Shown: positions 1 to 64,000 of the stretch, in pieces
Layout of the letters: every line of letters begins with the position of its first letter
Numbering within the stretch: position 1 is the stretch's first letter
IMG/VR virus record: IMGVR_UViG_3300028883_000003
Coordinates: 54,181 to 118,180 of that record
Length of the DNA: 64,000 nucleotides
From: a virus
Reading direction: 5' to 3' (one strand)
Translations under genes and position numbers: made by a program
The notes under the pieces: generated by a model
Databases searched by the model: none
What the model was told of the DNA's origin: nothing
Seen by the model: the letters and a program-made list of their open reading frames with translations, nothing else

Positions 1-2035
1 TATCATTTTTCAACAATTCATTAATCTGTTCTAAACATTGTTGTTCAGTAGCAAAAAACACCATATGTTTTCCATCAGTAAACATATCTTCTAAATTGGG
101 AACATATTGGTTTAGCCCTACTCCGCCAACAGCCATGGCTTGCAAATAACGATCAGAAAAGTACAATGGAACATCATTAACAATGTTGGTATTCAAAATA
201 ATTTTTGCCCTATTTAAAACTTTAACATGGTCAGCATTAAATACACCATCTTTTGCATATGGTTTAAGTTTGTCAGGCCAAGCACCATTACCAAATATTT
301 TTATTTTTACCCCATTATCAACCAAATACTCAAGTAATTTTAGTCTTGGTTCACTGTGTGGTGTGCCAACAAAAACTACGTCAATATCCTTTTCAATTTC
401 AGGAATTGGTTTATATGTGTTTGGATCAGGAGCAATAATACCAAATTCACAAGGTCGTTGGGTTTGTGCAAAAACTCTAGATAAAAGCTCTGGTGCCCCG
501 GTATGCCAAAATGATTTATGACAAACCCTGCTTAATTCAGCAAACCACTGTTCTACTTGTCTTCGGTTATCAACATACCAACAAGCCAATTTAATCTTAG
601 GCATAAGTTGGTTAATACTATTTAAAACTTGAGGATGAATATTTTGTCCACCACATATCAAAACCATCTCCGGTTCATTGTGTAGGGTGTCATTAACCAA
701 TTTATAAGTAGCTTCAATTGGGTTGTTGTTGCACTTCTTCAAAGTAACACGATAGTCATGAGTTAAGACTTTGTATCCAAAATCCTTTTCTAATGTTCTT
801 TTTATAAAGTGTTCATTTCTAAATGCTCCTAATGGGCCACTACTATCAAAAGAACCCACTAAAAGAATTCTTTTCTTTTTAGGGTTTTTGTCAGCAAAGA
901 AAATTTCGTTGTAAACTTCCTGTGCTGTATGATAGGCCATACATTCGCAGTTATTAAATTTTTCTGTATATTGGCAAGGAGAACATGGCATTCTTTTGTT
1001 TAAAATGGTGACATCTTTACCTAATGGTAAATTCTTTGCAACCATCGTCGGAGCAAAAATAGCATAAGTTTTAGCTCCTACTGAAGACGCGATATGCGTG
1101 GGGCCAGTATCATTGCCAATATACATTTTGCAATTTTGTAAAACAGTAGCTAATTGAGGAATAGAAAGTTTACCCATTAAACCAAGCTCAACATTAGGTG
1201 GCCATTCCTTTTCTTTAGCTTCTTTATAATCTTCTTCATCTCCAATCATCACTATTTTGTAATGGGAGAATTTCTTGTTAATCAACTCTGCCAACTCAAC
1301 GTAGTGTGGCCAACGCTTAACATCCCACGTTCCATTACCAAGACGCAAAGCAGTATCACCAAACACAATGTAAGGAGCATATTTAGCTTTATCAACATTG
1401 CCCATCTCTTGAATTGGTCTTTTGTACAAGTCAAGTTTCTCCATTAGAAGCTGGAGCTTATCTAATTCTTCATCCTTAGCTGTTTCACAATGAGTAGGTG
1501 GTAAATCTCCACTGCAATCAAGAAAATCATTAATACCCATATGCTGTAAAGACTCATGAAACATTTTAAACTCAGCTGTAATAATAGCTTTTGAATATTG
1601 AGTTAACAATTGACCATATTGGTTTAAAGTGTTAGCACTCCAAATAGTGGCATAGACTAAATCATAATGTTTGTAATCAAAATCAGTTATTACATTGTCA
1701 ACGCATTCCCAACCACGGATTACGCTCGCCGCCGGTTCTTTACACCAAACTGTGATCTTAAGCAACGGATGTTCATGTTTCAAACTACGGATGGCAGGAG
1801 TAAGCATAACCATGTTACCAATGCCTTCTTCCATAATTATTAACAGCGAACTAACTTTAGTATTTTGGTACAAAGAATATAAATTCTGACTAAGCATGTT
1901 AGCCAAATTAATACCTTGAGATTCTAATTCATGTCTTTTCTCAGGAGAAATCGACAGATATTGTTTTAACAAATCTCCGGTCAGCTTGTCAACTTGTTCT
2001 TTTACTGCAAAAGATAATTTTATTTGTTTTCCCAT
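1..2035 (-). CDS. Two-domain glycosyltransferase: N-terminal GT9 (heptosyltransferase-like) plus C-terminal CgeB/Glyco_trans_1_2-like domain; 3'-truncated by the window edge
   Basis: Not in the ORF track because there is no stop in the window. ATG at 2035 overlaps the HNH stop (TAATG). My manual translation is open to base 1, with EEGIGNMVMLTPAIRSLK, KRWPHYVELA and IGNDTGPTHIAS (GT9), then DVVFVGTP and SDRYLQAMAVG (CgeB-like). Confidence 0.85.
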   Translation of the reverse strand, partial: MGKQIKLSFAVKEQVDKLTGDLLKQYLSISPEKRHELESQGINLANMLSQNLYSLYQNTKVSSLLIIMEEGIGNMVMLTPAIRSLKHEHPLLKITVWCKEPAASVIRGWECVDNVITDFDYKHYDLVYATIWSANTLNQYGQLLTQYSKAIITAEFKMFHESLQHMGINDFLDCSGDLPPTHCETAKDEELDKLQLLMEKLDLYKRPIQEMGNVDKAKYAPYIVFGDTALRLGNGTWDVKRWPHYVELAELINKKFSHYKIVMIGDEEDYKEAKEKEWPPNVELGLMGKLSIPQLATVLQNCKMYIGNDTGPTHIASSVGAKTYAIFAPTMVAKNLPLGKDVTILNKRMPCSPCQYTEKFNNCECMAYHTAQEVYNEIFFADKNPKKKRILLVGSFDSSGPLGAFRNEHFIKRTLEKDFGYKVLTHDYRVTLKKCNNNPIEATYKLVNDTLHNEPEMVLICGGQNIHPQVLNSINQLMPKIKLACWYVDNRRQVEQWFAELSRVCHKSFWHTGAPELLSRVFAQTQRPCEFGIIAPDPNTYKPIPEIEKDIDVVFVGTPHSEPRLKLLEYLVDNGVKIKIFGNGAWPDKLKPYAKDGVFNADHVKVLNRAKIILNTNIVNDVPLYFSDRYLQAMAVGGVGLNQYVPNLEDMFTDGKHMVFFATEQQCLEQINELLKND

Positions 2036-2325
2036 TATTTACCTAGATTTTTTAAAAGTTCGCGATTCAAATGCCACTCTAATGCTTCATTCCATCTAAA
2101 GTCTGTCTTTTTTAATAACGGACTTAGTATGTCTATATTAGAAATCTTATTCATTGAAACCAAATGATGGTGTCGTTGGCACAAACAAATTAGGTTCCAT
2201 GGTTCATCCGGCCCTCCCTGTCCTTTTGGCACAATGTGGTGTACTTCAACGTTCAATCTGGAACCACAACCAAACACTCTACACTGATGTTTATCTAATT
2301 TTCTTACCTCTGTGTAAACGCTCAT
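2035..2325 (-). CDS. HNH endonuclease
   Basis: CRVFGC...EVHHIVPKGQGG...NLICLCQRHH is a zinc-binding HNH pattern. Confidence 0.9.
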   Translation of the reverse strand: MSVYTEVRKLDKHQCRVFGCGSRLNVEVHHIVPKGQGGPDEPWNLICLCQRHHHLVSMNKISNIDILSPLLKKTDFRWNEALEWHLNRELLKNLGK

Positions 2326-3098
2326 ACTTTGATATTAAAAGATTTTAAGTCATCATCTGTAAAAAAGTTAACACTCTTTAGTTTCCTAATTAAATTTGAG
2401 CCGGAAAGCAATAACAATTCTTTCCAATCTGACTTATGTTCATTCACCACTGTAAAAAACCAATCGTCCGTTACATCTAAATCAACTTCGGAAACATGGC
2501 CTTCTCCTGCCTCAATGGTTGGCTTGTCAATACGAACAATTTTTACAGCTTTGCCATTGTTGCTTTCAATAAACTCTTTTTCATTTTTGAATCTTACGTC
2601 TGTTATAATATAAATAGAGTCATCCGTAATTTGTTTAGCAGCATAATTAATCCAAATGTTTTGATCTATTCCACCTGATACTTCAACAAATTCTTGAGTC
2701 TTTTCAGAGAACATATTGAAGATACCATTAAAAACTTGTTTGTTATATTTTAGTTTTCGTTTTAGATTAACTTCCTCAATACCAAACTCAGACACTGCTA
2801 TCTTTTCAACCCAAACAGGAAACCCGGAATCTCCAATTAATTTTCTCTCATCATCTGTCAGGTTTGCAACAGTTGTTATACAATTACGAACGCTACTACC
2901 AATACCTTGAAGAATCATTCTCGATGTTTTTGTTTTCGTTTCATAGCATTCCTCATGGCCTAATTCAAAATACTTCATTCCAAAATGCTTTACTTTATCT
3001 GCGAATGATAAATGTTTGAACCCATAAGTTTCTTTTAAAACTTTAAAGAATTCATCTTTACCGGATCGTGCTTTACCATGGAGTCCAATTAATCTCAT
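2322..3098 (-). CDS. Deoxynucleoside monophosphate kinase (phage dNMP kinase)
   Basis: P-loop LIGLHGKARSGKD, FADKVK, R-x-ILQ-x-IG and IITDVRFKNE motifs. Confidence 0.85.
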   Translation of the reverse strand: MRLIGLHGKARSGKDEFFKVLKETYGFKHLSFADKVKHFGMKYFELGHEECYETKTKTSRMILQGIGSSVRNCITTVANLTDDERKLIGDSGFPVWVEKIAVSEFGIEEVNLKRKLKYNKQVFNGIFNMFSEKTQEFVEVSGGIDQNIWINYAAKQITDDSIYIITDVRFKNEKEFIESNNGKAVKIVRIDKPTIEAGEGHVSEVDLDVTDDWFFTVVNEHKSDWKELLLLSGSNLIRKLKSVNFFTDDDLKSFNIKV

Positions 3099-3454
3099 TA
3101 CCTATTATCTCCTTCACTTTTAATAACTCCACGTTTTTGTCGATCTTGCAATTTGGCAATGTTACTAACAGCGATGTTGTCTAATGATATTTTAAATTCT
3201 TTTGCAACAGCTTGGATATACCAAAGAACATCACCAAGTTCCTTTTTAATCTCTTCTATGTCCTGTAACGTATAGTTGCCCTTTTTGTTCCTGATTATTT
3301 TTTTTATTTTTTCAGCAACTTCTCCAGCTTCACCAACCAACCCAAGAACTGGGTATAAATAATTGGCTTCGGTGTCTTTGTCGCCAGCATCAACTAAGAT
3401 AATCGGATATTCAACTGTTTCTTGTGCTTTCTTTTCATACTCATCAAATGTCAT
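3098..3454 (-). CDS. mazG: MazG-like nucleotide pyrophosphohydrolase
   Basis: LGLVGEAGEVAEKIKK...ELGDVLWY, and N-x-x-KL-x-x-R. Confidence 0.9.
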   Translation of the reverse strand: MTFDEYEKKAQETVEYPIILVDAGDKDTEANYLYPVLGLVGEAGEVAEKIKKIIRNKKGNYTLQDIEEIKKELGDVLWYIQAVAKEFKISLDNIAVSNIAKLQDRQKRGVIKSEGDNR

Positions 3455-3461
3455 GTTTACC

Positions 3462-3677
3462 TCAACTTTGGTTTAACTTGTTTAGTTTCAAAGAGATAGC
3501 ATTAGCTAATTCTTTATTTGTTTTCACAATTCCCTTCAAAATCCTAGGGGGCTGAACTGCGTAGTGTTTAATCCTATGAGCCAGTTTATTTGCTTTGTGC
3601 TTTAGTCTTCTTCCCTCGGCTCGATACGATGTGTATCTTGTTTTTCTTTGTTTGCTTGTCGCTCTCTTCTTTGCCAT
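3462..3677 (-). CDS. Small, highly basic hypothetical protein
   Basis: 71 aa, K/R-rich, with an AGAGGAAAA ribosome binding site upstream. Confidence 0.7.
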   Translation of the reverse strand: MAKKRATSKQRKTRYTSYRAEGRRLKHKANKLAHRIKHYAVQPPRILKGIVKTNKELANAISLKLNKLNQS

Positions 3678-3960
3678 TTTTTTCCTCTAAGCTAAAGTCA
3701 ATTAATTCAGTTGCACCAGAACGCATTAAGTAATCAATCAAGGTTTTTGGATCAACCGTTGCCTTGTGGTAGTAAAGCTGATCATATTTTTTAGTTGGGA
3801 CTGGAATATCCTCAATTTTTGTCCCATATTTAACTACCCGAATCTTAAAAAGGTCTGGATATTTTGACAAGGTAATATATCGTTTTCGCATTTTTGCCAA
3901 AACTTCCCGACTTGAAAGATCTGTGTTATGTATAGCTAATATCCGAATCACTTGATCCAC
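3586..3960 (-). CDS. Hypothetical protein
   Basis: 124-aa ORF in the leftward operon; overlaps both neighbours. Confidence 0.55.
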   Translation of the reverse strand: MDQVIRILAIHNTDLSSREVLAKMRKRYITLSKYPDLFKIRVVKYGTKIEDIPVPTKKYDQLYYHKATVDPKTLIDYLMRSGATELIDFSLEEKNGKEESDKQTKKNKIHIVSSRGKKTKAQSK

Positions 3961-4408
3961 CTCGCATAAGTTTAGCAGTTTCAGCCTTCATAATACTCTG
4001 GATTATTGTTACTCTTTTGTCTAACTTTTCAGCAGCATTTGCCAAATAGGATACAATTTGAGTTTGGCGAATCGTCATAGTTTGAGTGTATAGTTTTCGA
4101 TCAGCCTCAGACAAGCCTTGACTCTTTTTTGTGTGATGCAAAGCTTGAAATATTTGCAGGTGGGTTTTAGCGTCAGATAAATACTGTCCCACCGTATAGG
4201 AAATAGTTGAATACTCAGACATAAGCTCAGGCAAGAGCCCTAAGTCGTTGTCAATTGGTATCTTAATCTTCTCGGCCACAGTTTTTAACAAGGGCTCGGC
4301 GGCGGCTAGAAACTCTTTGAAGTTTACTTCGATCTCATCTTGCTGGTCTTTGAGCATTTTTTGAATTGAGAATATATTCTCATCAACTGCTAGTGGTAAC
4401 TTAATCAT
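3926..4408 (-). CDS. Hypothetical helical protein (UvsY-like size and pattern is only a guess)
   Basis: 160 aa, amphipathic helices; first gene of the leftward operon. Confidence 0.6.
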   Translation of the reverse strand: MIKLPLAVDENIFSIQKMLKDQQDEIEVNFKEFLAAAEPLLKTVAEKIKIPIDNDLGLLPELMSEYSTISYTVGQYLSDAKTHLQIFQALHHTKKSQGLSEADRKLYTQTMTIRQTQIVSYLANAAEKLDKRVTIIQSIMKAETAKLMRGGSSDSDISYT

Positions 4409-4417
4409 ATTTTCTTT

Positions 4418-4445
4418 AACTCCAAAAGGTAGGGTATTGTTCCCG
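4418..4445 (-). promoter_or_regulatory. ECF-sigma-like promoter P1 (CGGGAAC-N18-GTT)
   Basis: Plus strand gttcccg at 4439-4445 and aac at 4418-4420, just upstream of the ATG at 4408. Confidence 0.55.
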
Positions 4446-4541
4446 AAAGATCGACTTTTTTTGAAAAAATTTTAAATTTCGCGATAATTATTAATTCTTG
4501 AATACAGTTAGTAATATAATATATTTAAATCTAGAATACAG

Positions 4542-4608
4542 TAATTATAATAATATTATATATATAATAATATATTAATATATATATATATATATATAAT
4601 TATATTAT
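4542..4608. repeat. 67-nt A/T-only tract containing (TA)10; candidate origin unwinding element
   Basis: No G or C between 4542 and 4608; (TA)10 at 4579-4598; GAATACAGT direct repeat at 4500 and 4534. Confidence 0.6.
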
Positions 4609-4694
4609 CTAGTATTTAATACTAACAGTATTATAATATTATTAGTATTAAGATAAGGGGTATTAAGTAATAATTTTTTGTTTTTTGACATAAC

Positions 4695-4721
4695 AACAAT
4701 TTAAAAATTAAAAAGTTCCCG
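4695..4721 (-). promoter_or_regulatory. ECF-sigma-like promoter P2 (CGGGAAC-N17-GTT)
   Basis: Plus strand gttcccg at 4715-4721 and aac at 4695-4697. Confidence 0.55.
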
Positions 4722-4830
4722 AAAAAAATAATTTTTTTGCTTTTTTTAAAAAAAATTTAAAAAAGTTGATTTTTTTAGTACAAAATTCCTCCAAAGGGCC
4801 GATATATACTTAGGACGAAGGGAGATGTAA

Positions 4831-5652
4831 ATGGAAAAGAAGGTTTTATTTCGTATCAAGGACAACGATGCTAATGGTTTTTTGAGGGTCTTAGAAGACT
4901 TTTACCGGTTTTACAAAAATAAACCAGAAGTGGAGGCTAAGTCTTTAGCAGCAGCCGGATTTGCTAACCTTATATCGGGGAATGACTTAGATGGCAAAAA
5001 GATTACCAATCCAAATTTGGTGTATTTTGACGAAATTTTATCCGTTGTTACCGAGAATTACTATACCCCATCACAAACAGCCAGATACCGTTACAAAAAG
5101 GCCAGTCGTTCAACTTTTGGCAGGCCGAAGAAAACAACAAAAACATCGACACAAATACTTTCTCCTGAAGAAAGTAAAGAAACCGAAAAGAAAATAGACA
5201 GAATCAAACATAACCTTTTGACGGAATATCCTACTCTGGATAGGATAGATTTAGAAGAAAATATTGATAATTATTGCAAGTTGATTGTCAAAATAAATGA
5301 GTTAATGTCTGAGGCTGCGGCAGATAACACTATGGCAATCAAGAACTTAACTGATACACAAATTAAATTAGGTAGTTTTTTGGGAATTGACGAGGGAGAA
5401 AAGGCAAAGCAAAAATCAATCGACGATCAGCAAAGTGTTGCCTCTTTGTCCTCCAAGTTCCAGAGAACCATTGATGAATTTCCAGAAATAATGGACAGAA
5501 TGCGGTATAAGGAACTAAGGATTTTATTGGAAAAGTATGATAGGCAAGAGATTAGCAGGGAACTTTTTGAAAACAGTGCTTACGCCGGTGTCACAGTAGA
5601 TGCTGCTAGGGAGTTTATTAAGAAGCGTGAAGCAAAGTATGAGGCTAGTTAA
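4831..5652 (+). CDS. Putative terminase small subunit / packaging-associated protein
   Basis: Immediately upstream of TerL; helical C-terminal half (KLGSFLGID...SVASLSSKF); GGAG ribosome binding site. Assignment is by position. Confidence 0.45.
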   Translation: MEKKVLFRIKDNDANGFLRVLEDFYRFYKNKPEVEAKSLAAAGFANLISGNDLDGKKITNPNLVYFDEILSVVTENYYTPSQTARYRYKKASRSTFGRPKKTTKTSTQILSPEESKETEKKIDRIKHNLLTEYPTLDRIDLEENIDNYCKLIVKINELMSEAAADNTMAIKNLTDTQIKLGSFLGIDEGEKAKQKSIDDQQSVASLSSKFQRTIDEFPEIMDRMRYKELRILLEKYDRQEISRELFENSAYAGVTVDAAREFIKKREAKYEAS

Positions 5653-5654
5653 TT

Positions 5655-7466
5655 TTGGCAAAACCACAGTTTACAGCACGGGAACTAACTGATCGACTGT
5701 TCCCAATTTATTGGTATCGAAAGCATTTAGATGTTGCTTGTCGTGATTTATTGGGACTAGAATTAAGCCCACACCATTCCCTTATTTTGCGTGATTGGGG
5801 AAGGGGCAAACCTGTTAACCTATTATTTTCAAGTCGTGGTATGGGTAAATCGGTTTTAATGGCTATATTTTATCTTTTGATGGCTGTGCTATACCCAAAT
5901 TTGAAAATGATTGCTGTAGCTGGTCAGGGTTATCGTGGCAGTAAATTTATTTTGATGGAATGTGAAAGAATTATTGAAGGCTATTTATCTGGGCAAAAAA
6001 GAGTAAAGTATATAAAAAAATCGTTAAGGGATCGTACCAGAATAATTTTTAAAGACCCGGCTTATTGGTCAATTCAATTTTCTAATGGTTCAATAATTTA
6101 TGGTATTCCTTTGGGGGCTAGTACTGATGGTTCTAATATTCGTGGTTTACGTGCACACATAATTGGTCAGGATGAGGCATTTTTGATTCCAACCAAACTT
6201 TATCAATCTGTTCTTGATCCTATGTCCAATGTTTTGTATGATCCCACTAAACCTGCTGATAAACAACAGATTAAAAATATGACGTTGGCCGTTTCAACTG
6301 CTGATTATTCGTTCAGAGATTTTTATTTACAGTACGAATATTACAAATCAGTACTTGAGACCGAAGAACAAGTTGAAGTTGGTTTGAAAAAGCTAACTAA
6401 AGAAGACATATCAGTTTTTGAGTTCAACATTGATGACGCATACTATACGAGAAATGGAGAAAGAGTTCCTACGTGGGGTTTAGATTATGACCGAATGTTG
6501 AAGAAAAGAAATTCTCCAACGACTGATATTAATTTATGGAATGCTGAAAATAAAAATATACCCCTTAACTTACAAGGTGGTTATTTTCCATTTGAATCAA
6601 TTGAAGCAGGACAGAATGTAGTTTTAAAAACAGCTACTGAACAATATCCAGAGGCTTTAGATTCTTGTTCGGGGCAATGTATACTTGGAATTGATACCGC
6701 TCCAAGTGGTGACAACACAGCATTTGTTGTGATAAAAGCTGGCCCTTACAACTATGTGGACAAAGACGTAGAAAAATGTAAGACAGCAAATATGGGTAAA
6801 CCTTGTCCGATCTTAGGAGTGGGGAGAGGCTGTACATTAACCTCCCATGCCCAAGTTATATTTGCCTACGAAGAGAACAAGATGAGCCAGCAGGATAGAA
6901 TCAAGCTTATTTATGAATTGATGAGTCGATACAACATCATATCAATCGCTATGGATGCCCGTGGCGGTGGGCTTGAACTATCCGATTTGTTAGCGGACCC
7001 GGAGTTTATTAAACAGTCTATTCATTTTGATGCTAAACCGATCTTCGATCCGGAACGAAGACCAGAAGGAAAAGGCATGCCAATCCTTACTTTGTATAGC
7101 ACCACTCAAGAACAGAACATGTTGTTTAATGGCTATCTGAAGGGCATTATAACAAATCAGGTTCTTCTTTTCCCTAAGCCTTTGCGAGACCGGCCAGACA
7201 ATCCAAGAATTTTAGAGATTGCTGGCCATGTGGAAACACTTACTAATCAAGTTGCCAGAATTAAAGCAATACCGTCTGGCAAAGGGATTAAATTTGACAT
7301 AGAGAGTATAGACCCAAATACCGGACGACGTGTGCCGGGTAAAAAAGATTTATATAGTGCGTTGTTGTACGCTTGTGGTAAGATGAGAGATTTGGTAGAG
7401 GTTCAATTAAGTCAAAGTGACTTTTCCGTTGATGACCTACCATTACCAGCTGCTTTTAACATGTAA
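5655..7466 (+). CDS. terL: Terminase large subunit
   Basis: Walker A SSRGMGKS, IRGLRAHIIGQDEA Walker B, nuclease ILGIDTA...GDNTA, MDARGGG and C-terminal KKDLYSAL. Confidence 0.92.
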   Translation: MAKPQFTARELTDRLFPIYWYRKHLDVACRDLLGLELSPHHSLILRDWGRGKPVNLLFSSRGMGKSVLMAIFYLLMAVLYPNLKMIAVAGQGYRGSKFILMECERIIEGYLSGQKRVKYIKKSLRDRTRIIFKDPAYWSIQFSNGSIIYGIPLGASTDGSNIRGLRAHIIGQDEAFLIPTKLYQSVLDPMSNVLYDPTKPADKQQIKNMTLAVSTADYSFRDFYLQYEYYKSVLETEEQVEVGLKKLTKEDISVFEFNIDDAYYTRNGERVPTWGLDYDRMLKKRNSPTTDINLWNAENKNIPLNLQGGYFPFESIEAGQNVVLKTATEQYPEALDSCSGQCILGIDTAPSGDNTAFVVIKAGPYNYVDKDVEKCKTANMGKPCPILGVGRGCTLTSHAQVIFAYEENKMSQQDRIKLIYELMSRYNIISIAMDARGGGLELSDLLADPEFIKQSIHFDAKPIFDPERRPEGKGMPILTLYSTTQEQNMLFNGYLKGIITNQVLLFPKPLRDRPDNPRILEIAGHVETLTNQVARIKAIPSGKGIKFDIESIDPNTGRRVPGKKDLYSALLYACGKMRDLVEVQLSQSDFSVDDLPLPAAFNM

Positions 7467-7475
7467 GGATTTATT

Positions 7476-9617
7476 GTGGCTTTATACGGGAATCGAACCA
7501 GATATAAGACTGGAAAAAAACATAAAACTATTATTCGTTCATCCAAGCCAGTAAAAAACGTTGTTGCTGATGTAGATAAAAATATAGCTAATGCTGTAGC
7601 TATTCATACAGTTGTTAATTCGCGTACTGCTACGTCTGTTTTGACAACAGTTAATGATTATCAAAATCCTGACCTAAACAACAGAACAACAGTTGTTAAT
7701 TTGTCCAGACAGTTGCGTTCTATTGAGGGCATATGTGCTTCAGTAGCAGACCTGTTGGCAGATTTTGGTGTGACCAAAGGTGCCTATTATTCTGACAGCG
7801 AAGAATTAAAACTTATGTTAAACAAGTGGGCTAATTTTGTAAATGGTCCAATTGCTTTGTCCAAACAAAAAGGAGTGGTTTTTCCTGTTCCCGGAATAAG
7901 ATCATTGTCACGTAAAATTTTTGATGATTATATTACGGATGGTGATGCTGTCTTTACTTTGTTTTGGAAAAATGGTGTGAAGATGGACCCTAATGACACA
8001 GAGTCTTATTTCATACCTGTGTCCATAAAAACATTAGACACCGCTTCTTTGACAATTGATCCTGATTTAGCTAGTCTTGGTGTTGAGCGAATTGAGTTAA
8101 AATTCAGCAACGACACTTTAAAGCGTATTAAAGAACCTACTACGGATGCCGATAAGTTTTTAAGGGATAGTTTGCCTAAAGAGTGGTTAAAATTTATCAA
8201 TAGTGGTGAGTCAATTATTTTGGATGCAAACGTAACTTATCATTTAAAGCGTAATGGGAAAGATTGGAAGGCATGGGGAGAGCCTTTATTCTTAAAGGCA
8301 TTTAGTGCTGTTGCAGCTAAACGAAGATTACAAGCCGTAGACGATGCAACTATTGATGGTCTTATTAATCGTTTTACTGTTTTTAAGTTAGGTCTTGAAG
8401 ATAAAGATAAAAATCCGGCTTATCACATTCCTTCTAATGCTCGTACTCAAGCACTAATTGAAATTTTAACTAGTTCAAAAAGAACTAATGCTATCGTTTG
8501 GCCGGGTCCAGATTTGGATATTATGGATATTGGTCCAGACGGTAAAATTTTGGAGTTTGACCAAAAGTATAAACAAGCTGATATTGATATCTTAAGAGCC
8601 CTGCACGTATCTCCTCTTTTGATTGATGGAGGTTCTACTGGACAATCTGCCAGAGACTGGGCTGCTTTTGTGAGTACTGAAGTTGGACTTGATGCTATTC
8701 GCAATGAATTAGAGCAGACCTTTACACAAATCGGTAAAGAAATAGCATTGGCCAATAAAATGGATTATGAGCAGCTTTATTACAAATTTGATACCCAAAT
8801 GTTGAAGGATGAAAAAGCCGTAAGAGACTTTGCATTAAAAGTTTTTGAGCTTGGTGGTTTATCTGTGGAAACATTTGTTCGCACCATGGGGTATGATTTT
8901 AACACCGAGAAAACACTCAAAGAACGAGAGCAGTCAAGTGGTGTTTCTGATTTGTTTGTTAATCCTAATGTTCCGGGGTTTACTGGAAAAACACCAGATG
9001 GCGGCGATGGTCGTCCGCCGGGGAGTACTGATGACGAACCAAGGGAAGATAAAGATAAGTCTGCTGCTTCTAACCCGTTGGATAATGTTACTGTTTTTTA
9101 TGGGATGTACAAACGAACATTTGATTCTGTTATAAAAAACGTTAACTATCACTTGGCCATTAACCAAAAAAACATGGCCACTATGACTCTTATAGCAGGC
9201 TTTAACCAATTTAAACTTTTGGTTGATTCACAATTAAACAATACATTTTTGAAATATTCTGGTGGTAATGTAACGGGGTATTTGGAAAAGTTATTGCAGT
9301 GGAATGAAAATTATATTACTCGTTTTTATCAACAGGCAGCAACGGCTTTAGAAACAAGTCAAGAAGATTTCAATTTGTTGGCTAAAAAAAGCGATGAGCG
9401 TATTTTGATGTATGCACAGGAAAGTTTTAGAAAGGCCAAGTGGGTTGGTTTGATGGCATTGGCTAAACTAGAAGGCAAAACCAAAGCTATTTGGTCTTGT
9501 GATAACCCGCAAAATATAACATGTGTTGAAAACAATGGAAAATCTTTTGATTTGGATATTTTGGTTGGCATGTTTCCAAGTCATCCTAATTGCAAGTGCA
9601 CATTGGAGTTTATGTAA
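7476..9617 (+). CDS. Portal protein with a C-terminal Mu gpF/SPP1 gp7-like minor head domain
   Basis: Follows TerL; portal-like body ends at a low-complexity GRP linker (about aa 500-530); C-terminus W...C...NGKSF...PSHPNCKC. Confidence 0.8.
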   Translation: MALYGNRTRYKTGKKHKTIIRSSKPVKNVVADVDKNIANAVAIHTVVNSRTATSVLTTVNDYQNPDLNNRTTVVNLSRQLRSIEGICASVADLLADFGVTKGAYYSDSEELKLMLNKWANFVNGPIALSKQKGVVFPVPGIRSLSRKIFDDYITDGDAVFTLFWKNGVKMDPNDTESYFIPVSIKTLDTASLTIDPDLASLGVERIELKFSNDTLKRIKEPTTDADKFLRDSLPKEWLKFINSGESIILDANVTYHLKRNGKDWKAWGEPLFLKAFSAVAAKRRLQAVDDATIDGLINRFTVFKLGLEDKDKNPAYHIPSNARTQALIEILTSSKRTNAIVWPGPDLDIMDIGPDGKILEFDQKYKQADIDILRALHVSPLLIDGGSTGQSARDWAAFVSTEVGLDAIRNELEQTFTQIGKEIALANKMDYEQLYYKFDTQMLKDEKAVRDFALKVFELGGLSVETFVRTMGYDFNTEKTLKEREQSSGVSDLFVNPNVPGFTGKTPDGGDGRPPGSTDDEPREDKDKSAASNPLDNVTVFYGMYKRTFDSVIKNVNYHLAINQKNMATMTLIAGFNQFKLLVDSQLNNTFLKYSGGNVTGYLEKLLQWNENYITRFYQQAATALETSQEDFNLLAKKSDERILMYAQESFRKAKWVGLMALAKLEGKTKAIWSCDNPQNITCVENNGKSFDLDILVGMFPSHPNCKCTLEFM

Positions 9618-10015
9618 TGGAATTAGATCATACTAAAAGAGAGCAAGCAATACAGGAGTTAGAAAATATCAGTTTTGTTCGAGAGTCTGGCCAATACCAG
9701 ATGTCCACTGGACATATTATAACTAGGCTTTTACCAAATCTTTTAACATCCTCTTATTGCCAAATATTTGAATCAGTTTACAATGAGTATAGTAATAAAC
9801 CGAATGGAATGCCTGTTCATACTCATTCAGAATCGCGTGAAGTATTTTATCAATTAAAAGGGCAATCTAATTTTTCAGATGGTTCAGTTTTGAATCAGGG
9901 GGAAATAAAAATTATCGAAGCGGGGGAAGAGCACGGTGTTGTCTTAAGTGCTGGTTCAGCATTAGTAATTATAGCTCATCCACCCATTAAATCATTACCA
10001 AAAGGGAGTGACTAA
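9617..10015 (+). CDS. Cupin-domain protein
   Basis: PVHTHSESREVFYQLKG and GEIKIIEAGEEHGV cupin motifs; ATG at 9617 is coupled to the portal stop. Confidence 0.8.
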   Translation: MELDHTKREQAIQELENISFVRESGQYQMSTGHIITRLLPNLLTSSYCQIFESVYNEYSNKPNGMPVHTHSESREVFYQLKGQSNFSDGSVLNQGEIKIIEAGEEHGVVLSAGSALVIIAHPPIKSLPKGSD

Positions 10016-10374
10016 TGGTTGATTCTCAAGTTTTACTTAAGTTTCAAGAAGACATCAATGAATTGAGATCAAAGGTACAGGCTATAGAAATTCAAGTTGC
10101 ATTAATTCCGCCTGCTGAACTGTTGCAGTTTAAGGGAAAAGTATTACAGGCTTTAAAAACAATTAATGATGATATAAAAAAAATAAGTAGTGGATATGCA
10201 GAATTATCTAAAGCACAAGTGCAGCAAGATAGTTCTTTTATAGAAAAAATTGGTAAGCTGGACACTAGAATTGTGGTGTTGACTACTAAAGTAGCAATTT
10301 ATGCCACTATTTTGGCAACCATTCTTACTGTAGTTTTTAGTTCTTTGATTCAATATATGATAGGTAAATTTTAA
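10015..10374 (+). CDS. Holin-like / XhlA-like membrane protein
   Basis: Coiled-coil N-terminus plus a single C-terminal TM helix (VAIYATILATILTVVFSSLI). Confidence 0.5.
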   Translation: MVDSQVLLKFQEDINELRSKVQAIEIQVALIPPAELLQFKGKVLQALKTINDDIKKISSGYAELSKAQVQQDSSFIEKIGKLDTRIVVLTTKVAIYATILATILTVVFSSLIQYMIGKF

Positions 10375-13300
10375 ATGCACAAACTAATTGTTTTGTCAGC
10401 AATGTTTTTGGCTTTATTGTCGTTGTTTTTAGCTGTACCATCTTTGGCTACAGTAAATGTTTCGTTGACAATTAGTCAAGCAGATGCTACATATTTACGA
10501 GCCATACCAATTCAGGACTCGGCAGGTCGAGGAGTTTCTGAAAATTGGGGGTTAGCCCTAAATGCCACCAAAGATACTTTAATTTGGGTAGACTTATCTG
10601 GTGCTGCTCTTGGCTCCAGCATTTCTGCATCAGAGTTAGCTGATGAGGATTGGGGAGATGTCTCGATTTCCTCTGGCGTGGCTAGTGTTGAAGATTTAAC
10701 AATTTCTGGCGAAACCGCTGGTGATATTTTACATTTTAATGGTTCTAATTGGGTACGTTTAGCCATTGGTACTGTTGGCCAAGTGTTAACTGTCAATAGT
10801 GGAGAAACTGCTCCAGAGTGGGATGCTGCTGGTGGTGGAATTGCCGATCTTGCTACGCTATTTGCTTATTTCCATCGAGATTACTTTGATACTACTTCGG
10901 ATATTGTTGGTGATTCAATTACGGTTTTATTGGCTGACTCTGCTGGTATTTCTTTGAAGGCTGTTCAAGATGCTAGTGGCAATACAATAACAACTACTTA
11001 TGCCCCAGTTGCTACTCCTACGTTTACTACTTCAATTGGAATTGGTTCGACAACCATAACTGAAGCTGAATTGGCTGCTTTGGATAGTGTTGCCAGTGTT
11101 GACGGGTTGGCTATAACTGGTCAGACAGCTGGTGACATTCTGTGTTTCTATGGTGGAGCTTGGAATTTAGTAAATGCTGGTTCGGCTGGTCAGGTTTTGG
11201 AGATGCAAACTGGCGACACGACTGTTGGTTGGGGGACCGATGATGGTGCTGGTGCGGCCTCAATTGAAAACGATGTATATGGTTCTGGCTGGAACGATGA
11301 TATTACAAATGGTGCTTCTCAAAATGCTATTTATGATTATTTACATCAAATGGACACAGATGATGATGGTGATATTGATAATTTAGATGGTACTTTTATT
11401 GATGCTGGTGGAACTCAAGCATTAACAGGTAGCTGGGCTGCTGGTGATTTTAATATAACAGGTTTAAATAAGGTTGAAACTGATTCTATTCAGTTTACTA
11501 GCCACATGATTGTGGGAGCAACGGCAATTACTCCGACTGAAGTTAGCTATTTATCTGGCGTTACGTCGGCTATTCAGACTCAACTTGATGGTCAGGATGA
11601 AATCACGGAGTTAGGTTCTGGAAACTGGAAGGTTTATTACTCCAATGGTTCAGGAGCAATTATAGAATTAGCACTTGGTACTAATGGGCAGGTTTTAACT
11701 TCCAATGGTACTACATCTGCTCCCACCTTCGAAACCCCTTCTGGTTCTGGTCTTACATATTTTACCGAAGGTGATGATAACGATACTTCAACATTTACAG
11801 CCACTGCCCCGAATACTGTTATAGGTTTTGCCAGTTCAATAACTATGCAGGGAAACTCTGTTGATGGTGCTCAGCATATTACTGCGGACACTGTTTTTGC
11901 TGATGTCTATTTATCTACGGGTGATGTGTCTGGTAGTATTACACTTGAAGGAATTACTTCGGGTGGCTTTACCTTGGGAGTTCTCGATGTTGCTGGTAGT
12001 CTTGTTGATGTGTATCTTCCTACGGTAGATGGTACTCAAAACCAATTTTTGATGTCGGATTCCGGGGCCGGTACTGATAGTTTGGTGTGGGCAACAATAG
12101 ATTTTTCATTTGTTAGTGGAGAGATTGCCGATACTCAGATTGCTGATGGTGCTGTAGATGGTGGTTCAGGTGGCGAGATTGCCGATCACACAATTGATGC
12201 TAATGATATTAAGTGGACTTCCACACCGGGTTCGGGAGAAGATGATTATCTTGTTTCTTACGACTATGCCAGTGAAAGTTTTACAGCCGTCGCAGGAGGA
12301 GCGGGTGAAATTAACACAGCCTCTAACCAAGGAGCTGGTTATAAATTATATGAACAAAAAACAACTTATGATCTTGAATTCAAAACCATTACAGCGGGTA
12401 CTGGCATTTCTTTAGATACGGCCACTGCTAATCAGTTAAATATTTCGATTAGTTCAATTGATTCCACTTTGTTTAACCAAACTCAAACTGATGCCTATGT
12501 GAATTTATTAGTAAATGGTTATATTGACACTACAACTTTGGACACTATTGAATATTCCCATAAAGCAATTGCTGATGCGAGTGGTAACACGATAACAACC
12601 ACTTATGCTCCTATAGATAACCCGACGTTTACTACCGCAATTACGATAGGTTCGGCTGGTATAAGTGAAACAGAGTTGGAGATTTTGGATGGTGCCACTG
12701 TTACAACTACGGAACTTAATGTGCTTAGTGGCATTCCCGGAACCTTGACAGTTACCGAACTTGGGTATGTTGATGGTGTTACTTCATCAATACAAAATCA
12801 GATAAATGCAATTGCTGTGTTTTGGGACACTGTTACTAATGCTAATACTTTGCAAGCTACGGGTACTACTGATTCTGCATTTTTGCGAATAATAAATGAT
12901 GGTGACTCTGTTACTAGATTTAGTGCTCCTACTGGGGCTAAGTTTAGTTTTGAGGGAGACGGAATTTGGACAAATATACCATATTTAAGTTCGGATACAG
13001 TTGCTGCGGCTGTGTTTGATATGACTGGTGGTAAGATACTTGATGGTTCTGACGATATACAAAGTTTTTCTGCTGGGGACTTAGAGGTTTTGAGCAATTC
13101 TTTATATATAAAACAGGATGCTGTTGATACAACCGAATTAAATATGGGGCTATCTGGAATCTTTACTGGGAGTATTTTATATAGTGGTTCATTAGAAATT
13201 CCTAATAGTGACAACCCTACTACTGATGCATCCGGCGAACTTGCAGTTGACCAAAATGCTTCTGCTCTTGAGGTTTATGACAGTACACAAACAGTTTCTG

Positions 13301-13674
13301 TTTTAATACCGTTGTACAACCCTATTCAAGCTGCAATTGCTTCTCCTGATTTACTAGAGGATACCATTACTATTTTTCAGGTTAATTCTTTATTATATCC
13401 GTATGGTATTGGTTTGTTGCAGGCAGAATTAATTGTTAATGATACTGGAACCGCTTATTCAATTCAGCTTGAAGAATGGACAGGAAAGCAACACAGAGCA
13501 AGAGCGGGATATATAGATACACTAACAACAACATCTGATTCTTCTTATACGAGTTCTATTTCGTTTAATGATGGTGACTTTGCTACGGGTAACCAAATTA
13601 GAGCAATAGTGCCATCTACCGAAGTTGACGAAATATACCTTTCTTTAGTATTCTTTGTCAAAGAGGGTGATTAA
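10375..13674 (+). CDS. Signal-peptide-bearing tail/head-fibre-like protein (1099 aa)
   Basis: Sec signal MHKLIVLSAMFLALLSLFLAVPSLA; fibre repeats GxxGQVLT (x3), DASGNTITTTYAP (x2) and TE(L/V)xxL(D/S)GxT. Confidence 0.75.
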   Translation: MHKLIVLSAMFLALLSLFLAVPSLATVNVSLTISQADATYLRAIPIQDSAGRGVSENWGLALNATKDTLIWVDLSGAALGSSISASELADEDWGDVSISSGVASVEDLTISGETAGDILHFNGSNWVRLAIGTVGQVLTVNSGETAPEWDAAGGGIADLATLFAYFHRDYFDTTSDIVGDSITVLLADSAGISLKAVQDASGNTITTTYAPVATPTFTTSIGIGSTTITEAELAALDSVASVDGLAITGQTAGDILCFYGGAWNLVNAGSAGQVLEMQTGDTTVGWGTDDGAGAASIENDVYGSGWNDDITNGASQNAIYDYLHQMDTDDDGDIDNLDGTFIDAGGTQALTGSWAAGDFNITGLNKVETDSIQFTSHMIVGATAITPTEVSYLSGVTSAIQTQLDGQDEITELGSGNWKVYYSNGSGAIIELALGTNGQVLTSNGTTSAPTFETPSGSGLTYFTEGDDNDTSTFTATAPNTVIGFASSITMQGNSVDGAQHITADTVFADVYLSTGDVSGSITLEGITSGGFTLGVLDVAGSLVDVYLPTVDGTQNQFLMSDSGAGTDSLVWATIDFSFVSGEIADTQIADGAVDGGSGGEIADHTIDANDIKWTSTPGSGEDDYLVSYDYASESFTAVAGGAGEINTASNQGAGYKLYEQKTTYDLEFKTITAGTGISLDTATANQLNISISSIDSTLFNQTQTDAYVNLLVNGYIDTTTLDTIEYSHKAIADASGNTITTTYAPIDNPTFTTAITIGSAGISETELEILDGATVTTTELNVLSGIPGTLTVTELGYVDGVTSSIQNQINAIAVFWDTVTNANTLQATGTTDSAFLRIINDGDSVTRFSAPTGAKFSFEGDGIWTNIPYLSSDTVAAAVFDMTGGKILDGSDDIQSFSAGDLEVLSNSLYIKQDAVDTTELNMGLSGIFTGSILYSGSLEIPNSDNPTTDASGELAVDQNASALEVYDSTQTVSVLIPLYNPIQAAIASPDLLEDTITIFQVNSLLYPYGIGLLQAELIVNDTGTAYSIQLEEWTGKQHRARAGYIDTLTTTSDSSYTSSISFNDGDFATGNQIRAIVPSTEVDEIYLSLVFFVKEGD

Positions 13675-14939
13675 TGCGGTATATATTATATTTATTGTTA
13701 TTGTGTTTGCTTGTACCAACTATTGACGGTGCGGATTGGTCTTTTACTATTTCAGGGGATGATACCGCCGACGTTGACGATGCTGATTTATGGAGCACGT
13801 CATCTACGTTACTTCGTGGTGATACTTCTACAACGATGTGGGTAGGGACCAATAGTGGGGAACGTTGCGGTTGGGTTCATTTCGTAAATTTAGATGATAG
13901 TCTTGCCACATATCCGGGAGTTGTTGATTCTATCCTTTTGATTGCTGCTATTGGTGCAGGCGAGCCACTGATTGACACTACCGGGGATGACGATTCTCTC
14001 TGGTTACTTGTGTCCCCTGTCAGAAAAATCCCGGTTGAGGCAGAGGTTTCGTGGGACACTTGTAACAGCGGGGAGGAATGGACAACTGCTGGTGCTAAAG
14101 ATATTTCGGATGCGTATCAGACGGCCTTAGATACGACAGGCCCTATTGTGTTTGAAGACTATTCATCTCTTGACACTGTGCATTTATGGGTGGACCCACA
14201 AAGCTTACTGAACAGCAATAACGGCTGGATTATTCGCCCACTTTGCGAAGGTGATGGTAATATTCAGGTGGTTTTTGCAACAAGTGAGGATGGTAATCCG
14301 GGGTTTTCTTTGGTTGTTTACGGGCATACAGAGGCAATAGTAAGTGCAACAACAGATACAGTTTCTTATAGCTATAATGATGCTGGTTTTACAACAGTGT
14401 GGAGTACGACTGGTACGACTGGCAGGCTTGGAGAAACTGGGATGGGTGATTGGTATAAGTCCTGTATAAGGTTTACAAGTATTAATGTTGACACAAATGC
14501 CACGGTTGATTCGGCTTTTATATATGTTACCGGTGGTGGTTTAGGGTCGGGATTTGGGAGTATATATGCCAGAATTTATGCTGTTAATGTAGGCGATGCT
14601 GATCCATTTACTACAGCGGTATTTTATGATAGTTTGCTTACTAATCATAAAACGTCTGCATATGTTAATTGGACTACCGACTTCAATTGGTCACCGACTG
14701 GGTCAAATAAAAGTCCTGATATTAAAACTGTTGTACAAGAAGTATTTGATAGGCCTGATTGGGTTATGAGCAATGCTCTTGCTTTTTTGTTTGCTGCTAA
14801 TGGGACTACTACTACCAACGGCGAATATGTTGTTTACAAAACTTATGATGGTAGTGCGTCAACGGCACCATCGTTAGTTTTGTACTTAACTAACCCAGTA
14901 ACTGGACGTTCTACAATAATTCGAATTAATGCGGGCTAA
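13674..14939 (+). CDS. Secreted protein with two DNRLRE-like beta-sandwich domains
   Basis: Signal MRYILYLLLLCLLVPTIDG; DADL...WVG...GWVHF and ...SCIRFTSI...ATVDSAFI...APSLVL patterns. Confidence 0.6.
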   Translation: MRYILYLLLLCLLVPTIDGADWSFTISGDDTADVDDADLWSTSSTLLRGDTSTTMWVGTNSGERCGWVHFVNLDDSLATYPGVVDSILLIAAIGAGEPLIDTTGDDDSLWLLVSPVRKIPVEAEVSWDTCNSGEEWTTAGAKDISDAYQTALDTTGPIVFEDYSSLDTVHLWVDPQSLLNSNNGWIIRPLCEGDGNIQVVFATSEDGNPGFSLVVYGHTEAIVSATTDTVSYSYNDAGFTTVWSTTGTTGRLGETGMGDWYKSCIRFTSINVDTNATVDSAFIYVTGGGLGSGFGSIYARIYAVNVGDADPFTTAVFYDSLLTNHKTSAYVNWTTDFNWSPTGSNKSPDIKTVVQEVFDRPDWVMSNALAFLFAANGTTTTNGEYVVYKTYDGSASTAPSLVLYLTNPVTGRSTIIRINAG

Positions 14940-14940
14940 T

Positions 14941-16401
14941 ATGAAACTTTTTTTTATTTTGTTTTTTATGCTGTTGTTTCCTTCGTTGCTATTTGCAGAA
15001 GTTGACACGGTTTATGATACAATTTATACTTCCACAGATGACGCCCAATTTTTTACTAGTTTGGTAACGGATAGCAATTACTTACGAGCCGGTCAAGCTT
15101 CTAGCGGGTATTTTTTTAACGCTTTGTTACGTTTTGACAATTTACCTATGAAACAAGGTGAGTATCTTGTTAGTGTTGATTTATACTTGTTTGATTTGGC
15201 GTCAGACACAACCATTGGAGAGCCAAGTTTAATAATTAAGTTAGAAGACACAGGCAATTCAACAACTTTTAGTGATTCGGCTGATTATGTTAGTAGGCAT
15301 TGGACAACTGATAGTGTAAATTGGACTGTTACAAGGCCGGAGGGGCTTTATGGTTGGGAATTTGACCCTCGTTACAACAATTATACTGCTGTAACGTCTT
15401 TAGCTCCTTTGTTTCAGACTATTGTGGATAGAGCAGATTTTGATTCTAGTCAGGCAATAACAGTTCGAATTTTTGATAGGCCTTTATATGAGGATGCTTA
15501 TACTACTTTTTATTCCTTTGATGGTGATTCTGCAAAAGCCCCATATTTAGTTATCGTTAGGGTAATACCAAGCACTGATAGTTGTAAAACATACATATGT
15601 ATGTGTGACACAACCTCAATAAGAGACACCTATATACCAGATGGTGAAACTGTTTCTGATACAATGCGGGTTATTTTTTATGTTGCATGCACTCCCGATA
15701 GTGTGCCAAAAGTGTCAGATTCAATTATTGCAGCAGCAGTGGACTCTCTAAATGGTAGTCGACTCTTAGGAAGAGCAAAAATTTATATAAAGTATGATAT
15801 TTTACATATTTATTCTTCTTATTTTACAAACCACGTAATAAATTCTATTGATGCTGAAGCGTTTAAGGGGCTGTATAGTGTACATTTAGATTCTGCGGCA
15901 GCTCACTATTCTGTGGATATAAATGTTGGGGTTTACACGTTTGGTACGTACCCGTGGGACGCGGCTTCTAATCCTTACGATGGCACTTATGGAGCGTGGA
16001 ACGGTGCAACCCCACAAAGAATTTCACATGAGCTTTTGCATACGTTTGGGCTTATGCATACAAACATTGGTACTTTTAGTGAAGTGCTTGGCCCACCTAT
16101 AGATGATGATTTTTTATGTGGCCCATGTTGGGAGTACCCTGTTGAGTATGGACAAAGTGATTCTGTTAGAAATGAGATTGGGGATAAATGCTCAGATACT
16201 GATCCTAGCCCAAAAGTAACACCGGGATTTGTGTGTGGGAGTGATGCATATGATAGTACAAAGTCTGATTCTTTGATTATGCGATCTGTACCACACTCTA
16301 CGCTTGGATTGGCAATTACAGCACAACAGGCTGGTAGAGTACGATGTCATACAAGGTATTGGTTTCCGGGTTGGTATATTTTTATGGGAGAAACACAATA
16401 A
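14941..16401 (+). CDS. Secreted DNRLRE-like domain plus metzincin (M43/pappalysin-like) metalloprotease
   Basis: Signal MKLFFILFFMLLFPSLLFA; HELLHTFGLMH zinc motif; GDKCSDT; Met-turn SLIMRS; many Cys. Confidence 0.75.
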   Translation: MKLFFILFFMLLFPSLLFAEVDTVYDTIYTSTDDAQFFTSLVTDSNYLRAGQASSGYFFNALLRFDNLPMKQGEYLVSVDLYLFDLASDTTIGEPSLIIKLEDTGNSTTFSDSADYVSRHWTTDSVNWTVTRPEGLYGWEFDPRYNNYTAVTSLAPLFQTIVDRADFDSSQAITVRIFDRPLYEDAYTTFYSFDGDSAKAPYLVIVRVIPSTDSCKTYICMCDTTSIRDTYIPDGETVSDTMRVIFYVACTPDSVPKVSDSIIAAAVDSLNGSRLLGRAKIYIKYDILHIYSSYFTNHVINSIDAEAFKGLYSVHLDSAAAHYSVDINVGVYTFGTYPWDAASNPYDGTYGAWNGATPQRISHELLHTFGLMHTNIGTFSEVLGPPIDDDFLCGPCWEYPVEYGQSDSVRNEIGDKCSDTDPSPKVTPGFVCGSDAYDSTKSDSLIMRSVPHSTLGLAITAQQAGRVRCHTRYWFPGWYIFMGETQ

Positions 16402-16402
16402 A

Positions 16403-17182
16403 ATGAACAAAAGCTTTTTTGTGTGTTTATTGTTTTTTTTGATAATTTTTACAGAATTTTCACTTGGTTATGATTCTGCAATAGTTTCGGTTAGTAACGA
16501 CGTGTCTTTAATGGCCAGAGCCGATGCTAATTATACATTCGGTTTGGGGTCTGTATTAAACGTTTATGAAGATGGTATAGGTGCTAATAGAATGACATCT
16601 TTAATAAATATTAATCCAGATTCAATACCTAGTGGTGTTATTCGTCAAGTCAAATTATTTTTGTATAGTTCTACAAATCAGTTAACAACTTTGTACCCAA
16701 GGCTTGATAGTGTAACTGTGGAGGCCCATCGAGTAAAAGAGAATTGGGATTATTATGACACGATTGGCACACTTGCTTCAGGATATAATTTTTCTCCTAG
16801 TTGGCATTATAGAGACACGACTGATATCACAGACACTTTTCCCGTATTGGGTGGAACTCCTTGGTCTGACACCGCTGCTTTTTACCCAACGTCTTCGTAT
16901 ATATTACCAGAAGGCTCAGTAGTGGTGGATTCTTCTTCTGACGCAGAATTTGAACTTACATTGTCCCCTCATACAATGACATATTATAGAGATAATCCAG
17001 ATTTTTGTAATGGGTGGGTACTTACAGCACAGAGCACAGGTAACCAAGGGGAACATTGGAAGAGGCAGTTTTATAGCTCTAAATCGCAAGAACCCTCTAA
17101 GCAACCTTATTATTTAATTGTATATGATGGGTCTGCCCCAAAATTCAAAAATGTTGATGTGTCAGGGGACATAGAATTTTAA
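16403..17182 (+). CDS. Secreted DNRLRE-like domain protein
   Basis: Likely start at 16403, MNKSFFVCLLFFLIIFTEFSLG; ...VEAHRVKENWD...NGWVL...FYSSKS...QPYYLI pattern. Confidence 0.6.
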   Translation: MNKSFFVCLLFFLIIFTEFSLGYDSAIVSVSNDVSLMARADANYTFGLGSVLNVYEDGIGANRMTSLININPDSIPSGVIRQVKLFLYSSTNQLTTLYPRLDSVTVEAHRVKENWDYYDTIGTLASGYNFSPSWHYRDTTDITDTFPVLGGTPWSDTAAFYPTSSYILPEGSVVVDSSSDAEFELTLSPHTMTYYRDNPDFCNGWVLTAQSTGNQGEHWKRQFYSSKSQEPSKQPYYLIVYDGSAPKFKNVDVSGDIEF

Positions 17183-17213
17183 TATGGCGTACAATTTTAA
17201 TGGAGTAGAATAA

Positions 17214-19082
17214 ATGAATAGGTTAGTTTTTGTTTTAGTTTTTGTTTTGTTGTTGTGTGTGAGTCCAGTTGTGGCAAGGAATTTAGTGACACTTACTTCT
17301 GGCGATTTACCATACAGTGCCAGTTCTAACGATAGTATTCAGATTGATGGCAATCACATCACATCCAATGGCACAGCCATAAACGTGGAGAGTGTGAATA
17401 ATGTTTATTTTGATTTTGGCACAGACACACTTGAGTACGGGGCTAATGGTGGCAATAACGAATATGGGTTGCGTTTTCAAAACGCCTATAACTGTACTGT
17501 TAATGGTGGTACGATTATGCGTGCCGTTGGACCGGCTTCGACAGACGGTGAGAGTAATCACACTATTTATATGCACGGAACTTGTTATGGGCTAACCTTC
17601 AACGACGTAGACCTTATCACCGACGGATACAACGGACACTGCGTTCTTGGTTATGGTCCTCACTATTCAATAAATTTTGATGGTGGAACATGGCGAAGTG
17701 ATTCTAGAAGTTTTTCCGATAGACATAATTATACCGGGGCTGTTGCATGGTTGGGAACACCCGGTAGCGGAGGTGATTACGCATATTGGATTCATGGTGT
17801 TTCTATTGTCGATGGACCAGCACAGGGAATAATAACCATAAGTGGCCGCACCATTATTGATAGCTGTGATATTAGCACCGATCATATAAATACTGGACCA
17901 ACCGGCTCCGACGGGAACCAATATCTTATTCTATTAACTGGTTGTACCAACCCAACATCCGTCACTAATTGTACACTTGTCAGCGGCAGTGATAGGGGAG
18001 GGAGTCGGGGAGTTCTTATAGAAAATTCAAACGGTACAGCAGATGAAAGAATAGTAGTACGTAACAATTATTTTGACATACACAACGGTCCTGACAGCGA
18101 AGGGGGGATGGGTGTTTATGGTTCGTGTAGAATAATTAGATTGCGGACGCTTCATTCCGGTTCTCAAAGATGGTCGAGTTATATAGATATTCGTAAAAAT
18201 ACTGTATATGGGACATCAGATTTTAATGAGAGCACAACACATATAGGCCGAGAGGTGATTGGCATTGACTGTAACATGGCGTCTCAAGGATTAGGTGGGG
18301 CACACCATATTAGGGTTGATAGCAATAAGGTTTATATGAGAACTTTAGGGACCAATGTGTATAACAAGGCAGCCGCTCTATACTCATATGTTAATCCCGA
18401 TACAACGGGGATGTCTTGTTCTTACAATGAGTTTTATGGTTCAGATGTTGTTGTCCGACTTGCTGATGGGGGGGAAGATGGTAACTCTGGCAACGGGATT
18501 GGCTGTACTGAATTTTTTATGCATAACAATATTTTAGGTTTTCTTGATACAACGGGCAATGACTCCCTTACGTATGACACTGGATACACTACGTGGAGTG
18601 TTGCCGTTGGTAACGGTGACGCGACCCCAATTGCTGTCGACAACGTATCACGGGACGCAACATATCTCAATGGAGCATCTGACACTGATATTTTATTTAG
18701 GGTTGCCCCCGGCCCCACCGATATAGCTATGCAAAAGACCGTTGGTGTCTATGTTAAAGATTCCGATGCTGACCCTATTGTTGGAGCTACTGTTCGGCTT
18801 ATAGATGACGGCGGTTCTGTGGTTTGGAGTAATATAACCGACGTAAACGGCTACGTGGCTGAGGCTGCTACTTATTTATATGATTCCGTTGGTACTTCGG
18901 TTGATAGTAATTACAACCCCTTTACACTTAGGGCGATCTACGGCACCGACTCCACTGATGTTTCCCGTATTGTGGCATGTAATAATGGGGATACAACAGT
19001 AGTATTGGATATTGAAGGGGAGCCAAATATTGTTCCAGTTAATATTTCAGGTAAAGTGGTAATTAAAGGAAAGAAAAAATGA
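17214..19082 (+). CDS. Secreted right-handed beta-helix (pectin-lyase-like) protein with a C-terminal Ig-like domain
   Basis: Signal MNRLVFVLVFVLLLCVSPVVA; G/N-rich beta-helix coils (IVVRNNYF, IRKNTVY); VKDSDADPIVGATVRL...TDVNG domain. Confidence 0.65.
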   Translation: MNRLVFVLVFVLLLCVSPVVARNLVTLTSGDLPYSASSNDSIQIDGNHITSNGTAINVESVNNVYFDFGTDTLEYGANGGNNEYGLRFQNAYNCTVNGGTIMRAVGPASTDGESNHTIYMHGTCYGLTFNDVDLITDGYNGHCVLGYGPHYSINFDGGTWRSDSRSFSDRHNYTGAVAWLGTPGSGGDYAYWIHGVSIVDGPAQGIITISGRTIIDSCDISTDHINTGPTGSDGNQYLILLTGCTNPTSVTNCTLVSGSDRGGSRGVLIENSNGTADERIVVRNNYFDIHNGPDSEGGMGVYGSCRIIRLRTLHSGSQRWSSYIDIRKNTVYGTSDFNESTTHIGREVIGIDCNMASQGLGGAHHIRVDSNKVYMRTLGTNVYNKAAALYSYVNPDTTGMSCSYNEFYGSDVVVRLADGGEDGNSGNGIGCTEFFMHNNILGFLDTTGNDSLTYDTGYTTWSVAVGNGDATPIAVDNVSRDATYLNGASDTDILFRVAPGPTDIAMQKTVGVYVKDSDADPIVGATVRLIDDGGSVVWSNITDVNGYVAEAATYLYDSVGTSVDSNYNPFTLRAIYGTDSTDVSRIVACNNGDTTVVLDIEGEPNIVPVNISGKVVIKGKKK

Positions 19083-19096
19083 AAGAAAGAACACTA

Positions 19097-19678
19097 ATGA
19101 AAACATTATTTATCTTTTTGTGTTTGTCACTTTTACCAGTTATGCTAAATGCTGATGCCACATATAGTTATGGTGGTGTTTTTTATTACAATGGCAATCT
19201 GACTACGCCAGATTCTTTGCATGTGTATGTGTCTTATCAGCCGTCTGGAGATACTGTCAGTTATGTATCCCTTCCTGATTCGGCAGTATGGGATACAACT
19301 ATAGATACAACTGATGTTACTGACAATTATGCAATATTAAGTTACCATATATATTTTGGGACTAATTTGTTAATTACTCAAGAAACTATTAATTTACGAT
19401 TAGATACAAGTAGTATTTCTCCACAAGTATACGCAATGACAGGTGATTCTGTAAAGACAGCGATAGAAGCACAAGGTAGTCAATTATGGGGCTTATCAGT
19501 TTTTTGGGGTACGTTGGATAGTTCACTTATGCTGATGTACCCACTTGATGGTACTACCCCAAAGGACAGTGTTCAAATTACAGACAGTTCTGGTACAGTT
19601 TTGATGTCTATAATTTATAAGCACAGTAATACAAATACAGTATTAGACTCAACTATTGTTTATCATAGGGTTCCATAA
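19097..19678 (+). CDS. Secreted hypothetical protein, D-S/T rich
   Basis: Likely start at 19097, MKTLFIFLCLSLLPVMLNA signal peptide. Confidence 0.65.
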   Translation: MKTLFIFLCLSLLPVMLNADATYSYGGVFYYNGNLTTPDSLHVYVSYQPSGDTVSYVSLPDSAVWDTTIDTTDVTDNYAILSYHIYFGTNLLITQETINLRLDTSSISPQVYAMTGDSVKTAIEAQGSQLWGLSVFWGTLDSSLMLMYPLDGTTPKDSVQITDSSGTVLMSIIYKHSNTNTVLDSTIVYHRVP

Positions 19679-19881
19679 TGGCTTTTACTTGGGATGACAG
19701 GTTTGATGCTAAGCCGGGGACGTTTGATCCTAGGTTTCAAGGAGGAGAAACAACTTCTTCTAGTTTGACTATAGGCACTTTAACTATGGTTGGGGTAGTT
19801 ATAAACTCAAGGGCGGCTTGTTCTTACGTTACTAATTTAACTATATATAGATCAGAAATAGGTTCTGTTTCTGTGTATTAA
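19678..19881 (+). CDS. Small hypothetical beta-rich protein
   Basis: 67 aa, coupled to the upstream stop; no signal peptide. Confidence 0.55.
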   Translation: MAFTWDDRFDAKPGTFDPRFQGGETTSSSLTIGTLTMVGVVINSRAACSYVTNLTIYRSEIGSVSVY

Positions 19882-19890
19882 GGAGTTAAT

Positions 19891-20307
19891 ATGTCCTCAT
19901 CTGTTCAATATTTGGATGAAGATAATAGTTACAAATTTGTTTTTTCTTTAACAAATTCAGAAACTGGTGCTAAAATTGCATTGGCTTCCATCTCTTCGGT
20001 GCAGTGTACTGAATTTTATTATAATCCTAATTTGTTGACTAGTGACAGAAATCACTTGGCTACAATAAACAGTAGATATAACCAAAACGTAAAGAATGCC
20101 AATGATGTAACTATAACTTCTTCTGGCACAATAAGTTGGGTGGTTCAACCTGAAGATACTGTGTTCCTTAATTCTTCAAATGCCAATGCCGAAGAGGAAT
20201 TACATATTGCTCTTTTTATGTGGACCTATGGAACTGGTGGAAGCAAACAAAACTCACATACATTTTTTAATTATGTTCGCCATGTACCTTATATTTCGAG
20301 TATGTAA
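19891..20307 (+). CDS. Ig-like/BppU-like putative virion adaptor protein
   Basis: 138 aa, beta-strand pattern, AGGAG ribosome binding site; no signal peptide. Confidence 0.45.
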   Translation: MSSSVQYLDEDNSYKFVFSLTNSETGAKIALASISSVQCTEFYYNPNLLTSDRNHLATINSRYNQNVKNANDVTITSSGTISWVVQPEDTVFLNSSNANAEEELHIALFMWTYGTGGSKQNSHTFFNYVRHVPYISSM

Positions 20308-20726
20308 TGTTTAAATTTGGCAAAAATTCTGAAAAAAAATTAGAAAAAGTTCACTTTTTACTACAAAAAGTTTTGAAAAGGGCGATAATAAGTACAAGAG
20401 TGGATTTTTCTATTGTGTCTGGATATAGGGATAAGGAGATGCAAGATTCTTTATTTCGAAGTGGGCACAGTAAATTACGATGGCCAAATAGTAAGCATAA
20501 TTCTGACCCATCATTAGCCGTTGACATAGCGGTTTATAGAAATGGTAAGTTGGATTGGCAGGACTTAAATAGCTATTATTATTTGGCCGGGTTAATTCAA
20601 GCTATCGCCGATAGTATGAATATTACTTTGAGATTTGGGTTGGATTGGGATAGAGATGGTGATTTTAATGACCAAACTTTTTTAGATGCGGGGCATATAG
20701 AGTTAGTTAATGAGGACACAGAATGA
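20307..20726 (+). CDS. Endolysin, peptidase M15 family (L-Ala-D-Glu peptidase-like)
   Basis: SGYR...Q...SKHN...AVDI...LRFGLDW...DAGHIEL zinc-peptidase motifs. Confidence 0.88.
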   Translation: MFKFGKNSEKKLEKVHFLLQKVLKRAIISTRVDFSIVSGYRDKEMQDSLFRSGHSKLRWPNSKHNSDPSLAVDIAVYRNGKLDWQDLNSYYYLAGLIQAIADSMNITLRFGLDWDRDGDFNDQTFLDAGHIELVNEDTE

Positions 20727-22204
20727 AATTAAAAGGTAAACGGCGTAAATTTGTAATGACGGCTATTTCGGGTAATGAGGAAAAATGGGTTAAACAGTGG
20801 GCTGAATCTGTAATGAAGGCAAATCCAGATTTAGTTATTATTAATCTGACCCAGTATGACGACAATTCAGAGGAACTATTTAGAAAACATATACCAGAAG
20901 ATAAATTAAAGCTGGTTAAATATCCTTGGAAAAAAGACTTTAGCGAAGCTAGAAACCATACTCTGGACTTAGTTCCAGATGATACAGACATGGTAATGTT
21001 TTTGGATTTAGACGAAGTATTTACTCCAGAGTCTTACTCCGCTTTGGAAGAAGTTTTACATAATACTGAGTTAGATATCCAAATAATGACAACTATTTAT
21101 AATAAAGTGAGCAAGGAGTCAATGCTTGCTAGTCTTTATTACCCTAGGTTGTTTCCGTGGCGTAATCGTAAGGGTGAGTTACTTCACCCTCATTTTGAAA
21201 GTGAAGTACACAATCAATTAGTGTACCCATCTGGCGTCAAACAGGAGGCGATACGTAGCAAAATTGGAATTTTTCATTATGGCTACGCATTGGACGCCAA
21301 AGCTATGGCGGCTAAGCATAAGCGTTCGGAAGAGCTTATACGACAACAACTTAGCAAAAATCCCGATGACTACTTCGGTCATTTAAACTTGGCTCAATTA
21401 TTGCGGGCTAAGGGGGATGCTAAAGGAACAGCTAAACACGCTCAAAAAGTTGTTGATTTGGTAAGTCCAAAGGTTAATTCTGGTGACCCAAGAATGCTTC
21501 ATGCCTATTTAATGGCCAAAGAACAATTGGCTACTGCTTATTTGGTTTTAAAGAGATTTCAGGAAGTTATCAAAGTTTCTGAGGAAGCTCTGGAGAAAAA
21601 GCCGGATTACTTAGACGCACAGATGAATTTAGCTAATGCTTATTTGGAACTAAGAGATTTAGATAAAGCAGAATTTTGGTTAAAGAGATATTTGTTTGTG
21701 CGTAGTCAGTATGATGAATTAAGGGATAATACTAACCTAATCTTAAATCATCTTAATTCAACTTTTATGGCTTTATATCATTTGGGCTCTATTGAAATAG
21801 CCAGAGGAAATATAGACAAGGCTAAAGATTACTTTGAAAGAAGCTATAAGGCTGAGCCAAAGTTTGCAGATGTATTTATCAGATATCTTGATTGTGTGCG
21901 TAGATTAACTAATAAAATAGATTCTGAATTAGTTAATAAATATATTGTTGAAAATTCTGATAAAGCTCATATGCTATATGAGTATTTTGGTGATTTAGAA
22001 TTAGAGCGTTCAAATATTGAAAATGCAAAGTTTAATTATTACCAAGCGTATTATTTAAACGAAAAAAGTGAAGAGCACGGTAGAATAGAGAGTAAATGGA
22101 AATCCATAGAGGATGCCTTTGGTGGTGTTTCACAGATATTTTTTAATTCTGCTGGTAAACACCAAGAGTTAAAACAACGATTAGGAGACAAAAATGGTTC
22201 CTGA
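20723..22204 (+). CDS. GT2 glycosyltransferase with TPR repeats
   Basis: WKKDFSEARNHTL, FLDLDE (DxD), EVHNQL and HYGY, followed by TPR-like helices. Confidence 0.88.
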   Translation: MKLKGKRRKFVMTAISGNEEKWVKQWAESVMKANPDLVIINLTQYDDNSEELFRKHIPEDKLKLVKYPWKKDFSEARNHTLDLVPDDTDMVMFLDLDEVFTPESYSALEEVLHNTELDIQIMTTIYNKVSKESMLASLYYPRLFPWRNRKGELLHPHFESEVHNQLVYPSGVKQEAIRSKIGIFHYGYALDAKAMAAKHKRSEELIRQQLSKNPDDYFGHLNLAQLLRAKGDAKGTAKHAQKVVDLVSPKVNSGDPRMLHAYLMAKEQLATAYLVLKRFQEVIKVSEEALEKKPDYLDAQMNLANAYLELRDLDKAEFWLKRYLFVRSQYDELRDNTNLILNHLNSTFMALYHLGSIEIARGNIDKAKDYFERSYKAEPKFADVFIRYLDCVRRLTNKIDSELVNKYIVENSDKAHMLYEYFGDLELERSNIENAKFNYYQAYYLNEKSEEHGRIESKWKSIEDAFGGVSQIFFNSAGKHQELKQRLGDKNGS

Positions 22205-24032
22205 GATTACAGATAAATATATTATCATCAGGATCACCGACCCCGATTCTTTTATAGCAGAGTCTTTTAAAACCATTTGGGTAGATAAAGATGCTGGTAT
22301 TCAAGAGGTTATGGGTAAAAAACAAAAGTCAAATACTAACGAGGTTCAGTCTTATATTTTTGATAAAAATTTGTGGACCATAGAAGATGCCCGTGCGTGG
22401 GTCAGGTCTATGAAGCATGAACAAAAATCAACAGTAGCTGAACAATTTGGTAAAAAGCGTACATTTGTCACAGCTAAAGTAGCTCTTTGTGCACAGAAAC
22501 CCAATTTATCAGTGGGCACAAAAATTGTACCATTAACGAAAGAAGTGTTTGACAAAAACCAATCAGAAGCAGCTCTAAACGACAAATACTTTTTCTATGT
22601 GGAAGGAGTACATGAGGGGAAAAATCTGAATGGTGATGTTTTTACCCGTGATGAGCTTGTAAAAACTTACAAGTCCGCAGGTTACCAACTTATTGACTGG
22701 GAACATGTTAGAGATCAGGTTATTGGTTTTTCTTTAGAATCAGAGCTTATTTCTAATGGTGATGAGCCAATGGCTGTAGCTTTTTCTGGTATTTTAAACA
22801 GGCTTTCTCCATATATGCAAATAGAAGAACGTGTTGGTGATACGGTTACCAGTCGTGATGAACTGATTCGCCAACGGTTTTTTGAAGATAAATTAGCAGT
22901 TAGTATGGAGTGCTTATTTGATAGCATGAGATGTGCAGAATGTGGTTATCATACAGATGATGCTTTTGATTTTGAATTTCATGTTATGATGAATCATAGT
23001 AATATCTTGGAATCTGGTCAACGAGTGGGTAGAGAATTAGTTGGGGTTGATTTTACTGGCTGGGGTATTATAGAATTCCCGGCAGATCGACAAGCTTTTG
23101 TTGTTTCTTTACGTACTTCTGATGATGGTACTATCAAGGATATTGTTAGTGCTGATATAGAAGAACAGTATGGGAAGCTGGCAGAGAATATTATGTTCTC
23201 AAAACGGGTAATTGAGGCTTCTCCAACTGACATTTTTATAAAAAATGACGAAAAAATGACATTTGCTTCAGAAATTAGTACAAAAATTAACAAAACTACC
23301 GATAATAAAGTAGATAAAAAAGAAAATAAACAAATTGATGATATAGTAGGAGGAAAACAGATGTTTAATCTTGCAGAAAAAATATCTGCTGATATGAAAC
23401 TTTCTGACGTTTTTGTGGTGGCACAACGAGTGCTTCGTGACTTACAGGGAGATAAAGCATTAGACGCTGAACAGGCAGAAGCTTTTATTTCTGAGTTAGG
23501 CGAAGTGGTTAAAGCTACAATCACCGCAGATAAGTTCAAAGTAGAAAATATTTATACCTTAACTGACGAGCAGAAGCTCAATGCTATTGATGCTGCTCGC
23601 CAAGAAGAGCAGGATATTGCAAAGACAGCATTGTCCGAAGCTACTTCCAAATATGAAGCTTTAGAGGCAAGTAAGGGTGAAGTTGAAGCCCAGTTAGCTA
23701 CTATCCAGAAAGAATTGGATGAATTAAAGACTGCTGAAGCTAAGAAAGAAACCGATAAGCAGGTTGATACATTTATGGAAGAACTCAAGACAGCAGGAGT
23801 AGTTTTATCCGCTGGTTCTTTTGAGACGGGTATTCGTAGTATGGTTGAGGCCAATATTGGCAATCAAGAGGGACTTTCAACCCTTCGTTCTGAGCTTATT
23901 GCCTCATTCAAACAGTCAGTGTTGACTAATGCTTCCGATAACGCAGGTGCTTCTGCTGGCAACCCCGGCGGAAATGATGCATCTACGTTAGAGAGTAAGC
24001 TCAAAAAAGTTAAAGAAGAACATAATAAATAA
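22194..24032 (+). CDS. Prohead protease/scaffold fusion (SPbeta YonD-like)
   Basis: HEGKNLNGDVF, IDWEH, AVSMEC and FTGWGII...PAD, then an acidic coiled-coil scaffold; lies upstream of the capsid genes. Confidence 0.75.
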   Translation: MVPEITDKYIIIRITDPDSFIAESFKTIWVDKDAGIQEVMGKKQKSNTNEVQSYIFDKNLWTIEDARAWVRSMKHEQKSTVAEQFGKKRTFVTAKVALCAQKPNLSVGTKIVPLTKEVFDKNQSEAALNDKYFFYVEGVHEGKNLNGDVFTRDELVKTYKSAGYQLIDWEHVRDQVIGFSLESELISNGDEPMAVAFSGILNRLSPYMQIEERVGDTVTSRDELIRQRFFEDKLAVSMECLFDSMRCAECGYHTDDAFDFEFHVMMNHSNILESGQRVGRELVGVDFTGWGIIEFPADRQAFVVSLRTSDDGTIKDIVSADIEEQYGKLAENIMFSKRVIEASPTDIFIKNDEKMTFASEISTKINKTTDNKVDKKENKQIDDIVGGKQMFNLAEKISADMKLSDVFVVAQRVLRDLQGDKALDAEQAEAFISELGEVVKATITADKFKVENIYTLTDEQKLNAIDAARQEEQDIAKTALSEATSKYEALEASKGEVEAQLATIQKELDELKTAEAKKETDKQVDTFMEELKTAGVVLSAGSFETGIRSMVEANIGNQEGLSTLRSELIASFKQSVLTNASDNAGASAGNPGGNDASTLESKLKKVKEEHNK

Positions 24033-24061
24033 ACGCATCTTTCGCATATAGGAGGATATAG

Positions 24062-24565
24062 ATGCTTAAGTTTCAGCCAATCGTTTATAACGATTCTGAC
24101 TTACGTGCGTTTAAATACGTTGGTACAAGTTCCTGTTTAGAGGGTCAGTTCGTTAAGGCCACTTCTGGAACTTCGCAACATATAATGACAGCTACTTTGT
24201 ACAATGGTACGAAGGGCTCGATTGCTACGGTTCCCCTTGCTGTTGGTTCGGGTACTGTGGCCATTTTCAAAGATCAGATTTTCCCGATTTTCCGTGAGAA
24301 CCCTGATCCTGAAACTGTTGCTGCTACCATCGCTAAAAACGATTACGTAGTTGGTTTTCGTATGACTCCGGGGAACGAATTTCAGGTTCATAAATCTGTT
24401 ACTGAATCTGGATATGCTTCCACATTTACTGCTGTAGGCGGAAACGTCTGTCTTGGTAGTACCGGTAAATTGACCTATACAGGGGCAAAGAACTCTACTG
24501 GTTATGTAGTTGGTATCTGCCTTGGAACCTTCAATGCGGCTTGGGTCCGTGTTAGAGTTATCTAA
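24062..24565 (+). CDS. Capsid decoration/cement protein
   Basis: 167 aa, beta-rich, between protease and major capsid gene; strong AGGAGG ribosome binding site. Confidence 0.6.
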   Translation: MLKFQPIVYNDSDLRAFKYVGTSSCLEGQFVKATSGTSQHIMTATLYNGTKGSIATVPLAVGSGTVAIFKDQIFPIFRENPDPETVAATIAKNDYVVGFRMTPGNEFQVHKSVTESGYASTFTAVGGNVCLGSTGKLTYTGAKNSTGYVVGICLGTFNAAWVRVRVI

Positions 24566-24575
24566 GGAGTAAACA

Positions 24576-25571
24576 ATGTTAAACAAAACTAAGAGTGTTG
24601 GTTATATTTCCCCTTCTGGTATTTCCGTAGGTTCCAATAGCATAAATAGTAATGATCGTTATACTTTGTATGCTAATGAGAAGAAAGCCGTTAAGGAAGA
24701 CTTTGCCGCTTTAGGAAACAACTTCAATTACAACGATCCCGCAGTAAAGAAGAAATATGAAGACTTTGCTCGTTACGTTATCAAGGAAACGTCTCAGACG
24801 GTTCTTGGTACTCCTGACTTGCTTTCTTCGCTTCTTCCTACTGAGTCCATTCAACCCGGTGACACGTTTAAACTTCGTGAACTGCACGGTGTGAGCATTT
24901 ACTACGGCACTTATGGTGCTTCGGTTAGAATGTCACGTCCGCAATTTACTGAGTACAGTGCAACCACGAACCTTAAAGAGGTTGGGTTGAAGTTAGAGCT
25001 TACGCAGATTCGTACTGGTAAGTATTCTCCTTCTGAGCTTGCAGACTATACTTCTAGTCTGATCACAGCATGGAGAAACCACTTACTGTTTGTAACGACT
25101 CTTGCTGGCATGACTGTATATCAGACTGGTGGTTCATATTACCAAGCAGGTACTAATGTTGCTTTTGGTACTATGAATACAGCCTTTAACAAATTGACCG
25201 ACGAAGGCGATATTAAGATGATTATAGGACGGCGTACTGCTATCCATTATTTGTCTAATATGTCTGGTTGGGGTGAATCTGCTAAAGATGAATTCCAGAA
25301 TCTTGGTCAAGTCGGTAAATATGCTGGTGTTCCGGTTATTAAGGTTAATTCCTTTACTGACCCGGATTATGGTACTGTTTACCCGATGCCTGCTAACGAG
25401 CTTTGGGTAGTCTCCCAGCTTCCGGCAGGTCGTGCAGTTGTTGCTGACCAGCTTCGTACTGCTGATGAGATGATCTTGCAAAACGAGACCATGAACATTT
25501 ATTTCCGTTGGGACGATGGAATTGGTATTTTCCATCCCAATAGAATAGTACGTGTTGCTGCAATAACTTAA
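24576..25571 (+). CDS. Major capsid protein (HK97 fold)
   Basis: 331 aa; position, strong ribosome binding site, biased codon usage, followed by a hairpin. Confidence 0.8.
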   Translation: MLNKTKSVGYISPSGISVGSNSINSNDRYTLYANEKKAVKEDFAALGNNFNYNDPAVKKKYEDFARYVIKETSQTVLGTPDLLSSLLPTESIQPGDTFKLRELHGVSIYYGTYGASVRMSRPQFTEYSATTNLKEVGLKLELTQIRTGKYSPSELADYTSSLITAWRNHLLFVTTLAGMTVYQTGGSYYQAGTNVAFGTMNTAFNKLTDEGDIKMIIGRRTAIHYLSNMSGWGESAKDEFQNLGQVGKYAGVPVIKVNSFTDPDYGTVYPMPANELWVVSQLPAGRAVVADQLRTADEMILQNETMNIYFRWDDGIGIFHPNRIVRVAAIT

Positions 25572-25585
25572 TTGTAGTTAATAAT

Positions 25586-25609
25586 TAAGGGGGGAGAAAT
25601 CCCCCCTTA
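25586..25609 (+). terminator. 9-bp hairpin after the capsid gene
   Basis: TAAGGGGGG-agaaat-CCCCCCTTA; U-tract is weak. Confidence 0.55.
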
Positions 25610-25641
25610 TAATAATCTAGAAAAGAGTAGAGGAGGCTGTT

Positions 25642-26346
25642 ATGCCAGAGGAAAACAAACAAGAAACGGTATCTAAAGATGTATATCTTGCTTTGCTTAA
25701 AAAGCTAGAAGAAGCAAGAACTGAAAATGAAGCGTATAGATCAAAAAGTCCCTTAGTTGGCATTAGGTGGTTTGGAGATGGTGGCTTTGGTGCCCCATTA
25801 ACTTACCCAATTTCTGGTGTTAATAAGCTTTTGTTGAATGGCTATGGGGACAAAGGAGTAATGGATAACTCAACTTGGGTTAGGCTTCGTAAAGGTGAAC
25901 ATGCTGGATTTGGTTTATTAGTACGGGATGACTCCGTTATTGAAGAATTAGGAGTAGTTGGAGCCGTAGCACCCCCTGACCCGGAAAAAGACATCAGCCC
26001 AAATAGTTTCACACCCGCACAAGCTAGGGAAATCTTAACCAACTATACCCTGCCTAAATTTAAAGGGGTTGTTCGTGACCTCACATCCCATTGGGGTGCT
26101 ATTCATTTAATTCGTGAAGCCGAAGCTTTGATTGATGAAAAAATAAAAATTGATTTAACTAGGGTTTCTTATCTTAAAGAGCGAAGGGATTATTTACAGT
26201 CCGAGTTTAGGTTTAGTTTGATGCACCCTCATGACATGAGAGCTTGTTGTGAGCAGTATGGGATTCGTAACTGGGAAGATATGCAGGTTGAAGAGATGAT
26301 TGAGGCTTTAACCAATGCTGAAATTGAAATGCTAACCCGTGAGTAA
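25642..26346 (+). CDS. Hypothetical head-associated protein
   Basis: 234 aa, GAGGAGG ribosome binding site. Confidence 0.6.
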   Translation: MPEENKQETVSKDVYLALLKKLEEARTENEAYRSKSPLVGIRWFGDGGFGAPLTYPISGVNKLLLNGYGDKGVMDNSTWVRLRKGEHAGFGLLVRDDSVIEELGVVGAVAPPDPEKDISPNSFTPAQAREILTNYTLPKFKGVVRDLTSHWGAIHLIREAEALIDEKIKIDLTRVSYLKERRDYLQSEFRFSLMHPHDMRACCEQYGIRNWEDMQVEEMIEALTNAEIEMLTRE

Positions 26347-26352
26347 TAGAAT

Positions 26353-27102
26353 ATGTCAATAACAGCTACGGCTCAAGAATTAGTTAATTGGGCAAGACAG
26401 TATATTCCTGACAGAAAAACTCAACTATTCTCTGTTAGGAATGAAGAAATCGGACGCACTGCTTTGCCAACTTCTCAACGCGAATCATTTTATTTGAAAA
26501 GACCAGCTGTTGGTTCGGTATTTTTATATGTTGATCCTTATAAATATTCGGCAGCTTCTACTTTATTGACAGCGGCGGCTACCGATAAGGTATTTTTGTA
26601 TAATGCAACATTACAAAAATGCACTTTTCCGGGAGGGTCTGATCCTTCAATTAGGCCTGCCCAATTTAAAGCTGTTCTGGCCGACTATGAATATACAAAG
26701 AGTATTCCATATGTGTATTCAGATGATGAACTAGTTGGTTTTGCTCCAGCTGCTATTGCATATTTGAATAATAATCATTCAACTAGTTATTCTTATACGG
26801 GTACAGGAAGTACTTTTGAACAAACATTTACATCGGATAGTGATAATGACTTGGTTGCACGAAGTTTAGCAATACTTGTCAGGCGAACATTTGTTAGTGA
26901 ACAAATGAGGCATGGATTAGGTGTAGCCTTTAGAGGTCCAATGGCTGCTATTGATAGCAAAAGCCAACTTAAGGCTTATCAAGATGAAACTAAAAAATTG
27001 GAACAGAGCATTGTAGATAAAATTGAAAATGACAAAATAAGTTCGGCTTCGGGATCGGGTGGTTCAGTTGATCTCTATGATGAATCTGTAGTGACCGGCT
27101 AA
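26353..27102 (+). CDS. Putative head-tail adaptor
   Basis: Position after the capsid genes; helical termini. Confidence 0.45.
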   Translation: MSITATAQELVNWARQYIPDRKTQLFSVRNEEIGRTALPTSQRESFYLKRPAVGSVFLYVDPYKYSAASTLLTAAATDKVFLYNATLQKCTFPGGSDPSIRPAQFKAVLADYEYTKSIPYVYSDDELVGFAPAAIAYLNNNHSTSYSYTGTGSTFEQTFTSDSDNDLVARSLAILVRRTFVSEQMRHGLGVAFRGPMAAIDSKSQLKAYQDETKKLEQSIVDKIENDKISSASGSGGSVDLYDESVVTG

Positions 27103-27569
27103 TGGATTTTGATTATATTCAGTCAATGTATGACGAGTTGTCTAATGAGTTATTGGTTAGTTCTTTCGTAGTTAACGCAACAATTCATATACGTGGTAGT
27201 GATATCACACATGAGTCTTCCGGTATAGGTGATTCTTTAGACGGAAGACATACGGCACCGGTGCAGGTTAATTTTCCTTTGGATTTACCAAGATTTGTTC
27301 GGATTAAGGTTTTTCCAATGGAGCGAAATTACTTGCGATATCAAAATAGCAGCATTGAAAATACTGTTGCCGGTAAATATGAACCATTTGACAGGTGGGT
27401 TTCTTGCTTAGAAACCGACGTAGCCATTAGATTAGACGAAACCTATTATGACTACGTGGACTATATTAGTATAGAAGGCATTAGGTATAAACTTAAGGCA
27501 ACATATAAAGAGTCTTTTGGTATCAAGCCAATTATACATGCTTTCTTGGTGAAGGAAAGTGATGAGTAA
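27102..27569 (+). CDS. Putative head closure/stopper protein
   Basis: Position, and beta-rich DYISIEGIRYKL. Confidence 0.45.
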   Translation: MDFDYIQSMYDELSNELLVSSFVVNATIHIRGSDITHESSGIGDSLDGRHTAPVQVNFPLDLPRFVRIKVFPMERNYLRYQNSSIENTVAGKYEPFDRWVSCLETDVAIRLDETYYDYVDYISIEGIRYKLKATYKESFGIKPIIHAFLVKESDE

Positions 27570-27759
27570 CATTCAACAGCAAATTCATGGGCTTAATAGG
27601 AAGATATTGAGTCTAGTTGAAACAGAATTAAATGTGCTAAAAGATAATCATCCTAGTGTTACTGATGATGCAAATGGCATGTATAAAAGATTAAGAAAAA
27701 ACATATTGGATACAATTGGTGATTGTGAAAGGTCTACTCTAGAAAATGGCGAAGTATAG
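27559..27759 (+). CDS. Hypothetical protein
   Basis: 66 aa, coupled overlaps on both sides. Confidence 0.55.
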   Translation: MMSNIQQQIHGLNRKILSLVETELNVLKDNHPSVTDDANGMYKRLRKNILDTIGDCERSTLENGEV

Positions 27760-28369
27760 TAATATTCGATGGGGTGTTCGCCCCCAGTTAGCGTTGGCTA
27801 ATTTAAGAGCTTTTGACCGTGCTTTTACATTATCTGATGAATTACCTACTCGATTATTACAAACACACCACCAAATTGAGGAGATAGTTAGAAATCATCT
27901 AACTACCCAATCAACTAGAGACCCTTCGAGGACTACTCCAACGGGAGTTAATGAATCAAAAGTTGCCGATATAATTAGGTCGTCTGTAACTAAACGTCCC
28001 CATGGTTTAATTGGTGGGACTGGTAATATAAAGTATATGGATCAAAATGATCCTTTGCTTACGTTGCAAGATAGAACCCCGTCCAGTGATAATGTTAGGC
28101 TTTGGCGTATTTTAGAATGGGGTGTTGAAGAGATATATACACTTCAGGCCAGAAATCCACAAAAGCCTATGGTTTTTTGGTGGAAACGGGAAAACAAGTT
28201 ATTTGTTGGTGTTCCGGGAAAAGCTCCACATAATTTACCTATTTCTGAGCATCCCGGTCAGAGAGGTCGTCAATATTGGGAAACATCAATGTATGTTTCT
28301 GAGGGTATTTTTAGAACTAATATGCACGCACAAATGCAACTTATTGTAAGTAGGTATTCTAACAGGTAA
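27746..28369 (+). CDS. Putative tail completion/neck protein (HK97 gp10-like position)
   Basis: WRILEWG...HPGQRGRQYW pattern and position. Confidence 0.45.
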   Translation: MAKYSNIRWGVRPQLALANLRAFDRAFTLSDELPTRLLQTHHQIEEIVRNHLTTQSTRDPSRTTPTGVNESKVADIIRSSVTKRPHGLIGGTGNIKYMDQNDPLLTLQDRTPSSDNVRLWRILEWGVEEIYTLQARNPQKPMVFWWKRENKLFVGVPGKAPHNLPISEHPGQRGRQYWETSMYVSEGIFRTNMHAQMQLIVSRYSNR

Positions 28370-28872
28370 TGGACCAAATAGATAACATAACTTTTGCAAT
28401 AGTTTCTTTGAAAGAAGTTATTGAAGCGTATTTAGATTCTCAAGGATGGAAGAATAAGTATTCCATGTATGTTTCTGGAGACCCAGCGTTGAAAGGAAAA
28501 GAAATTTCGTTAAGTCCGGGTCGTAACAAAGTAGTTCTTCCGTTGATAATTTTGAGAAGTGGGTTTACACGAAACCAAATTGAACAATTAGGAGATGAGT
28601 ATGGTCGTGATGTGGTTTCTTTGTCGTTACACATTATGGCAGTAGATTCTATTCAATTGTTAACTTTGGGTAATTTGTTAAGGCGTAAACTAGAAAGGTT
28701 TACATTTAATGTCCTGAACTATAAAAACTCTCTTAAGAGTTCTATAGGTTTAGGGGAGACTTACCGTGCTGAATTAGTGGACATATCTGATCCTAATTCC
28801 GACAGAATACAAGATCAAAATAGTTCGCTTTTAAATGTTACATTAGAATTAAATTCTGAAAGTTTTATATAA
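28369..28872 (+). CDS. Putative tail terminator
   Basis: 167 aa immediately before the tail tube gene. Confidence 0.45.
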   Translation: MDQIDNITFAIVSLKEVIEAYLDSQGWKNKYSMYVSGDPALKGKEISLSPGRNKVVLPLIILRSGFTRNQIEQLGDEYGRDVVSLSLHIMAVDSIQLLTLGNLLRRKLERFTFNVLNYKNSLKSSIGLGETYRAELVDISDPNSDRIQDQNSSLLNVTLELNSESFI

Positions 28873-28884
28873 AGGAGACATAAT

Positions 28885-30444
28885 ATGGCAGTCAAACCAG
28901 TTAGAACACAAGCTAAACAGGTTGCTGCTTACATCAATGGTGTTCCTACTCGTAGGGTGCAATCTTTTGATTGGGCTTCTAACTTTACAACTGACGACGT
29001 ATTTGAGTTAGGTAATGCTGGTGTTGTGGAGAGTTCTGTTACTCTTGTTGAATCCAGTGTTACTGTTAACTCCAACGAATGGGGTACAACTGATCTTGAG
29101 GCAATGATATTTGGTATTTATGAACAGCGAAACTGTGTTGGCGACAATGCAGGAAACAGTTGGGCTAATACCATAGCCACTATTTATATTGCTACTACTG
29201 GTGCTGGTGGTGGCTGGGGTGCAACTGCAACTGCTGGTGATTATTTACAAGTAATTCGTGTTAATTCCACGGCTACTACAAATGATACCGAATATGTAGT
29301 TATTTCTGCGGTAGATGCCCCTGATGGTAATGGTGCTCAAGCTATTACGTTGGCATCTGGAAACAGATTGACAGCAGCTTGTGCTACCTCGGATATGGTA
29401 TGTTTGGTCAACAAATATACTATCGACCAAGATACAGTTGATTCAAACCCTGTGCATTTAATTTTGCCGCATCGTTATTCGAATACGGCGACTACTATTA
29501 TGCATAGTGTTATTTTACCTCGTTGTTTTGTTGATAACTTAACTTATAATTTTGATACGGGTGGAGCTTCGGAACAAAACTATACTATGGTGGGTGAAGA
29601 AGAACGTTTAGTGTTGGGTAATTGGAAAGAAACAGTTTCAACTACTGGTTCTTTTATGAGTTACAACAACACAACAGGTTCTTTGACTTTCCGTGTACCA
29701 TTGAATAGCAGAGCATGTTTGGCCACTCCTTATGCTGTTTATGCAGATTCTAACTTAGTTACGTGGACTGGTGCTCCGGGTGGGACAATAAACCATTCGT
29801 CTGGTGCTGTTACTGTCCATGCTTATATTGGCGGTGGTCTTAGCATTACCAGTGCGGCTCAACTAATTTATTATGCTGCAATTCCAACAGCACATCGTGT
29901 TGGTTTTAAAGGACTAACTAATATTGATAGTTCTATTGGTAAATTAACCAAAGGTTTTGTTGATGTTTATCTTGGCTTATCATCTGGCGGAACAGGGAGC
30001 GAGAAATTACTTCGTTGTACTGGTATCAATGTTAGTATCCCTCTTACCCGTGAATCAATTGATGAGTTAGGTGAATCTCGATCTATTTCGAAGCCTCTTG
30101 AGGGTAACCTTCGAAATGAAGTAACAGTTACGTTTAACAGAAATGATTTACGTGAATATGCTAAATTGTTAGGTAGTGAAGCAGCTTTTGATGCTGGTAC
30201 ATTAAAGGAAATTTTAATGACCAGTTTGAAGGATGTTAAGACTGGTGTTATTACAGTTTACTTTTATGCTTCCCAAACTACACACGATGCAACAACGTTA
30301 CTCAAGACTATGACATTTACTAATTGCAACTTTATTGGGGATAATTCTACTACTCCTATCAGTGGTGCTTCCAGTGTAGAACTTACGTTCTCTACTCAGT
30401 CTGTTGATATTGTTGGTAGCGGGTTAGCTCCTGTGTATGTTTAA
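28885..30444 (+). CDS. Major tail tube protein with inserted domains
   Basis: VQSFDW...VFELGN N-terminal tube motif and a second tube-like segment INVSIPLTRESIDELG; strong ribosome binding site; terminator follows. Confidence 0.7.
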   Translation: MAVKPVRTQAKQVAAYINGVPTRRVQSFDWASNFTTDDVFELGNAGVVESSVTLVESSVTVNSNEWGTTDLEAMIFGIYEQRNCVGDNAGNSWANTIATIYIATTGAGGGWGATATAGDYLQVIRVNSTATTNDTEYVVISAVDAPDGNGAQAITLASGNRLTAACATSDMVCLVNKYTIDQDTVDSNPVHLILPHRYSNTATTIMHSVILPRCFVDNLTYNFDTGGASEQNYTMVGEEERLVLGNWKETVSTTGSFMSYNNTTGSLTFRVPLNSRACLATPYAVYADSNLVTWTGAPGGTINHSSGAVTVHAYIGGGLSITSAAQLIYYAAIPTAHRVGFKGLTNIDSSIGKLTKGFVDVYLGLSSGGTGSEKLLRCTGINVSIPLTRESIDELGESRSISKPLEGNLRNEVTVTFNRNDLREYAKLLGSEAAFDAGTLKEILMTSLKDVKTGVITVYFYASQTTHDATTLLKTMTFTNCNFIGDNSTTPISGASSVELTFSTQSVDIVGSGLAPVYV

Positions 30445-30446
30445 CT

Positions 30447-30477
30447 AAATAGGGGGCACTAATGTGCCCCTTATTTT
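30447..30477 (+). terminator. Rho-independent terminator
   Basis: AAATAGGGGGCAC-taat-GTGCCCCTTATTTT. Confidence 0.8.
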
Positions 30478-30492
30478 CATAAGAGGTTAGGT

Positions 30493-31308
30493 ATGGATGA
30501 ATTTGAAGACAAATTGGAAACAACTAAAGAAGTTGAAGAAGAACAGCAAGTTGTTGAGGATAGTGAAAAACTAGAAGAAGTATATATTGGTCGGCAGGAA
30601 CTTTATATCAAATCTTATGGCACTGTCATTTTTGATATGCCGTCCCCCGGTTTATCAATCAAAGGTGATCAGGTTGCTGCTAAATTCAAAGCATATAATC
30701 TAAGACATAATGAATTATTAACGGATGCTCAATTAAGGGCTATTTATAACCAGCCTATTACTATCATGGTGGATGGTAAAGAAGTAAAGGTTGGTAATGG
30801 AGAATGGCCTGAAAAGAATGACGCTGAACTTGAAGAGCTTCCAAAAAAAATTTCAGCTAGTTTAGAAATGTTTGACGCCTATCGTGCTGATTACCATGCG
30901 GCTAAAGAACAAGTTACTGCCTTGACTGCTTCTGGCAAAACTAAATCCTCTAAGGTATTTAAAGATGCCGAAGCTAAAATGGAAAAAGCTAAAGAGCAGG
31001 CCAGAAAAGAATACGACAATATTCTTGCCCTTCGTTCTCGACAAATGAGTTTAACGTCTTTACGTGTTCGTTTGTTTGCCGATTCTTTAGAAGAACAAGC
31101 CTTTTTAGAAAAAGTAAAATTGTTTGCCCCTTCTTGTATTAAGAAAAAAGACAAGGATGGCAATATTGTTCCGTGTTGGAAGACTATTGAAGAGTTCGAG
31201 AACGACACATTTGGAGCTATTCAAATTATAGCTTACTTCAATCTGTTTCTCAGGGGGTTGGATGTAAGTTTTTTCGGAGATGTGCCAGAAGAGGCGATAC
31301 CCTCTTAA
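30493..31308 (+). CDS. Tail assembly chaperone (gpG-like)
   Basis: Between tail tube and tape measure; slippery site near the 3' end. Confidence 0.75.
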   Translation: MDEFEDKLETTKEVEEEQQVVEDSEKLEEVYIGRQELYIKSYGTVIFDMPSPGLSIKGDQVAAKFKAYNLRHNELLTDAQLRAIYNQPITIMVDGKEVKVGNGEWPEKNDAELEELPKKISASLEMFDAYRADYHAAKEQVTALTASGKTKSSKVFKDAEAKMEKAKEQARKEYDNILALRSRQMSLTSLRVRLFADSLEEQAFLEKVKLFAPSCIKKKDKDGNIVPCWKTIEEFENDTFGAIQIIAYFNLFLRGLDVSFFGDVPEEAIPS

Positions 31309-31583
31309 AGTATCGTTATTCAATTGATTCTGGCAACCCTCTTTTTTATTTCCCCGACAATTCTCCTCGTTCTCCCCACGAAATAACAATCCATCAATCG
31401 TTTCTTTTACACTGGTTAAGATTTTATGATTGGCTACTTTCCGGCAAAGGCCCTAAAATTCCGGATGATGATATTTTAAATCATGATTCCGAATTGGATG
31501 ACTACGTTGAACAATGGAAAGAAAATCTTGAAAAGCAGGAAAAAGAAGCTAACAAAAACAAACATAATTTTACTGTTGGATAA
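31269..31583 (+). CDS. -1 frameshift extension of the tail chaperone (gpGT-like, about 363 aa in total)
   Basis: T TTT TTC at 31269-31275; the -1 frame is open without Met to TAA at 31581-31583, 5 nt before the tape measure ATG. Confidence 0.85.
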   Translation, partial: FFRRCARRGDTLLKYRYSIDSGNPLFYFPDNSPRSPHEITIHQSFLLHWLRFYDWLLSGKGPKIPDDDILNHDSELDDYVEQWKENLEKQEKEANKNKHNFTVG

Positions 31584-31588
31584 ATATT

Positions 31589-34500
31589 ATGGCTGATGCT
31601 CCTTTTATTATAACTACCCAAATAGATACTAAAGGTATTAAAGCTGGGCTTGCAGAGATTGAGGCTTTGTTAGTTAAGTTTAATCCTAAGGGTTCGTTTA
31701 ATAGTCTTATAAACACTAAAGAATTAGATGTTGCTAAGTCAAAAGTTAAACAATTAACTCTTGAATTAAACAAAACCAAGGCTGCTCTTGAGAAGGCAGC
31801 AACTAATACTGGTAGGCTTGCCACAAACACTAAAAAGACCTCTAATGCTTTGGCAGATGTGTCTAGACGTGTGTTTGTTTGGGGGTCGATGTCAGCTTTA
31901 ATTTTTGGGGCATTACAAAATCTTAAAGAGTTTTATGATTTAACAATTCAAGTTAATACTTCTCTTGCAGAACTAAGAAAGGTTTTACCTAGTGATACTG
32001 ACTTTGGTGCATTAAAAGGTGAAGCATTTAAATTATCCATTGATTTTGGTACTGATCCTTTAGATGTTCTTCAGGTTTTAAAGCGTTTTGGCCAAGCTGG
32101 TTTGTCTGCTCAAGAAGCTGTTGAGGCTACCAGAACGGCTTTGCTTGCTTTAAATACTACTGGTGCTGATACTGAACAAGTGTTCAATGCTATCATTGGT
32201 GCCAACAGAATTTTTGGTATTGCTTTTGAAGATTCTGGTCGCGTGATTGACAAAATCATGAGATTACAGGCGGATCTCGCTGTTGATTCTAAAGATTTAA
32301 TTGCTTCCATTCAGGCTATTGGTCCTGCTATTACTTCGTTAGGTGGTGATATTGACGATCTTCTTTCCAACATTGCAGCTTTAGCTGAAGCGGCTCGTGT
32401 ATCAGGTAAAGAAGCAGCCAACTCCTTAAAACGTGTACTTGCTCGTTTAGTATCTAAGGAAGGTATTACTGCTCTAGAAAAATTAGGTGTTACGGTTTTT
32501 GACACAGCTAAAAACTTCAGACCTTTAAGAGACATTCTAGAAGACGTTTCAACTAAATATAAAGAAGCTTCACAGGTTGAGCAACAGCAATTAGCAGTTG
32601 TACTTGCTCAGGTTCGTCAGTATCCTAAATTAATTGCTTTGTTAAACAACATGGATAGACAGCAGGAAGCATTAGCCAAATCACAAAACGCTTATGGTGA
32701 TGCAACTATTGCTAATCAGGTTCAGTTGGATAGCTATGCAAAACAATTAAGTATTGCACAAAACCAAGTTAAAGAGTTTGGCGAGACAGCTATTTTAAAG
32801 GGTGAAATAGTAGAAAACTGGGTTGCATTTCATCAAGTTATAGGGGATTTAGCAACGGCTCTAACGTCTGTCGCCGGTCCTCTTACCAAGTTTCTTAGTT
32901 TGGCTGGTACTGCTGCTGGTGTTATTTTCTTGTCTAAGTGGGTATTGCAATTAAAATATTCATTAGCATTAACAGCAGCTGAAATGAAGGCTACTGCTGT
33001 AGCGGCAAATTTGGCTACTAGAAATGTACAAATATTTGGGTTGGCAGTGCAGTTTACTGCTAATACTTTGCGTTTGTTAACTGGTATTGGCATTGCTGTG
33101 TCTGCTCTCTTTTTAGCAATTGAAGTTGGTCGTCGTAAAGCCAACAAAGAAGAAATTCGTTATAACAAACTGATTGAACAAAGTACGGAATCTATTAAGA
33201 AGTTTAAGGATTCTCTTCGTGGGATTGCTGTTAACAATATTATTACTACGGACGTTGAGGAAAAATTTAATTCATTAACTAAATCTTTGGCAGCATATAC
33301 AAGGGCTCTTAGTATTGGACAGGCTTCTACCGAGGAATTTGTAAAATCGCTTGGCAAAACATTTGGCGTGGATGTTAGTTTGTTAAGTGAACAGCAATTA
33401 AAAGATTTACTTGAGACATTAAAGGATGTTGAAAGAGAACTTGATCCTAATATTTTACTTCCGTTCTACGATGTTGTAAATCGTGGTACAGAGGTTATGA
33501 TTAGCAATATAAATACTGGTACAGATGAATACAAAAAATTTAGAGCTGCTTTAGCCGAATATTTTGAGCCCAAAGGAATTAAAAATTATGCTGATCAATT
33601 AGCCGAATTAGAAAAACTGGAAGCTAAGAGAAGACAACAACAACTTGATACAGGAAGAACTAGTGTTTATCTACCGTCTGATTTGTCGGGTACTGGAAGA
33701 AACTTAGCTGCTTTTATTGATGGTGTTAAAGGAAGTCAGGAATCTGTTACAGCGTTATGGTTTATTGTATCTGGTTTACGTCGTACGTTAGGGTTGTCAG
33801 CTAAATCTTTTGAAGAGGTTGCTGCTTCTTCCGGTAAACTACAAGATGTCATTGGAAGATTAGACGAATTAAATACCAAATTAACAGTTTATAATGACCA
33901 AATAAAAAGAACCGGCGTTGTTTCTGCTGACTATAAAAAAACACAACAAGATTATGATGATGTATTAAAGGGTGGTGTTGATATTTTTGGCGATCTTGTT
34001 GGTATTCAAGATATTTACAAAAAAGCTTTGGATGGCCTAGTTAAGTCACAAAGTGGTGCTATCGTTCAGATAGATGCCTATTCTGGTAGAGCAAAACAGT
34101 TTGCTGTCATTATTTCTAAATTAGCTGGTGGTTTCAAAGAATACGCGGAATCGGAATTAAAGAGTTCGGGTAACGCAGCTGCTTTTGCAATTAATATTAA
34201 GGAAGGACAAAAGGCTGTTCTTGCAATGTTAAAAGCCATTGAAGCTGGAAAGGGTGGTATATTTTCTATTGACTTCAACCAGCATGCTTATTTGAAGGCT
34301 GTTAAAGCTAGCACTGCTGTTGTTTTGTCTAACTTTGAGGCACAGTTTAAGGCTATTGATGTTGTGCGTAGGGTGTTAAAGGATACAGGTTCGGCTTTTG
34401 ATATAAACCAGCAAGGATTGAATACTGTTGATACTGCTCTTAACCAATTGAACAGGCAATTAGGGTCCAACGAAGAAGAGTTAGCTAATATTAAGGTTCA

Positions 34501-36388
34501 AATTCAAGCCTTAATAACTGCCCAGTCAGAATTAACGAATGAGGCTGTTAGAGAGGGAAGTGCCAGAACTCAAAACGAGGAGACCGTTAAAAGACTCCAA
34601 ACAGAGATGATTGCTCTGGAGCATGTTCAGCAGCAGTCCATTGCGGACTATGAGGAAATGGTTAAAAAGCTGCTTAAGCTTAGAAATGCCTTCGAACAAT
34701 ATGTAAATGAGAGTAAGAAATTAGCTACTGCATATTCGTCTTATGCCGATTTATTTGATCAGATTATTCGTAAACAAATTTCGTTAAATAATTTATCAGT
34801 TGGTGGTAACCTTAAGAAAACATTAGTTGAAAACGAAAAACTTTATCGTAGAATTTTAGCTGTTCAATTACAGGCTATTGAAAATGAAGGAAAATTATTA
34901 AATAAATCACAAGAAGATGTTAAAGCTTTACAAGGTAAAGCTAGGGCTCAAGCCGAGAATGAAATTATTCTTCAAAGAGTTGCTGCTATAACTCAGGATT
35001 TTGAAGAGGGTTATGACAGAGTAAACAGTGCGGTTGATTCAGTAAGGTCTTCTTTTGCTGATTTGTTAGGGGACTCTGAACAATTTTTTGATATACTGAC
35101 CAATAGTGCCAGTGGTTTTGAGATAATCAAAAAAGGCGTATCTGGCATATCCGATGCTATTGCTAAGGTAGACGCAGAGATTATTGCTAAAAAGATTGCT
35201 GAGGTTACTCGCAAGGCTTTCCCCAAACCAGAAGATGTTAGTGGCCAACTGGAAGAACTTTTACAAAAGCGTGGTCCTGAATTAGCAACTCTTATAGAGG
35301 ACCATCTTAAAAGTGGTGGCTCTAAGGCCGCAAGCAATCTTCAAGAGGCTATGAGGTTAGGTTCTGATCATTTTGTTGACAAAGTAACACAAGGTTTTAC
35401 TTCGGCAATGCAAAAGGTGATTGCAACTATTAGAGATACTTTGAAAAAAGAGTTCGCCCCAACCGATCAAGAGCTTGAGGTTACTTTAAAAGGTGCTGAT
35501 AAAATTCAAGAATTACCCAATAACCTAGACCAAACATTTAAAGAGGGTGGCACTACTTTACAAGATGCAATTAAAGAAGGATGTAAACAAGGTGCTGAAT
35601 ATTTTGCATTCACCAATGGAGTAACTAATAAAACTATATCACAAAGCGATTTTGAAAAGCTTAGTAAATCCTTTACTGATTGGCGAATACAACCCGATTT
35701 GATATCCGTTGTTGAAAAGCCGAATGAGGCTGGTAGTGTAAAAGCTATTGGTCAGGATAAGTGGGAAGCTCGTCTTTATTCTATGATGGACAAAAAGCAG
35801 AATCAACTTATTTCCATTTCAGCAGCTGCACTATTACAGGCACAAGCTATAGTTAGAAAACAACAAGAACAAATTAAGTCCGACGGCGACTTATCTAAAA
35901 AAGATAATACTGTTAGAGATGCTGCCTTTCGTAGACTGGGAACTATGTTTGCTCAAGCAGTAGGGATTAATATTGCTAAGTCTTTAGGTAAGCGACCTGA
36001 AGATGTGCAATTTGGGTCAAATTTAGGTACTACTGCTGGTTCGACTTTTGGTCTTACTGGTGCTTTAGTTGGTGGAATTGCTGGTTCTATTTTAGGTGGC
36101 TTTTTTGGTAGAGATAAAGAGCGTGAGAACCAAGAAAAGCAAATACAGCAATTAGAAACTATATCAAGAAACACAGCACAATTAGTTGACCTTCTTTCCC
36201 CCGAAATTATTAATGCCCCAGCAAGATTTGTTTTGCCTTCTGGTACAGGCTCAGCTGGTGGGATTAACATAACTAATAATATTACAACGTCTGGTGGTTC
36301 GATTTCCAACAATGATATAGCTGGGTTGGAACGACAGCTTGAAGATGTGTATGTTAGAACAAACAGATCAAATAGTCCTTTGAGGTAA
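31589..36388 (+). CDS. Tape measure protein (TP901-type N-terminal domain)
   Basis: 1599 aa, helical; SLAELRKV, FGQAG, SGKEAANSLK and C-terminal Gly-rich GGIAGSILGGFFG. Confidence 0.93.
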   Translation: MADAPFIITTQIDTKGIKAGLAEIEALLVKFNPKGSFNSLINTKELDVAKSKVKQLTLELNKTKAALEKAATNTGRLATNTKKTSNALADVSRRVFVWGSMSALIFGALQNLKEFYDLTIQVNTSLAELRKVLPSDTDFGALKGEAFKLSIDFGTDPLDVLQVLKRFGQAGLSAQEAVEATRTALLALNTTGADTEQVFNAIIGANRIFGIAFEDSGRVIDKIMRLQADLAVDSKDLIASIQAIGPAITSLGGDIDDLLSNIAALAEAARVSGKEAANSLKRVLARLVSKEGITALEKLGVTVFDTAKNFRPLRDILEDVSTKYKEASQVEQQQLAVVLAQVRQYPKLIALLNNMDRQQEALAKSQNAYGDATIANQVQLDSYAKQLSIAQNQVKEFGETAILKGEIVENWVAFHQVIGDLATALTSVAGPLTKFLSLAGTAAGVIFLSKWVLQLKYSLALTAAEMKATAVAANLATRNVQIFGLAVQFTANTLRLLTGIGIAVSALFLAIEVGRRKANKEEIRYNKLIEQSTESIKKFKDSLRGIAVNNIITTDVEEKFNSLTKSLAAYTRALSIGQASTEEFVKSLGKTFGVDVSLLSEQQLKDLLETLKDVERELDPNILLPFYDVVNRGTEVMISNINTGTDEYKKFRAALAEYFEPKGIKNYADQLAELEKLEAKRRQQQLDTGRTSVYLPSDLSGTGRNLAAFIDGVKGSQESVTALWFIVSGLRRTLGLSAKSFEEVAASSGKLQDVIGRLDELNTKLTVYNDQIKRTGVVSADYKKTQQDYDDVLKGGVDIFGDLVGIQDIYKKALDGLVKSQSGAIVQIDAYSGRAKQFAVIISKLAGGFKEYAESELKSSGNAAAFAINIKEGQKAVLAMLKAIEAGKGGIFSIDFNQHAYLKAVKASTAVVLSNFEAQFKAIDVVRRVLKDTGSAFDINQQGLNTVDTALNQLNRQLGSNEEELANIKVQIQALITAQSELTNEAVREGSARTQNEETVKRLQTEMIALEHVQQQSIADYEEMVKKLLKLRNAFEQYVNESKKLATAYSSYADLFDQIIRKQISLNNLSVGGNLKKTLVENEKLYRRILAVQLQAIENEGKLLNKSQEDVKALQGKARAQAENEIILQRVAAITQDFEEGYDRVNSAVDSVRSSFADLLGDSEQFFDILTNSASGFEIIKKGVSGISDAIAKVDAEIIAKKIAEVTRKAFPKPEDVSGQLEELLQKRGPELATLIEDHLKSGGSKAASNLQEAMRLGSDHFVDKVTQGFTSAMQKVIATIRDTLKKEFAPTDQELEVTLKGADKIQELPNNLDQTFKEGGTTLQDAIKEGCKQGAEYFAFTNGVTNKTISQSDFEKLSKSFTDWRIQPDLISVVEKPNEAGSVKAIGQDKWEARLYSMMDKKQNQLISISAAALLQAQAIVRKQQEQIKSDGDLSKKDNTVRDAAFRRLGTMFAQAVGINIAKSLGKRPEDVQFGSNLGTTAGSTFGLTGALVGGIAGSILGGFFGRDKERENQEKQIQQLETISRNTAQLVDLLSPEIINAPARFVLPSGTGSAGGINITNNITTSGGSISNNDIAGLERQLEDVYVRTNRSNSPLR

Positions 36389-36391
36389 CTT

Positions 36392-36793
36392 ATGGCTCTA
36401 CAACGAATTAGATTTAGTAGTAATTCAGATGGCTCATCCCCATACACCTTAGTTCTAAACCCAAGTAAATTAAGTATACCAACCAATTCTGAATCTTCAT
36501 CTATGCGGTCTTTAGATGGTGGGCAAGTTATTCAACAATCTTATTTTGATGCCAGAGAAGTTATTTTAGGTTGGGCGAGAATACCTTTAGACTATACTGG
36601 TTATCAGACAATGGCCTCAACACTAAAGGGATATATTGGCAGCACAAAGTATGTTAATTATGGCACTGTCGAATATAGAATTGGTACTATTGCTACATGG
36701 CAAAAAGTAACTGTTGCCGATGTTCAAATGGACATTGAATCGGGTGGGAAACTAAAGGGCAATTTAACTGTAACATTGATACCGGAACCATAA
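36392..36793 (+). CDS. Putative distal tail protein
   Basis: 133 aa directly after the tape measure gene; SMRSLDGGQVIQ pattern. Confidence 0.5.
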   Translation: MALQRIRFSSNSDGSSPYTLVLNPSKLSIPTNSESSSMRSLDGGQVIQQSYFDAREVILGWARIPLDYTGYQTMASTLKGYIGSTKYVNYGTVEYRIGTIATWQKVTVADVQMDIESGGKLKGNLTVTLIPEP

Positions 36794-36794
36794 T

Positions 36795-39700
36795 ATGTCT
36801 ATAGCTACTCTTTGGGATCAACAAACAACTAAACCTTATAAAGCTATTTATTTCTTTGACACACCATATACTGTAAAGTCTCATGGTCCAGTTGCTGAGT
36901 GGTATACGTTTGCAACCACTTCGGCAAATCCTGTTTTTGATTCTTCTGATATACGATGGGTATCCAATGTCCCGTTTATTAAATGGTATTCCGGTGCTTC
37001 TTATCCATTAGAGTTGAGCCCTAATTTTAACAACAGTAACCAATTTGGTGTTGTTTATACTGGAAAGTTTCAAGCTCAATCTGCATCAGCCACTTTCTTT
37101 TTAGCTGGTTATGGAAAAAGTAAAATAGAACTTCAGGGCCAATCTGCGTCAGCTACGATATTATTAGGAGATACTGAAAGTGAAATAGCAAGTTACCATG
37201 TATCTGGTTTGACACCAGATGATTATTATACATTGACCATTCATTACTGGTCATTAGGAAAAGACACTACTGCTAAAAATTCTTTTGTGGTTACATGGAT
37301 AGATTCCACATTACCAAAGGCCATGCCATTATCTGCTGGTTATTATTTCTCACCAAATGACGTAGCTTTAGGGGTGAGTTCATATAAGCTTGAGGATATT
37401 GGTGATGCCGAGGTTCTTATTGACAAAAATCAAACCAATAAATTATCATTCACTATACCACTGGGGACACTATCTGAACGTGGTTATAGGTATGTTTCTT
37501 CTGGTGATTACTTTCAACATAACGTTTCCTCAAATGTTCAAATCAAACGACATCGTATGGTGGAATTACATACCGGGTATGTAAATTCTATTGGTGCCAT
37601 TGCTACAACAAAACGATTTGTTGGTCAGATTAGAGACTGGACTATAAATAGAAGTACTAACGAGCAAAAAGTAATTATTGAGTGTTATGATTGGACAATA
37701 TTTTTGTCTGACGCAATTAATTTAGGATACCCCAATGTAAGTGATTATTTGGCTTTTGGTTATACTTCCACAGACACCAATGGAGTAAGTTTGCAAAGAC
37801 CAAGGGCTTACGATGGCTGGCTAATGGAAGATGTAGTTGATAGTTTATTAGTTAATGCCTATATAGATCCAAAAACTTTATTACAGAAGAAAACACATAC
37901 TACAGTAGACGGGGTTTCTGTTACTGGTGGTTATCTGTTTTTTGATAGAAATCAAGCTACTAAGATTTATTTGGATCGAAATATTAACTATGGCAACCCA
38001 TTAACAATTTATAATGAGGATGCTGACGACAGATATGTTTGGCAGTTTAGTATTGGGGAGTCGTTAAATGACAACCTGTCTAAAGTAATGAATAATTACG
38101 GGTTTAATTATGGTTTTAATGACAACGGTAATTTTTATGTAGATTCTGTAGAGAACCCATTTCAAATTAAATCAATTGACGAGATGACTTTTTATGGGTC
38201 ATGGACAGAAACTACCAATACTAGGGGTTTGTTTGCTGTCTATAAACAAACCAGTGTGGCTAATGCCAGTGTATTGGCAACTTTTATTGGCACTTCGGCT
38301 GAATTGGTTGTTGGTGTTGGTAGTACATTTGGTACGTTACATGTTGCTGTTTCTAACCCTACTCTTGGTGTAGTTGCGACTGGTACGTTTTGGTTAAAGG
38401 CAAATTCCGATCATTTTTATTATGATGGTGTGGACGATTCTTTAGGTTACAATCCTTCAAAAATTCAAATTGGTTCTAATTGGAGTTATGGTTCGTATGA
38501 GGTAAAGGTTGTACAAAAAAATGGGAATATAAATGTAAATGGATTGGTTGTTTATGATTCCGATTTCTTAACCCCTGCTCATTCTTTTTATACTGGTGCT
38601 ACTTTGTCTAAAAGAGGGGTGATAGTTAACAATTATGATGTTAGTTTTTTGAAGGACAGCGTACGTAATGATGTGTTGGTTGTGGGTAGACTCTTAGGGA
38701 TACAGTCCAGTTTATCTGTTGCCGAGGATAATCGTGATCAGTTACCAATCAACCCTAACAATCCAGTAGCTGAGCATATTGTTTCTAGAGCAATAGATCG
38801 TTCTTCTATTGGTTCTATTTCTGCCTCAAACTATGTTGGTAGACCACTTCAAATGATTATTGTGGAGCCTAGTATAGCTGAAGCAGATAGGGCTAATTGG
38901 TTGGCTTCGGAAACTGTTAAAAGGTACAATAATAACTTACGCAATGCTACACCTAGGATTACAGTACCGGGTAATCCTCTTGTTAAATTAAACGATTTAA
39001 TTAGGGCCTATGATATTAAATTAGCTGTGTTGAGTACAACTTATTGGGTTTCAGGCATTAGGGAATCGTTTTTTGGAAATGGAAAATATTCTACTCAACT
39101 AACATTAGAGGGACAAAAACCGTGGCAAAGCTATTACAGATACCCTTTCCCTAGTTTGGGTAGATTTAATAGCCAAGTGTTTCAAAATGTAAAAACGTAC
39201 AACACTGGACTGCCATATAAATCAAATACTGATCCTGTAACTTTCTATACAATAGATGGTGCTACCCCAACTTGGTATTTTCATTATCATAACAAAGATA
39301 ATAACCCTAGTTTATCAGCCCAAGATGTAAAGGACTTATTCCCCAATGATGGTTATATCCAGCTTATCAGACCACCTATTACTAATAATATTGGTATCCC
39401 AATTACTGCAACCATTCAAGAAATTGTTAAGTATGATGGCAAACCAACAGTAGAGAAAAGTACTTTGGTTAACAATGGTTGGAGATATACTTTGGGATTT
39501 AAAGTAGCACGTAGAGGTATTTATTCAACTGCTACTCAAGCAAATACTACGCATTGGGAAGGGCAGCCAGCTAATTTATCTATAAGTCCCTTTATTTCTG
39601 AAGAGACTGGTCAAGTTCCGGGAGTTCAGTTTGATTTAATCATGCCCGGTTTTATTAGGGTTAGTGTGAATGACAAAGCTAACAATTTATTAGACGTACT

Positions 39701-40865
39701 TACAGCTAATGTTGTTCCTGAAGATAATTCTGGTTGGGTATTTGTTAAGCCGGGAAGATATTATTATTCTTGGGGTATGTTTGATCGGGTTGGAGATCAC
39801 AATGTTGCAAACACTAAAAAATACAGGAATAAAGGAATTGAATATAAAATTGGTGCTGGCTATTATGTCGAAAATGATTTGAAATCTTCAAACGTCAGAA
39901 CTGATAGCCAATTTAATTTTTTGTTACAATTTAGGGACAACAGGAGAGAACTAATCTTAGACCAGCAAAGTAGTACTGCTGGTCCGATTGCAATATCAAA
40001 GTACTATGAAAATGATTCAAGTCTGAGCCCGGATATTGACGGGTCAGTTATTATAAGGGGCAGTTTTCAACATCCTTCTACTTATATTCATGACTTATCC
40101 AACGCCTATGGTTCTTCGGGGGTTTTAACATCTAAGGCATGTCCCTATTACACTGGTAGTGAAAACAATGGATCGGGAGCTAGGTTTTATTTATGGAATG
40201 TAAGTCCCTCCCCTTCTTCTGAGCACAAAAGAATTGTTGATGTGCAAATTAATAGATACATTTATTTATTTGGGTCGGCAATTGTACACGGCGATTACAC
40301 TCCAGATGAAATGGGTACAACAGGTTTAGTTTATTCCGGAAAAGAAGAAATTTTTAATGACACCTTAGTTTTTTCTGGAGATGTAAAAACAGTTTTTATT
40401 CAGCCCCCAAGAAGTTTGCCTTTTGTTACTGAAAAGGCATGGCAATTTTTAAGTTTTTATCCTAAGCAGGCAGCAGCAATATCACACATTCATATATTTG
40501 ATGTATTAACAACTGATATGTCTGGAAGAAAGTCAAATTGCCAATTTGCAACTTGTTGGATACCAGTGCCATTTGCAAGTGGGGGAATAAGCCAGTTTGG
40601 TGGTCCTGACCCTGCTGTAAGTTACTATTATGACGTAATAAGATTTTCAGATTTTGATTTAGGTGCTAAAAACATAGATTTAAGTGGGTATGAGAATCCC
40701 TATCCGTCTAGAGATATTACGGGGCCTTTTGTTCAAGGACCAATAAAAGTACAAACCGAGTATACAATAAATAATAATGGGGGGATTATTAGTACTGTTA
40801 CAGCCCCCGGACTATACGCCGTTATACAAAATATGGCTGCATGTGTTATGTATGGTAAAAAGTAA
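36795..40865 (+). CDS. Tail tip/baseplate hub protein with an N-terminal PA14-like domain
   Basis: GVVYTGKFQA...YYTLTIHYW (PA14-like); hub-like central region (RNDVLVVG, PGNPLVKLND). Confidence 0.6.
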   Translation: MSIATLWDQQTTKPYKAIYFFDTPYTVKSHGPVAEWYTFATTSANPVFDSSDIRWVSNVPFIKWYSGASYPLELSPNFNNSNQFGVVYTGKFQAQSASATFFLAGYGKSKIELQGQSASATILLGDTESEIASYHVSGLTPDDYYTLTIHYWSLGKDTTAKNSFVVTWIDSTLPKAMPLSAGYYFSPNDVALGVSSYKLEDIGDAEVLIDKNQTNKLSFTIPLGTLSERGYRYVSSGDYFQHNVSSNVQIKRHRMVELHTGYVNSIGAIATTKRFVGQIRDWTINRSTNEQKVIIECYDWTIFLSDAINLGYPNVSDYLAFGYTSTDTNGVSLQRPRAYDGWLMEDVVDSLLVNAYIDPKTLLQKKTHTTVDGVSVTGGYLFFDRNQATKIYLDRNINYGNPLTIYNEDADDRYVWQFSIGESLNDNLSKVMNNYGFNYGFNDNGNFYVDSVENPFQIKSIDEMTFYGSWTETTNTRGLFAVYKQTSVANASVLATFIGTSAELVVGVGSTFGTLHVAVSNPTLGVVATGTFWLKANSDHFYYDGVDDSLGYNPSKIQIGSNWSYGSYEVKVVQKNGNINVNGLVVYDSDFLTPAHSFYTGATLSKRGVIVNNYDVSFLKDSVRNDVLVVGRLLGIQSSLSVAEDNRDQLPINPNNPVAEHIVSRAIDRSSIGSISASNYVGRPLQMIIVEPSIAEADRANWLASETVKRYNNNLRNATPRITVPGNPLVKLNDLIRAYDIKLAVLSTTYWVSGIRESFFGNGKYSTQLTLEGQKPWQSYYRYPFPSLGRFNSQVFQNVKTYNTGLPYKSNTDPVTFYTIDGATPTWYFHYHNKDNNPSLSAQDVKDLFPNDGYIQLIRPPITNNIGIPITATIQEIVKYDGKPTVEKSTLVNNGWRYTLGFKVARRGIYSTATQANTTHWEGQPANLSISPFISEETGQVPGVQFDLIMPGFIRVSVNDKANNLLDVLTANVVPEDNSGWVFVKPGRYYYSWGMFDRVGDHNVANTKKYRNKGIEYKIGAGYYVENDLKSSNVRTDSQFNFLLQFRDNRRELILDQQSSTAGPIAISKYYENDSSLSPDIDGSVIIRGSFQHPSTYIHDLSNAYGSSGVLTSKACPYYTGSENNGSGARFYLWNVSPSPSSEHKRIVDVQINRYIYLFGSAIVHGDYTPDEMGTTGLVYSGKEEIFNDTLVFSGDVKTVFIQPPRSLPFVTEKAWQFLSFYPKQAAAISHIHIFDVLTTDMSGRKSNCQFATCWIPVPFASGGISQFGGPDPAVSYYYDVIRFSDFDLGAKNIDLSGYENPYPSRDITGPFVQGPIKVQTEYTINNNGGIISTVTAPGLYAVIQNMAACVMYGKK

Positions 40866-43800
40866 TGAGTAAAAATATAATCCAAACAATTAAAGACCAG
40901 ATAACTGGACAAACTAGAGAACACGCTAATATAAATTTAGATAATGTGCCTATTGTTCCAATTGATAGCAGAACAAATGTGGATACCCCGGAAGTTTCTG
41001 TAGTTGGTGTTACACCTAATTGGACACATATTGTGCAGCAGGTTTCTGGTTCCTATGTTGTTTCTCCTGATGAGCTTTTGAAATCTAGTTTTCGTAGATA
41101 TGTGGAAGAGTTATCAGGTTCGTCTATTGTGGTAAAGCCACCTGAGATGACCGATGGCACCAGACATTTTTTTGGTACTGATATTTATACTGCTAACAAA
41201 GATGTTCAGGTGTCATTAACGGTTGCTTCTTCTGGTGGGTATTTAGGTGTTTATTCCAAACAATCCGATGGGAGTGATTGGTCTGTTATTTATGAGCAGC
41301 CTATTGTTCAAACTGTTACCACAACTAACCAAACTATTAGGTTAGCTATACCCCAATATTCGTGGCAAAGTATAGCAATAACTTTTGTTCCTTATGATTC
41401 AGACCCTGCTGTAGGGTTTACTGGTGTGTGGACTGGTGTTGGTATGCAAAGGCCAACCAGTATTCGTTCTTATACTAATTCTTTAACTGCTCCTACGTGG
41501 GCAGCTAATCCTATGCAGCAGGAGCTTGACCCACAGACTGGTAAGTACTCGGTATTATTATCATGGAACAAAAGCACAAATGAAGACATAGCTGGTTATG
41601 GCGTTTACAGAGAGGCTGTTGTATCTTCTGGTGTTACAGTTGCTGCTTTTATTCCCGGAACTTTATTTTCAGCTACGGGTAAACCAAGAAGTTTTAGAAG
41701 TAATTGGTTTGCTTATTTTGGTGGTTTGGGAACTATCAGCCCATTTGATACCATTTATTTTGGTGACCCAACCGCTACATTAGGTATTTCGGATGTTGTG
41801 CTGCGTAAACCAAATAAAATACCTAACCCAATATTTAGCAATGGTAATACTCATTGGGTGCTTTCTACAAATGCAACCATAAAAAATACATCGTTTTCTA
41901 AAGTTGGCAGTGCTCATGTGAATTTTGATGGTATGTTGGCATCTAATGGTTCTATACAGTTAACTTCCGGCTACTATATTTCTGTCAATCCTACATTAAA
42001 CTACACTATTGAGTTTGGTATAAGCCAAAACTTGTTATCCAAACACCCATTTGGTCTAGGGGGTTATGGGGTATCTGCTTCTCGTTGGACTGTGTCTAGT
42101 GGTGTGTCCAGCATAACCGCTACATTAGATGATATTACTGAATATGCAGAAGTGTTGAGGGGAAATACTGACGGTTATTTTAGAGTTGAGAACAACGCAT
42201 TTTATGTTAGCACCCTTGCATCTTTGACTTTAACAACTGCTGCTTCTTTTGCTAAAGAAGATTACTATAAAATATCTATACATGACAAAGATGATACCGA
42301 ATTATACAATACGGGAACTCTTTGGGCTAGTCATGGGTACAAATCTTTTGTTCGTAGATTTACCCCATCAGCTTCAGGTACTGCATATATTAAGGTTACG
42401 GTTCCGGGTACTACTAGCTACACCAATTTTGCTACTTTGCATTTTAGAAATATTTCTTTGTCTGCCCAAAGTACTACTGGTAGTATTACAGATTTGTTTA
42501 CATTGGTTTTCTTAAATGGGTTTTTCGCTGCGTGTGGCACGCCTTTGGCTACAATTAACATAGCTCAGCCTGCGAGTAGATTATCCCGATATAATTTTTC
42601 AGTAGCACCAATTAATCGTTACATGTATGACACGGTGCTGGGAACATTAAGAGCAACCGCAACTATTTCTCCTTATATTCCTAAGGATTGTGAGTACCTG
42701 CAAATAAAGTATAAAACAAAATCTTTATCAGCATCGGAGCCGTTACCAATAAGACGTGAGATACATTTTGCTGGTATGTATGTTGGTGAAAGACCAGATT
42801 CATATTTTTCTGTGTTTGCTACTCAAAGTGTTTGGGTTAAAACTACTTCAACTTTGACTACTACTGTTGGTTCCATAATAAATTTTGTTGCTTACGATCA
42901 TTTAGCTGATCGACCTAAAATGGAGTCAGATGCTTCTGTTATTAAATGGACTGATTATGACGTGGTTGTGAATGAAAAGTATAAGTATTATTTAGACAAC
43001 TATGATAATAGTGCCTTTGTTAATCGTTCTCCTTTTTCTGCGGTGGCTTCATTAACAATTGCTGATATTACTGCTCCCAAAGCTCCGACTGGGTACACAA
43101 TTGTGCCAGTTCCGGGAGCCGTGCAACATAGATGGACCAATCCTACGGCACAAGACTTAGCTTATGTTAGTGGTTATTCTGATTCAGACTGCCAATACAA
43201 AATATTTGAGCTTCGGTCTTCCCCCGGTAGTTTGAGTAATTTTACTGAAACAACTACTACTGCATCTGTATCTGTAAAACGTGTTTTAAGGGCCAATGAT
43301 ATTTATGGTAATCTCTCTCCAACTATCTCTGTTACTGGAACATTATTGCCAGAAAAACCAACAGATTTATCTTTTACAATTACAATGAAAGATGGAAGTG
43401 GCCAGCCTATATACCCTAATAATAATGGTTGGTACAATTCTTCAGCAATAGTTGCTTCTTTACTATACGAAGGTACAAATGCTATAGCAAGCATGTTTAG
43501 TTCTGTTCGCAATGTTGGAAGTGGTGGAGCTTGGTCGGTTTGGGGAGTATTTGACGGGACAACCGAAATTTATGGTTCGGGTATTTATGGTTTGCGGTAT
43601 TATGTTAAGGACATCTATAATAACAACAGTGCCCCATCCGAGTCTTTTGTTGTTAAGTTTGATGACACTAAACCAGCTTGGGGAAGTCAGAAATCTAGAT
43701 TTTGGGACGGTCCTAATTGTAAGTCTTTCCCCGGCTACAATTCTTTGAAATGGAATGACACTGTACCAACCGACAACTTATCTCAAGTTTATCAATACCA

Positions 43801-46315
43801 CATACGTAAACACCAAATTATTGGAACAACTACCGCTGATCCGGGCTTTGATTCTTCTATTGTTGGCAACTTAACCAACAATGTTGCTTGGAGCAGAGAA
43901 GGTGGTGTGTCTTTTGGTACGTTCTTAATTGAGGACAACCAATCAGTTGGTTTTTATAACAAAAAACATATAAAACTCATAGCTGAACATGCGTCTGGTT
44001 ATGTCAGTGCCACTCTTGTTTCGTCTGCTATTAAAGTAGAAAGTGGAGACAATGTATTTGGTATGTTCAGGTTTGCTGTCGCTTCTATGGGAGGACTAAC
44101 CAATGTGAAGTTGGCTGTGAGGGACGCTGATACAAAAAGCGTTTTGGCTTCTATGGCTTTCAAGAATTTATCTTTGTCCCCAACGTTCCAATATGGACAA
44201 GTATCTTATAGTTCGGGAGGTTCCGCTACTGTTCAGCTTACTGTTACTGCAACCAGTTTAGCTACACCACCAAACCAAAATGACTTTATGTACATTGACG
44301 AAATGTTAATGACTGTGAATCCAGTATTGTCTACCATTAATAAAGTAGCAGCCGGGGATTATTTTTATACTGATACAGATGTTATTTCTTGGGGTAGATA
44401 TTTGTATGCTGTTGTTCCTGAAGACTATGCTGGTAATTTAGGAACAATTTCTGATTACAAATATATGCGGTCTATAGCTAATGTCCGTGATAGCTATAGA
44501 AATATGTTGAATAACTCCAGCTTTGAACGAAGTCACTTTTCTAATGCTACCCTGTGGCCTGATAATTGGGATAGTTATTTATTAGGGGCCAACAACACCA
44601 AAACACAGTATAACAAAGATAGCCAAGTGGTGACTTCCGAACAGTATTATGGAAACCAATGTTTGTTATTAAATGGTGGTGTTTCAGGAGTTGTTTTTCA
44701 AAATAATGTTACTCTTTTGCCATATACTGGTGATGACAGATTATATGTTATTAGTGCCTACGCCAAAAAACCAGCTAGCTCCAGTGCCTTGTTGGTTTTG
44801 GGTGGGCTAATAAAAAACACCGATGGTACAACAGTTCTGAATAAAAACACCTCATTCAATTTAACTAATTCGTGGGTTAGATATACTGCTACTATTAACC
44901 AAACTGTTGCCAGTATGCAGCAAATAAGTGTTTATTTAGCTGGTAGTAGTGTTGGTACAATCTATGTAGATGCTGTTCAATTAGAGGATAATAATGATGG
45001 TGTAGCGAGTTATTATTATGACACTACTTCCGTAACTGCCGACTATATTCAAGGTGCATTAATTCGTGGGCACAATATTGAGGCAGATTCGATATATACA
45101 AATCATTTGCAGGCAGGCGTTATTACTGCTGAAAAATTATCAGCTAATTCGGTGGCCGCTTCTAATATAAAAGCTAATACGTTGACCACCAATGAGTTAA
45201 GTTTAGCCAATGCCGATATTTTTTTACGGTCCCATTATGTTTCTGGAAGAAGCTTGGCCGCTGCTACGGTGTTTAACTATTATTCTTCTTTTGGCACAGT
45301 TCGGCCTTGGAGTGCAGCAGTTAATCCTACGCTAAGTGGCTATTACACAATACATGAATGTACCGATTCTGGTGTTGACAAAGTAGCTCTTACCATATGG
45401 GGGCATTATTTATACTCCCCCCAAAGTTTAATTTTGCCCAGTGCAATCTATTCTAAAAATGCCGGATACCCAAAAATTGCCGTAACATATCCTTATAGCA
45501 CTACAGGAACTGGGCTTATAGCAGTTAGAAGTGCTGGTGGTACTATTTACACAGCTTATGGGACTTTTTCTAAAAACAGACATCTATTGAATACAGCAGC
45601 TTGGTCCGGAGTTACTGAAATTATTGCTGATGGAAACTTTTATAATACGGATTTGGTTTATAATGGCGGAAATTTCTTTATGAACACCGCCACTACTAAT
45701 AACGTAACTCCTACTTTACACCTTATCAAACTAGATCATCAAGGAAAAAATCCAGTGGTATATAGAAAAGCTTATGCGATGGCTAGTTTAGTACTGTATT
45801 CAAGTTTGTGTAAAGATGCCAATGGTACACTATTATTGGCAACTGCATTTTATTCGTGGGGTGGGGTAGGATGTGCCACGATATCTTTGTCTGGCTATAA
45901 CAAAAATGGAATAAGTGTTATACCAACTGTGCAGATTGGCACCTATAATGGATTGTCTAATTTAGACCGAACGTTATACGGTGGTGCAAGAGCCGGGGTT
46001 GGACGCGTGTCTATGCAAGCAATCAAAAGTAATAAGTTTTTTCTTACATACACAATAGTTGGGCATTATATTTATTATTATAAAATTTTAGATAGTAATT
46101 TAAATGTGCTCGTTGGGCAGAACAGAGACTTAATTTTGTTTGCTTGGGATAAAGACAAATTTGGGGCTGGTGCTGTGCCAAAACTACAGGGAGTATGGAC
46201 TGAAGATAATGATATTACTTACCAGTATAGTGTTGGGGCTACATTATATTCTAACATAATGCAACGATCTACTGGTACAGTCAATTTACAAGAACTTCTT
46301 AATAGGTTAACTTAA
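40865..46315 (+). CDS. Tail tip/central fibre host-specificity protein with FN3 and CBM-like domains
   Basis: LSWNKSTNEDIAGYGVYR and DITAPKAPTG (FN3); NSSFE CBM-like; ITAEKLSANSV repeats. Confidence 0.7.
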   Translation: MSKNIIQTIKDQITGQTREHANINLDNVPIVPIDSRTNVDTPEVSVVGVTPNWTHIVQQVSGSYVVSPDELLKSSFRRYVEELSGSSIVVKPPEMTDGTRHFFGTDIYTANKDVQVSLTVASSGGYLGVYSKQSDGSDWSVIYEQPIVQTVTTTNQTIRLAIPQYSWQSIAITFVPYDSDPAVGFTGVWTGVGMQRPTSIRSYTNSLTAPTWAANPMQQELDPQTGKYSVLLSWNKSTNEDIAGYGVYREAVVSSGVTVAAFIPGTLFSATGKPRSFRSNWFAYFGGLGTISPFDTIYFGDPTATLGISDVVLRKPNKIPNPIFSNGNTHWVLSTNATIKNTSFSKVGSAHVNFDGMLASNGSIQLTSGYYISVNPTLNYTIEFGISQNLLSKHPFGLGGYGVSASRWTVSSGVSSITATLDDITEYAEVLRGNTDGYFRVENNAFYVSTLASLTLTTAASFAKEDYYKISIHDKDDTELYNTGTLWASHGYKSFVRRFTPSASGTAYIKVTVPGTTSYTNFATLHFRNISLSAQSTTGSITDLFTLVFLNGFFAACGTPLATINIAQPASRLSRYNFSVAPINRYMYDTVLGTLRATATISPYIPKDCEYLQIKYKTKSLSASEPLPIRREIHFAGMYVGERPDSYFSVFATQSVWVKTTSTLTTTVGSIINFVAYDHLADRPKMESDASVIKWTDYDVVVNEKYKYYLDNYDNSAFVNRSPFSAVASLTIADITAPKAPTGYTIVPVPGAVQHRWTNPTAQDLAYVSGYSDSDCQYKIFELRSSPGSLSNFTETTTTASVSVKRVLRANDIYGNLSPTISVTGTLLPEKPTDLSFTITMKDGSGQPIYPNNNGWYNSSAIVASLLYEGTNAIASMFSSVRNVGSGGAWSVWGVFDGTTEIYGSGIYGLRYYVKDIYNNNSAPSESFVVKFDDTKPAWGSQKSRFWDGPNCKSFPGYNSLKWNDTVPTDNLSQVYQYHIRKHQIIGTTTADPGFDSSIVGNLTNNVAWSREGGVSFGTFLIEDNQSVGFYNKKHIKLIAEHASGYVSATLVSSAIKVESGDNVFGMFRFAVASMGGLTNVKLAVRDADTKSVLASMAFKNLSLSPTFQYGQVSYSSGGSATVQLTVTATSLATPPNQNDFMYIDEMLMTVNPVLSTINKVAAGDYFYTDTDVISWGRYLYAVVPEDYAGNLGTISDYKYMRSIANVRDSYRNMLNNSSFERSHFSNATLWPDNWDSYLLGANNTKTQYNKDSQVVTSEQYYGNQCLLLNGGVSGVVFQNNVTLLPYTGDDRLYVISAYAKKPASSSALLVLGGLIKNTDGTTVLNKNTSFNLTNSWVRYTATINQTVASMQQISVYLAGSSVGTIYVDAVQLEDNNDGVASYYYDTTSVTADYIQGALIRGHNIEADSIYTNHLQAGVITAEKLSANSVAASNIKANTLTTNELSLANADIFLRSHYVSGRSLAAATVFNYYSSFGTVRPWSAAVNPTLSGYYTIHECTDSGVDKVALTIWGHYLYSPQSLILPSAIYSKNAGYPKIAVTYPYSTTGTGLIAVRSAGGTIYTAYGTFSKNRHLLNTAAWSGVTEIIADGNFYNTDLVYNGGNFFMNTATTNNVTPTLHLIKLDHQGKNPVVYRKAYAMASLVLYSSLCKDANGTLLLATAFYSWGGVGCATISLSGYNKNGISVIPTVQIGTYNGLSNLDRTLYGGARAGVGRVSMQAIKSNKFFLTYTIVGHYIYYYKILDSNLNVLVGQNRDLILFAWDKDKFGAGAVPKLQGVWTEDNDITYQYSVGATLYSNIMQRSTGTVNLQELLNRLT

Positions 46316-46706
46316 ACCCAACCATTGTGTATTGCACTATCCACTGATTAGATTGCCAAGCATCAAAGCTACTTTCAACGGGGTGGTTACATTGGTGCTC
46401 AACAATTAGAGAAAGATTATTGTTAATTTTGTAATCAGCCCCAATTGTGTATCCTATTCGATAAGGAGCACCGTTTAACGTACCTGATTTAGGATAGGCC
46501 CAAGTTTCAACAGTACTGAATATGGTTAATTTGTTATAGGCACTGCTTATACCTAATTCGGCGTAATAATTAAAAGACCTGTCTTGTTTGTCAATGACTA
46601 TGGATTTAATATTTGCGTAACCAAAAGTTAATTCCCCTTTTGGTTTGCAGTTAACATGAATCGGTAATAGCACAATAATAATTATAGTAGTAATTAACTT
46701 TTTCAT
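46299..46706 (-). CDS. Small secreted outer-membrane beta-barrel-like protein
   Basis: Signal MKKLITTIIIIVLLPIHVNC; alternating amphipathic strands; C-terminal VGFKLTY with a terminal aromatic residue. Confidence 0.6.
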   Translation of the reverse strand: MKKLITTIIIIVLLPIHVNCKPKGELTFGYANIKSIVIDKQDRSFNYYAELGISSAYNKLTIFSTVETWAYPKSGTLNGAPYRIGYTIGADYKINNNLSLIVEHQCNHPVESSFDAWQSNQWIVQYTMVGFKLTY

Positions 46707-47503
46707 AATAATGGATGACTTTCTTTAATTTTTTTCTGTATGTGTTCAGGAGCTAAGTGAATATAATTTTCAGTAACGGATATGGAACTATGGTTTAAAA
46801 ATTCTTTAACGTCACTTAACATGGCCCCATTGGTTAAAAGTTCGGTAGCAATACCGTGCCTATACGCGTGGGGGTTTACATAATCATTTCCCAAGTGTCG
46901 TTTTAATTTCATTCTCAGAGAGTCTTCAGTGGCTCTCTGATTTTTATTGTTCAAAAATAGATAGCCAGAAATTCTTTCACCAATGTATTTTTTAAATGTT
47001 TCCTTTACACTGTCAGTGAGGATAGAAATATAAGGCTTCCCACCCTTCGACATCATAAAAGTAATGGTATTGTCAGAGAAGTCTTCTATTCTTAAATGGG
47101 CTAACGATGAAATACGACAGCCTGTAGTAGCTAAAATTTGTACGATTAACTTTATTTCTACATTTGAAATTTTGGGCAACAATTTTTTTGTTTCATTCGA
47201 TAAAGCCATTTTCGGTATGGAACGATGCAAAACAGGCAGACTCAAGTTATTTAAATCTTCTGGAACTTTTGGGATTTTATTTTGTAACACTAAAAACTGA
47301 GCGTACTTTCTTATACTAGCCCTTATTCGATACATAGAGTTAGGCTTTTTGTTAAGCTGTAAGATGTTGCTGGGCAAGCAGATAGAGAAATCTTCCGAGA
47401 TTACACCAGCTTTTTCTGCCAACTTTAGATCAGACAAATAGGCTCGAATGGTGTGCTCGCTTTTTCCGAGGCTTCGGAGGTAAGACTCAAATTGTTTGTA
47501 CAT
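46703..47503 (-). CDS. Tyrosine recombinase (XerC/D-like or integrase)
   Basis: True start is likely 47503 (AAGGAG ribosome binding site); TGCRIS, PHAYRH, LNHSSISVT and ENY give an intact R-H-R-H-Y catalytic set. Confidence 0.9.
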   Translation of the reverse strand: MYKQFESYLRSLGKSEHTIRAYLSDLKLAEKAGVISEDFSICLPSNILQLNKKPNSMYRIRASIRKYAQFLVLQNKIPKVPEDLNNLSLPVLHRSIPKMALSNETKKLLPKISNVEIKLIVQILATTGCRISSLAHLRIEDFSDNTITFMMSKGGKPYISILTDSVKETFKKYIGERISGYLFLNNKNQRATEDSLRMKLKRHLGNDYVNPHAYRHGIATELLTNGAMLSDVKEFLNHSSISVTENYIHLAPEHIQKKIKESHPLL

Positions 47504-47528
47504 TTTTTCTCCTTTTGTTATATTATCA

Positions 47529-47590
47529 AACACAGAAAAGTTTTTAAAAGTTCCCGGTTTTTTCGGGAACCTTTTTGTCTCGGTTGTGTT
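47529..47590. promoter_or_regulatory. Back-to-back ECF-like promoters P3 (-) and P4 (+) forming a GTTCCCG-N7-CGGGAAC palindrome
   Basis: P3: gttcccg at 47550-47556, N18, aac at 47529-47531. P4: cgggaac at 47564-47570, N17, gtt at 47588-47590. Confidence 0.6.
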
Positions 47591-47615
47591 GTAGGGGTAC
47601 GGAAAGGAGAAAGAA

Positions 47616-48005
47616 ATGAGAAAAGTAGCGATTTTAAAATGTAAAGGGTATGTTACTGACGCGGATGGGTACGACAAAAATATCAACCATTTTGTGAATG
47701 CTACCGACTTTGACGAAGTAGATGATGACACATATAGAAAGTTGTGGGATTTTTGTCGTAGAAAAAGTAAGCATAACTACAGAACAGGTGAATTTGAGAT
47801 GTATGTATTAATTGAGAAGTACGAAGAGCCTGTTTCAAAAACTATTGCTGAATACACAGAGATGGTTGAAAACGAAAAAAAGCTTGAGGCTAAAAGAAAA
47901 AAGGAATATGAAAAACAAAAAAAATTAGAGGCTAAGAAGAAGAAAGAGGCTAAGGAAGCTAAAGAACGTAAAAAGTTAGAGGAACTTAAAAAGAAGTACG
48001 GTTAA
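47616..48005 (+). CDS. Hypothetical protein with a K/E-rich C-terminus
   Basis: AGGAGA ribosome binding site; first gene of the rightward operon. Confidence 0.7.
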   Translation: MRKVAILKCKGYVTDADGYDKNINHFVNATDFDEVDDDTYRKLWDFCRRKSKHNYRTGEFEMYVLIEKYEEPVSKTIAEYTEMVENEKKLEAKRKKEYEKQKKLEAKKKKEAKEAKERKKLEELKKKYG

Positions 48006-48006
48006 T

Positions 48007-48369
48007 ATGATTTACAAAAAAGATGAATACACAATAGAAATCCAATACTCAACTGGTGACAGTTTTGGCATATACGATGAAACCAGAACTATTGAGTTTA
48101 CTTTTAAAAATTTGGATACTGGTAAAGCAATATTACAACGAATTAAAGAGCATTATCAATATTGGTATGCACAGGAATATGCATATCATAAAGAGGTTCC
48201 CTCAAAACCTGATTGGATAAAAAAGGGTGATAGTGAATCTACAATTAGATTTTTATTAGATGATGGCAAAGAAGTACAAATGTGCCCATTTTGGATAGGG
48301 TATTTTAATAGGCTATATGGTGCTGAGATTGTAAATGTTAAAGAAGAAGACACTAAATTGGAGTTTTAG
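48007..48369 (+). CDS. Hypothetical protein
   Basis: 120 aa, tightly packed in the operon. Confidence 0.7.
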   Translation: MIYKKDEYTIEIQYSTGDSFGIYDETRTIEFTFKNLDTGKAILQRIKEHYQYWYAQEYAYHKEVPSKPDWIKKGDSESTIRFLLDDGKEVQMCPFWIGYFNRLYGAEIVNVKEEDTKLEF

Positions 48370-48372
48370 AAG

Positions 48373-48648
48373 ATGAATGGTTTATTAATAATTTTATTTG
48401 CTGTTATATCAACTCTTATTAGAGGCTGGGTGTTCGCTGTTTTGTGGTTGTGGTTCTTTGTTCCCACTTTTAATCTACCAGAAATATCTATACCAGCAGC
48501 AATAGGCATGCTGTTGCCTTTGCAGATGATTGTTTGGTTTAGGAAAAATAGGGATAATGAGGAAATAAAGTTGGATGATGCTTTTTATGCAATCGAATTT
48601 CCTTTGGTTATTTTATTGGTTGGTTGGGTTGTTAGTTTATTTATGTAA
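48373..48648 (+). CDS. Small membrane protein (about 3 TM helices)
   Basis: Hydrophobic segments throughout. Confidence 0.7.
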   Translation: MNGLLIILFAVISTLIRGWVFAVLWLWFFVPTFNLPEISIPAAIGMLLPLQMIVWFRKNRDNEEIKLDDAFYAIEFPLVILLVGWVVSLFM

Positions 48649-48663
48649 TATAAAGGAGTAATT

Positions 48664-49281
48664 ATGGAAGACTGGAAACAAAACAAAATTATTGAAGCGA
48701 TTGAAACAATTAAAAAAGAAGAAGCCCGTCAATTTGCAATTGTATATGCTAGCCTAGATGAAAATACGCATGGTTATTTGCAAGAACTTCCGCAAAAACA
48801 ACAGGTGTGGTTTGAAGAAGCCGACAAAGAATTCTTGGCTGAACTCAAAAAGAGATATGGTTGGGATAGAGTATCTGCATGGAATGGCAAAACCTTTTAT
48901 GAGACTAGATTACCTTATTTGGGATTAGACGGAATGTTGCAGTTATTTAATTCTGATTATCCTGAAGGTAAAATTAATGTAGAATTTATGGAACTTGGAA
49001 GTAAAACGGTTGTTGTTGCTACAGTAACAGCGGGTGAAAAGAAAAGTATGGGTGTTGTAGATTTAGAATATAAGATTGGCCCTGATAAAAAAATTGTAAA
49101 GGATGAAAATGGAAAGCCTGTTTTTGCTAATGTTGAAATACCTGTTTCAAATGCTATACGTAAAGCTCTTGGCTACTTTAAGTACGGTCGGTTCCCTACT
49201 CACAAAACGGAATACGGGGACCATCCTTTAGTAATCAAGTTCAGGGAGTTTATGCTTAATGAGAAAAATTCAAACGTTTAA
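48664..49281 (+). CDS. Hypothetical protein, possibly a Rad52/Sak-like annealing protein
   Basis: YLGLDGM...VVVATVT...SNAIRKALG weakly recalls single-strand annealing proteins; the functional call is uncertain. Confidence 0.4.
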   Translation: MEDWKQNKIIEAIETIKKEEARQFAIVYASLDENTHGYLQELPQKQQVWFEEADKEFLAELKKRYGWDRVSAWNGKTFYETRLPYLGLDGMLQLFNSDYPEGKINVEFMELGSKTVVVATVTAGEKKSMGVVDLEYKIGPDKKIVKDENGKPVFANVEIPVSNAIRKALGYFKYGRFPTHKTEYGDHPLVIKFREFMLNEKNSNV

Positions 49282-49804
49282 TGCCAGTTGTTTAAGGGAA
49301 ATAGCTGAACCAGTTTTATTTGAAGAGATTTGTTTATTCCAGCAAGAGCAGGGTGAAACATATGAACTAGTTCAGGAAATGAAAGAAATATTGGCTAAAT
49401 CAGGTAATGGTTTAGGTTTGTCCGCTCCCCAAGTCGGGGTAATGAGTAGGGTGATTGTTATGAAGAGTTCTGATGAGGAGATTTTTCATGTAATTAATCC
49501 TAAAATAGTTGGGTTAGATAAAGAAAACTTATCTGTTTCTTATGAAGGCTGTTTGTCTTTGCCAACTATTTTTGCTCATGTTCACCGACCCGCACAGGTG
49601 ACTGTTGAATACAATTACACTAACCCTGTTCCTACTACGGCTGTTTTCGATGGATTAGAGGCTACTGTATTTTTGCATGAATTTGATCACTTGAATGGCA
49701 TTTTATTTGTTGATAGGTGTTTGAATAGAAATCAAAGACGGCTTATGAGCAAGCAGTTTAAATTAGAAGTTCAACAAATTGAGATATTGGAAGGTTATGA
49801 ATGA
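49259..49804 (+). CDS. def: Peptide deformylase
   Basis: All three motifs present: GLGLSAPQVG, EGCLSLP, HEFDHLNG. Confidence 0.95.
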   Translation: MRKIQTFNASCLREIAEPVLFEEICLFQQEQGETYELVQEMKEILAKSGNGLGLSAPQVGVMSRVIVMKSSDEEIFHVINPKIVGLDKENLSVSYEGCLSLPTIFAHVHRPAQVTVEYNYTNPVPTTAVFDGLEATVFLHEFDHLNGILFVDRCLNRNQRRLMSKQFKLEVQQIEILEGYE

Positions 49805-50145
49805 AGATTTTAATTTGCGGGAGTAGATCATATGAGGATTATACCCATTTTTGTTCCCAAATGACTCCTTACACTGGTCTAGCTCATACTATTATTCATG
49901 GTGGTGCACGAGGTGCTGATTCTTTAGCGGATAGGTGGGGTAAGTACTACAAAATGCATATTGAAGTTTTTAAGCCAAATTGGGATAAATATGGCAAACG
50001 GGCTGGATTTATGAGAAATCAGGAAATGATAGACACAAAACCTGATCTGGTTATTGCTTTTTGGGATGGTGTTTCAAAAGGCACCAGAGATACAATAAGC
50101 AGAGCCAAAATTAGAAAAATAGATACATTAATTATTTACGTATAA
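49801..50145 (+). CDS. SLOG-family protein (YspA/DUF2493-like)
   Basis: ILICGSR...IIHGGARGAD...W...GKRAG..RN..M...AFWDG.SKGT. Confidence 0.85.
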   Translation: MKILICGSRSYEDYTHFCSQMTPYTGLAHTIIHGGARGADSLADRWGKYYKMHIEVFKPNWDKYGKRAGFMRNQEMIDTKPDLVIAFWDGVSKGTRDTISRAKIRKIDTLIIYV

Positions 50146-50149
50146 GAAA

Positions 50150-50226
50150 GGGCGTGAAATAGGTTTCGACAGTATTTGACATGGGTTGAGTATTGGACGC
50201 CGGGGCAGTTCCGGCCACGTCCACCA
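50150..50226 (+). ncRNA. ssrA: Mini-tmRNA: tRNA-like domain only, no mRNA-like domain
   Basis: Acceptor stem GGGCGTG/CACGTCC with G3-U70; ACCA end; AAATAGGTTTCGAC tmRNA 5' motif; T-arm GCCGG-GGCAGTT-CCGGC; helix 2 closed by a 4-nt loop. Confidence 0.85.
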
Positions 50227-50241
50227 AAATAAGGACAGTAT

Positions 50242-50514
50242 ATGGACCTAACAAGGCGTGAACTAACTGACAAGATTCAGTTGCTTGGCAAGGATAAGAT
50301 TAATTGGGGTATGGTAGGTAGACTTCTAGCTGTGTTTAAGTTGCAACATGTAAATCGTTGTTGTGATTTAATGCCGGAAAAAATATGGGAAAACTTTACG
50401 CCCACTAACAAAATAAAATATCTTTGGGCTATATGTAGAAGCGAAGCAAGCAAGGATGATTATATTCGTAAGGACAAGGATAGATGTTTTAATTTAGAGG
50501 ATTTCAAACTGTAA
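50242..50514 (+). CDS. Hypothetical protein
   Basis: 90 aa, AGGAC ribosome binding site. Confidence 0.6.
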   Translation: MDLTRRELTDKIQLLGKDKINWGMVGRLLAVFKLQHVNRCCDLMPEKIWENFTPTNKIKYLWAICRSEASKDDYIRKDKDRCFNLEDFKL

Positions 50515-50538
50515 AAATACAACCCTTTAGGAGGAATA

Positions 50539-53364
50539 ATGGATATAAGTAGACAAATTTTATCTGACATTATAGTTTTTATGAAATATGCCCGTTATGA
50601 CAAAAAAAAGAAAAGACGTGAGACATGGGAAGAGATCATTGACAGATATAAAAAGATGATGATAAAGAAATATCCTAAACTTAAAGAGGAGATTGAGGAA
50701 AATTGTAAATATTTGTATGAGAAAAAAGTTCTTCCTTCGGCAAGGGCTTTACAGTTTGGTGGTAAAGCAATGGAAAAAAATCCAGTAAGGGGATTTAATT
50801 GCAGTGCTGTTTTAGCAAATACTCCAGAGGTTTTTTCGGAAGTTATGTTTTTGCTCCTTTCTGGTACTGGGGTAGGTTTTAGTGTGCAACAACATCATAT
50901 TGCCCAATTACCAGAAATTTACAAGCCTAAGAAAAAACGTAGACATCTTATTGGAGACAGTATTGAAGGTTGGGCCGAAGCCGTTGGAGTTCTTATTGAT
51001 GCATACACTGGTAACCGAAAGTCTTTACCAATATTTGATTTTAGTGACATTAGACCAAAAGGTACACCACTAAAAACTAGCGGGGGTGTAGCTCCGGGTC
51101 CTGATGATTTAAAAGTTTGTTTAGTGCATCTACAAAATATTTTGGATTCAAAAAAAGATGGGGAAAAATTAACTTCCTTAGAAGTTTTAGATATGATGTG
51201 TCATATTGCTTCTTGTGTTGTGTCTGGTGGTGTTCGTAGAAGTAGCTTATTGGCTTTGTTTTCTTTTGATGATGAGGATGTAAAGTATTGTAAAACTGGT
51301 AATTGGCAAATAGAAAATCCGCAAAGAGCAATGGTTAATATTTCTGCTTCAATTTTACGACACCAGATTAGTGAAGAAGAGTTTAAGGAATATGTTGAAA
51401 CGATTAAAAATAGTAAGTTTGGCGAGCCGGGTATATTTTTAACAAATTCAAAAAACGCACTTACCAATCCGTGTATTCCTTCTTGGGCATATGTGTTAGT
51501 CAAGAAAGATAATGATAGTTGCTTGTCTACTATTAAAGATTTAAAAATTGGGGATTTTATTTGGACAAAAGAAGGCTGGTCCAAGGTTATTAATATTCAA
51601 TCTTCTGGTACTCAAGAGGTGTATAAGTATGGAACTACTTATGGTTCATTATACTGTACTAAAGAACACAATGTTTTATCAAACGGTGTTAAAGTAATGG
51701 CAGCCGATGCAGATGTTTTAGATGTTTTAACTGGTCCTGTTGAGGTTTCCGGAGAACTGAATCCTAAAGATGTTATGGATGGTTTGGTTATTGGTGATGG
51801 GTCAGTACACAAGGCATCAAATAATTTAGTTTATTTAGGTATAGGGACCAGAGATCAAGATTATTTTGATTCTGAAATAAAGGGATTGATTAAGACATAT
51901 AGGCCGGGGTTATCTGAGGTGTCTTATGAAATTGACACAACGGTTAGTTTTAAAGAGTTACCAAAAACATATGAAAGAACAATCCCTATTCGTTTTGTTA
52001 ATGGAAATAGTCTAAAGAAGAGAGGATTTTTAAGGGGTTTATTTTCTGCTAATGGTTCAGTTTGTGGTAATAGAGTTACCTTAAAGGCAACATCTAAAGT
52101 ATTAGTGGATCAAGTTCAATTTTTATTATCTTCTTTAGGTATTCATTCATACTATACTACAAATAAAGAACAGGAAATAAAATTTGTCAACGGTGTTTAT
52201 AGATGCAAACAATCTTATGATGTTAATATAACGTCCGACCGAGAGGTATTTACTAAACTCATTGGGTTTATCCAAAAATACAAGATGGATAAAATTAAAT
52301 TGGTTCCAACACCAAACATTAAAAATTCATATGATGTAAAAGAAAGGGAATTAGTTTCTATAGAGGAAGTATTTGATATCACAGTTGATAATACGTCTCA
52401 TACATTTTGGTGCAATGGTTTTAATATTTTTAACTGTGGAGAAGCAGCATTATCGGAAGGGACGATGTTTTGCAATTTAACATCAATTAACACAACAGAT
52501 ATTAATGACCAAAATGAGTTTAATCAACGGGCGAGAGTGGCTTCGTTTTTTGGAACATTACAAGCTGGTTTTACAGATTTCCACTTGTTAAGAGAGGTGT
52601 GGAAAGAGGAGACTGAAAAGGACGCTCTCATTGGTGTAAGTTTAGCGGGGGTTGCATCTGGTTGTATTTTAAATTTAGATGTAAAAGAAGCTGCTACCAA
52701 TGTTCTAGAAGAAAACGAACGTGTGGCTAAACTAATTGGCATTAACAAAGCGGCCAGAACAAATCTTGAAAAACCGGATGGAACTGTGTCCTCAGTACTT
52801 GGCTGTTCGTCTGGTATACACGCTTATCATTCTCCCTATTATATTCGTCGTGTGCGAGTGTTAAAAACAGAATCAATATACCATTATCTTAAAGATAATC
52901 ACCCTGAGTTAATTGAAGATGATGTAATGAAGCCAAGTATTCAAGCAGTTATATCAATTCCTATTAAAGCACCTGATGGTGCTATAACACGAAGAGAAAC
53001 AGCTTTGCAATTGTTTAATCGCATCAAACGGTTGTATAAAGATTGGGTTTTACCGGGGCATAGACACGGACAAAATACCCATTCTATTTCTTGTACAGTT
53101 ACAGTGAAAAAACACGAATGGGATAAAGTTAAAGAGTGGATGTGGGAAAATCGGAACAATTATGCTTCAATTACGTTGTTCCCTTATGAAGAACCGGATT
53201 ACCCTCAGCTTCCTTTTGAGGAAATCACTGAAGAAAAATACAACGAATTGATAAAAACATTGAAACAAATTGATCTTTCCCGTGTTATAGAAGAACAGGA
53301 CAATACAAAACTACAGAGCGAGGTAGCCTGCTCCGGTGGAAGTTGTACAATAACAGAGGTTTAA
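50539..53364 (+). CDS. nrdJ: Class II (B12-dependent) ribonucleotide reductase with an intein
   Basis: KYAR...RETW, GFNC, GGVRRS, TNP|CGE, KPDGT and C-terminal ACSGGSC; no ATP cone. Confidence 0.92.
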   Translation: MDISRQILSDIIVFMKYARYDKKKKRRETWEEIIDRYKKMMIKKYPKLKEEIEENCKYLYEKKVLPSARALQFGGKAMEKNPVRGFNCSAVLANTPEVFSEVMFLLLSGTGVGFSVQQHHIAQLPEIYKPKKKRRHLIGDSIEGWAEAVGVLIDAYTGNRKSLPIFDFSDIRPKGTPLKTSGGVAPGPDDLKVCLVHLQNILDSKKDGEKLTSLEVLDMMCHIASCVVSGGVRRSSLLALFSFDDEDVKYCKTGNWQIENPQRAMVNISASILRHQISEEEFKEYVETIKNSKFGEPGIFLTNSKNALTNPCIPSWAYVLVKKDNDSCLSTIKDLKIGDFIWTKEGWSKVINIQSSGTQEVYKYGTTYGSLYCTKEHNVLSNGVKVMAADADVLDVLTGPVEVSGELNPKDVMDGLVIGDGSVHKASNNLVYLGIGTRDQDYFDSEIKGLIKTYRPGLSEVSYEIDTTVSFKELPKTYERTIPIRFVNGNSLKKRGFLRGLFSANGSVCGNRVTLKATSKVLVDQVQFLLSSLGIHSYYTTNKEQEIKFVNGVYRCKQSYDVNITSDREVFTKLIGFIQKYKMDKIKLVPTPNIKNSYDVKERELVSIEEVFDITVDNTSHTFWCNGFNIFNCGEAALSEGTMFCNLTSINTTDINDQNEFNQRARVASFFGTLQAGFTDFHLLREVWKEETEKDALIGVSLAGVASGCILNLDVKEAATNVLEENERVAKLIGINKAARTNLEKPDGTVSSVLGCSSGIHAYHSPYYIRRVRVLKTESIYHYLKDNHPELIEDDVMKPSIQAVISIPIKAPDGAITRRETALQLFNRIKRLYKDWVLPGHRHGQNTHSISCTVTVKKHEWDKVKEWMWENRNNYASITLFPYEEPDYPQLPFEEITEEKYNELIKTLKQIDLSRVIEEQDNTKLQSEVACSGGSCTITEV
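51472..52434 (+). mobile_element. Intein (321 aa) with a LAGLIDADG homing endonuclease
   Basis: Starts at Cys after TNP and ends at IFN before the extein Cys. Block B CTKEH; DGLVIGDGSV and FLRGLFSANGSV; block F VFDITV. Confidence 0.92.
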
Positions 53365-53382
53365 TTAAGGAAAGGGTGGATA

Positions 53383-53634
53383 ATGAAAACGACAGTAGAC
53401 ATTAGTAAACAAGATATTGATGTAGCCGTTCAAAAGCACATCAAAGAATTGGAAAAGGAGATTGAAGTACTTAAACGAAAGAATAAAAAACAGGAAAAAG
53501 AACTTTACAAATATCGTCAGTTTGTCAAAAGTACTAAAGCTGTTAAAGAAAAAATTGATGATTTAAGTGAGAGTCTTGTTTGGTTGATGGAAGATGCTAC
53601 CTTTATTGATTTGGGAACCTATCAAAGGTGTTAA
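53383..53634 (+). CDS. Hypothetical coiled-coil protein
   Basis: 83 aa with a ribosome binding site. Confidence 0.6.
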   Translation: MKTTVDISKQDIDVAVQKHIKELEKEIEVLKRKNKKQEKELYKYRQFVKSTKAVKEKIDDLSESLVWLMEDATFIDLGTYQRC

Positions 53635-53639
53635 AAAAA

Positions 53640-53795
53640 TTGAAAACAAAATTGAAAAAACTATTTAATTACTTAACTAGTAAATGTCCAAAATGTGGTG
53701 GCAAATTACGAGATAAGTACAGAATAGAGGTTGATGGTATTGCTGAAATTGTTGAGACTTGTACAAAGTGTACGTATGAAAAGAGAGTATTCTAA
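53640..53795 (+). CDS. Small zinc-ribbon protein (51 aa)
   Basis: Not in the track. TTG start, CPKC...CTKC, and the stop abuts the helicase start at 53796. Confidence 0.6.
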   Translation: MKTKLKKLFNYLTSKCPKCGGKLRDKYRIEVDGIAEIVETCTKCTYEKRVF

Positions 53796-55103
53796 TTGAA
53801 CTTAGATTTAAAATTCCTTGCTAGTTTAATGGTTGACCCTAAAAAAGTTAGTCAGTTAGAAAAAGAAGTATCTGCTGATGATTTTAGTGATAACATTTAT
53901 TATGAAATTTATACTAGTATTATAGATTTTGTAGTAAACAACCAACCACCATCTTATTCTGATCTTAAGTTTAAGTTTAAGACAGATGGTTTATTAATAG
54001 ACCTGATAAATGAGATGGAAACAATGGAAGTGGTTAATAACATCAAACCACTTTATGATGAGCTTTGTGCAGAATCTCAGAAGAGGAAATTAGAATCTTT
54101 AATTCAAAGGATAGAATATGGGTTGGATCGAAAGGAAGATGTAAAAGAAATTCTAAATGATATAGAATCTTCTGTCCTTAATATCAATTTACAAACAGGA
54201 GTGAGGCTAAATAGCTCTGCCAGTTTAGGTTCTGAGTTCATAAAGAACTTGCAGGATAAAAAAGAAAAATATCAGCAACTCCAAGGGCTGCAAGGAGTTA
54301 TAGATATAACGACTGGTTTTGTAGGATTAGATTTACATACATTGGGAATGAAACGAAAGTCTACGTGGGTATTAGGTGGAGCAACCAGCGACGGAAAATC
54401 GGAGTGGGCTGTTCAGATGATGAATTCTGTGGTCAGTTCAGGAAAACAAGTGCTATATTTTATGTTGGAGGATAGTTGTGAAAACTTAATGTGTCGCATA
54501 TTATCTTTGAAAACAGGTATTCCTATCCAAAAAATAATGATTGGTGATTTAAGTACCAAGCAGTTAAATGACATTATCAGTGCTGAACAAACATTAAAAC
54601 ACAAGTTCTTTGTTGAAGAAGATGTGAGTGACATAAATGATATTTGTATAATAAGTCAATTTGCTAAACTAAAACATCCAAATTTAAGTTTGGTTATTGT
54701 GGATCATATTAATCTTTCAACTGATCGTATGAATAAGTCTAACAACAGAGAACAGGAAATTGGTGGGTCATCTAAGAAACTGGTTCGATTGGCTAAAAAA
54801 TTAGATATTGGTGTTTTGATTTTACAGCAGCTTAACACTAATCCTGACGAGCGAACGAAAGGATTACCGGTAACTGTAAATGATTTAAGAGATTGCAAGT
54901 CAACCAGCCATGATTCAGCTGTTACACTTTTGTTAAACTGCCCCGATAAGTATAAAGATGAGGCTGGTTATAGCAAAAAACATACACAACTTATTATTGC
55001 GAAGAATAGATATGGAGAAGTAAACCAATTTATAGATATGACAAACTATGCAGCAGTGGGCAAATTTGTTGAAGGATTACCTAAACACAAACTACAAAAA
55101 TAA
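53796..55103 (+). CDS. dnaB: DnaB-like replicative helicase
   Basis: GGATSDGKS, LYFMLED, VIVDHI, QQLN, DLRD and IIAKNRYG. Confidence 0.92.
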   Translation: MNLDLKFLASLMVDPKKVSQLEKEVSADDFSDNIYYEIYTSIIDFVVNNQPPSYSDLKFKFKTDGLLIDLINEMETMEVVNNIKPLYDELCAESQKRKLESLIQRIEYGLDRKEDVKEILNDIESSVLNINLQTGVRLNSSASLGSEFIKNLQDKKEKYQQLQGLQGVIDITTGFVGLDLHTLGMKRKSTWVLGGATSDGKSEWAVQMMNSVVSSGKQVLYFMLEDSCENLMCRILSLKTGIPIQKIMIGDLSTKQLNDIISAEQTLKHKFFVEEDVSDINDICIISQFAKLKHPNLSLVIVDHINLSTDRMNKSNNREQEIGGSSKKLVRLAKKLDIGVLILQQLNTNPDERTKGLPVTVNDLRDCKSTSHDSAVTLLLNCPDKYKDEAGYSKKHTQLIIAKNRYGEVNQFIDMTNYAAVGKFVEGLPKHKLQK

Positions 55104-55111
55104 GAGGCATT

Positions 55112-55663
55112 ATGTACGAAGAAGAAGACGAAGAAGCATCGGGTGGTAGCTCCAATATAATTAATTTGTCTACTAGAACAATTGTTTTGTATGACTTTAT
55201 TGACGAAAATATTTCTGCCAATGTTGCGAATAGTCTAAGTTTGTTAGACTCAATTAGAGAGGCACCTATACAAATAAAGATAAATAGTATGGGTGGTTTA
55301 ATGGTGGATTCTCAGTCCATTATTTCTGATATAATGTCTTGCAAAAATAAGGTTATAACTGACATTACCGGCTGTGCTTATTCTGGTGCAGCTATGATTG
55401 CTTTAGCTGGAACTTATCGTAAAATTTCTAAATTAGGTCTAATGATGTTGCACTACCCTAATTGGGAAACTGAAACAATGTCGTTAAAGCAGCATAAATT
55501 AGATGTTGCTGTAATGAGCGAGTATTTTAAACGAATAATGGTTGAGCTTTTGAAGGATACAAAAATTGACATTACTAAGTTTTCAAGAATGGCAGCTAAG
55601 GGTGATGTGTATTTGACACCTGAAGAATGTTTTAAGTTAGGAATAGTTCATGAAATCTATTAA
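55112..55663 (+). CDS. clpP: ClpP-like serine protease
   Basis: INSMGG, AYSGAAMI (Ser), MLHYP (His) and GDVYLTPEEC..LGIV (Asp). Confidence 0.88.
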   Translation: MYEEEDEEASGGSSNIINLSTRTIVLYDFIDENISANVANSLSLLDSIREAPIQIKINSMGGLMVDSQSIISDIMSCKNKVITDITGCAYSGAAMIALAGTYRKISKLGLMMLHYPNWETETMSLKQHKLDVAVMSEYFKRIMVELLKDTKIDITKFSRMAAKGDVYLTPEECFKLGIVHEIY

Positions 55664-55859
55664 ACATATACGTGTCCGTAAGATATTAGGGCGTATTGTA
55701 ATAGATACCACATATTATGGTTATTCTTGGACTATACACAAAGATTTTATTCCTAGGGTGTTTAAAAATGGTCATACGTTATTTGGTTTATGGGTAATTT
55801 TGTTAATATTTACTTCTAACAAGGTTGAGTCATTAGTAGACTTGTTAGAAAAGGATTAA
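55650..55859 (+). CDS. Small hypothetical protein
   Basis: 69 aa, coupled overlap, hydrophobic patch. Confidence 0.5.
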   Translation: MKSIKHIRVRKILGRIVIDTTYYGYSWTIHKDFIPRVFKNGHTLFGLWVILLIFTSNKVESLVDLLEKD

Positions 55860-55867
55860 GGAGACTT

Positions 55868-58800
55868 ATGAGGACAGCACATATAGCAGACATCCATATT
55901 AGTGACTCTCGTATTGAAGAATTCGAACTTATGCTACAAAAATTAGGGGAAGATATTAAGTCGCATTCTCCTGATTTGGTAGTGTTTTCTGGAGATATGT
56001 TTATCCACAGGGATAAGCTCAGCCCTAAACAAGTGCAGTTGACTAGAAAATTCTTTCATAAAATACTGGATGGTTTAAAGGTTTTAATTATTCCGGGTAA
56101 CCACGATGCCAGTATGTCTGAACAAAAAGTTGATTCTTTAACTGCAATATTTTCACATGATGCTAATATTAAGGTTTATAATTATGTGGGCGATTTTATT
56201 GATATTGGTAATTATCGGTATCATGCGTTTCCTTATCCGTCTAAAATAGAATTGATAAGATTAGAAATTGATGATATCGCTAAAATATATTCTGATAACA
56301 GATTATTTGATTCTTTTCAACTGTCCGATGATAAGAAAAATGTTCTTCTATACCATGGTGTTTTAGAAAACTTTAAATTGGCTGGTTATATTGCCTCAGA
56401 AGAGGCCATTGGTGTTGGTAAAGAAATGGTTATTCCTGAATCATTTTGGAAAAAATTCGATGCTGTTTTAGCCGGACACTTACACGGACACCAACAAATA
56501 GGGAGTGCTGTATATCCGGGTTGTCCTTTCCCATTAACATATGCTGATTCAGAAGATACTGGCTGGGTGTTGTGGGAAGACTGTACCCCAACTTTTATAA
56601 CATTGGAAAAAGAATATCCCTATACTACCTTGGATATTGGTAATCTATCCACGTACAAGGCTGGTATTAATCAAGAAGCTGAACTACGATTAAAAAAAAT
56701 ACCTAATCTAAAGAACACCAGACTGCGTGTTAAGTACACTTTAATGGAGTCCCAAGCTGGTGAATTGGATCATACCATTATTGGTAAGTTTTATTCCGGT
56801 GCTAAAGAAATAAAGATTCAGCCAGTGCATAAACCAGATAGATTTACTATTTCACCTTTGGAATTAAGTACGTTTAAAGACAGTTCACTACAAGGGATAA
56901 TTGACAACCATATTAAGGAATTGAATTATAATCCAGAAGTAAAAACTATCTCTGATAAAATTGAGGAACGTGTAAAAAGTCAGTACAAAGATGAAAAAGA
57001 TACTGGCATTCATTTTAAGCCAAGTAAGTTGAGATTAAAAAACTTTAAATGTTTTGGAGAAGATTCTCCAGAGGTAGATTTTGGGACACTTTCTTCTGTT
57101 GTGGGGGTATTTGGTAAGAATAGAACTGGTAAAAGTTCATTAGTCGAGGCCATAATTTGGGCCTTATTTGGGACTACTGTAAGGAATAATGATGTACGGT
57201 CGGTCATTAGAAATGGGCAAACATCATGTGTAGTTGAGTTGGAATTTTTTTCCCAAGCTGCACTATACAAAATATACAGAGAGCGTAGGGGTAGTGGGCT
57301 TACTACTAATTCTTCTTTGCTATTGTATAAATGGATAAACGATAATTGGGTTGATGTGAGTGGGGCCGGGGTTAATGACACACAAAAAACTATTAGTGAA
57401 TTAGTTGGCACTTTGGAAATGTTTGTTTCGACGGTGTATTCTCCCCAAAATGGTATTGACCGCTTAGTAAACAAAAAGCCAAGTGAACGCAAACAGATTA
57501 TTTTAGATTGTTTGCAAATAGACGTGTTGGAGCGTAGACAAAAAGAAATATTAAAACTGAAGAGTGAAGTTACCGCAACCATAAACACCCTTAAAGGACA
57601 GTTGGTTGCTTACTCTAGCCAATTGGATAGATTATTATCGAATAAACCAGAACTAATCATTACAGAATTTGAAAGCTTGCTTCGTAATGAAAAGATAAAC
57701 CAACAACAGCTTTTATCAAAAATTGAATCTTTATCTTCTAAGCTTTCCGACTACACTGAGTTACAAGCAGAGAATGAGAAAATAAACACAACTTTATCAG
57801 AACTTCGTAAAGAAATAGTTGAGCTACAAAAAAAGCAAAGTAACAAAAAGGAAGAGGTAGAAAGATTTAAGGCTATAGCCTCTGACAAAACAGTTATTGA
57901 ACGAGGACTACAGCGTTTAAAGATTTATAAAGAGGAACTAGAAAAGCATGTTAAAAACTTTGCTGATTTAACTAAGGCAAAGAATGAAAAAACTCAATTT
58001 GAAAAACAGCTTGAAGAATTATCTAGGGCCCATAGAAATACCATTTCGGCTTTGAATACTTCTAAAAATGCATTGATACAGCAACTTCATAGCTATACGG
58101 AATTGGATTGTCCTAAGCCTGATTGCCCTTTGAATCTTAAAGTACAAAAGGAAAAGGATAAGATTAGGGTTAAAATGGAAGAGGCCGATAACGCCATTGT
58201 TTTGGCAAGAACAGAACAAGAAATAGTAATAAACCAAATTAAGGAAAAAATTATTAGTTTGCAATCAGATATTGACAATTCGAATTATAGTAGCAAAGAA
58301 CACTTAGCTTGTGTGAGTGCTTTTAATGAGGAGAACAATAACAAGTGGCATGAACTTGAGGCTAAGATTAATTCCAAAGAAGAGGTTTTGTCTAATATGC
58401 TTGAACTAATAACAGCATATGGAAGACAGGTTTCCAGTTTAATTGATAAGAGGGACGAATTAGTAAGGAGAAGAACTGTTTTAGCAGAAAAGCTAGCTAC
58501 TATTGATAGCTATAAATATGAATTGGAAACAGCTAGGCTAAATTTGTCTGAATGTAACAAGAAAATTTCTAAATGTGAGTCACATATAAGTAAAGCCAAA
58601 CACGATATTGAAGATACAAAGAGGTTGCGTAGTGAAGTAGGTCAGATAGACACTAAGCTGAAGAAAGCAGAATTATATTATACCCATTGTGCCCATTATG
58701 CAGAAATTGTGAGCAAAAAAGGTATTGTATTCCAGATAGTGGATAAGGCTTTGCCAACGATTGAAAAGTTTGCCCAAAATCTATTGTCTGAAACAACAAG

Positions 58801-59203
58801 CGGTTCACTATCAATTCAGGTTACTAACCATAAGGACAACAGTACCGCTAAAGACAATGTTATGATACAGATAACAGATGCTAAAGGAACCAGAGATATA
58901 TTAGAAAGCTCTGGTTCTGAATTATTCTTGGCCTCTTTAGCTTTACGGGCAGCTATGTCACACTTGTTGTCATTAAGGACTGGTAGTAAGGTTGAAATGT
59001 TTGTGATAGATGAGGGTATGGGAGTATTAGACGACGAGGGTATCGTTATTGCAAAGGATATGTTTAAGCAATTAGGTAAGGAATTTAATCAAGTGTTATT
59101 TATCACCCACGTAGGAGAATTAAAAGACGTAGCTCAAAGTATTATTGAAATTTATAGTGATAATTTGATATCCAACTTTAACATAAAGGATAAAATGGTA
59201 TGA
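55868..59203 (+). CDS. Fused SbcD-SbcC (Mre11-Rad50; T4 gp47-gp46-like) nuclease/ATPase
   Basis: DIH, GD, GNHD and GHLH phosphoesterase motifs, then GKNRTGKS, coiled coil, CPKPDC hook, SSGSE, FVIDEG and ITH in one frame. Confidence 0.92.
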   Translation: MRTAHIADIHISDSRIEEFELMLQKLGEDIKSHSPDLVVFSGDMFIHRDKLSPKQVQLTRKFFHKILDGLKVLIIPGNHDASMSEQKVDSLTAIFSHDANIKVYNYVGDFIDIGNYRYHAFPYPSKIELIRLEIDDIAKIYSDNRLFDSFQLSDDKKNVLLYHGVLENFKLAGYIASEEAIGVGKEMVIPESFWKKFDAVLAGHLHGHQQIGSAVYPGCPFPLTYADSEDTGWVLWEDCTPTFITLEKEYPYTTLDIGNLSTYKAGINQEAELRLKKIPNLKNTRLRVKYTLMESQAGELDHTIIGKFYSGAKEIKIQPVHKPDRFTISPLELSTFKDSSLQGIIDNHIKELNYNPEVKTISDKIEERVKSQYKDEKDTGIHFKPSKLRLKNFKCFGEDSPEVDFGTLSSVVGVFGKNRTGKSSLVEAIIWALFGTTVRNNDVRSVIRNGQTSCVVELEFFSQAALYKIYRERRGSGLTTNSSLLLYKWINDNWVDVSGAGVNDTQKTISELVGTLEMFVSTVYSPQNGIDRLVNKKPSERKQIILDCLQIDVLERRQKEILKLKSEVTATINTLKGQLVAYSSQLDRLLSNKPELIITEFESLLRNEKINQQQLLSKIESLSSKLSDYTELQAENEKINTTLSELRKEIVELQKKQSNKKEEVERFKAIASDKTVIERGLQRLKIYKEELEKHVKNFADLTKAKNEKTQFEKQLEELSRAHRNTISALNTSKNALIQQLHSYTELDCPKPDCPLNLKVQKEKDKIRVKMEEADNAIVLARTEQEIVINQIKEKIISLQSDIDNSNYSSKEHLACVSAFNEENNNKWHELEAKINSKEEVLSNMLELITAYGRQVSSLIDKRDELVRRRTVLAEKLATIDSYKYELETARLNLSECNKKISKCESHISKAKHDIEDTKRLRSEVGQIDTKLKKAELYYTHCAHYAEIVSKKGIVFQIVDKALPTIEKFAQNLLSETTSGSLSIQVTNHKDNSTAKDNVMIQITDAKGTRDILESSGSELFLASLALRAAMSHLLSLRTGSKVEMFVIDEGMGVLDDEGIVIAKDMFKQLGKEFNQVLFITHVGELKDVAQSIIEIYSDNLISNFNIKDKMV

Positions 59204-60153
59204 AAATAGATGAGGTATTTAACGCAGTTGAAAAAGCACATTCAGGGGTGGTCTATAAAATGGACACAACAAAAAGCTTAGTTAGGGACCGTCTTTCTAG
59301 CGGGTCATTATTATTAGACAGGGCATTGGGTGGTGGTTTTGTTAAGGGCACAATCACTGAAATTTATGGTTTGTATTCCTCTGGTAAGTCCACAATATGT
59401 TTGCACGCTATGGCAGAAGCACAAAAGGAAGGAATAGTGTTGTTTGTTGACACAGAACGTGCATTCGATCCTATGTATGCCAAGGCTTTAGGGGTTAATA
59501 TAAAAGACCTTATTATTTGTCAGCCTGAATATTCCGAACAAGCTTTTGATGTCATTGAAGCATTTGCTAAATGCCCTGATATTTCTATGATAGTTTTAGA
59601 TTCCATAGCTTCCCTTTTACCCAAAGCAGAGATGGAAGGGAATCCCGGAGACGCAAATATGGGTGTAGCAGCTAGATTAAACCACCAACATGCTAGAAGG
59701 GTTGTAGCTCCTTTGAGCAATAATAAAATTGTTGCTTTGTACACAAATAAAATTACTTACAAAATAACTTCTTATGGCAATCCTGAAACTACTGCTGGGG
59801 GTACTGCTTTCGATTATTCGGCTAGTACTCGTATAAAAACTACGAAGACTTCTACTAGAAAAGAGACATTAGCAAAACAAAGTATTGAATGTACAGCAGA
59901 AGTAACTAAGAATAAGACGTTTATACCTTTTCAAGTTGCGGTTTTGAATATTGATTTTGGCAAAGGAATTAATAAAGGCAAGGAATTGTTGGAACTTGGA
60001 GTAGAAAATGGTGTTATAGAAAAGTCAGGGGCATGGTATTCGATTGGGGAAGAGAGGATTGGACAAGGCAAAGATAATGCCTCACAAACATTGATGGAGA
60101 ACAAAGAATGGCAAGAAAAAATAATGGGAGTTAAACAAGAAGAAAAGGAGTAA
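59200..60153 (+). CDS. recA: RecA/UvsX recombinase
   Basis: GLYSSGKST, VDTERAFDP.YA..LG, IVLDSIA and TAGG..FDY. Confidence 0.93.
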   Translation: MKIDEVFNAVEKAHSGVVYKMDTTKSLVRDRLSSGSLLLDRALGGGFVKGTITEIYGLYSSGKSTICLHAMAEAQKEGIVLFVDTERAFDPMYAKALGVNIKDLIICQPEYSEQAFDVIEAFAKCPDISMIVLDSIASLLPKAEMEGNPGDANMGVAARLNHQHARRVVAPLSNNKIVALYTNKITYKITSYGNPETTAGGTAFDYSASTRIKTTKTSTRKETLAKQSIECTAEVTKNKTFIPFQVAVLNIDFGKGINKGKELLELGVENGVIEKSGAWYSIGEERIGQGKDNASQTLMENKEWQEKIMGVKQEEKE

Positions 60154-60155
60154 TT

Positions 60156-60383
60156 ATGCACTTTTCAGATTCAAGTGGGCATATCATTGGTCTCTGTAAA
60201 AAGGGGAGCAATGAAATTGTCTTAATAAATCCCGGAAAAGAATTGCGTGTTAAAAGAATGTTAGTTCAAAAGTACATGTTTCATCATTTTTTTAACCCAA
60301 ATACGAAACAATCTATTCCGATGAAGGTTGTATTGGAAGACGGAAGACCAGATAAGGGTGACATAGTTTATATAATGGAGTAA
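60156..60383 (+). CDS. Hypothetical protein
   Basis: 75 aa with a ribosome binding site. Confidence 0.6.
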   Translation: MHFSDSSGHIIGLCKKGSNEIVLINPGKELRVKRMLVQKYMFHHFFNPNTKQSIPMKVVLEDGRPDKGDIVYIME

Positions 60384-60384
60384 A

Positions 60385-61029
60385 GTGGAAATTAAAACAA
60401 TTGGGATTACCTTTTACCAACAATTCAAAACGGTAACCGATGCTTATTTGGAAGAACAAACCAACGATGAATTAAGCAAACTAAAGGATGAGTATACACA
60501 CTGCCGAGGCTGTAGTTTGCACAAGACAAGAACGCATGGTATTGTTTTTGGTACTGGCCCATTAAAGTCTAGGCTTATGGTTGTAGGCTTAGCTCCTTCT
60601 AAATATGATGGAGAAATTGGTGTACCCTTTTCGGATAAATTGGGTGACAAATTACGAGGAATGTTGGAATATGTGAATGACGGTATTAGTATAAGTAATA
60701 ATGTTTACTTAACCAATCTAGTTTTGTGCCCCGGCTCACCTACTGAAGAACAATTTAGTGCTTGTTACGAACGGTTACATGCAGAATTTGTATTAGTTGA
60801 CCCAAAGGTTGTTTTATTTTTAGGAGAAGATGTAGCTAATAGGTTTGTTGTCGGGCCTAAACGAGGAAAAAAACTGGTTTTTAAACTGGGCGAAAAATAT
60901 TACACTGGTGTGCAAACTCACACACTTAAAGACTTATTATACAGAAATTCGGAAGTTAGACAAGATGTAAAGAGTGATTTAGATATAGTGGTTAGGTTGA
61001 TAAGGGATGCAGAAAACACAAGTACTTAA
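60385..61029 (+). CDS. Uracil-DNA glycosylase family 4-like protein with a divergent active site
   Basis: CRGCSL..TR...VFG.G, YLTNLVLC and SAC (four Fe-S Cys); motif A reads GLAPS rather than GEAPG. Confidence 0.75.
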   Translation: MEIKTIGITFYQQFKTVTDAYLEEQTNDELSKLKDEYTHCRGCSLHKTRTHGIVFGTGPLKSRLMVVGLAPSKYDGEIGVPFSDKLGDKLRGMLEYVNDGISISNNVYLTNLVLCPGSPTEEQFSACYERLHAEFVLVDPKVVLFLGEDVANRFVVGPKRGKKLVFKLGEKYYTGVQTHTLKDLLYRNSEVRQDVKSDLDIVVRLIRDAENTST

Positions 61030-62029
61030 AAATACATCAGATATTTATCATGAAAATATTTGGGTTAGTCCCTTAGCTTTAAATTATTTGATTAATGAAA
61101 GGGGGCTAACAGAGCAGTCTATTGAACGGTTTAGGTTGGGGTTTGCAAAAGGTAATTTGGTTAACAAGATAGCCAAATCTGAGAAATGGTTGGCTGAGGC
61201 TATTTCTCTTGGTATTGTTAAATACAATTCTGTTGATTTTTTTGAGGGCTATATCACCATACCAATTTTCCACAATGGCTTGTATGAAAACATATACAGC
61301 AGAAATCTTACCAATAAACAAGCAACACCGCATAAAACATTACCAAATATACCAAAGAATACTGTGTACAATCTAGTTGACTCAGTTAATTCAGTGATAA
61401 TTGTCGAAAGCCCACTTGATGCTATCACCCTGCAACAACATGGGTTTAATTCTTGTGCTGTGCTTGGTATAAAGTTAAGTCAGCCAGCTATAAATAGTTT
61501 TCACAATAAAATTTGCTACATCCTTTTTGATAGTGATTCTAGTGGGAAAACGGGAGCTAACAATCTCGCCAAAAAATTGGCACCGGTGGCAAAAAATGTA
61601 TATATTGTTAAGTTCCCTACTTCACAAGTGAAAATGGATGCAAATCTTTATTTTCGCACCAATAAGAATGCTAAAGACAGGCTTATTTTCCTGCTGAAAA
61701 ATTCTGCACCCATAAACTTCCGCGAATTCGGCGGAATTAGAAAAAAAACAAAAAAAAATTTGATCGCGTGTGCGGAAGATCAAGTTGATATTGTAGTTGT
61801 AGGAAGGGAATTATTTGACGATTATATAGAGAAGGGTAATGGTATATGGGTTAATTGCCCCATACATAAAGGAGGGAATGAAAGTAATAAATCGTTGTTG
61901 ATAGGGGGAAAAAACATGTTTTATTGCTTCGGTTGTAATGTTGGTGGCGGTCCTGTTAAATTAGTTTCTTGGGTTAAGGGAATTTCTAGGGAAGAAGCTA
62001 AATTATGGATTCAGGAATTTATTTTGTAA
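61007..62029 (+). CDS. DnaG-type primase with a C-terminal CHC2 zinc finger
   Basis: YL..ERGL...IERFRLG, IIVESPLDAI and ILFDSD (TOPRIM), then CPIH...FYCFGC at the C-terminus. Confidence 0.85.
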   Translation: MQKTQVLKNTSDIYHENIWVSPLALNYLINERGLTEQSIERFRLGFAKGNLVNKIAKSEKWLAEAISLGIVKYNSVDFFEGYITIPIFHNGLYENIYSRNLTNKQATPHKTLPNIPKNTVYNLVDSVNSVIIVESPLDAITLQQHGFNSCAVLGIKLSQPAINSFHNKICYILFDSDSSGKTGANNLAKKLAPVAKNVYIVKFPTSQVKMDANLYFRTNKNAKDRLIFLLKNSAPINFREFGGIRKKTKKNLIACAEDQVDIVVVGRELFDDYIEKGNGIWVNCPIHKGGNESNKSLLIGGKNMFYCFGCNVGGGPVKLVSWVKGISREEAKLWIQEFIL

Positions 62030-62230
62030 TACATTGTTTAATGCATTTTCCCACGAACAACTAATTATATAGTTGTTAAAGTTTTCAAAAGTTTTCTTCG
62101 ATATTATTAGGCAAAAAAGAATAAACATAGAATTTATTTTTGGAACAACATGGGAAAGTACCCCCCAAGGAAATACTCCTTTCCCCATTATTAGTTCTTC
62201 ACCGGTTTTACTTATATTGATTTGTTCCAT
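62003..62230 (-). CDS. Small paralogous protein (NSMFILF family)
   Basis: 75 aa; shares a motif with its neighbours. Confidence 0.5.
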   Translation of the reverse strand: MEQINISKTGEELIMGKGVFPWGVLSHVVPKINSMFILFCLIISKKTFENFNNYIISCSWENALNNVLQNKFLNP

Positions 62231-62492
62231 AATATTCCTTTACACCATTTCCAATATGCATATCCCAACCACAAATTAAACGATGAAAAACCGAGTTATC
62301 GTGCTTTAATGCTTTCAACGTCATGTGCTCTGATAACAAAAGTAAAAATAATGTAAACACGGAATTTTTTACTTTTCGCATGTTAAACAGGATAATCCCA
62401 AGACTATTATGAGTTGCTAAAGATTCGTTACCATATATTTTAATTTTTAATTTACAATTAAGTTGCTGCATTGTTTCTTCAATTTTTAACAT
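62208..62492 (-). CDS. Small paralogous protein (NSVFTLF)
   Basis: 94 aa; shares the motif. Confidence 0.5.
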   Translation of the reverse strand: MLKIEETMQQLNCKLKIKIYGNESLATHNSLGIILFNMRKVKNSVFTLFLLLLSEHMTLKALKHDNSVFHRLICGWDMHIGNGVKEYYGTNQYK

Positions 62493-62507
62493 GTTTTGTG
62501 TCCTACG

Positions 62508-62741
62508 TTACACCTTCTCATATTGTATCTTAATATGCTTCTTAGTGGGGTTACAATACAAAGCAGAAAATGGGTATAGTAATAACCCAATAAGTAAAAT
62601 AAACATAGAATTATCAACAATTTTAAACACATGATAATTAAATTTTGTCCAATTAACTTTTTTAGATGTTGTACTAGGCTTACTAAAAGATATAGTAAAA
62701 TCAAAATAAGTTCTGTCTTTTGTTTTACAAACTTTTATCAT
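62508..62741 (-). CDS. Small paralogous protein (NSMFILL)
   Basis: 77 aa; TAATG coupling to the upstream gene. Confidence 0.55.
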   Translation of the reverse strand: MIKVCKTKDRTYFDFTISFSKPSTTSKKVNWTKFNYHVFKIVDNSMFILLIGLLLYPFSALYCNPTKKHIKIQYEKV

Positions 62742-63319
62742 TAGTGCAACTCCGTAACAATTTTAAGATTTGATTTATTCATACACATATTGCAAATCCT
62801 ACAGTTTCTAGCACATATTTTGGTTCCAGTTAGTTTAGTCAAGTCCGTTTTTCGTGGGAACACAGTAAAAGAATTATGAACCATAAATCCTGAGCCATTC
62901 ACTACTAAAGTATTACATTTAGAAAAGTCTAAATCTTTTCTAGCTGTATAACAGTAGGTTTGTATACCGTGCATTTTCAACATTTTAGCTATTTTTTCAG
63001 CTTTTAATATATCTTTTTGTGATCTAAAATCTCCGGCCTCATTTAATCTTAGGTGTTTTATTTTCCTTTTACCTTTATTTTGTAAAAGTTCTGTGACAAA
63101 ACTTTGGGCTGTACACCTATCCCAAAATTCTGCTTGCTTTCTTCTATATGGCAAAACAGCCTTGTACATTCTTTCGGCTTTTTTGGCATAACAAGCATTA
63201 GAATTGGCCAATTGGCATAAGTTTAAAGAATCCGATTTACAGTCTGTTGCAGCTGTGATATTGAATACCATAGTTGTGCTAGGTAATTTACGATTACCAA
63301 ACGAAAATAATTTTATCAT
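62741..63319 (-). CDS. Phage GP88-like Cys-rich protein
   Basis: Likely start at 63319. GNRKL...FNI.A..DC...C...CYA, LRLNEAGDF, YTAR and C-terminal C...C..C..C. Confidence 0.6.
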   Translation of the reverse strand: MIKLFSFGNRKLPSTTMVFNITAATDCKSDSLNLCQLANSNACYAKKAERMYKAVLPYRRKQAEFWDRCTAQSFVTELLQNKGKRKIKHLRLNEAGDFRSQKDILKAEKIAKMLKMHGIQTYCYTARKDLDFSKCNTLVVNGSGFMVHNSFTVFPRKTDLTKLTGTKICARNCRICNMCMNKSNLKIVTELH

Positions 63320-63326
63320 GTGACCT

Positions 63327-63494
63327 TCAATGTTCAAATATTTTGTCTATAAAAGCTTCATGTCTACAGCAAATAACACTTAAAAATATAATAAATAAAT
63401 TATTATTAGCTCGTTTAATTTCATGTAAATAAAACGGCACGCCTTGAATTTGTATATCAAATGCGTAGTCCGTATCAGTTTTCTCTACTTCCAT
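63327..63494 (-). CDS. Small paralogous protein (NNLFIIF), 55 aa
   Basis: Not in the track; MEVEKTDTDYAF...LHEIKRANNNLFIIFLSVI. Confidence 0.5.
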   Translation of the reverse strand: MEVEKTDTDYAFDIQIQGVPFYLHEIKRANNNLFIIFLSVICCRHEAFIDKIFEH

Positions 63495-63505
63495 TTTAAA
63501 TTTAG

Positions 63506-63529
63506 AAAAGGGGGAGACTAAGCTCCCCC
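63506..63529 (-). terminator. Rho-independent terminator (minus strand)
   Basis: GGGGGAG-cttagt-CTCCCCC followed by TTTT, downstream of 63537..63797. Confidence 0.7.
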
Positions 63530-63536
63530 AATTCCC

Positions 63537-63797
63537 TTAACGCACAGCATAACGTTGGTGGTTGATGGAAAGAGAGTGAATAGTACGACTATCCACCCTC
63601 TTTAACTTCCGGCTGCGAGATTCACAGACAGTAATCAAGCCAAAAATCTTGTCCTGATTCCTTCGGTGATCGGGCATACGCACAAACTTTCCATTAAGTT
63701 TGCGGTCTTTACCAGATTTAGTTTTCCAACTTACGGAAAACATTCTTCCTTTACTGTGCAAAATTTCCTGCACAGCCTTTTCACGAGAAATTCTCAT
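63537..63797 (-). CDS. Small SH3/Sm-like phage protein
   Basis: GRMFSVSWKTKSGKDRKLNG pattern; GGAG ribosome binding site. Confidence 0.6.
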   Translation of the reverse strand: MRISREKAVQEILHSKGRMFSVSWKTKSGKDRKLNGKFVRMPDHRRNQDKIFGLITVCESRSRKLKRVDSRTIHSLSINHQRYAVR

Positions 63798-64000
63798 AAT
63801 TTCTCTCCCATACTTAACATGTTAAATGTATATAAAATGTCCTTCGGACATTTCGCTTTAAATTGTTTGTGTGATAATAGTATTACAAACAAAAGTAACA
63901 AACTTGGCATATTTAACAGAGGAAAATAAACCTTAGTGCCTATATCATTGAGCCGGAAAATTACTGCTTTGTAGGCAGTGTCATCTGTGCATATAATGTC
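63794..64000 (-). CDS. Partial small hypothetical protein (5' end outside the window)
   Basis: 69 open codons ending in TGA that overlaps the next ATG; hydrophobic LLLLFVILL patch. Confidence 0.5.
   Translation of the reverse strand, partial: DIICTDDTAYKAVIFRLNDIGTKVYFPLLNMPSLLLLFVILLSHKQFKAKCPKDILYTFNMLSMGEKL

Follow-up and report, generated by a model that had tools for sequence, protein, structure and literature searches.

Six leader-bearing genes lie between the portal and endolysin genes

The window analysed here is a 64,000-nt stretch (positions 54,181 to 118,180) of IMG/VR record IMGVR_UViG_3300028883_000003, the 118-kb genome of an uncultured marine-sediment phage. It contains six consecutive leader-bearing ORFs on the plus strand, P1 to P6, which together encode ~3000 residues. 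The genes of the cassette and its surroundings are as follows, in window coordinates.

7476..9617, + strand: portal (phrog_2739), conserved left flank of the slot that holds the cassette
10015..10374, + strand: TM119, a 119-aa coiled-coil protein with one C-terminal transmembrane helix, directly 5' of the cassette
10375..13674, + strand: P1, a 1099-aa fibre-like protein with a Sec leader (cleavage near SLA/TVNVS) and 22 sequons
13674..14939, + strand: P2, a 421-aa protein with a leader, a DNRLRE-like N-domain and an extracellular repeat domain (residues ~250-415)
14941..16401, + strand: P3, a 486-aa protein with a leader, a DNRLRE-like N-half and an M43-like metzincin; 9 Cys, 15 sequons
16403..17182, + strand: P4, a 259-aa protein with a leader and a DNRLRE-like domain
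17214..19082, + strand: P5, a 622-aa protein with a leader, a right-handed beta-helix and a small C-terminal beta-sandwich; 11 Cys
19097..19678, + strand: P6, a 193-aa protein with a leader and 8 sequons in 174 aa, the densest of the cassette
19678-19881, + strand: s67, a small protein without a leader
19891-20307, + strand: c138, a small protein without a leader, conserved right edge of the variable slot
20307..20726, + strand: endolysin (phrog_465, E 5e-40), without a leader
20723..22204, + strand: GT2-TPR glycosyltransferase, cytoplasmic by sequence, conserved in the related phages L001 and L003

The initial annotation had placed the six ORFs between the portal and a prohead protease. They do lie inside this region, but neither flank is direct: a cupin-like ORF and a tail-anchored membrane protein separate them from the portal, s67, c138, the endolysin and the GT2-TPR gene follow downstream, and no family match supports the identity of the 612-aa ORF taken for the protease. 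All gene junctions from the cupin-like ORF through this 612-aa ORF measure -11 to +31 nt, with several TAATG overlaps, and co-transcription with the head genes is therefore plausible. These junctions leave none of the flanking intergenic space with signals that marks a moron. Promoter- and terminator-like sites occurred at chance level in a sigma-70 scan, the coverage of which does not extend to Bacteroidota-type promoters. A search of sequencing runs matched one DNA dataset, probably the source sample, and no RNA dataset. TM119 matched no family; we infer only that it may be holin-like or a membrane partner. Small single-TM coiled-coil proteins likewise stand 5' of leader-bearing genes in the phages L002, L006 and L008.

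The cassette proteins carry conserved Sec leaders

Leaders were assessed by inspection and with a simple heuristic for the Sec/SPI pattern, namely a basic n-region, a hydrophobic core of 10-20 residues, small residues at -3/-1 and a polar mature N-terminus. The six leaders that had been called from the sequence are all present and classical, each with a basic n-region, a core of 14-20 residues and small residues at -3/-1. The predicted cleavage sites of P1 to P6 are SLA/TVNVS, IDG/ADWSF, LFA/EVDTV, SLG/YDSAI, VVA/RNLVT and LNA/DATYS (slash, cut). Three starts are internal to longer ORFs (14941, 16403 and 19097, as against 14929, 16304 and 19079 for the longest ORFs), and these agree with the starts of the L003 orthologues, among them that of P4. 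L003 holds five complete orthologue copies, and all five retain a leader despite sequence divergence. The crude heuristic flagged 11 of 171 ORFs across the 118-kb genome, and a run of six leader ORFs arose in none of 200,000 shuffles.

A lipoprotein (SPII) reading of the Cys found within several leaders was rejected: these Cys lie mid-core and are followed by further hydrophobic residues, and the orthologues lack a lipobox. Secretion by the T9SS was also rejected, as none of the six proteins matched a C-terminal sorting domain of the TIGR04183 type at E<=1.

The leaders also bear on the host. In Bacteroidetes, leaders follow a Q-rule, with a mean of 71% Gln at +1 (PMC5837995); Gln at +1 was found in 0/6 leaders here and 0/5 in L003. 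The nearest cellular homologues of P5 come from Zixibacteria, Ignavibacteriales and Deferrimicrobium MAGs, and the host is probably of an FCB-group lineage. Because the Q-rule is absent and the phage uses Shine-Dalgarno-like sites, this host may lie outside the classical Bacteroidetes.

O-glycosylation sequons are enriched in the leader-bearing proteins

We next counted the Bacteroidota O-glycosylation motif D-(S/T)-(A/I/L/V/M/T). The six mature proteins contain 69 sequons against 23.1 expected, a three-fold excess (z=10). Six control motifs were flat, as were 12 non-leader structural proteins. The enrichment was absent from beta-rich leaderless fibres, and the reversed motif and the E-, N- and G-substituted motifs did not show it either. 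The leader proteins of four other phages were enriched too (z of 12.6 in L003, 10.5 in L008, 8.2 in L015 and 8.1 in L006); those of L016 and L002 showed no specific enrichment. The positions are conserved as well: 37 of 47 sequons occupy the same alignment column in L003 at 41-56% identity, including all ten of P2.

The motif alone is sufficient for glycosylation, also across species, and is glycosylated only in non-cytoplasmic proteins, glycan transfer being periplasmic (PMC12871550). The cassette proteins resemble the general O-glycosylation substrates of Bacteroidota in carrying the motif in predicted non-cytoplasmic proteins (PMC12871550), and differ from them in being phage-encoded late proteins with a three- to four-fold sequon excess; their own cellular homologues show weaker enrichment or none. 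Since the enrichment is limited to leader proteins and the positions are conserved, the glycosylation claimed in the initial annotation is a well-founded inference, and O-glycosylation of the cassette proteins is well supported. Export, also claimed there, is strongly supported by leaders that persist through sequence turnover and by a periplasm-specific sequon enriched only in leader-bearing proteins. On these sequence grounds the cassette proteins almost certainly mature outside the cytoplasm. Disulfide bonds would be plausible for P3 (9 Cys) and P5 (11 Cys).

Fibre-like, lectin-like and enzyme-like domains of the cassette

No above-threshold family was found for P1 to P6 in Pfam, PHROGs or NCBIfam, and PDB sequence searches with P1, P3 and the P5 profile gave no match. 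The cassette is under purifying selection (dN/dS 0.08-0.24).

Phage-fibre repeats had been noted among the cargo, and short modules that P1 shares at 57-76% identity with tail-fibre-domain proteins bear this out. The proteins sharing them carry Mtd_N, PTR and S74 tail-fibre domains (PF18454, PF12789, PF13884 and PF03906). P1 is built of such modules and contains no enzyme domain; over the last 280 aa it shares 40% identity with its L003 orthologue. Its best matches are also leader-bearing and occupy virion or lysis-adjacent positions in phages, and against cultured phages only two short module matches were found.

The DNRLRE-like sandwiches also noted among the cargo correspond to P2, P3 and P4, for which the matches are near full-length but weak and all below threshold. 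With a cut-off of 34 bits (NF033679), P4 scored 21.9, its L003 orthologue 28.9 and P3 14.7. P2 is 55% identical to its L003 orthologue, and its N-domain is 36% identical to a 246-aa leader protein of L008 (P0154; DNRLRE, 23.0 bits). The C-domain of P2 is widespread, occurring in thousands of giant extracellular proteins.

The Cys-rich metzincin was recovered in P3, in which the HExxHxxGxxH motif reads HELLHTFGLMH. P3 had no direct Pfam match even at E<=10; homology to M43 peptidases is transitive, through P0003, which passes PF05572 and aligns with P3 over 273 residues (27% identity, E 2e-21). A relative of P3 is an M43 peptidase with PKD domains.

P5 was modelled with AF2 (mean pLDDT 68, >85 over most of residues 30-160). 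The model and its Foldseek matches agree with the beta-helix noted earlier, which is right-handed and parallel, a fold that acts on polysaccharides: HK620 tailspike, RbmB, fucoidan and K1 lyases and AlgE4 were retrieved at E 6e-5 to 2e-3, with low TM (~0.3). The mature N-terminus leads directly into the helix in the model. P5 is 54% identical to its L008 counterpart, as against 37-41% to its own syntenic orthologue, an identity pattern that, at the level of sequence, shows horizontal allele exchange of the kind typical of receptor-binding genes. Neither a tblastn search with P5 nor a megablast search with the cassette matched a cultured phage.

Cellular homologues of P5 (26-45% identity, leader present) were found in MAGs of Zixibacteria, Ignavibacteriales and other lineages, where they sit in EPS/polysaccharide loci among GT4, deacetylase and acetyltransferase genes. 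They are 650-1270 aa long, with fn3 domains and a T9SS-type or dockerin-like tail, and match the C-terminal region of PorZ at E 1e-5 to 7e-12; one of them, P0010, matches TIGR04183 at 20.5 bits. In contrast to these beta-helix enzymes, the phage copies of P5 end after the small beta-sandwich, without a sorting tail.

P6 is 90% identical to its L003 orthologue (dN/dS 0.08), and its dS and dN resemble those of the capsid and decoration proteins. Mature P6 gave no usable AlphaFold model from its single sequence (pLDDT 45), an ESM Atlas search returned no usable match, and IMG/VR scans with P2 and P6 found none.

The cassette occupies a hypervariable slot

Comparison with related phages placed the cassette in a hypervariable slot, bounded by the portal on one side and by the conserved c138/endolysin/GT2-TPR block on the other. 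L001 and L002, with portal identities of 57-58%, carry unrelated cargo in the same slot, and the beta-helix protein found there in L001 has no leader. The survey for similar cassettes that the initial annotation had suggested located leader-bearing, sequon-rich cassettes in three further phage lineages, immediately 5' of the endolysin gene. Late fibre- or depolymerase-like proteins with conserved leaders and conserved sequon positions occur in this phage and in no fewer than four other lineages; no published description of exported, sequon-rich phage fibres was found. The phage also encodes a full siphovirus-type tail module, entirely leaderless, with tip proteins of 1356 and 1816 aa. Because this module is complete, the cassette is dispensable for the basic tail.

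Comparison with known systems

Structural proteins of tailed phages normally fold in the cytoplasm, and textbook accounts place the whole of tailed-phage morphogenesis there. Known tailspikes lack a leader, and both their folding and their assembly are cytoplasmic. Tailspike and tail-fibre depolymerases (e.g. the HK620 tailspike) and soluble phage depolymerases share the beta-helix fold with P5 and fibre modules with P1; they share fast horizontal allele exchange too, and their genes adjoin lysis genes in other phages. Unlike tailspikes, P5 has no recognisable N-terminal particle-binding domain. By fold P5 is also like RbmB of V. cholerae, a biofilm-dispersal lyase.

Phage Sec substrates encoded in or near structural or lysis operons include lambda Lom and Bor, T5 Llp, T4 RI and the spanins. 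Those are single small envelope-acting proteins, whereas the cassette encodes six large fibre- or enzyme-like ones. Signal-peptide proteins of huge phages (sortase substrates, OMPs) have been proposed to act on the host envelope (bioRxiv 10.64898/2026.10.24.761521); they differ from the cassette in family, host and genome context, and neither fibre-like cargo nor sequons are described there.

The closest parallel was found in the cultured Cellulophaga phage phi18:3 (Pachyviridae, NC_021794), in which leader-bearing gp085-gp087 are annotated as virion structural/tail proteins from MS/MS. As here, these are consecutive large late Sec-leader proteins (three there) encoded upstream of the endolysin, and the host belongs to the Bacteroidota. 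In contrast to the cassette, their leaders obey the Q-rule (0/6 here), they are not sequon-enriched, and their genes lie outside the head module of what is a podovirus. A tblastn search of all cassette proteins against phi18:3 gave no matches, and no discussion of the significance of these leaders was found in the literature. The precedent for virion docking therefore holds by analogy only.

Possible roles of the cassette

We tentatively read the six genes as a late-expressed, Sec-exported module for host-surface recognition and degradation, of which at least P1, P5 and P6 may attach to the virion; this is our preferred reading, put forward as a real possibility short of a probability. The expected path leads through the inner membrane of a diderm host of the FCB group into the periplasm, where the proteins would receive O-glycans and disulfide bonds; lacking the T9SS tail that their cellular homologues carry, they would go no further. 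Once holin and endolysin open the envelope, they would meet particles built in the cytoplasm, and some of them, P1 (fibre-like), P5 (tailspike-like) and the strongly conserved P6 at the least, would become glycan-shielded accessory virion appendages. The protease and the lectin-like proteins could be carried on the particle as well or, in free form, assist by acting on host EPS and surface glycoproteins. Stated more generally, and with a little more doubt, assembly may proceed in two compartments, with cytoplasmic heads and tails joined after holin opening by fibre, tailspike and adaptor proteins that were exported, disulfide-bonded and O-glycosylated by periplasmic host machinery. The virion would then carry glycans made by the host, and the module would be mobile between head- and tail-module positions of unrelated phages that infect FCB-group bacteria.

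Docking onto virions gains plausibility from the leader-bearing gp085-gp087 of phi18:3, since these are annotated as virion proteins. It loses plausibility because the tail-tip set is complete and leaderless and the slot accessory and swappable. P2-C, P3 and P5 have their homologues among extracellular proteins of cells, which also speaks against a virion part, and no anchor domain or binding partner was found for the cassette proteins.

The complete leaderless tail module, the swappable slot and the extracellular homologues suit a somewhat less likely alternative, in which the proteins are exported only for oxidative folding and glycosylation, like their cellular homologues, released at lysis as soluble, long-lived enzymes and lectins, and never enter the particle. 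Around the burst, such a free set would clear away EPS, matrix and surface glycoproteins, helping progeny to get free of debris and to infect cells nearby. Consistently, the cellular homologues of P5 carry a leader and a T9SS tail and belong to EPS biosynthesis loci, the P5 fold is as close to RbmB and alginate epimerases/lyases as to tailspikes, and the relatives of P3 (M43 with PKD) and of the P2 C-domain are extracellular in type. However, the 1099-aa P1 with its fibre modules has no obvious use in free form and might even occupy receptors that virions need, P6 shows capsid-like conservation, and both the virion-operon location (elsewhere the usual fibre position) and the MS/MS precedent in phi18:3 fit virion parts better.

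Remodelling of the envelope within the infected cell, either as a lysis aid (spanin substitute, S-layer/EPS breaker) or by receptor-destroying or -masking factors that block superinfection and keep progeny from sticking to debris, appears improbable. The cassette does abut the endolysin and small membrane proteins in four phage lineages, no spanin pair is recognisable beside the endolysin, proteins without a T9SS tail should remain periplasmic, and the temperate phage L008 has a cassette of this type close to its integrase, where conversion genes are usually found. But the size of the proteins, their fibre modules and their many conserved glycosylation sites suggest a long-lived extracellular function rather than a brief periplasmic one, rapid exchange of alleles is a trait seen more typically in receptor-binding genes, and the junctions leave no room for a separate promoter, so that lysogenic-conversion expression is not expected in this phage. 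That the N-terminal segments are membrane tethers or assembly tags of proteins maturing in the cytoplasm, with sequon enrichment a structural by-product, is very improbable: it accords with the usual cytoplasmic folding of phage structural proteins and with the unenriched leader proteins of L016 and L002, but all six leaders show the n/h/c pattern and small residues at -3/-1, which the orthologues retain, only leader proteins, in five phages, are enriched while leaderless fibres and altered motifs are flat, and the cellular homologues are exported proteins.

If the preferred reading holds and the proteins are on virions, phages of a large, mostly uncultured bacterial group would assemble their host-recognition gear across two compartments. 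The host-type glycans then displayed would bear on the prediction of host range, on the stability of the phage and on its recognition by immune systems or lectins, and pipelines for virion-protein annotation that count a signal peptide against a structural role would be misled. As free enzymes, the proteins would instead make up a phage-encoded secretome of unusual elaboration, directed at the breakdown of EPS in sediments. The sequon signature offers a cheap sequence-only marker of exported phage proteins and of hosts with sequon-directed O-glycosylation, and the absent Q-rule suggests that such hosts include lineages outside the classical Bacteroidetes.

A leader-bearing cassette in the head module

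The window is the final 64 kb of a 118,180-bp contig from a marine-sediment metagenome, and no close cultured relative of its tailed phage was found. Gene order around the cassette is as follows:

5655-7466, + strand: large terminase, preceded by a TerS-like gene
7476-9617, + strand: portal
Downstream of the portal, + strand: cupin-like ORF
10015-10374, + strand: 119-aa tail-anchored membrane protein, between the cupin-like ORF and the cassette
10375-19678, + strand: six-ORF cassette (P1-P6)
3' of the cassette, + strand: 67-aa protein, then 138-aa protein (c138)
20307-20726, + strand: leaderless endolysin (phrog_465)
20723-22204, + strand: leaderless GT2-TPR glycosyltransferase, flanked by the endolysin and scaffold-like genes
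22194-24032, + strand: 612-aa scaffold-like ORF with a coiled-coil C-terminal half
After the 612-aa ORF, + strand: 167-aa decoration-like protein, then 331-aa capsid protein
Tail module, + strand: siphovirus-type, with a 1599-aa tape measure and tip proteins of 1356 and 1816 aa, both leaderless

The initial annotation had placed six consecutive Sec-exported proteins in this operon, and the leaders (Sec/SPI signal peptides) were confirmed at the sequence level: all six ORFs encode a basic n-region, a hydrophobic core of 14-20 residues and small residues at -3/-1. Its prohead protease call for the ORF at 22194-24032 was not upheld, as no protease family match was obtained and only the coiled-coil, scaffold-like C-terminal half was recognized. 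A crude leader heuristic flagged 11 of the 171 ORFs of the genome, and a run of six leader ORFs did not arise in 200,000 shuffles. Gene junctions range from -11 to +31 nt, several being TAATG overlaps. The related phage L003, which matches the window at 81% identity in the capsid and 89% in the decoration protein, has the same cassette in the same order; its five complete orthologues all bear leaders, diverged in sequence with the architecture retained. Because these orthologues match, the starts at 14941, 16403 and 19097 can be taken as true. Purifying selection acts on all six genes (dN/dS 0.08-0.24).

Sequon enrichment as support for export

The mature parts of P1-P6 contain 69 copies of the Bacteroidota O-glycosylation sequon, D-(S/T)-(A/I/L/V/M/T), versus 23.1 expected from composition-preserving shuffles (z = 10), and the excess holds in every single protein (z 2.8-7.4). 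Twelve structural proteins without leaders, among them the S/T-rich tail-tip giants, showed no excess (26 sequons versus 29.8 expected). Six control motifs were also flat, namely the reversed motif, its E-, N- and G-substituted forms, D-(A/G)-hydrophobic and D-(S/T)-non-hydrophobic. Across P2-P6, 37 of the 47 sequons share an alignment column with an L003 sequon, against about 11 expected if the three sequon residues were retained independently at 41-56% identity. The sequon is glycosylated in non-cytoplasmic proteins only (2025 review, PMC12871550). This signature would be hard to account for if P1-P6 did not enter the periplasm and have their sites used; non-functional leaders are very unlikely.

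Relationships of the six proteins

P1 (1099 aa) gave no family match. Short modules of it recur, at 57-76% identity, in proteins bearing tail-fibre domains (Mtd_N, PTR, S74, T7 fibre), and four of its five best matches have leader-like N-termini. The N-domain of P2 has a homologue in phage L008, a 246-aa leader protein that itself matches DNRLRE at 23 bits. More than 3000 large proteins that also contain Ig, cadherin, fn3 and deacetylase domains carry the C-domain, often in three to six copies. P3 combines a weak DNRLRE-like half with an M43-like metzincin carrying HELLHTFGLMH; P3 shares 27% identity with a protein that itself passes Pfam M43. P4 is DNRLRE-like at 21.9 bits (28.9 for its L003 orthologue), both under the cut-off of 34. 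P6 gave no family match either; it is 90% identical to its L003 orthologue, with dS and dN comparable to those of the capsid and decoration proteins.

The predicted model of P5 is a right-handed beta-helix, with fold likenesses to the HK620 tailspike, the RbmB biofilm lyase, fucoidan and K1 lyases and AlgE4. Its cellular homologues (26-45% identity, 650-1270 aa) carry a leader, fn3 domains and a T9SS-type or dockerin-like tail, and lie repeatedly within polysaccharide loci (three GT4 genes, deacetylase, acetyltransferases) in Zixibacteria, Ignavibacteriales and Deferrimicrobium MAGs. No sorting tail was found on the phage copies, which in a diderm should therefore remain periplasmic until lysis. 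Window P5 is 54% identical to its counterpart in L008 and 49% to that in L006, versus 37-41% to the syntenic L003 orthologue; L008 and L006 are unrelated to the window phage and of higher GC, and L008 is temperate. Allele shuffling of this kind is typical of receptor-binding genes.

Similar cassettes in other phages

In the relatives L001 and L002 the portal is 57-58% identical and the flanks are conserved, with cargo between portal and c138 (the slot) unrelated to the window cassette. The L002 slot holds two leader proteins, one a repeated beta-helix; that of L001 holds a distant leaderless homologue of this beta-helix and a 1046-aa repeat protein. The latter (L001:17373-20513) is likewise leaderless; a unit of ~20 residues, 'sQxIWnVk' in form, recurs about 30 times in tandem along it, and it was assigned to no family.

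Leader-bearing, sequon-rich sets also occur in L006, L008 and L015 (z 8.1-10.5). L008 and L006 encode a small membrane protein, three leader proteins (one like the P2 N-domain, one P5-like) and then a fourth, ~305-aa protein bearing a hydrophobic segment at its N-terminus, all between a giant polyvalent protein and endolysin plus holin. In L015, five leader proteins in a run (one P1-like, one a beta-helix) immediately precede an amidase, a holin and a spanin-like gene. In L016 (1-24572) the capsid gene is followed directly by two leader-bearing fibre-like proteins of 1523 and 926 aa, in which sequon enrichment was not found. The L016 head module also contains RGP and GT2 glycosyltransferases and a radical-SAM enzyme. 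Exported fibre/enzyme cassettes thus recur, and move, among phages whose hosts use the sequon.

Destination of the exported proteins

Our tentative preference, held with less than even confidence, is putative docking onto virions after holin action. In its favour, P1 is fibre-like and P5 tailspike-like, P6 is as conserved as a capsid protein, and the cassette sits within the virion operon here and at the usual fibre position in other phages. A cultured precedent, by analogy, is Cellulophaga phage phi18:3. Its gp085-087, encoded upstream of the endolysin, begin with textbook leaders that place Gln at +1, and the database record lists them as structural or tail proteins of the virion 'based on experimental MS/MS proteomics'. 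No sequence homology was found between gp085-087 and the window cassette, which comprises six genes, protease and lectin-like proteins included, in the head module adjoining the endolysin. Against docking stand a full tail whose proteins lack leaders, the accessory nature of the slot, and the kinship of most domains with cellular exoproteins. Action as free exoenzymes and adhesins is on balance unlikely. Envelope remodelling within the cell, or an aid to lysis, is improbable, as is some other destination.

Our literature search returned no account of tailed phages whose fibre or depolymerase proteins bear leaders and are rich in sequons. The papers it did find cover the O-glycosylation system (PMC12871550), the Q-rule of Gln at +1 after leader cleavage (PMC5837995) and, in a 2026 preprint, envelope-directed proteins of huge phages (bioRxiv 10.64898/2026.10.24.761521).

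Host and glycan genes

More than 99% of Bacteroidetes species have Gln at +1 in over 48% of leaders, with a mean of 71% (PMC5837995). None of the six window leaders and none of the five L003 leaders has it, and Shine-Dalgarno-like sites are common in the cassette operon (junctions 9590-24576). Both features are atypical of classical Bacteroidetes, despite the strong enrichment of the Bacteroidota sequon. The host probably belongs to an FCB-group lineage of diderms beyond classical Bacteroidetes and would use sequon-directed O-glycosylation, a system that may reach other FCB lineages.

Upstream of the window, the same genome carries a further locus:

L017:4517-12260 (genome 44.5-52.3 kb), - strand: nucleotide-sugar/glycan gene cluster (SIS isomerase, cytidylyltransferase-PfkB kinase fusion, NAD epimerase, GLF-like flavoprotein, GT1, methyltransferases)

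The isomerase, the fusion protein and the epimerase form a heptose-nucleotide-like pathway, and the cluster might tailor the glycan on the exported proteins, or host surface glycans. The GT2-TPR glycosyltransferase of the head module is a possible candidate for protein glycosylation in the cytoplasm. It is conserved in L001 and L003; an HNH endonuclease gene absent from the window is inserted in L003 between the endolysin and GT2-TPR (L003:7899-8630).

Just past the 1816-aa tail-tip gene lies a 135-aa ORF (46299-46706, - strand) with a leader ending ...HVNC, so that it may encode a lipoprotein; the product might be an Llp- or Cor-like receptor-blocking protein.

Follow-up and report, generated by a model that had tools for sequence, protein, structure and literature searches.

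The genome of a long-tailed phage from a marine sediment metagenome (118 kb, 35% GC) carries a six-gene variable cassette whose products, p1–p6, all have predicted export signals and together contain about three times the number of Bacteroidota-type O-glycosylation sequons expected by chance, which makes it probable that the host exports them and coats them with sugars. With moderate confidence, we read this pattern as the work of a general O-glycosylation system in a Shine-Dalgarno-using diderm host from the FCB group. The sequon, D-(S/T)-(A/I/L/V/M/T), directs O-glycosylation of non-cytoplasmic proteins, engineered motifs are glycosylated too, and its enrichment is found mainly in GTDB Bacteroidota (PMC12871550). 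We found no published report of exported, sequon-packed phage proteins in the literature.

Six proteins with export signals are packed with O-glycosylation sequons

Within the 64,000-nucleotide stretch that we analyzed (the window), the cassette spans positions 10375–19678, between the portal and capsid genes (Table 1). We counted D-[ST]-[AILVMT] in each protein and derived a per-protein expectation from 2000 shuffles. The initial annotation had reported the counts in Table 1 (sum 69) and an S or T after 11 of the 15 Asp in the 199-aa p6; our recount reproduced both exactly, and the composition-shuffled test that it called for found all six proteins enriched (p 0.0005–0.0135). For the pooled mature chains, 68 sequons were observed versus 22.3 expected (3.05x, z 10.4). 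The sequons are distributed along the chains and do not originate in tandem repeats. Their density, about 2.2 per 100 aa, is 4–5x that of the candidate host secretomes discussed below and 4–8x that of all bacterial secretomes sampled.

All six N-termini consist of a short basic stretch, a 12–18-residue hydrophobic core and a small-x-small cleavage site, giving short signal peptides of 21–26 aa as predicted by a heuristic caller rather than SignalP, on genes from a likewise crude gene caller. These regions are kept in orthologues although the sequences diverge. A canonical lipobox is absent from all six N-termini, and domain profile searches of p1–p6 detected no T9SS C-terminal domain, the outer-membrane secretion signal. 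With predicted type I signal peptides and 69 sites at 3.05x, p1–p6 resemble FCB O-glycosylation substrates in predicted extracytoplasmic location and in sequon content. Virion tail fibres and tailspikes are expected to be assembled in the cytoplasm without export, and here all six proteins have signal peptides.

Table 1. Positions of the cassette genes, neighboring genes and control genes in the window, with sequons observed (and expected from shuffles).
Feature	Position	Strand	Sequons	Description
p1	10375..13674	+	22 (9.7)	1099 aa; Sec-type signal peptide; fibre-like
p2	13674..14939	+	10 (3.5)	421 aa; signal peptide
p3	14929..16401	+	15 (3.1), z 7	490 aa; signal peptide; DNRLRE-like beta domain and predicted metzincin
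p4	16403..17182	+	6 (1.3)	292 aa, 259 aa from the signal-peptide ATG; DNRLRE-like domain
p5	17214..19082	+	8 (3.4)	622 aa; signal peptide; predicted right-handed beta-helix; 11 Cys
p6	19079..19678	+	8 (1.7)	199 aa; signal peptide
67-aa protein	19678..19881	+		One hydrophobic segment; conserved in relatives L001 and L277
M15-type endolysin	20307..20726	+		Single domain, 139 aa; phrog_465, E 5e-40
GT2-TPR	20723..22204	+		GT2 glycosyltransferase–TPR repeat fusion
GT9-CgeB	2..2035	-		GT9 heptosyltransferase domain fused with a CgeB-like GT domain; runs off the left end of the window; Glyco_transf_9 81.7 bits, above cut-off
Tail-protein controls	31589..46315	+		No signal peptide; no enrichment by shuffle counts

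The cassette proteins are diverse. Against PHROG, Pfam, NCBIfam and PDB sequences, p1–p6 gave no match beyond sub-threshold domain hits and no sign of belonging to a known family of fibres, tailspikes or virion-attachment proteins. In p1, a repeat of the G-x-x-GQVL-T...W type occurs three times (aa 132, 269 and 435); we take the protein to be fibre-like because phage minor tail proteins contain comparable repeats. The C-terminal half of p2 shares homology with the p3 N-terminal domain (p2 221–410 versus p3 23–216, blastp E 4e-6). A zinc site, HELLHTFGLMH (HExxHxxGxxH), lies at aa 367–377 of p3 and is conserved in its orthologue; p3 itself has no match in a Pfam search, its homologue P0003 carries Peptidase_M43 (PF05572), and its structural look-alike in the Atlas is an M43 cluster (TM 0.48). 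By these comparisons, p3 looks like an N-terminal DNRLRE-like domain joined to a C-terminal M43-like metzincin. For the DNRLRE profile NF033679 (cut-off 34 bits), p4 and p3 score below threshold (21.9 and 14.7 bits) and a 245-aa signal-peptide protein of the related phage L004 scores 57.2. The p4 start that we used is shared with the L001 orthologue. The beta-helix assignment of p5 comes from Atlas look-alikes alone (Beta_helix/NosD clusters, 0.88–0.89; a bacterial cluster, TM 0.72), and its C-terminal domain is CarboxypepD_reg/MG3-like. The only cassette member conserved clade-wide is p6 (90% and 36–40% identity), for which an AF2 model from a 3-sequence alignment had low confidence (pLDDT 36.6). 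The 67-aa protein downstream of p6 is possibly a holin-like membrane protein.

The enrichment is specific to Asp and follows export signals

Enrichment is confined to proteins with export signals and depends on Asp at position 1 and on the published third-position set. In pooled p1–p6, replacing Asp at position 1 by E, N, G or K gave 0.71x, 0.93x, 1.10x and 1.15x; D[ST] followed by a residue outside AILVMT gave 0.85x, and the reversed motif 0.96x. Twenty-one non-exported proteins stood at 0.85x. Among separate, mostly large tail proteins without a signal peptide, the initial annotation had put the 1599-aa tape measure and the 1816-aa protein at only about five sequons each, which was borne out: the tape measure, 133-aa, 1356-aa and 1816-aa proteins have 5, 0, 7 and 5 sequons versus 4.9, 0.5, 4.8 and 7.3 expected. 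When the count is extended to the full 118 kb, the 13 proteins with a signal peptide or anchor-like segment contain 81 sequons versus 25.1 expected, and the remaining proteins 66 versus 60.9.

Sequons are conserved in related phages

The signal-peptide proteins of three related phages show 3.7–4.4x enrichment (L001, 54 observed versus 13.3 expected; L004, 39 versus 8.9; L277, 36 versus 9.9), and most of those of L004 are non-homologous. Aligned sequons were retained in 47 of 60 cases, versus 49 of 142 control triplets (p 1.3e-8), and the Asp of sequons was conserved at 51 of 55 positions, versus 65 of 130 for other Asp. Twenty of the retained sequons had changed by S/T or hydrophobic swaps, and p6 preserved 5 of its 8 sequons at 36% identity. 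Judged from these alignments, purifying selection in the relatives is acting at the level of the motif. The clade also includes exceptions: in L278 and L279 the slot is occupied by a giant BNR_4 beta-propeller protein without enrichment, and L005 provides a counter-example in a 1046-aa protein that lacks a signal peptide and has 13 sequons versus 5.3 expected.

The sequon could instead be structural, capping turns or starting beta strands in beta-rich extracellular folds and kept for folding. All of p1–p6 appear beta-rich, Asp at turns is commonly conserved, and the two Bacteroidia samples described below are nearly without proteome-level enrichment. A folding role would, however, have to explain why Asn, Glu and Gly at position 1 and the reversed motif are not enriched, and why the phage's own beta-rich, S/T-rich tail proteins and the giant beta-propeller of L278 and L279 also lack enrichment. 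The enrichment instead tracks the export signal, extends to the non-homologous signal-peptide proteins of relatives and spans unrelated folds (fibre, DNRLRE-like, metzincin, beta-helix and small anchored proteins). We consider a structural origin very unlikely.

The initial annotation had proposed that the phage routes these proteins through the periplasm for glycosylation by host machinery. The restriction of enrichment to export signals, its Asp specificity and its conservation support this proposal, indirectly and from sequence. The purpose suggested there, shielding by glycans or mimicry of the host, is hypothetical.

Translation signals and secretomes point to an FCB host outside Bacteroidia

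Shine-Dalgarno-like sites precede about 64% of the phage genes, and the fraction in relatives is 0.46–0.62. The corresponding values are 0.06 and 0.13 for two Bacteroidia genomes, and 0.08 and 0.11 for phages 11b and crAss001, the two cultured Bacteroidia phages compared. Because of this heavy Shine-Dalgarno use in the phage and its relatives, the host probably lies outside Bacteroidia, and this class is an unlikely host.

We sampled 200–400 kb from each of ten control genomes. Observed/expected sequon ratios in the secretomes of three Ignavibacteria were 1.71, 1.53 and 1.38 (pooled 1.60, z 8.4), with E and N controls at 0.94–0.97, and one Calditrichaceae MAG reached 1.95. The ratio was 0.74–1.20 for Arcobacteraceae, Lentisphaera, Parvimonas and a Spirochaetota MAG, and just 1.06–1.10 for the two Bacteroidia samples. 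Bacteroidia as a class are known glycosylators, and the low ratio in these samples thus makes proteome-level enrichment an insensitive marker. For Roseithermus (Rhodothermia, 69% GC), we set aside a value of 0.48x since the ORF caller is unreliable at such GC. Shine-Dalgarno use and a sequon-enriched secretome occur together, among the genomes sampled, only in the three Ignavibacteria and the Calditrichaceae MAG. Like the phage, these groups favor L, V and T at the third sequon position, and the GC content of the Ignavibacteria (33–37%) brackets that of the phage. In metaproteomes, heptose-containing glycans have been found on multiple Ignavibacteria proteins (bioRxiv 10.1101/2020.12.03.409086), and the phage has heptose-pathway and GT9 genes of its own. 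A diderm FCB bacterium with Shine-Dalgarno use is the likeliest host, with Ignavibacteria the best fit on these sequence features and Calditrichota fitting as well. Given the Shine-Dalgarno fractions and the enriched Ignavibacteria and Calditrichaceae secretomes, the FCB-superphylum-like host of the initial annotation is a better fit than Bacteroidota as commonly understood.

Direct searches returned no host link. No capsid-protein relative was picked up by a profile (A1) run against a genome-contig collection, 401 Bacteroidota, 86 Calditrichota and 401 genomes of the class of Melioribacteraceae MAG G342, or by a pattern scan of 185,579 species genomes. DNA searches with 20 kb against 401 and 86 genomes, a weak test because only 2–3 candidates per genome were scored, gave only short imperfect matches without repeat arrays; no prophage or CRISPR link was seen, and no DNA match lay at a CRISPR array. 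The N-terminal part of a phage sigma-like protein had no match in ten genomes, and homologues of the HldE-like protein came from other phage-sized contigs, then mixed taxa. In the phage itself, neither an attP nor a tRNA fragment was detected around the Xer-like recombinase, and there was no enrichment of Bacteroidota-type or sigma-70-type promoter consensus patterns. Among cultured phages (blastn, tblastn), nothing was nearer than 25% terminase identity.

Those closest terminases belong to Bacillus and Clostridium phages, that is, to phages of Bacillota. A host outside FCB, such as Bacillota or another lineage with Shine-Dalgarno use, in which the sequon serves an undescribed glycosylation or processing system or is inherited from an FCB-infecting ancestor, would also accommodate the heavy Shine-Dalgarno use, the absence of enrichment in L278 and L279, and the binning of one relative with a Dojkabacteria MAG, the sole host label among the cluster names and possibly a mis-binning; the control sample is, moreover, just ten genomes. 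Against such a host, the terminase identity is only about 25%, and the sampled Bacillota, Campylobacterota, PVC and Spirochaetota secretomes are not enriched. The endolysin has no wall-binding module, and a small single-domain endolysin and short signal peptides, as found here, are typical of diderm hosts. The strong purifying selection on the sequons further argues against a relic of an earlier FCB host. We assign a non-FCB host a very low probability.

Phage-encoded sugar enzymes and the source of the glycan

The GT9-CgeB gene terminates a phage cluster of GmhA-like, HldE-like, SDR epimerase, GT4-like and methyltransferase genes, and the GT2-TPR gene lies 1 kb downstream of the cassette. The phage could therefore glycosylate p1–p6 itself in the cytoplasm before Sec export, either through the ADP-heptose pathway and GT9 or through GT2-TPR, which weakly resembles SunS peptide glycosyltransferases. 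TibC-type enzymes provide a precedent, being GT9-like users of ADP-heptose that act before export (PMC4358343). Yet the closest PDB sequence to the GT9 domain is WaaF (1PSW), the only other PDB match being another GT9, with TibC unmatched; the D-S/T-x rule is not described for TibC/AAH substrates; and all clade members seen carry GT2-TPR, even L278 and L279, in which the protein at the cassette slot shows no enrichment. The motif, with the same controls, is also enriched in Ignavibacteria and Calditrichaceae secretomes without such a phage, which points to a host enzyme. We regard self-glycosylation as unlikely. Neither a Wzy_C/PglL-type oligosaccharyltransferase domain nor a bS21 gene was found in the phage.

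Under host glycosylation, the cassette would be a variable set of late phage proteins with cleavable Sec signal peptides, comprising one fibre-like and one beta-helix enzyme-like protein, an M43-like metzincin, DNRLRE-type sugar-binding-like domains and a small conserved protein. They would pass unfolded into the periplasm via the host Sec machinery, where the general O-glycosylation system of the host would move a lipid-linked glycan onto the Ser/Thr of each sequon, selection having presumably packed the cassette to its present density; the phage heptose and glycosyltransferase cluster may modify the glycan. The glycosylated proteins might then work in or beyond the envelope as free enzymes or adhesins released at lysis, or might join particles after lysis. 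A fuller version, in which a non-Bacteroidia FCB phage clade (Ignavibacteria/Calditrichota) has swappable proteins of the host-recognition type that are glycosylated in the periplasm and join the particle after lysis, is one we consider doubtful.

Assembly of tailed phages, host-recognition proteins included, is generally regarded as a cytoplasmic process, and to our knowledge no bacterial virus is known to exploit the periplasmic glycosylation of a host. If our reading is correct, FCB-group phages exploit host glycans in the manner of eukaryotic viruses, with effects on stability, receptor recognition and antigenicity, and the sequon could serve as a sequence-only marker for hosts of uncultured phages. 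Should the glycoproteins be added to particles after lysis, a tailed virion would be partly assembled outside the cytoplasm. Judging by the secretome data, the D-S/T-x system may be at work in Ignavibacteria and Calditrichota; it would then extend beyond its defining class, which bears on when the system originated.

Comparison with known systems

Mycobacteriophage virions are glycosylated by phage-encoded glycosyltransferases, and the glycans are thought to shield phage proteins. As in our phage, the glycosyltransferase genes lie within the structural operon of a tailed phage; unlike p1–p6, the modified proteins are capsid and tail-tube proteins, glycosylated in the cytoplasm without an export signal or host sequon. 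Virion glycosylation in mycobacteriophages is alluded to in PMC11256854.

TibC/AAH with TibA/AIDA-I (PMC4358343) resembles our case in its exported, beta-rich, adhesin-type proteins, in heavy Ser/Thr O-glycosylation (here a candidate modification) and in the combination of ADP-heptose supply and a GT9-like enzyme within one genome. It differs in that its substrates belong to the autotransporters and receive their sugars in the cytoplasm, with no D-S/T-x rule. BAHT systems pair a TibC/AAH-type enzyme with an autotransporter substrate; the phage GT9 domain resembles WaaF, not TibC, by sequence, and no autotransporter barrel was found in p1–p6.

A third parallel is with the substrates of general O-glycosylation in Bacteroidota, known from the B. 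fragilis, Tannerella and Flavobacterium glycoproteomes (reviewed in PMC12871550). In both cases the proteins are non-cytoplasmic with signal peptides and carry the same motif, Glu does not substitute for Asp, S and T occur at roughly equal frequency, and L, V, T, A and I are favored at position 3. Unlike those substrates, p1–p6 are phage-encoded candidate glycoproteins and exceed the sampled secretomes in sequon density; and whereas the Bacteroidota system was characterized in class Bacteroidia, the translation signals of the phage do not fit that class.

A sequon-rich cassette of predicted exported proteins

The phage genome (118,180 bp, 35% GC; the window is its right 64 kb) has a 127-bp overlap between its ends, is rated 100% complete with direct terminal repeats, and comes from a marine sediment metagenome, the only sequencing run with this genome. 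Between its portal and capsid genes lie six genes for signal-peptide proteins, p1–p6. The initial annotation had counted 22, 10, 15, 6, 8 and 8 copies of the sequon D-[ST]-[AILVMT] in these proteins, and our recount gave the same numbers. Composition-preserving shuffling yielded expectations of 9.7, 3.5, 3.1, 1.3, 3.4 and 1.7, all of them exceeded, and the pooled mature chains hold 68 sequons against 22.3 expected (3.05-fold, z 10.4).

This signal is specific. Motifs with E, N, G or K in place of D occurred at 0.71–1.15 times expectation, D-[ST] followed by a residue other than AILVMT at 0.85 and the reversed motif at 0.96, and the Campylobacter-type N-sequon had no consistent enrichment. Sequons stood at 0.85-fold in 21 proteins without export signals and at chance level in the tape measure and in the tail proteins rich in S/T. 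Small anchored or exported phage proteins encoded outside the window are enriched too, and all 13 proteins of this kind in the genome together carry 81 against 25.1 expected. That the sequon is purely a structural motif is improbable: the position-1 controls, the beta-rich tail proteins lacking the signal and the spread of sequons across unrelated folds all argue against it. Site density in p1–p6 is about 2.2 per 100 aa, compared with 0.26–0.56 in the bacterial secretomes that we sampled, which suggests selection for a heavy coating that could give protease protection or masking.

Features of the phage and its relatives (window coordinates unless a genome or locus is named; SP, signal peptide)
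Feature	Position	Strand	Remarks
Glycan cluster	2–2035; genome 44516–56215 (L008)	− (2–2035)	
Large terminase	5655–7466		
Portal	7476–9617		followed by two small proteins
p1–p6	10375–19678		six SP genes
67-aa hydrophobic protein, 138-aa protein	after p6		
M15 endolysin	after 138-aa protein		139 aa
GT2-TPR glycosyltransferase	20723–22204	+	also after 138-aa protein
612-aa protein	22194–24032	+	before capsid genes; C-terminal part weakly resembles RiboL-PSP HEPN (25.3 bits, under the cut-off)
Capsid protein	24576–25571		
Tail genes			include 1599-aa tape measure, 1356-aa and 1816-aa distal tail proteins
Xer-like recombinase	46703–47560	−	
tmRNA-like element	50150–50226	+	77 nt
RuvB-like AAA+ protein	genome 342–1520 (L006)	−	RuvB_N, lid and C-terminal domains; hydrophobic N-terminus and zinc-ribbon insertion; unusual in phage
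Slot protein of a relative	L005:2178–5318		1046 aa
BNR_4-domain protein of a relative	L278:1–4333		2317 aa
BNR_4-domain protein of a relative	L279:1–3720		1722 aa

The proteins themselves are diverse. Three fibre-type repeats make up part of p1. Matches to the DNRLRE domain, both weak, lie in p4 and in the N-terminal domain of p3; the C-terminal half of p2 is tied to that p3 domain by blastp only. The C-terminal end of p3 is a putative metzincin with HELLHTFGLMH, p5 is probably a right-handed beta-helix that ends in a CarboxypepD_reg-like domain, and p6, small and predicted to be all-beta, is the sole cassette member kept throughout the clade. We found neither a T9SS C-terminal domain nor a lipobox in p1–p6. 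None matched known virion families, so by these similarities the set resembles a group of adhesins plus enzymes active on the envelope or on polysaccharides, in a fast-exchanging slot. Given its position between portal and capsid genes, adjoining the endolysin, the set could consist of virion appendages or of enzymes for egress or the host surface. These are not the only candidates for host recognition, since the large tail-tip proteins of the phage, which have no signal peptides, also qualify.

The "integrase" of this phage matches XerA/XerC/XerD models (E 1e-36 to 1e-30) and is thus Xer-like; its long ORF, which starts with GTG, overlaps a gene on the plus strand that has a good ribosome site. 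Neither an attachment site nor a prophage relative was found, which casts doubt on a temperate lifestyle.

Conservation of the motif in related phages

The capsid-protein clade comprises 57 protein clusters, none of them on a contig longer than 118 kb. A relative with an 81–82% identical capsid protein (L001) has the same six genes at 41–90% identity, with 54 sequons against 13.3 expected. In L004 (capsid 69–70% identical) the slot holds three signal-peptide proteins with 39 sequons against 8.9; two are without sequence relation to p1–p5. A 245-aa signal-peptide protein of L004 exceeds the DNRLRE model cut-off. L277 (60%) has two signal-peptide proteins in the slot, with 36 against 9.9 once their starts are moved upstream to those that yield signal peptides.

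At aligned positions, sequon Asp was conserved in 51 of 55 cases versus 65 of 130 for other Asp (p 6e-9), and complete sequons in 47 of 60 versus 49 of 142 x[ST][AILVMT] controls (p 1.3e-8). Nearly half of the conserved sequons (20 of 47) show an S-to-T change or a swap between allowed hydrophobic residues. In these alignments, conservation acts on the motif, not on individual residues.

In two more distant relatives, L278 and L279, a single giant BNR_4-domain protein replaces the cassette and is not sequon-enriched (4 against 5.3 and 2 against 4.9, respectively, counted without N-termini); these phages may infect other hosts. Small lipoprotein-like proteins with weak Dockerin_1 matches adjoin their tail genes. 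An exception to the link between sequons and export signals is the L005 slot protein, which has 13 sequons against 5.3 but no signal peptide, a stop codon lying directly 5' of its ATG.

Translation signals and secretomes of candidate hosts

According to a review (PMC12871550), the sequon directs O-glycosylation of proteins outside the cytoplasm, engineered copies of it are glycosylated as well, and its enrichment in such proteins occurs mainly in GTDB Bacteroidota. The initial reading, of glycosylation by an FCB-like host, requires a host with a system of this type. Upstream of phage start codons, G makes up 31–41% of positions −12 to −7 versus 12–18% farther upstream, and 64% of phage genes have a Shine-Dalgarno (SD)-like word, similar to five relatives (0.46–0.62). 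The fraction is 0.06 in Saccharicrinis and 0.13 in Flagellimonas, the Bacteroidia genomes sampled, 0.08 in Flavobacterium phage 11b and 0.11 in Bacteroides phage crAss001. Because SD use is high in our phage and low in these two genomes and two cultured phages of Bacteroidia, a Bacteroidia host is unlikely.

The named comparison genomes were reached through a 16S pattern scan and represented by 200–400-kb samples with crude gene and signal-peptide calling; three Ignavibacteria (G386, G342, G358) were named by exact protein look-up.

SD use and sequon observed/expected ratios (O/E) in sampled genomes
Genome	GC	SD	SP O/E	Other O/E
Melioribacter sp. OK-6-Me (Ignavibacteria)	33–37%	0.38	1.71 (z 7.2)	1.14
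Melioribacteraceae MAG (Ignavibacteria)	33–37%	0.34	1.53 (z 3.5)	1.08
Ignavibacterium sp. MAG (Ignavibacteria)	33–37%	0.45	1.38 (z 2.4)	1.19
Calditrichaceae MAG (G002)	45%	0.42	1.95 (z 7.2)	1.30
Arcobacteraceae MAG	36%	0.58	1.05	1.04
Lentisphaera marina	41%	0.47	1.07	0.82
Parvimonas	29%	0.69	1.20 (20 SP proteins, z 0.6)	0.83
Spirochaetota MAG	45%	0.43	0.74	1.07

Pooled, the three Ignavibacteria gave a signal-peptide O/E of 1.60 (z 8.4), with E/N controls at 0.94–0.97 and D[ST]-other at 0.76; the two Bacteroidia samples, in the same crude pipeline, reached only 1.06–1.10. The 1.4–1.95-fold enrichment in the three Ignavibacteria and the Calditrichaceae MAG, with clean controls, suggests a working sequon system outside Bacteroidia, perhaps one used more densely there. 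Of all sampled lineages, these two FCB groups alone combine SD use with a sequon-enriched secretome; like the phage, both favour L, V and T at the third position, and the Ignavibacteria resemble it in GC content too.

The phage's tmRNA-like element consists of the tRNA-like domain only: its Rfam tmRNA score of 46.2 bits (E 2.9e-16), with ~300 nt of the model passed over, falls just short of the gathering score, 47. The acceptor stem has GUG/CAC at positions 5–7 in common with three Ignavibacteria tmRNAs. In metaproteomes, multiple Ignavibacteria proteins have been found to bear heptose-containing glycans (bioRxiv 10.1101/2020.12.03.409086), and the phage itself has GmhA-like, HldE-like and GT9 genes. 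We regard the acceptor-stem match and the heptose link as two weak pointers to the same kind of host.

The proposal of an FCB-like host is partly supported, short of proof: both signatures occur in the sampled Ignavibacteria and Calditrichaceae, but searches of Bacteroidota, Melioribacteraceae-class and Calditrichota genomes found no prophage or CRISPR link. A host outside FCB is unlikely, though a sample of only ten genomes leaves room for it.

Glycan genes of the phage and the proposed source of glycosylation

The phage's glycan cluster encodes a GmhA-like protein, an HldE-like protein of reversed order, an SDR epimerase, a TIM-barrel protein, a FAD mutase-like protein, a GT4-like protein, two methyltransferases and a fusion of the GT9-CgeB-like type; each of them scores far under its NCBIfam equivalog cut-off. 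Within the cluster, a membrane-anchored protein of 118 aa has 4 sequons versus 0.4 expected. Just 5' of the capsid module, and present in all clade members seen, the GT2-TPR gene weakly matches SunS-family peptide S-glycosyltransferases, and its product may be a cytoplasmic protein glycosyltransferase.

We think it probable, though far from certain, that p1–p6 would be exported by Sec and then O-glycosylated at their sequons by the host. Self-glycosylation, in which the phage GT9 or GT2-TPR modifies the proteins before export, is unlikely: candidate host genomes without the phage show enrichment of this motif too, GT2-TPR is kept in relatives without sequon-rich proteins, and the GT9 matches WaaF, not the autotransporter heptosyltransferase TibC.

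We found no report of exported, sequon-rich phage proteins in the published literature. What this case contributes is a new clade of large phages with long tails, an exchangeable cassette of six genes, a phage-borne heptose and glycosyltransferase cluster in the same genome, and evidence placing the host, and hence the sequon system, outside class Bacteroidia.

Follow-up and report, generated by a model that had tools for sequence, protein, structure and literature searches.

A one-piece, tag-less mini-tmRNA gene in a complete phage genome and its relatives among viral contigs

Gene neighbourhood and anatomy of the 77-nt element

The stretch of DNA analysed here (the window) covers the rightmost 64 kb of a complete phage genome of 118,180 bp with direct terminal repeats (DTR), a G+C content of 35%, and nine tRNA genes, all of them outside the window. 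The large terminase subunit (TerL) encoded in the window is nearest to Bacillus phage terminases, at an identity of only 25%. Shine-Dalgarno-like sites precede 25 of 37 genes, a count that speaks weakly against a Bacteroidota host. On the plus strand, a peptide deformylase gene is followed by a gene of the YspA/SLOG family (49801-50145; Pfam PF10686, 1.7e-13). The stop codon of the SLOG gene lies 4 nt before the first nucleotide, G1, of the element described here (50150-50226, plus strand). An ORF of 90 aa, taken from the ORF list, comes next on the same strand (50242-50514). Its ATG stands 15 nt after the CCA encoded at the end of the element and is preceded, at a distance of 6 nt, by AAGGA; the ORF gave no family match and has no relatives among viral contigs. 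Genes for a class II ribonucleotide reductase (RNR) with a LAGLIDADG intein, DnaB, a ClpP-family protease, an SbcCD fusion, and RecA then follow in this order. The reductase, which is B12-dependent, spans 50539-53364 (941 aa) and carries the LAGLIDADG homing-endonuclease domain of its intein at approximately residues 490-570 (PF14528, PF05204). The fusion is a single ORF of 1111 aa (55868-59203) that joins an SbcD-like phosphoesterase to an SbcC-like ATPase.

A tyrosine integrase gene (46703-47731; PF00589, 2.7e-24) is located 2.4 kb upstream of the element on the minus strand. It occurs in a DTR phage of otherwise lytic look, with its own RNR, DnaB, RecA, SbcCD, and nine tRNAs. At the divergent junction, a hairpin, GTTCCCGG...CGGGAAC, is found at 47550-47570. 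No promoter-like or terminator-like sites above chance flank the 77-nt element. Its tight packing after the SLOG stop codon, combined with the lack of a promoter or terminator signal of its own, implies co-transcription with the surrounding genes and subsequent processing. A search of the complete phage genome for an SmpB gene found none.

In the first-pass annotation, the element had been described as a tmRNA reduced to its tRNA-like domain, and each anatomical item listed there, from the acceptor stem to the T-arm, was recovered in place. The 5' strand of the acceptor stem, GGGCGTG (50150-50156, beginning G1-G2-G3), forms seven of seven pairs with the 3' strand CACGTCC (50216-50222). This pairing yields G3:U70, and A73 with an encoded CCA (ACCA, 50223-50226) completes the 3' end. 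The D-loop analogue AAATAGGTTTCGAC (50157-50170) lacks a D-stem, ends in GGUUUCGAC, and matches the alphaproteobacterial consensus GAAAuAGGAUCGAC. Helix 2 is a hairpin of 10 bp, four of them G.U, formed by AGTATTTGAC (50171-50180) and GTTGAGTATT (50185-50194) and capped by ATGG. A GGAC linker (50195-50198), the conserved elbow motif of tmRNAs that is also present in alphaproteobacterial members, leads into the T-arm GCCGG-GGCAGTT-CCGGC (50199-50215), which consists of a 5-bp stem and a 7-nt loop of the alphaproteobacterial type. The minimum free energy fold reproduces the same three-helix structure (-29.7 kcal/mol, z -2.4).

All features of the tRNA-like domain are therefore present, namely the 7-bp acceptor stem, G3:U70, A73, the CCA end, the stemless D-loop with GGNUUCGAC, the GGAC linker, and the 5-bp T-stem with a loop of seven nucleotides, which reads GGCAGUU instead of UUCRANU. 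The mRNA-like domain, with its resume codon, tag frame, and stop codon, is absent, and just 24 nt of hairpin separate the two tRNA-like halves where a full tmRNA holds roughly 300 nt of mRNA-like domain and pseudoknots. Pseudoknots PK1-PK4 are likewise missing; 77 nt leaves no room for them, and the fold is made of three simple helices.

The model of standard tmRNA (RF00023) aligned globally, over model positions 1-374, to exactly 50150-50226 with 46.2 bits (E 1.6e-18), so that the Infernal comparison suggested in the first-pass annotation fits the whole 77 nt. The score falls 0.8 bit below the gathering threshold of 47, a shortfall that is expected because the molecule lacks four fifths of the model. 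At the element, neither ARAGORN in default mode nor Rfam at gathering thresholds reported anything, and the organellar model RF02544 returned no match at E values up to 10. ARAGORN, which had also been proposed as a check, did not return a one-piece gene at any setting used: the default run made no call, and a relaxed threshold gave a permuted call that draws on sequence downstream of the element. Two further models behaved similarly in E-value mode. RF04321 (permuted tmRNA, cut-off 47) scored 33.3 bits and RF01849 (alphaproteobacterial tmRNA, cut-off 50) scored 26.8-30 bits, both on 50189-50277. These permuted calls arise because a degenerate second copy of the 5' half, GGCGTGAACTAACTGAC, lies at 50255-50271 on the plus strand, 28 nt after the CCA, and is taken as the 5' strand by RF04321, RF01849, and relaxed ARAGORN. 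This copy resembles the true 5' half at an empirical p of ~0.02 and may be a relic or a product of chance.

If the permuted calls were correct, the locus would encode a two-piece, circularly permuted tmRNA with an acceptor piece at 50189-50226, a coding piece starting near 50254, and a tag frame inside 50242-50514. The alignments of RF04321 and RF01849 take this form, relaxed ARAGORN adds a tag, AKQARMIIFVRTRIDVLI, and two-piece tmRNAs are frequent in marine phages (PMC9004378). Even so, this arrangement is scarcely tenable here. Both model scores are far under their cut-offs and also under the one-piece score, and the downstream 5' strand would place an A1.C72 mismatch in the acceptor stem and supply a degenerate D-loop without the GG-UUCGAC motif, whereas the upstream 5' half is perfect, with G1, all seven pairs, and GAAAUAGGUUUCGAC. 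The presumed tag is not tmRNA-like, is marked as unidentified by ARAGORN, and falls within an ORF that has a Shine-Dalgarno site. In true permuted genes (L343 and L467 in our collection), the downstream 5' strand is perfect, and no mini-tmRNA relative shows the downstream copy. A search of the complete genome with tmRNA models found no second tmRNA piece and no coding piece; the presence of a separate coding piece would, according to the first-pass annotation, have refuted its proposal. Identity as a tRNA-Ala was rejected as well, given that ARAGORN made no such call and an anticodon arm is missing. A decayed tRNA-Ala was equally discarded, since the phage's own tRNA-Ala (genome positions 32922-32994) has a canonical TTCGATC T-loop and unrelated stems. 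The element is a one-piece tmRNA in which a hairpin has taken the place of the mRNA-like domain and pseudoknots; the end-to-end fit to RF00023, the absence of a coding piece elsewhere in the genome, and covariation in relatives bear out the original description.

A family of mini-tmRNAs in phages

Relatives were collected by pattern scans of IMG/VR and metagenome contigs. A first, loose pattern scan returned mostly chance matches, so a script was used to keep only candidates whose 5' acceptor strand and T-stem matched. At least 99 distinct relatives of 64-89 nt make up the resulting family; all are one-piece and tag-less, and nearly all stem from viral contigs. One initial member, L343, proved to be a true permuted tmRNA; it is excluded from the tally of 99 but still forms one of the 11 rows of the alignment described below (A1). 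In L343 (749-817, minus strand, viral contig), the coding piece of the permuted gene begins only 2 nt after the CCA of the acceptor piece, which makes for an unusually short intervening loop.

No near-identical copy of the window element was found in any collection searched, and BLAST of the element with its surroundings against 50,697 phage records yielded no close relatives. A related element used as query matched phiCbK-like phages over 18 nt, but this match falls in a protein gene and was set aside as chance. The nearest relatives among the matches listed form a low-G+C group of 72 nt (L035, L471, and L473). They share the D-loop, a short hairpin, and the GGCAGUU loop, and display compensatory changes in all three helices.

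The search for covariation in related phages, which the first-pass annotation had called for, gave a clear result. A1 comprises 11 sequences that share the T-loop type of the window element; 95% of its cells are paired, and both sides are changed in 13 of the 17 pairs. None of 500 shuffles performed as well, and slid controls reached 42-48%. The five outer pairs of helix 2 are all changed on both sides, and the T-stem is fully paired (100%), with four of its five pairs changed on both sides. The only A3:U70 cell of A1 comes from the permuted L343. UCGAC and GGAC are constant in the aligned set, although both belonged to the search pattern. For the whole set, stems were counted by segment parsing; a second MAFFT alignment (A2) was dropped, as three rows were misaligned. 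Among the 99 matches listed, acceptor and T stems are approximately 100% canonical, with 4-5 pair types at variable positions, and 82 of them have an insert closed by 4 bp or more, a closure reached by 2.3% of shuffled inserts. Sequence types from the one pattern that did not require G3:U70 and A73-CCA retain both in seven of seven cases. The fold exceeds chance, and the family is conserved as a unit in independent phages with compensatory changes.

Two additional groups of sequences emerged from the scans. A 'long' class of minis (~78-85 nt; L364, L454, L348, L134, and many others, as well as mycobacteriophage DS6A, L468:579-661) carries an insert of ~29 nt with (U/A)AAA(G/A)CC...GG inside the closing helix. 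The AAGCC or AAACC of this motif is complementary to GGUUU in the D-loop and is absent from the short form in the window; it may represent a conserved extra helix or a pseudoknot. About 25 viral contigs (L313-L338 and similar) contain AATTGGACA-TTGGG-GGCAGTA-CCCAA-CGCCTCC-ACCA with no upstream 5' acceptor strand. They probably represent the acceptor pieces of phage tmRNAs in two pieces, of the kind found in pelagiphages and Melnitz.

Genomic context is also recurrent. Minis share the orientation of the adjacent genes and begin 0-35 nt past a stop codon, both in the window and in the four further sequence types inspected. Among the matches listed, a class II RNR gene lies 0.5-4 kb downstream in 22 loci of nine types, DnaB is encoded just upstream in two types, and about a quarter of the minis have a tRNA gene within 500 nt. 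Minis thus recur in replication and nucleotide-metabolism modules. A conserved deformylase/mini-tmRNA/ClpP module is not supported, given that homologues of the deformylase and ClpP of the window are not found near other minis; a ClpP-family gene stands two genes downstream of the mini in one other type. In the abundant L121 type, the neighbouring RNR is closest to roseophage and rhizobiophage genes. Homing-endonuclease genes (HNH/DUF559-like, NUMOD3) adjoin minis in two other phages (L035:4989-5645 and L167:527-1204, both minus strand), and in L035 a tRNA gene directly follows the mini.

The nearby integrase raises the question of whether the element is an attP site, or a relic of integration into a host ssrA gene, whose 3' half would serve as the common core. 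Such a role could coexist with an RNA function, and tmRNA genes are common integration targets (PMC10865867). Several observations nevertheless make it very improbable. For an attP core, the 3' part of the gene would be enough, whereas here the 5' strand is perfect and is accompanied by the D-loop and a closing hairpin that covary in relatives. Exact matches to the 25-nt 3' half were sought in 185,579 species genomes and 241 million metagenome records, and none was found, although these collections may not include the host. A tyrosine integrase is lacking from a complete DTR phage of 116 kb that carries a related mini, and likewise from three partial genomes; DS6A integrates at tRNA-Lys rather than at ssrA; and the mini-tmRNA of the window is not adjacent to int. 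An attP relic, which the first-pass annotation had raised against its own proposal, is accordingly unlikely, chiefly in view of the missing 25-mer match and the integrase-less phage with a relative.

Relation to known tmRNAs and the alphaproteobacterial-type elbow

The kind of molecule is already known. DS6A carries a tmRNA listed as 'TLD only' (PMC4131195, PMC11915505), as the first-pass annotation had stated, which corresponds to the 'standard, no CDS' class (JN698994, 28478-28560; tmRNA Website tmID 11587; Mao et al. 2009 as cited in PMC4131195 and PMC11915505). Both genes are phage-encoded and one-piece, with G3:U70, A73, and a stemless D-loop ending in TCGAC. In both, a closing helix replaces the mRNA-like domain, and tag frame and pseudoknots are missing. 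Each also lies directly after a stop codon in a replication module: the DS6A mini starts 10 nt past the gp33 stop, between gp33 and DNA polymerase III, and that of the window precedes RNR. The two differ in length and detail. The DS6A gene measures 83 nt. Its 30-nt insert bears AAAACCGCACGCGG, the motif of the long minis, its T-loop is the canonical TTCGATT, its linker reads GCAC, and its 3' end (ACTA) does not encode CCA, whereas the window element has a plain 10-bp hairpin, GGCAGUU, GGAC, and an encoded CCA. Beyond shared tmRNA motifs, no sequence relationship is detectable between them.

Tag-less tmRNAs are known from organelles as well. The statement that jakobid mitochondria hold tmRNAs without the mRNA-like domain agrees with the literature, in which both mitochondrial and plastid tmRNAs without a tag frame are described (PMC11915505). 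Those of jakobid and oomycete mitochondria (RF02544) and the ~65-bp genes of Mallomonadaceae plastids likewise contain little beyond a tRNA-like domain, and the mitochondrial forms descend from an alphaproteobacterial-type tmRNA (PMC11915505). In contrast to the viral gene proposed here to act on a host system, organellar tmRNAs work with nucleus-encoded SmpB in organelle quality control. Phages also carry full-length tmRNAs (Bxz1-like mycobacteriophages and Bacillus phage G, or the two-piece ssrA of Melnitz and pelagimyophages), phage-borne ssrA homologues that are equally presumed to act on host trans-translation (PMC4131195, PMC9004378). Tag frame and pseudoknots are kept in these genes, which ARAGORN and Rfam detect, whereas the mini of the window has no coding part and escapes both programs at default settings.

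The elbow of the window element differs from that of DS6A. A GGCRGUN T-loop together with a D-loop of the form GAAAUAGG(A/U)UCGAC is typical of alphaproteobacterial tmRNA, according to the RF01849 consensus and to ~115 alphaproteobacterial genes recovered in a genome scan; the resemblance noted at first reading is borne out by both. The two-piece tmRNAs of this group (RF01849, RF04321) share with the window gene the T-loop, GGAC, the D-loop, and the set of alanine identity elements. Their genes are permuted, with an acceptor piece, a loop, and then a coding piece with pseudoknots and a tag frame that ends in a stop codon (e.g., L467), and all ~115 scanned genes are of this two-piece form. The window gene, unlike them, has the standard order, a single piece, and no coding part. 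Among the 99 minis listed, about a dozen carry the alpha-type T-loop, while the others, like DS6A, have the canonical UUCRANU. Of the 401 alphaproteobacterial genomes sampled, one had the exact GGCAGTT loop, which also occurred in some high-GC metagenome ssrA genes. The alpha-type T-loop might not match the host of the phage.

Alphaproteobacterial two-piece ssrA genes (L192-L311, a sample made up mostly of Sphingomonadales) showed a conserved CCGGTTTCGACCGG hairpin in the acceptor piece, ~40 nt upstream of GGAC. This hairpin mimics the UUCGAC motif. A general scan of bacterial genomes was swamped by such host two-piece genes and is uninformative on bacterial minis.

A one-piece gene with an alpha-type elbow implies re-permutation. 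There is a precedent in Jakoba libera mitochondria, where a permuted tmRNA gene has returned to one-piece order (PMC11915505). The downstream half at 50255-50271 could be the scar of such an event, with the caveat that the p value is only ~0.02 and that other members lack the copy. An extended version of this scenario would have the alpha-type subgroup descend from a two-piece ssrA captured from an alphaproteobacterium and then re-permuted, with 50255-50271 as the scar. Instead of being a passive decoy, the RNA would, once charged with alanine, work without a template and extend stalled chains at the C-terminus by one or more alanines. This would give the phage its own substitute for SsrA tagging, which might feed the phage ClpP-family protease. 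We regard this combination as speculative and unlikely. The subgroup itself, defined by the alpha-type elbow and the plain hairpin, is undescribed and counts about a dozen sequence types among the matches listed.

Proposed action on host trans-translation and its meaning

The tmRNA-SmpB pair is the main system of ribosome rescue and protein tagging in bacteria, and it is a drug target. We consider the element, with moderate confidence, to be a functional phage gene for a one-piece, tag-less mini-tmRNA that competes with the host tmRNA for SmpB and stalled ribosomes. Under this proposal, the mini would be transcribed together with the deformylase-SLOG-RNR operon, cut by RNase P at G1, and trimmed at its 3' end to the encoded CCA. 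The host alanyl-tRNA synthetase (AlaRS) would charge it through G3:U70 and A73, host SmpB would bind through the UUCGAC/GGAC elbow, and EF-Tu would deliver the complex to ribosomes stalled on broken mRNAs. Lacking a resume codon, a tag, and a stop codon, the mini would there compete with host tmRNA, and the predicted outcome in infection is less SsrA tagging and less tag-directed proteolysis. An inhibitory mechanism is preferred because a molecule of this kind has been reported to inhibit endogenous tmRNA in E. coli, perhaps by titration of SmpB (Mao et al. 2009, as relayed in PMC4131195 and PMC11915505). By analogy, the mini-tmRNA probably interferes with the host rescue-and-tagging system.

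The reported inhibition was, according to the account in PMC4131195, independent of chargeability. A pure decoy consequently does not explain the strict conservation of G3:U70. Since the charging determinants are strictly kept, the mini-tmRNA probably acts on the ribosome itself, beyond the role of a passive SmpB sponge; sequence conservation is the ground for this view.

The same conservation can be read in favour of rescue without tagging, which the first-pass annotation had put forward next to an SmpB decoy as a candidate role, and in which a charged mini with SmpB would enter stalled ribosomes, accept the nascent chain, and free the ribosomes without an SsrA degron. Several routes could then clear the peptidyl-RNA: drop-off with peptidyl-tRNA hydrolase, the action of ArfB or ArfA-RF2, or repeated alanine addition. 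G3:U70, A73, the encoded CCA, and the stacked acceptor and T helices are strictly conserved in the family and needless for SmpB titration (PMC4131195), and tag-less mitochondrial tmRNAs, conserved alongside SmpB, are thought to help with incomplete mRNAs (PMC11915505). This explanation is possible yet doubtful, as no release mechanism is encoded and the sole experiment cited for the TLD-only class reports inhibition. A simpler role would be that of an RNase P punctuation element, whose fold cuts the polycistronic transcript between the SLOG gene and the 90-aa ORF-RNR genes and so sets different mRNA stabilities, the released RNA being roleless. The close spacing of the element, 4 nt from the preceding stop codon and 15 nt to the following ATG, and the lack of a dedicated promoter or terminator suit such a function, and relatives show the same tight packing. 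Processing, however, needs only an acceptor/T minihelix, so that the conserved UUCGAC, GGAC, G3:U70, and tmRNA-type T-loop would be left unexplained, and we hold punctuation as the sole function to be quite improbable.

The window element adds one more gene to a phage family that is large and for the most part unannotated. In the curated tmRNA database, no more than nine sequences are classed as 'standard, no CDS', and phage tmRNAs of every kind number 79 (PMC11915505). Set against this number, the at least 99 minis recovered from a few scans indicate that phages seem to manipulate trans-translation by means of a tiny RNA far more often than has been recorded. Standard annotation misses these genes: at the window element ARAGORN is silent and Rfam falls 0.8 bit short. 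The subgroup described here combines such reduction with an elbow type otherwise seen only in two-piece alphaproteobacterial and mitochondrial tmRNAs. As such, the mini-tmRNA offers a compact natural probe of what SmpB and the ribosome need from the tRNA-like domain, of whether charging matters, and of the fate of a ribosome that receives a tmRNA without a message.
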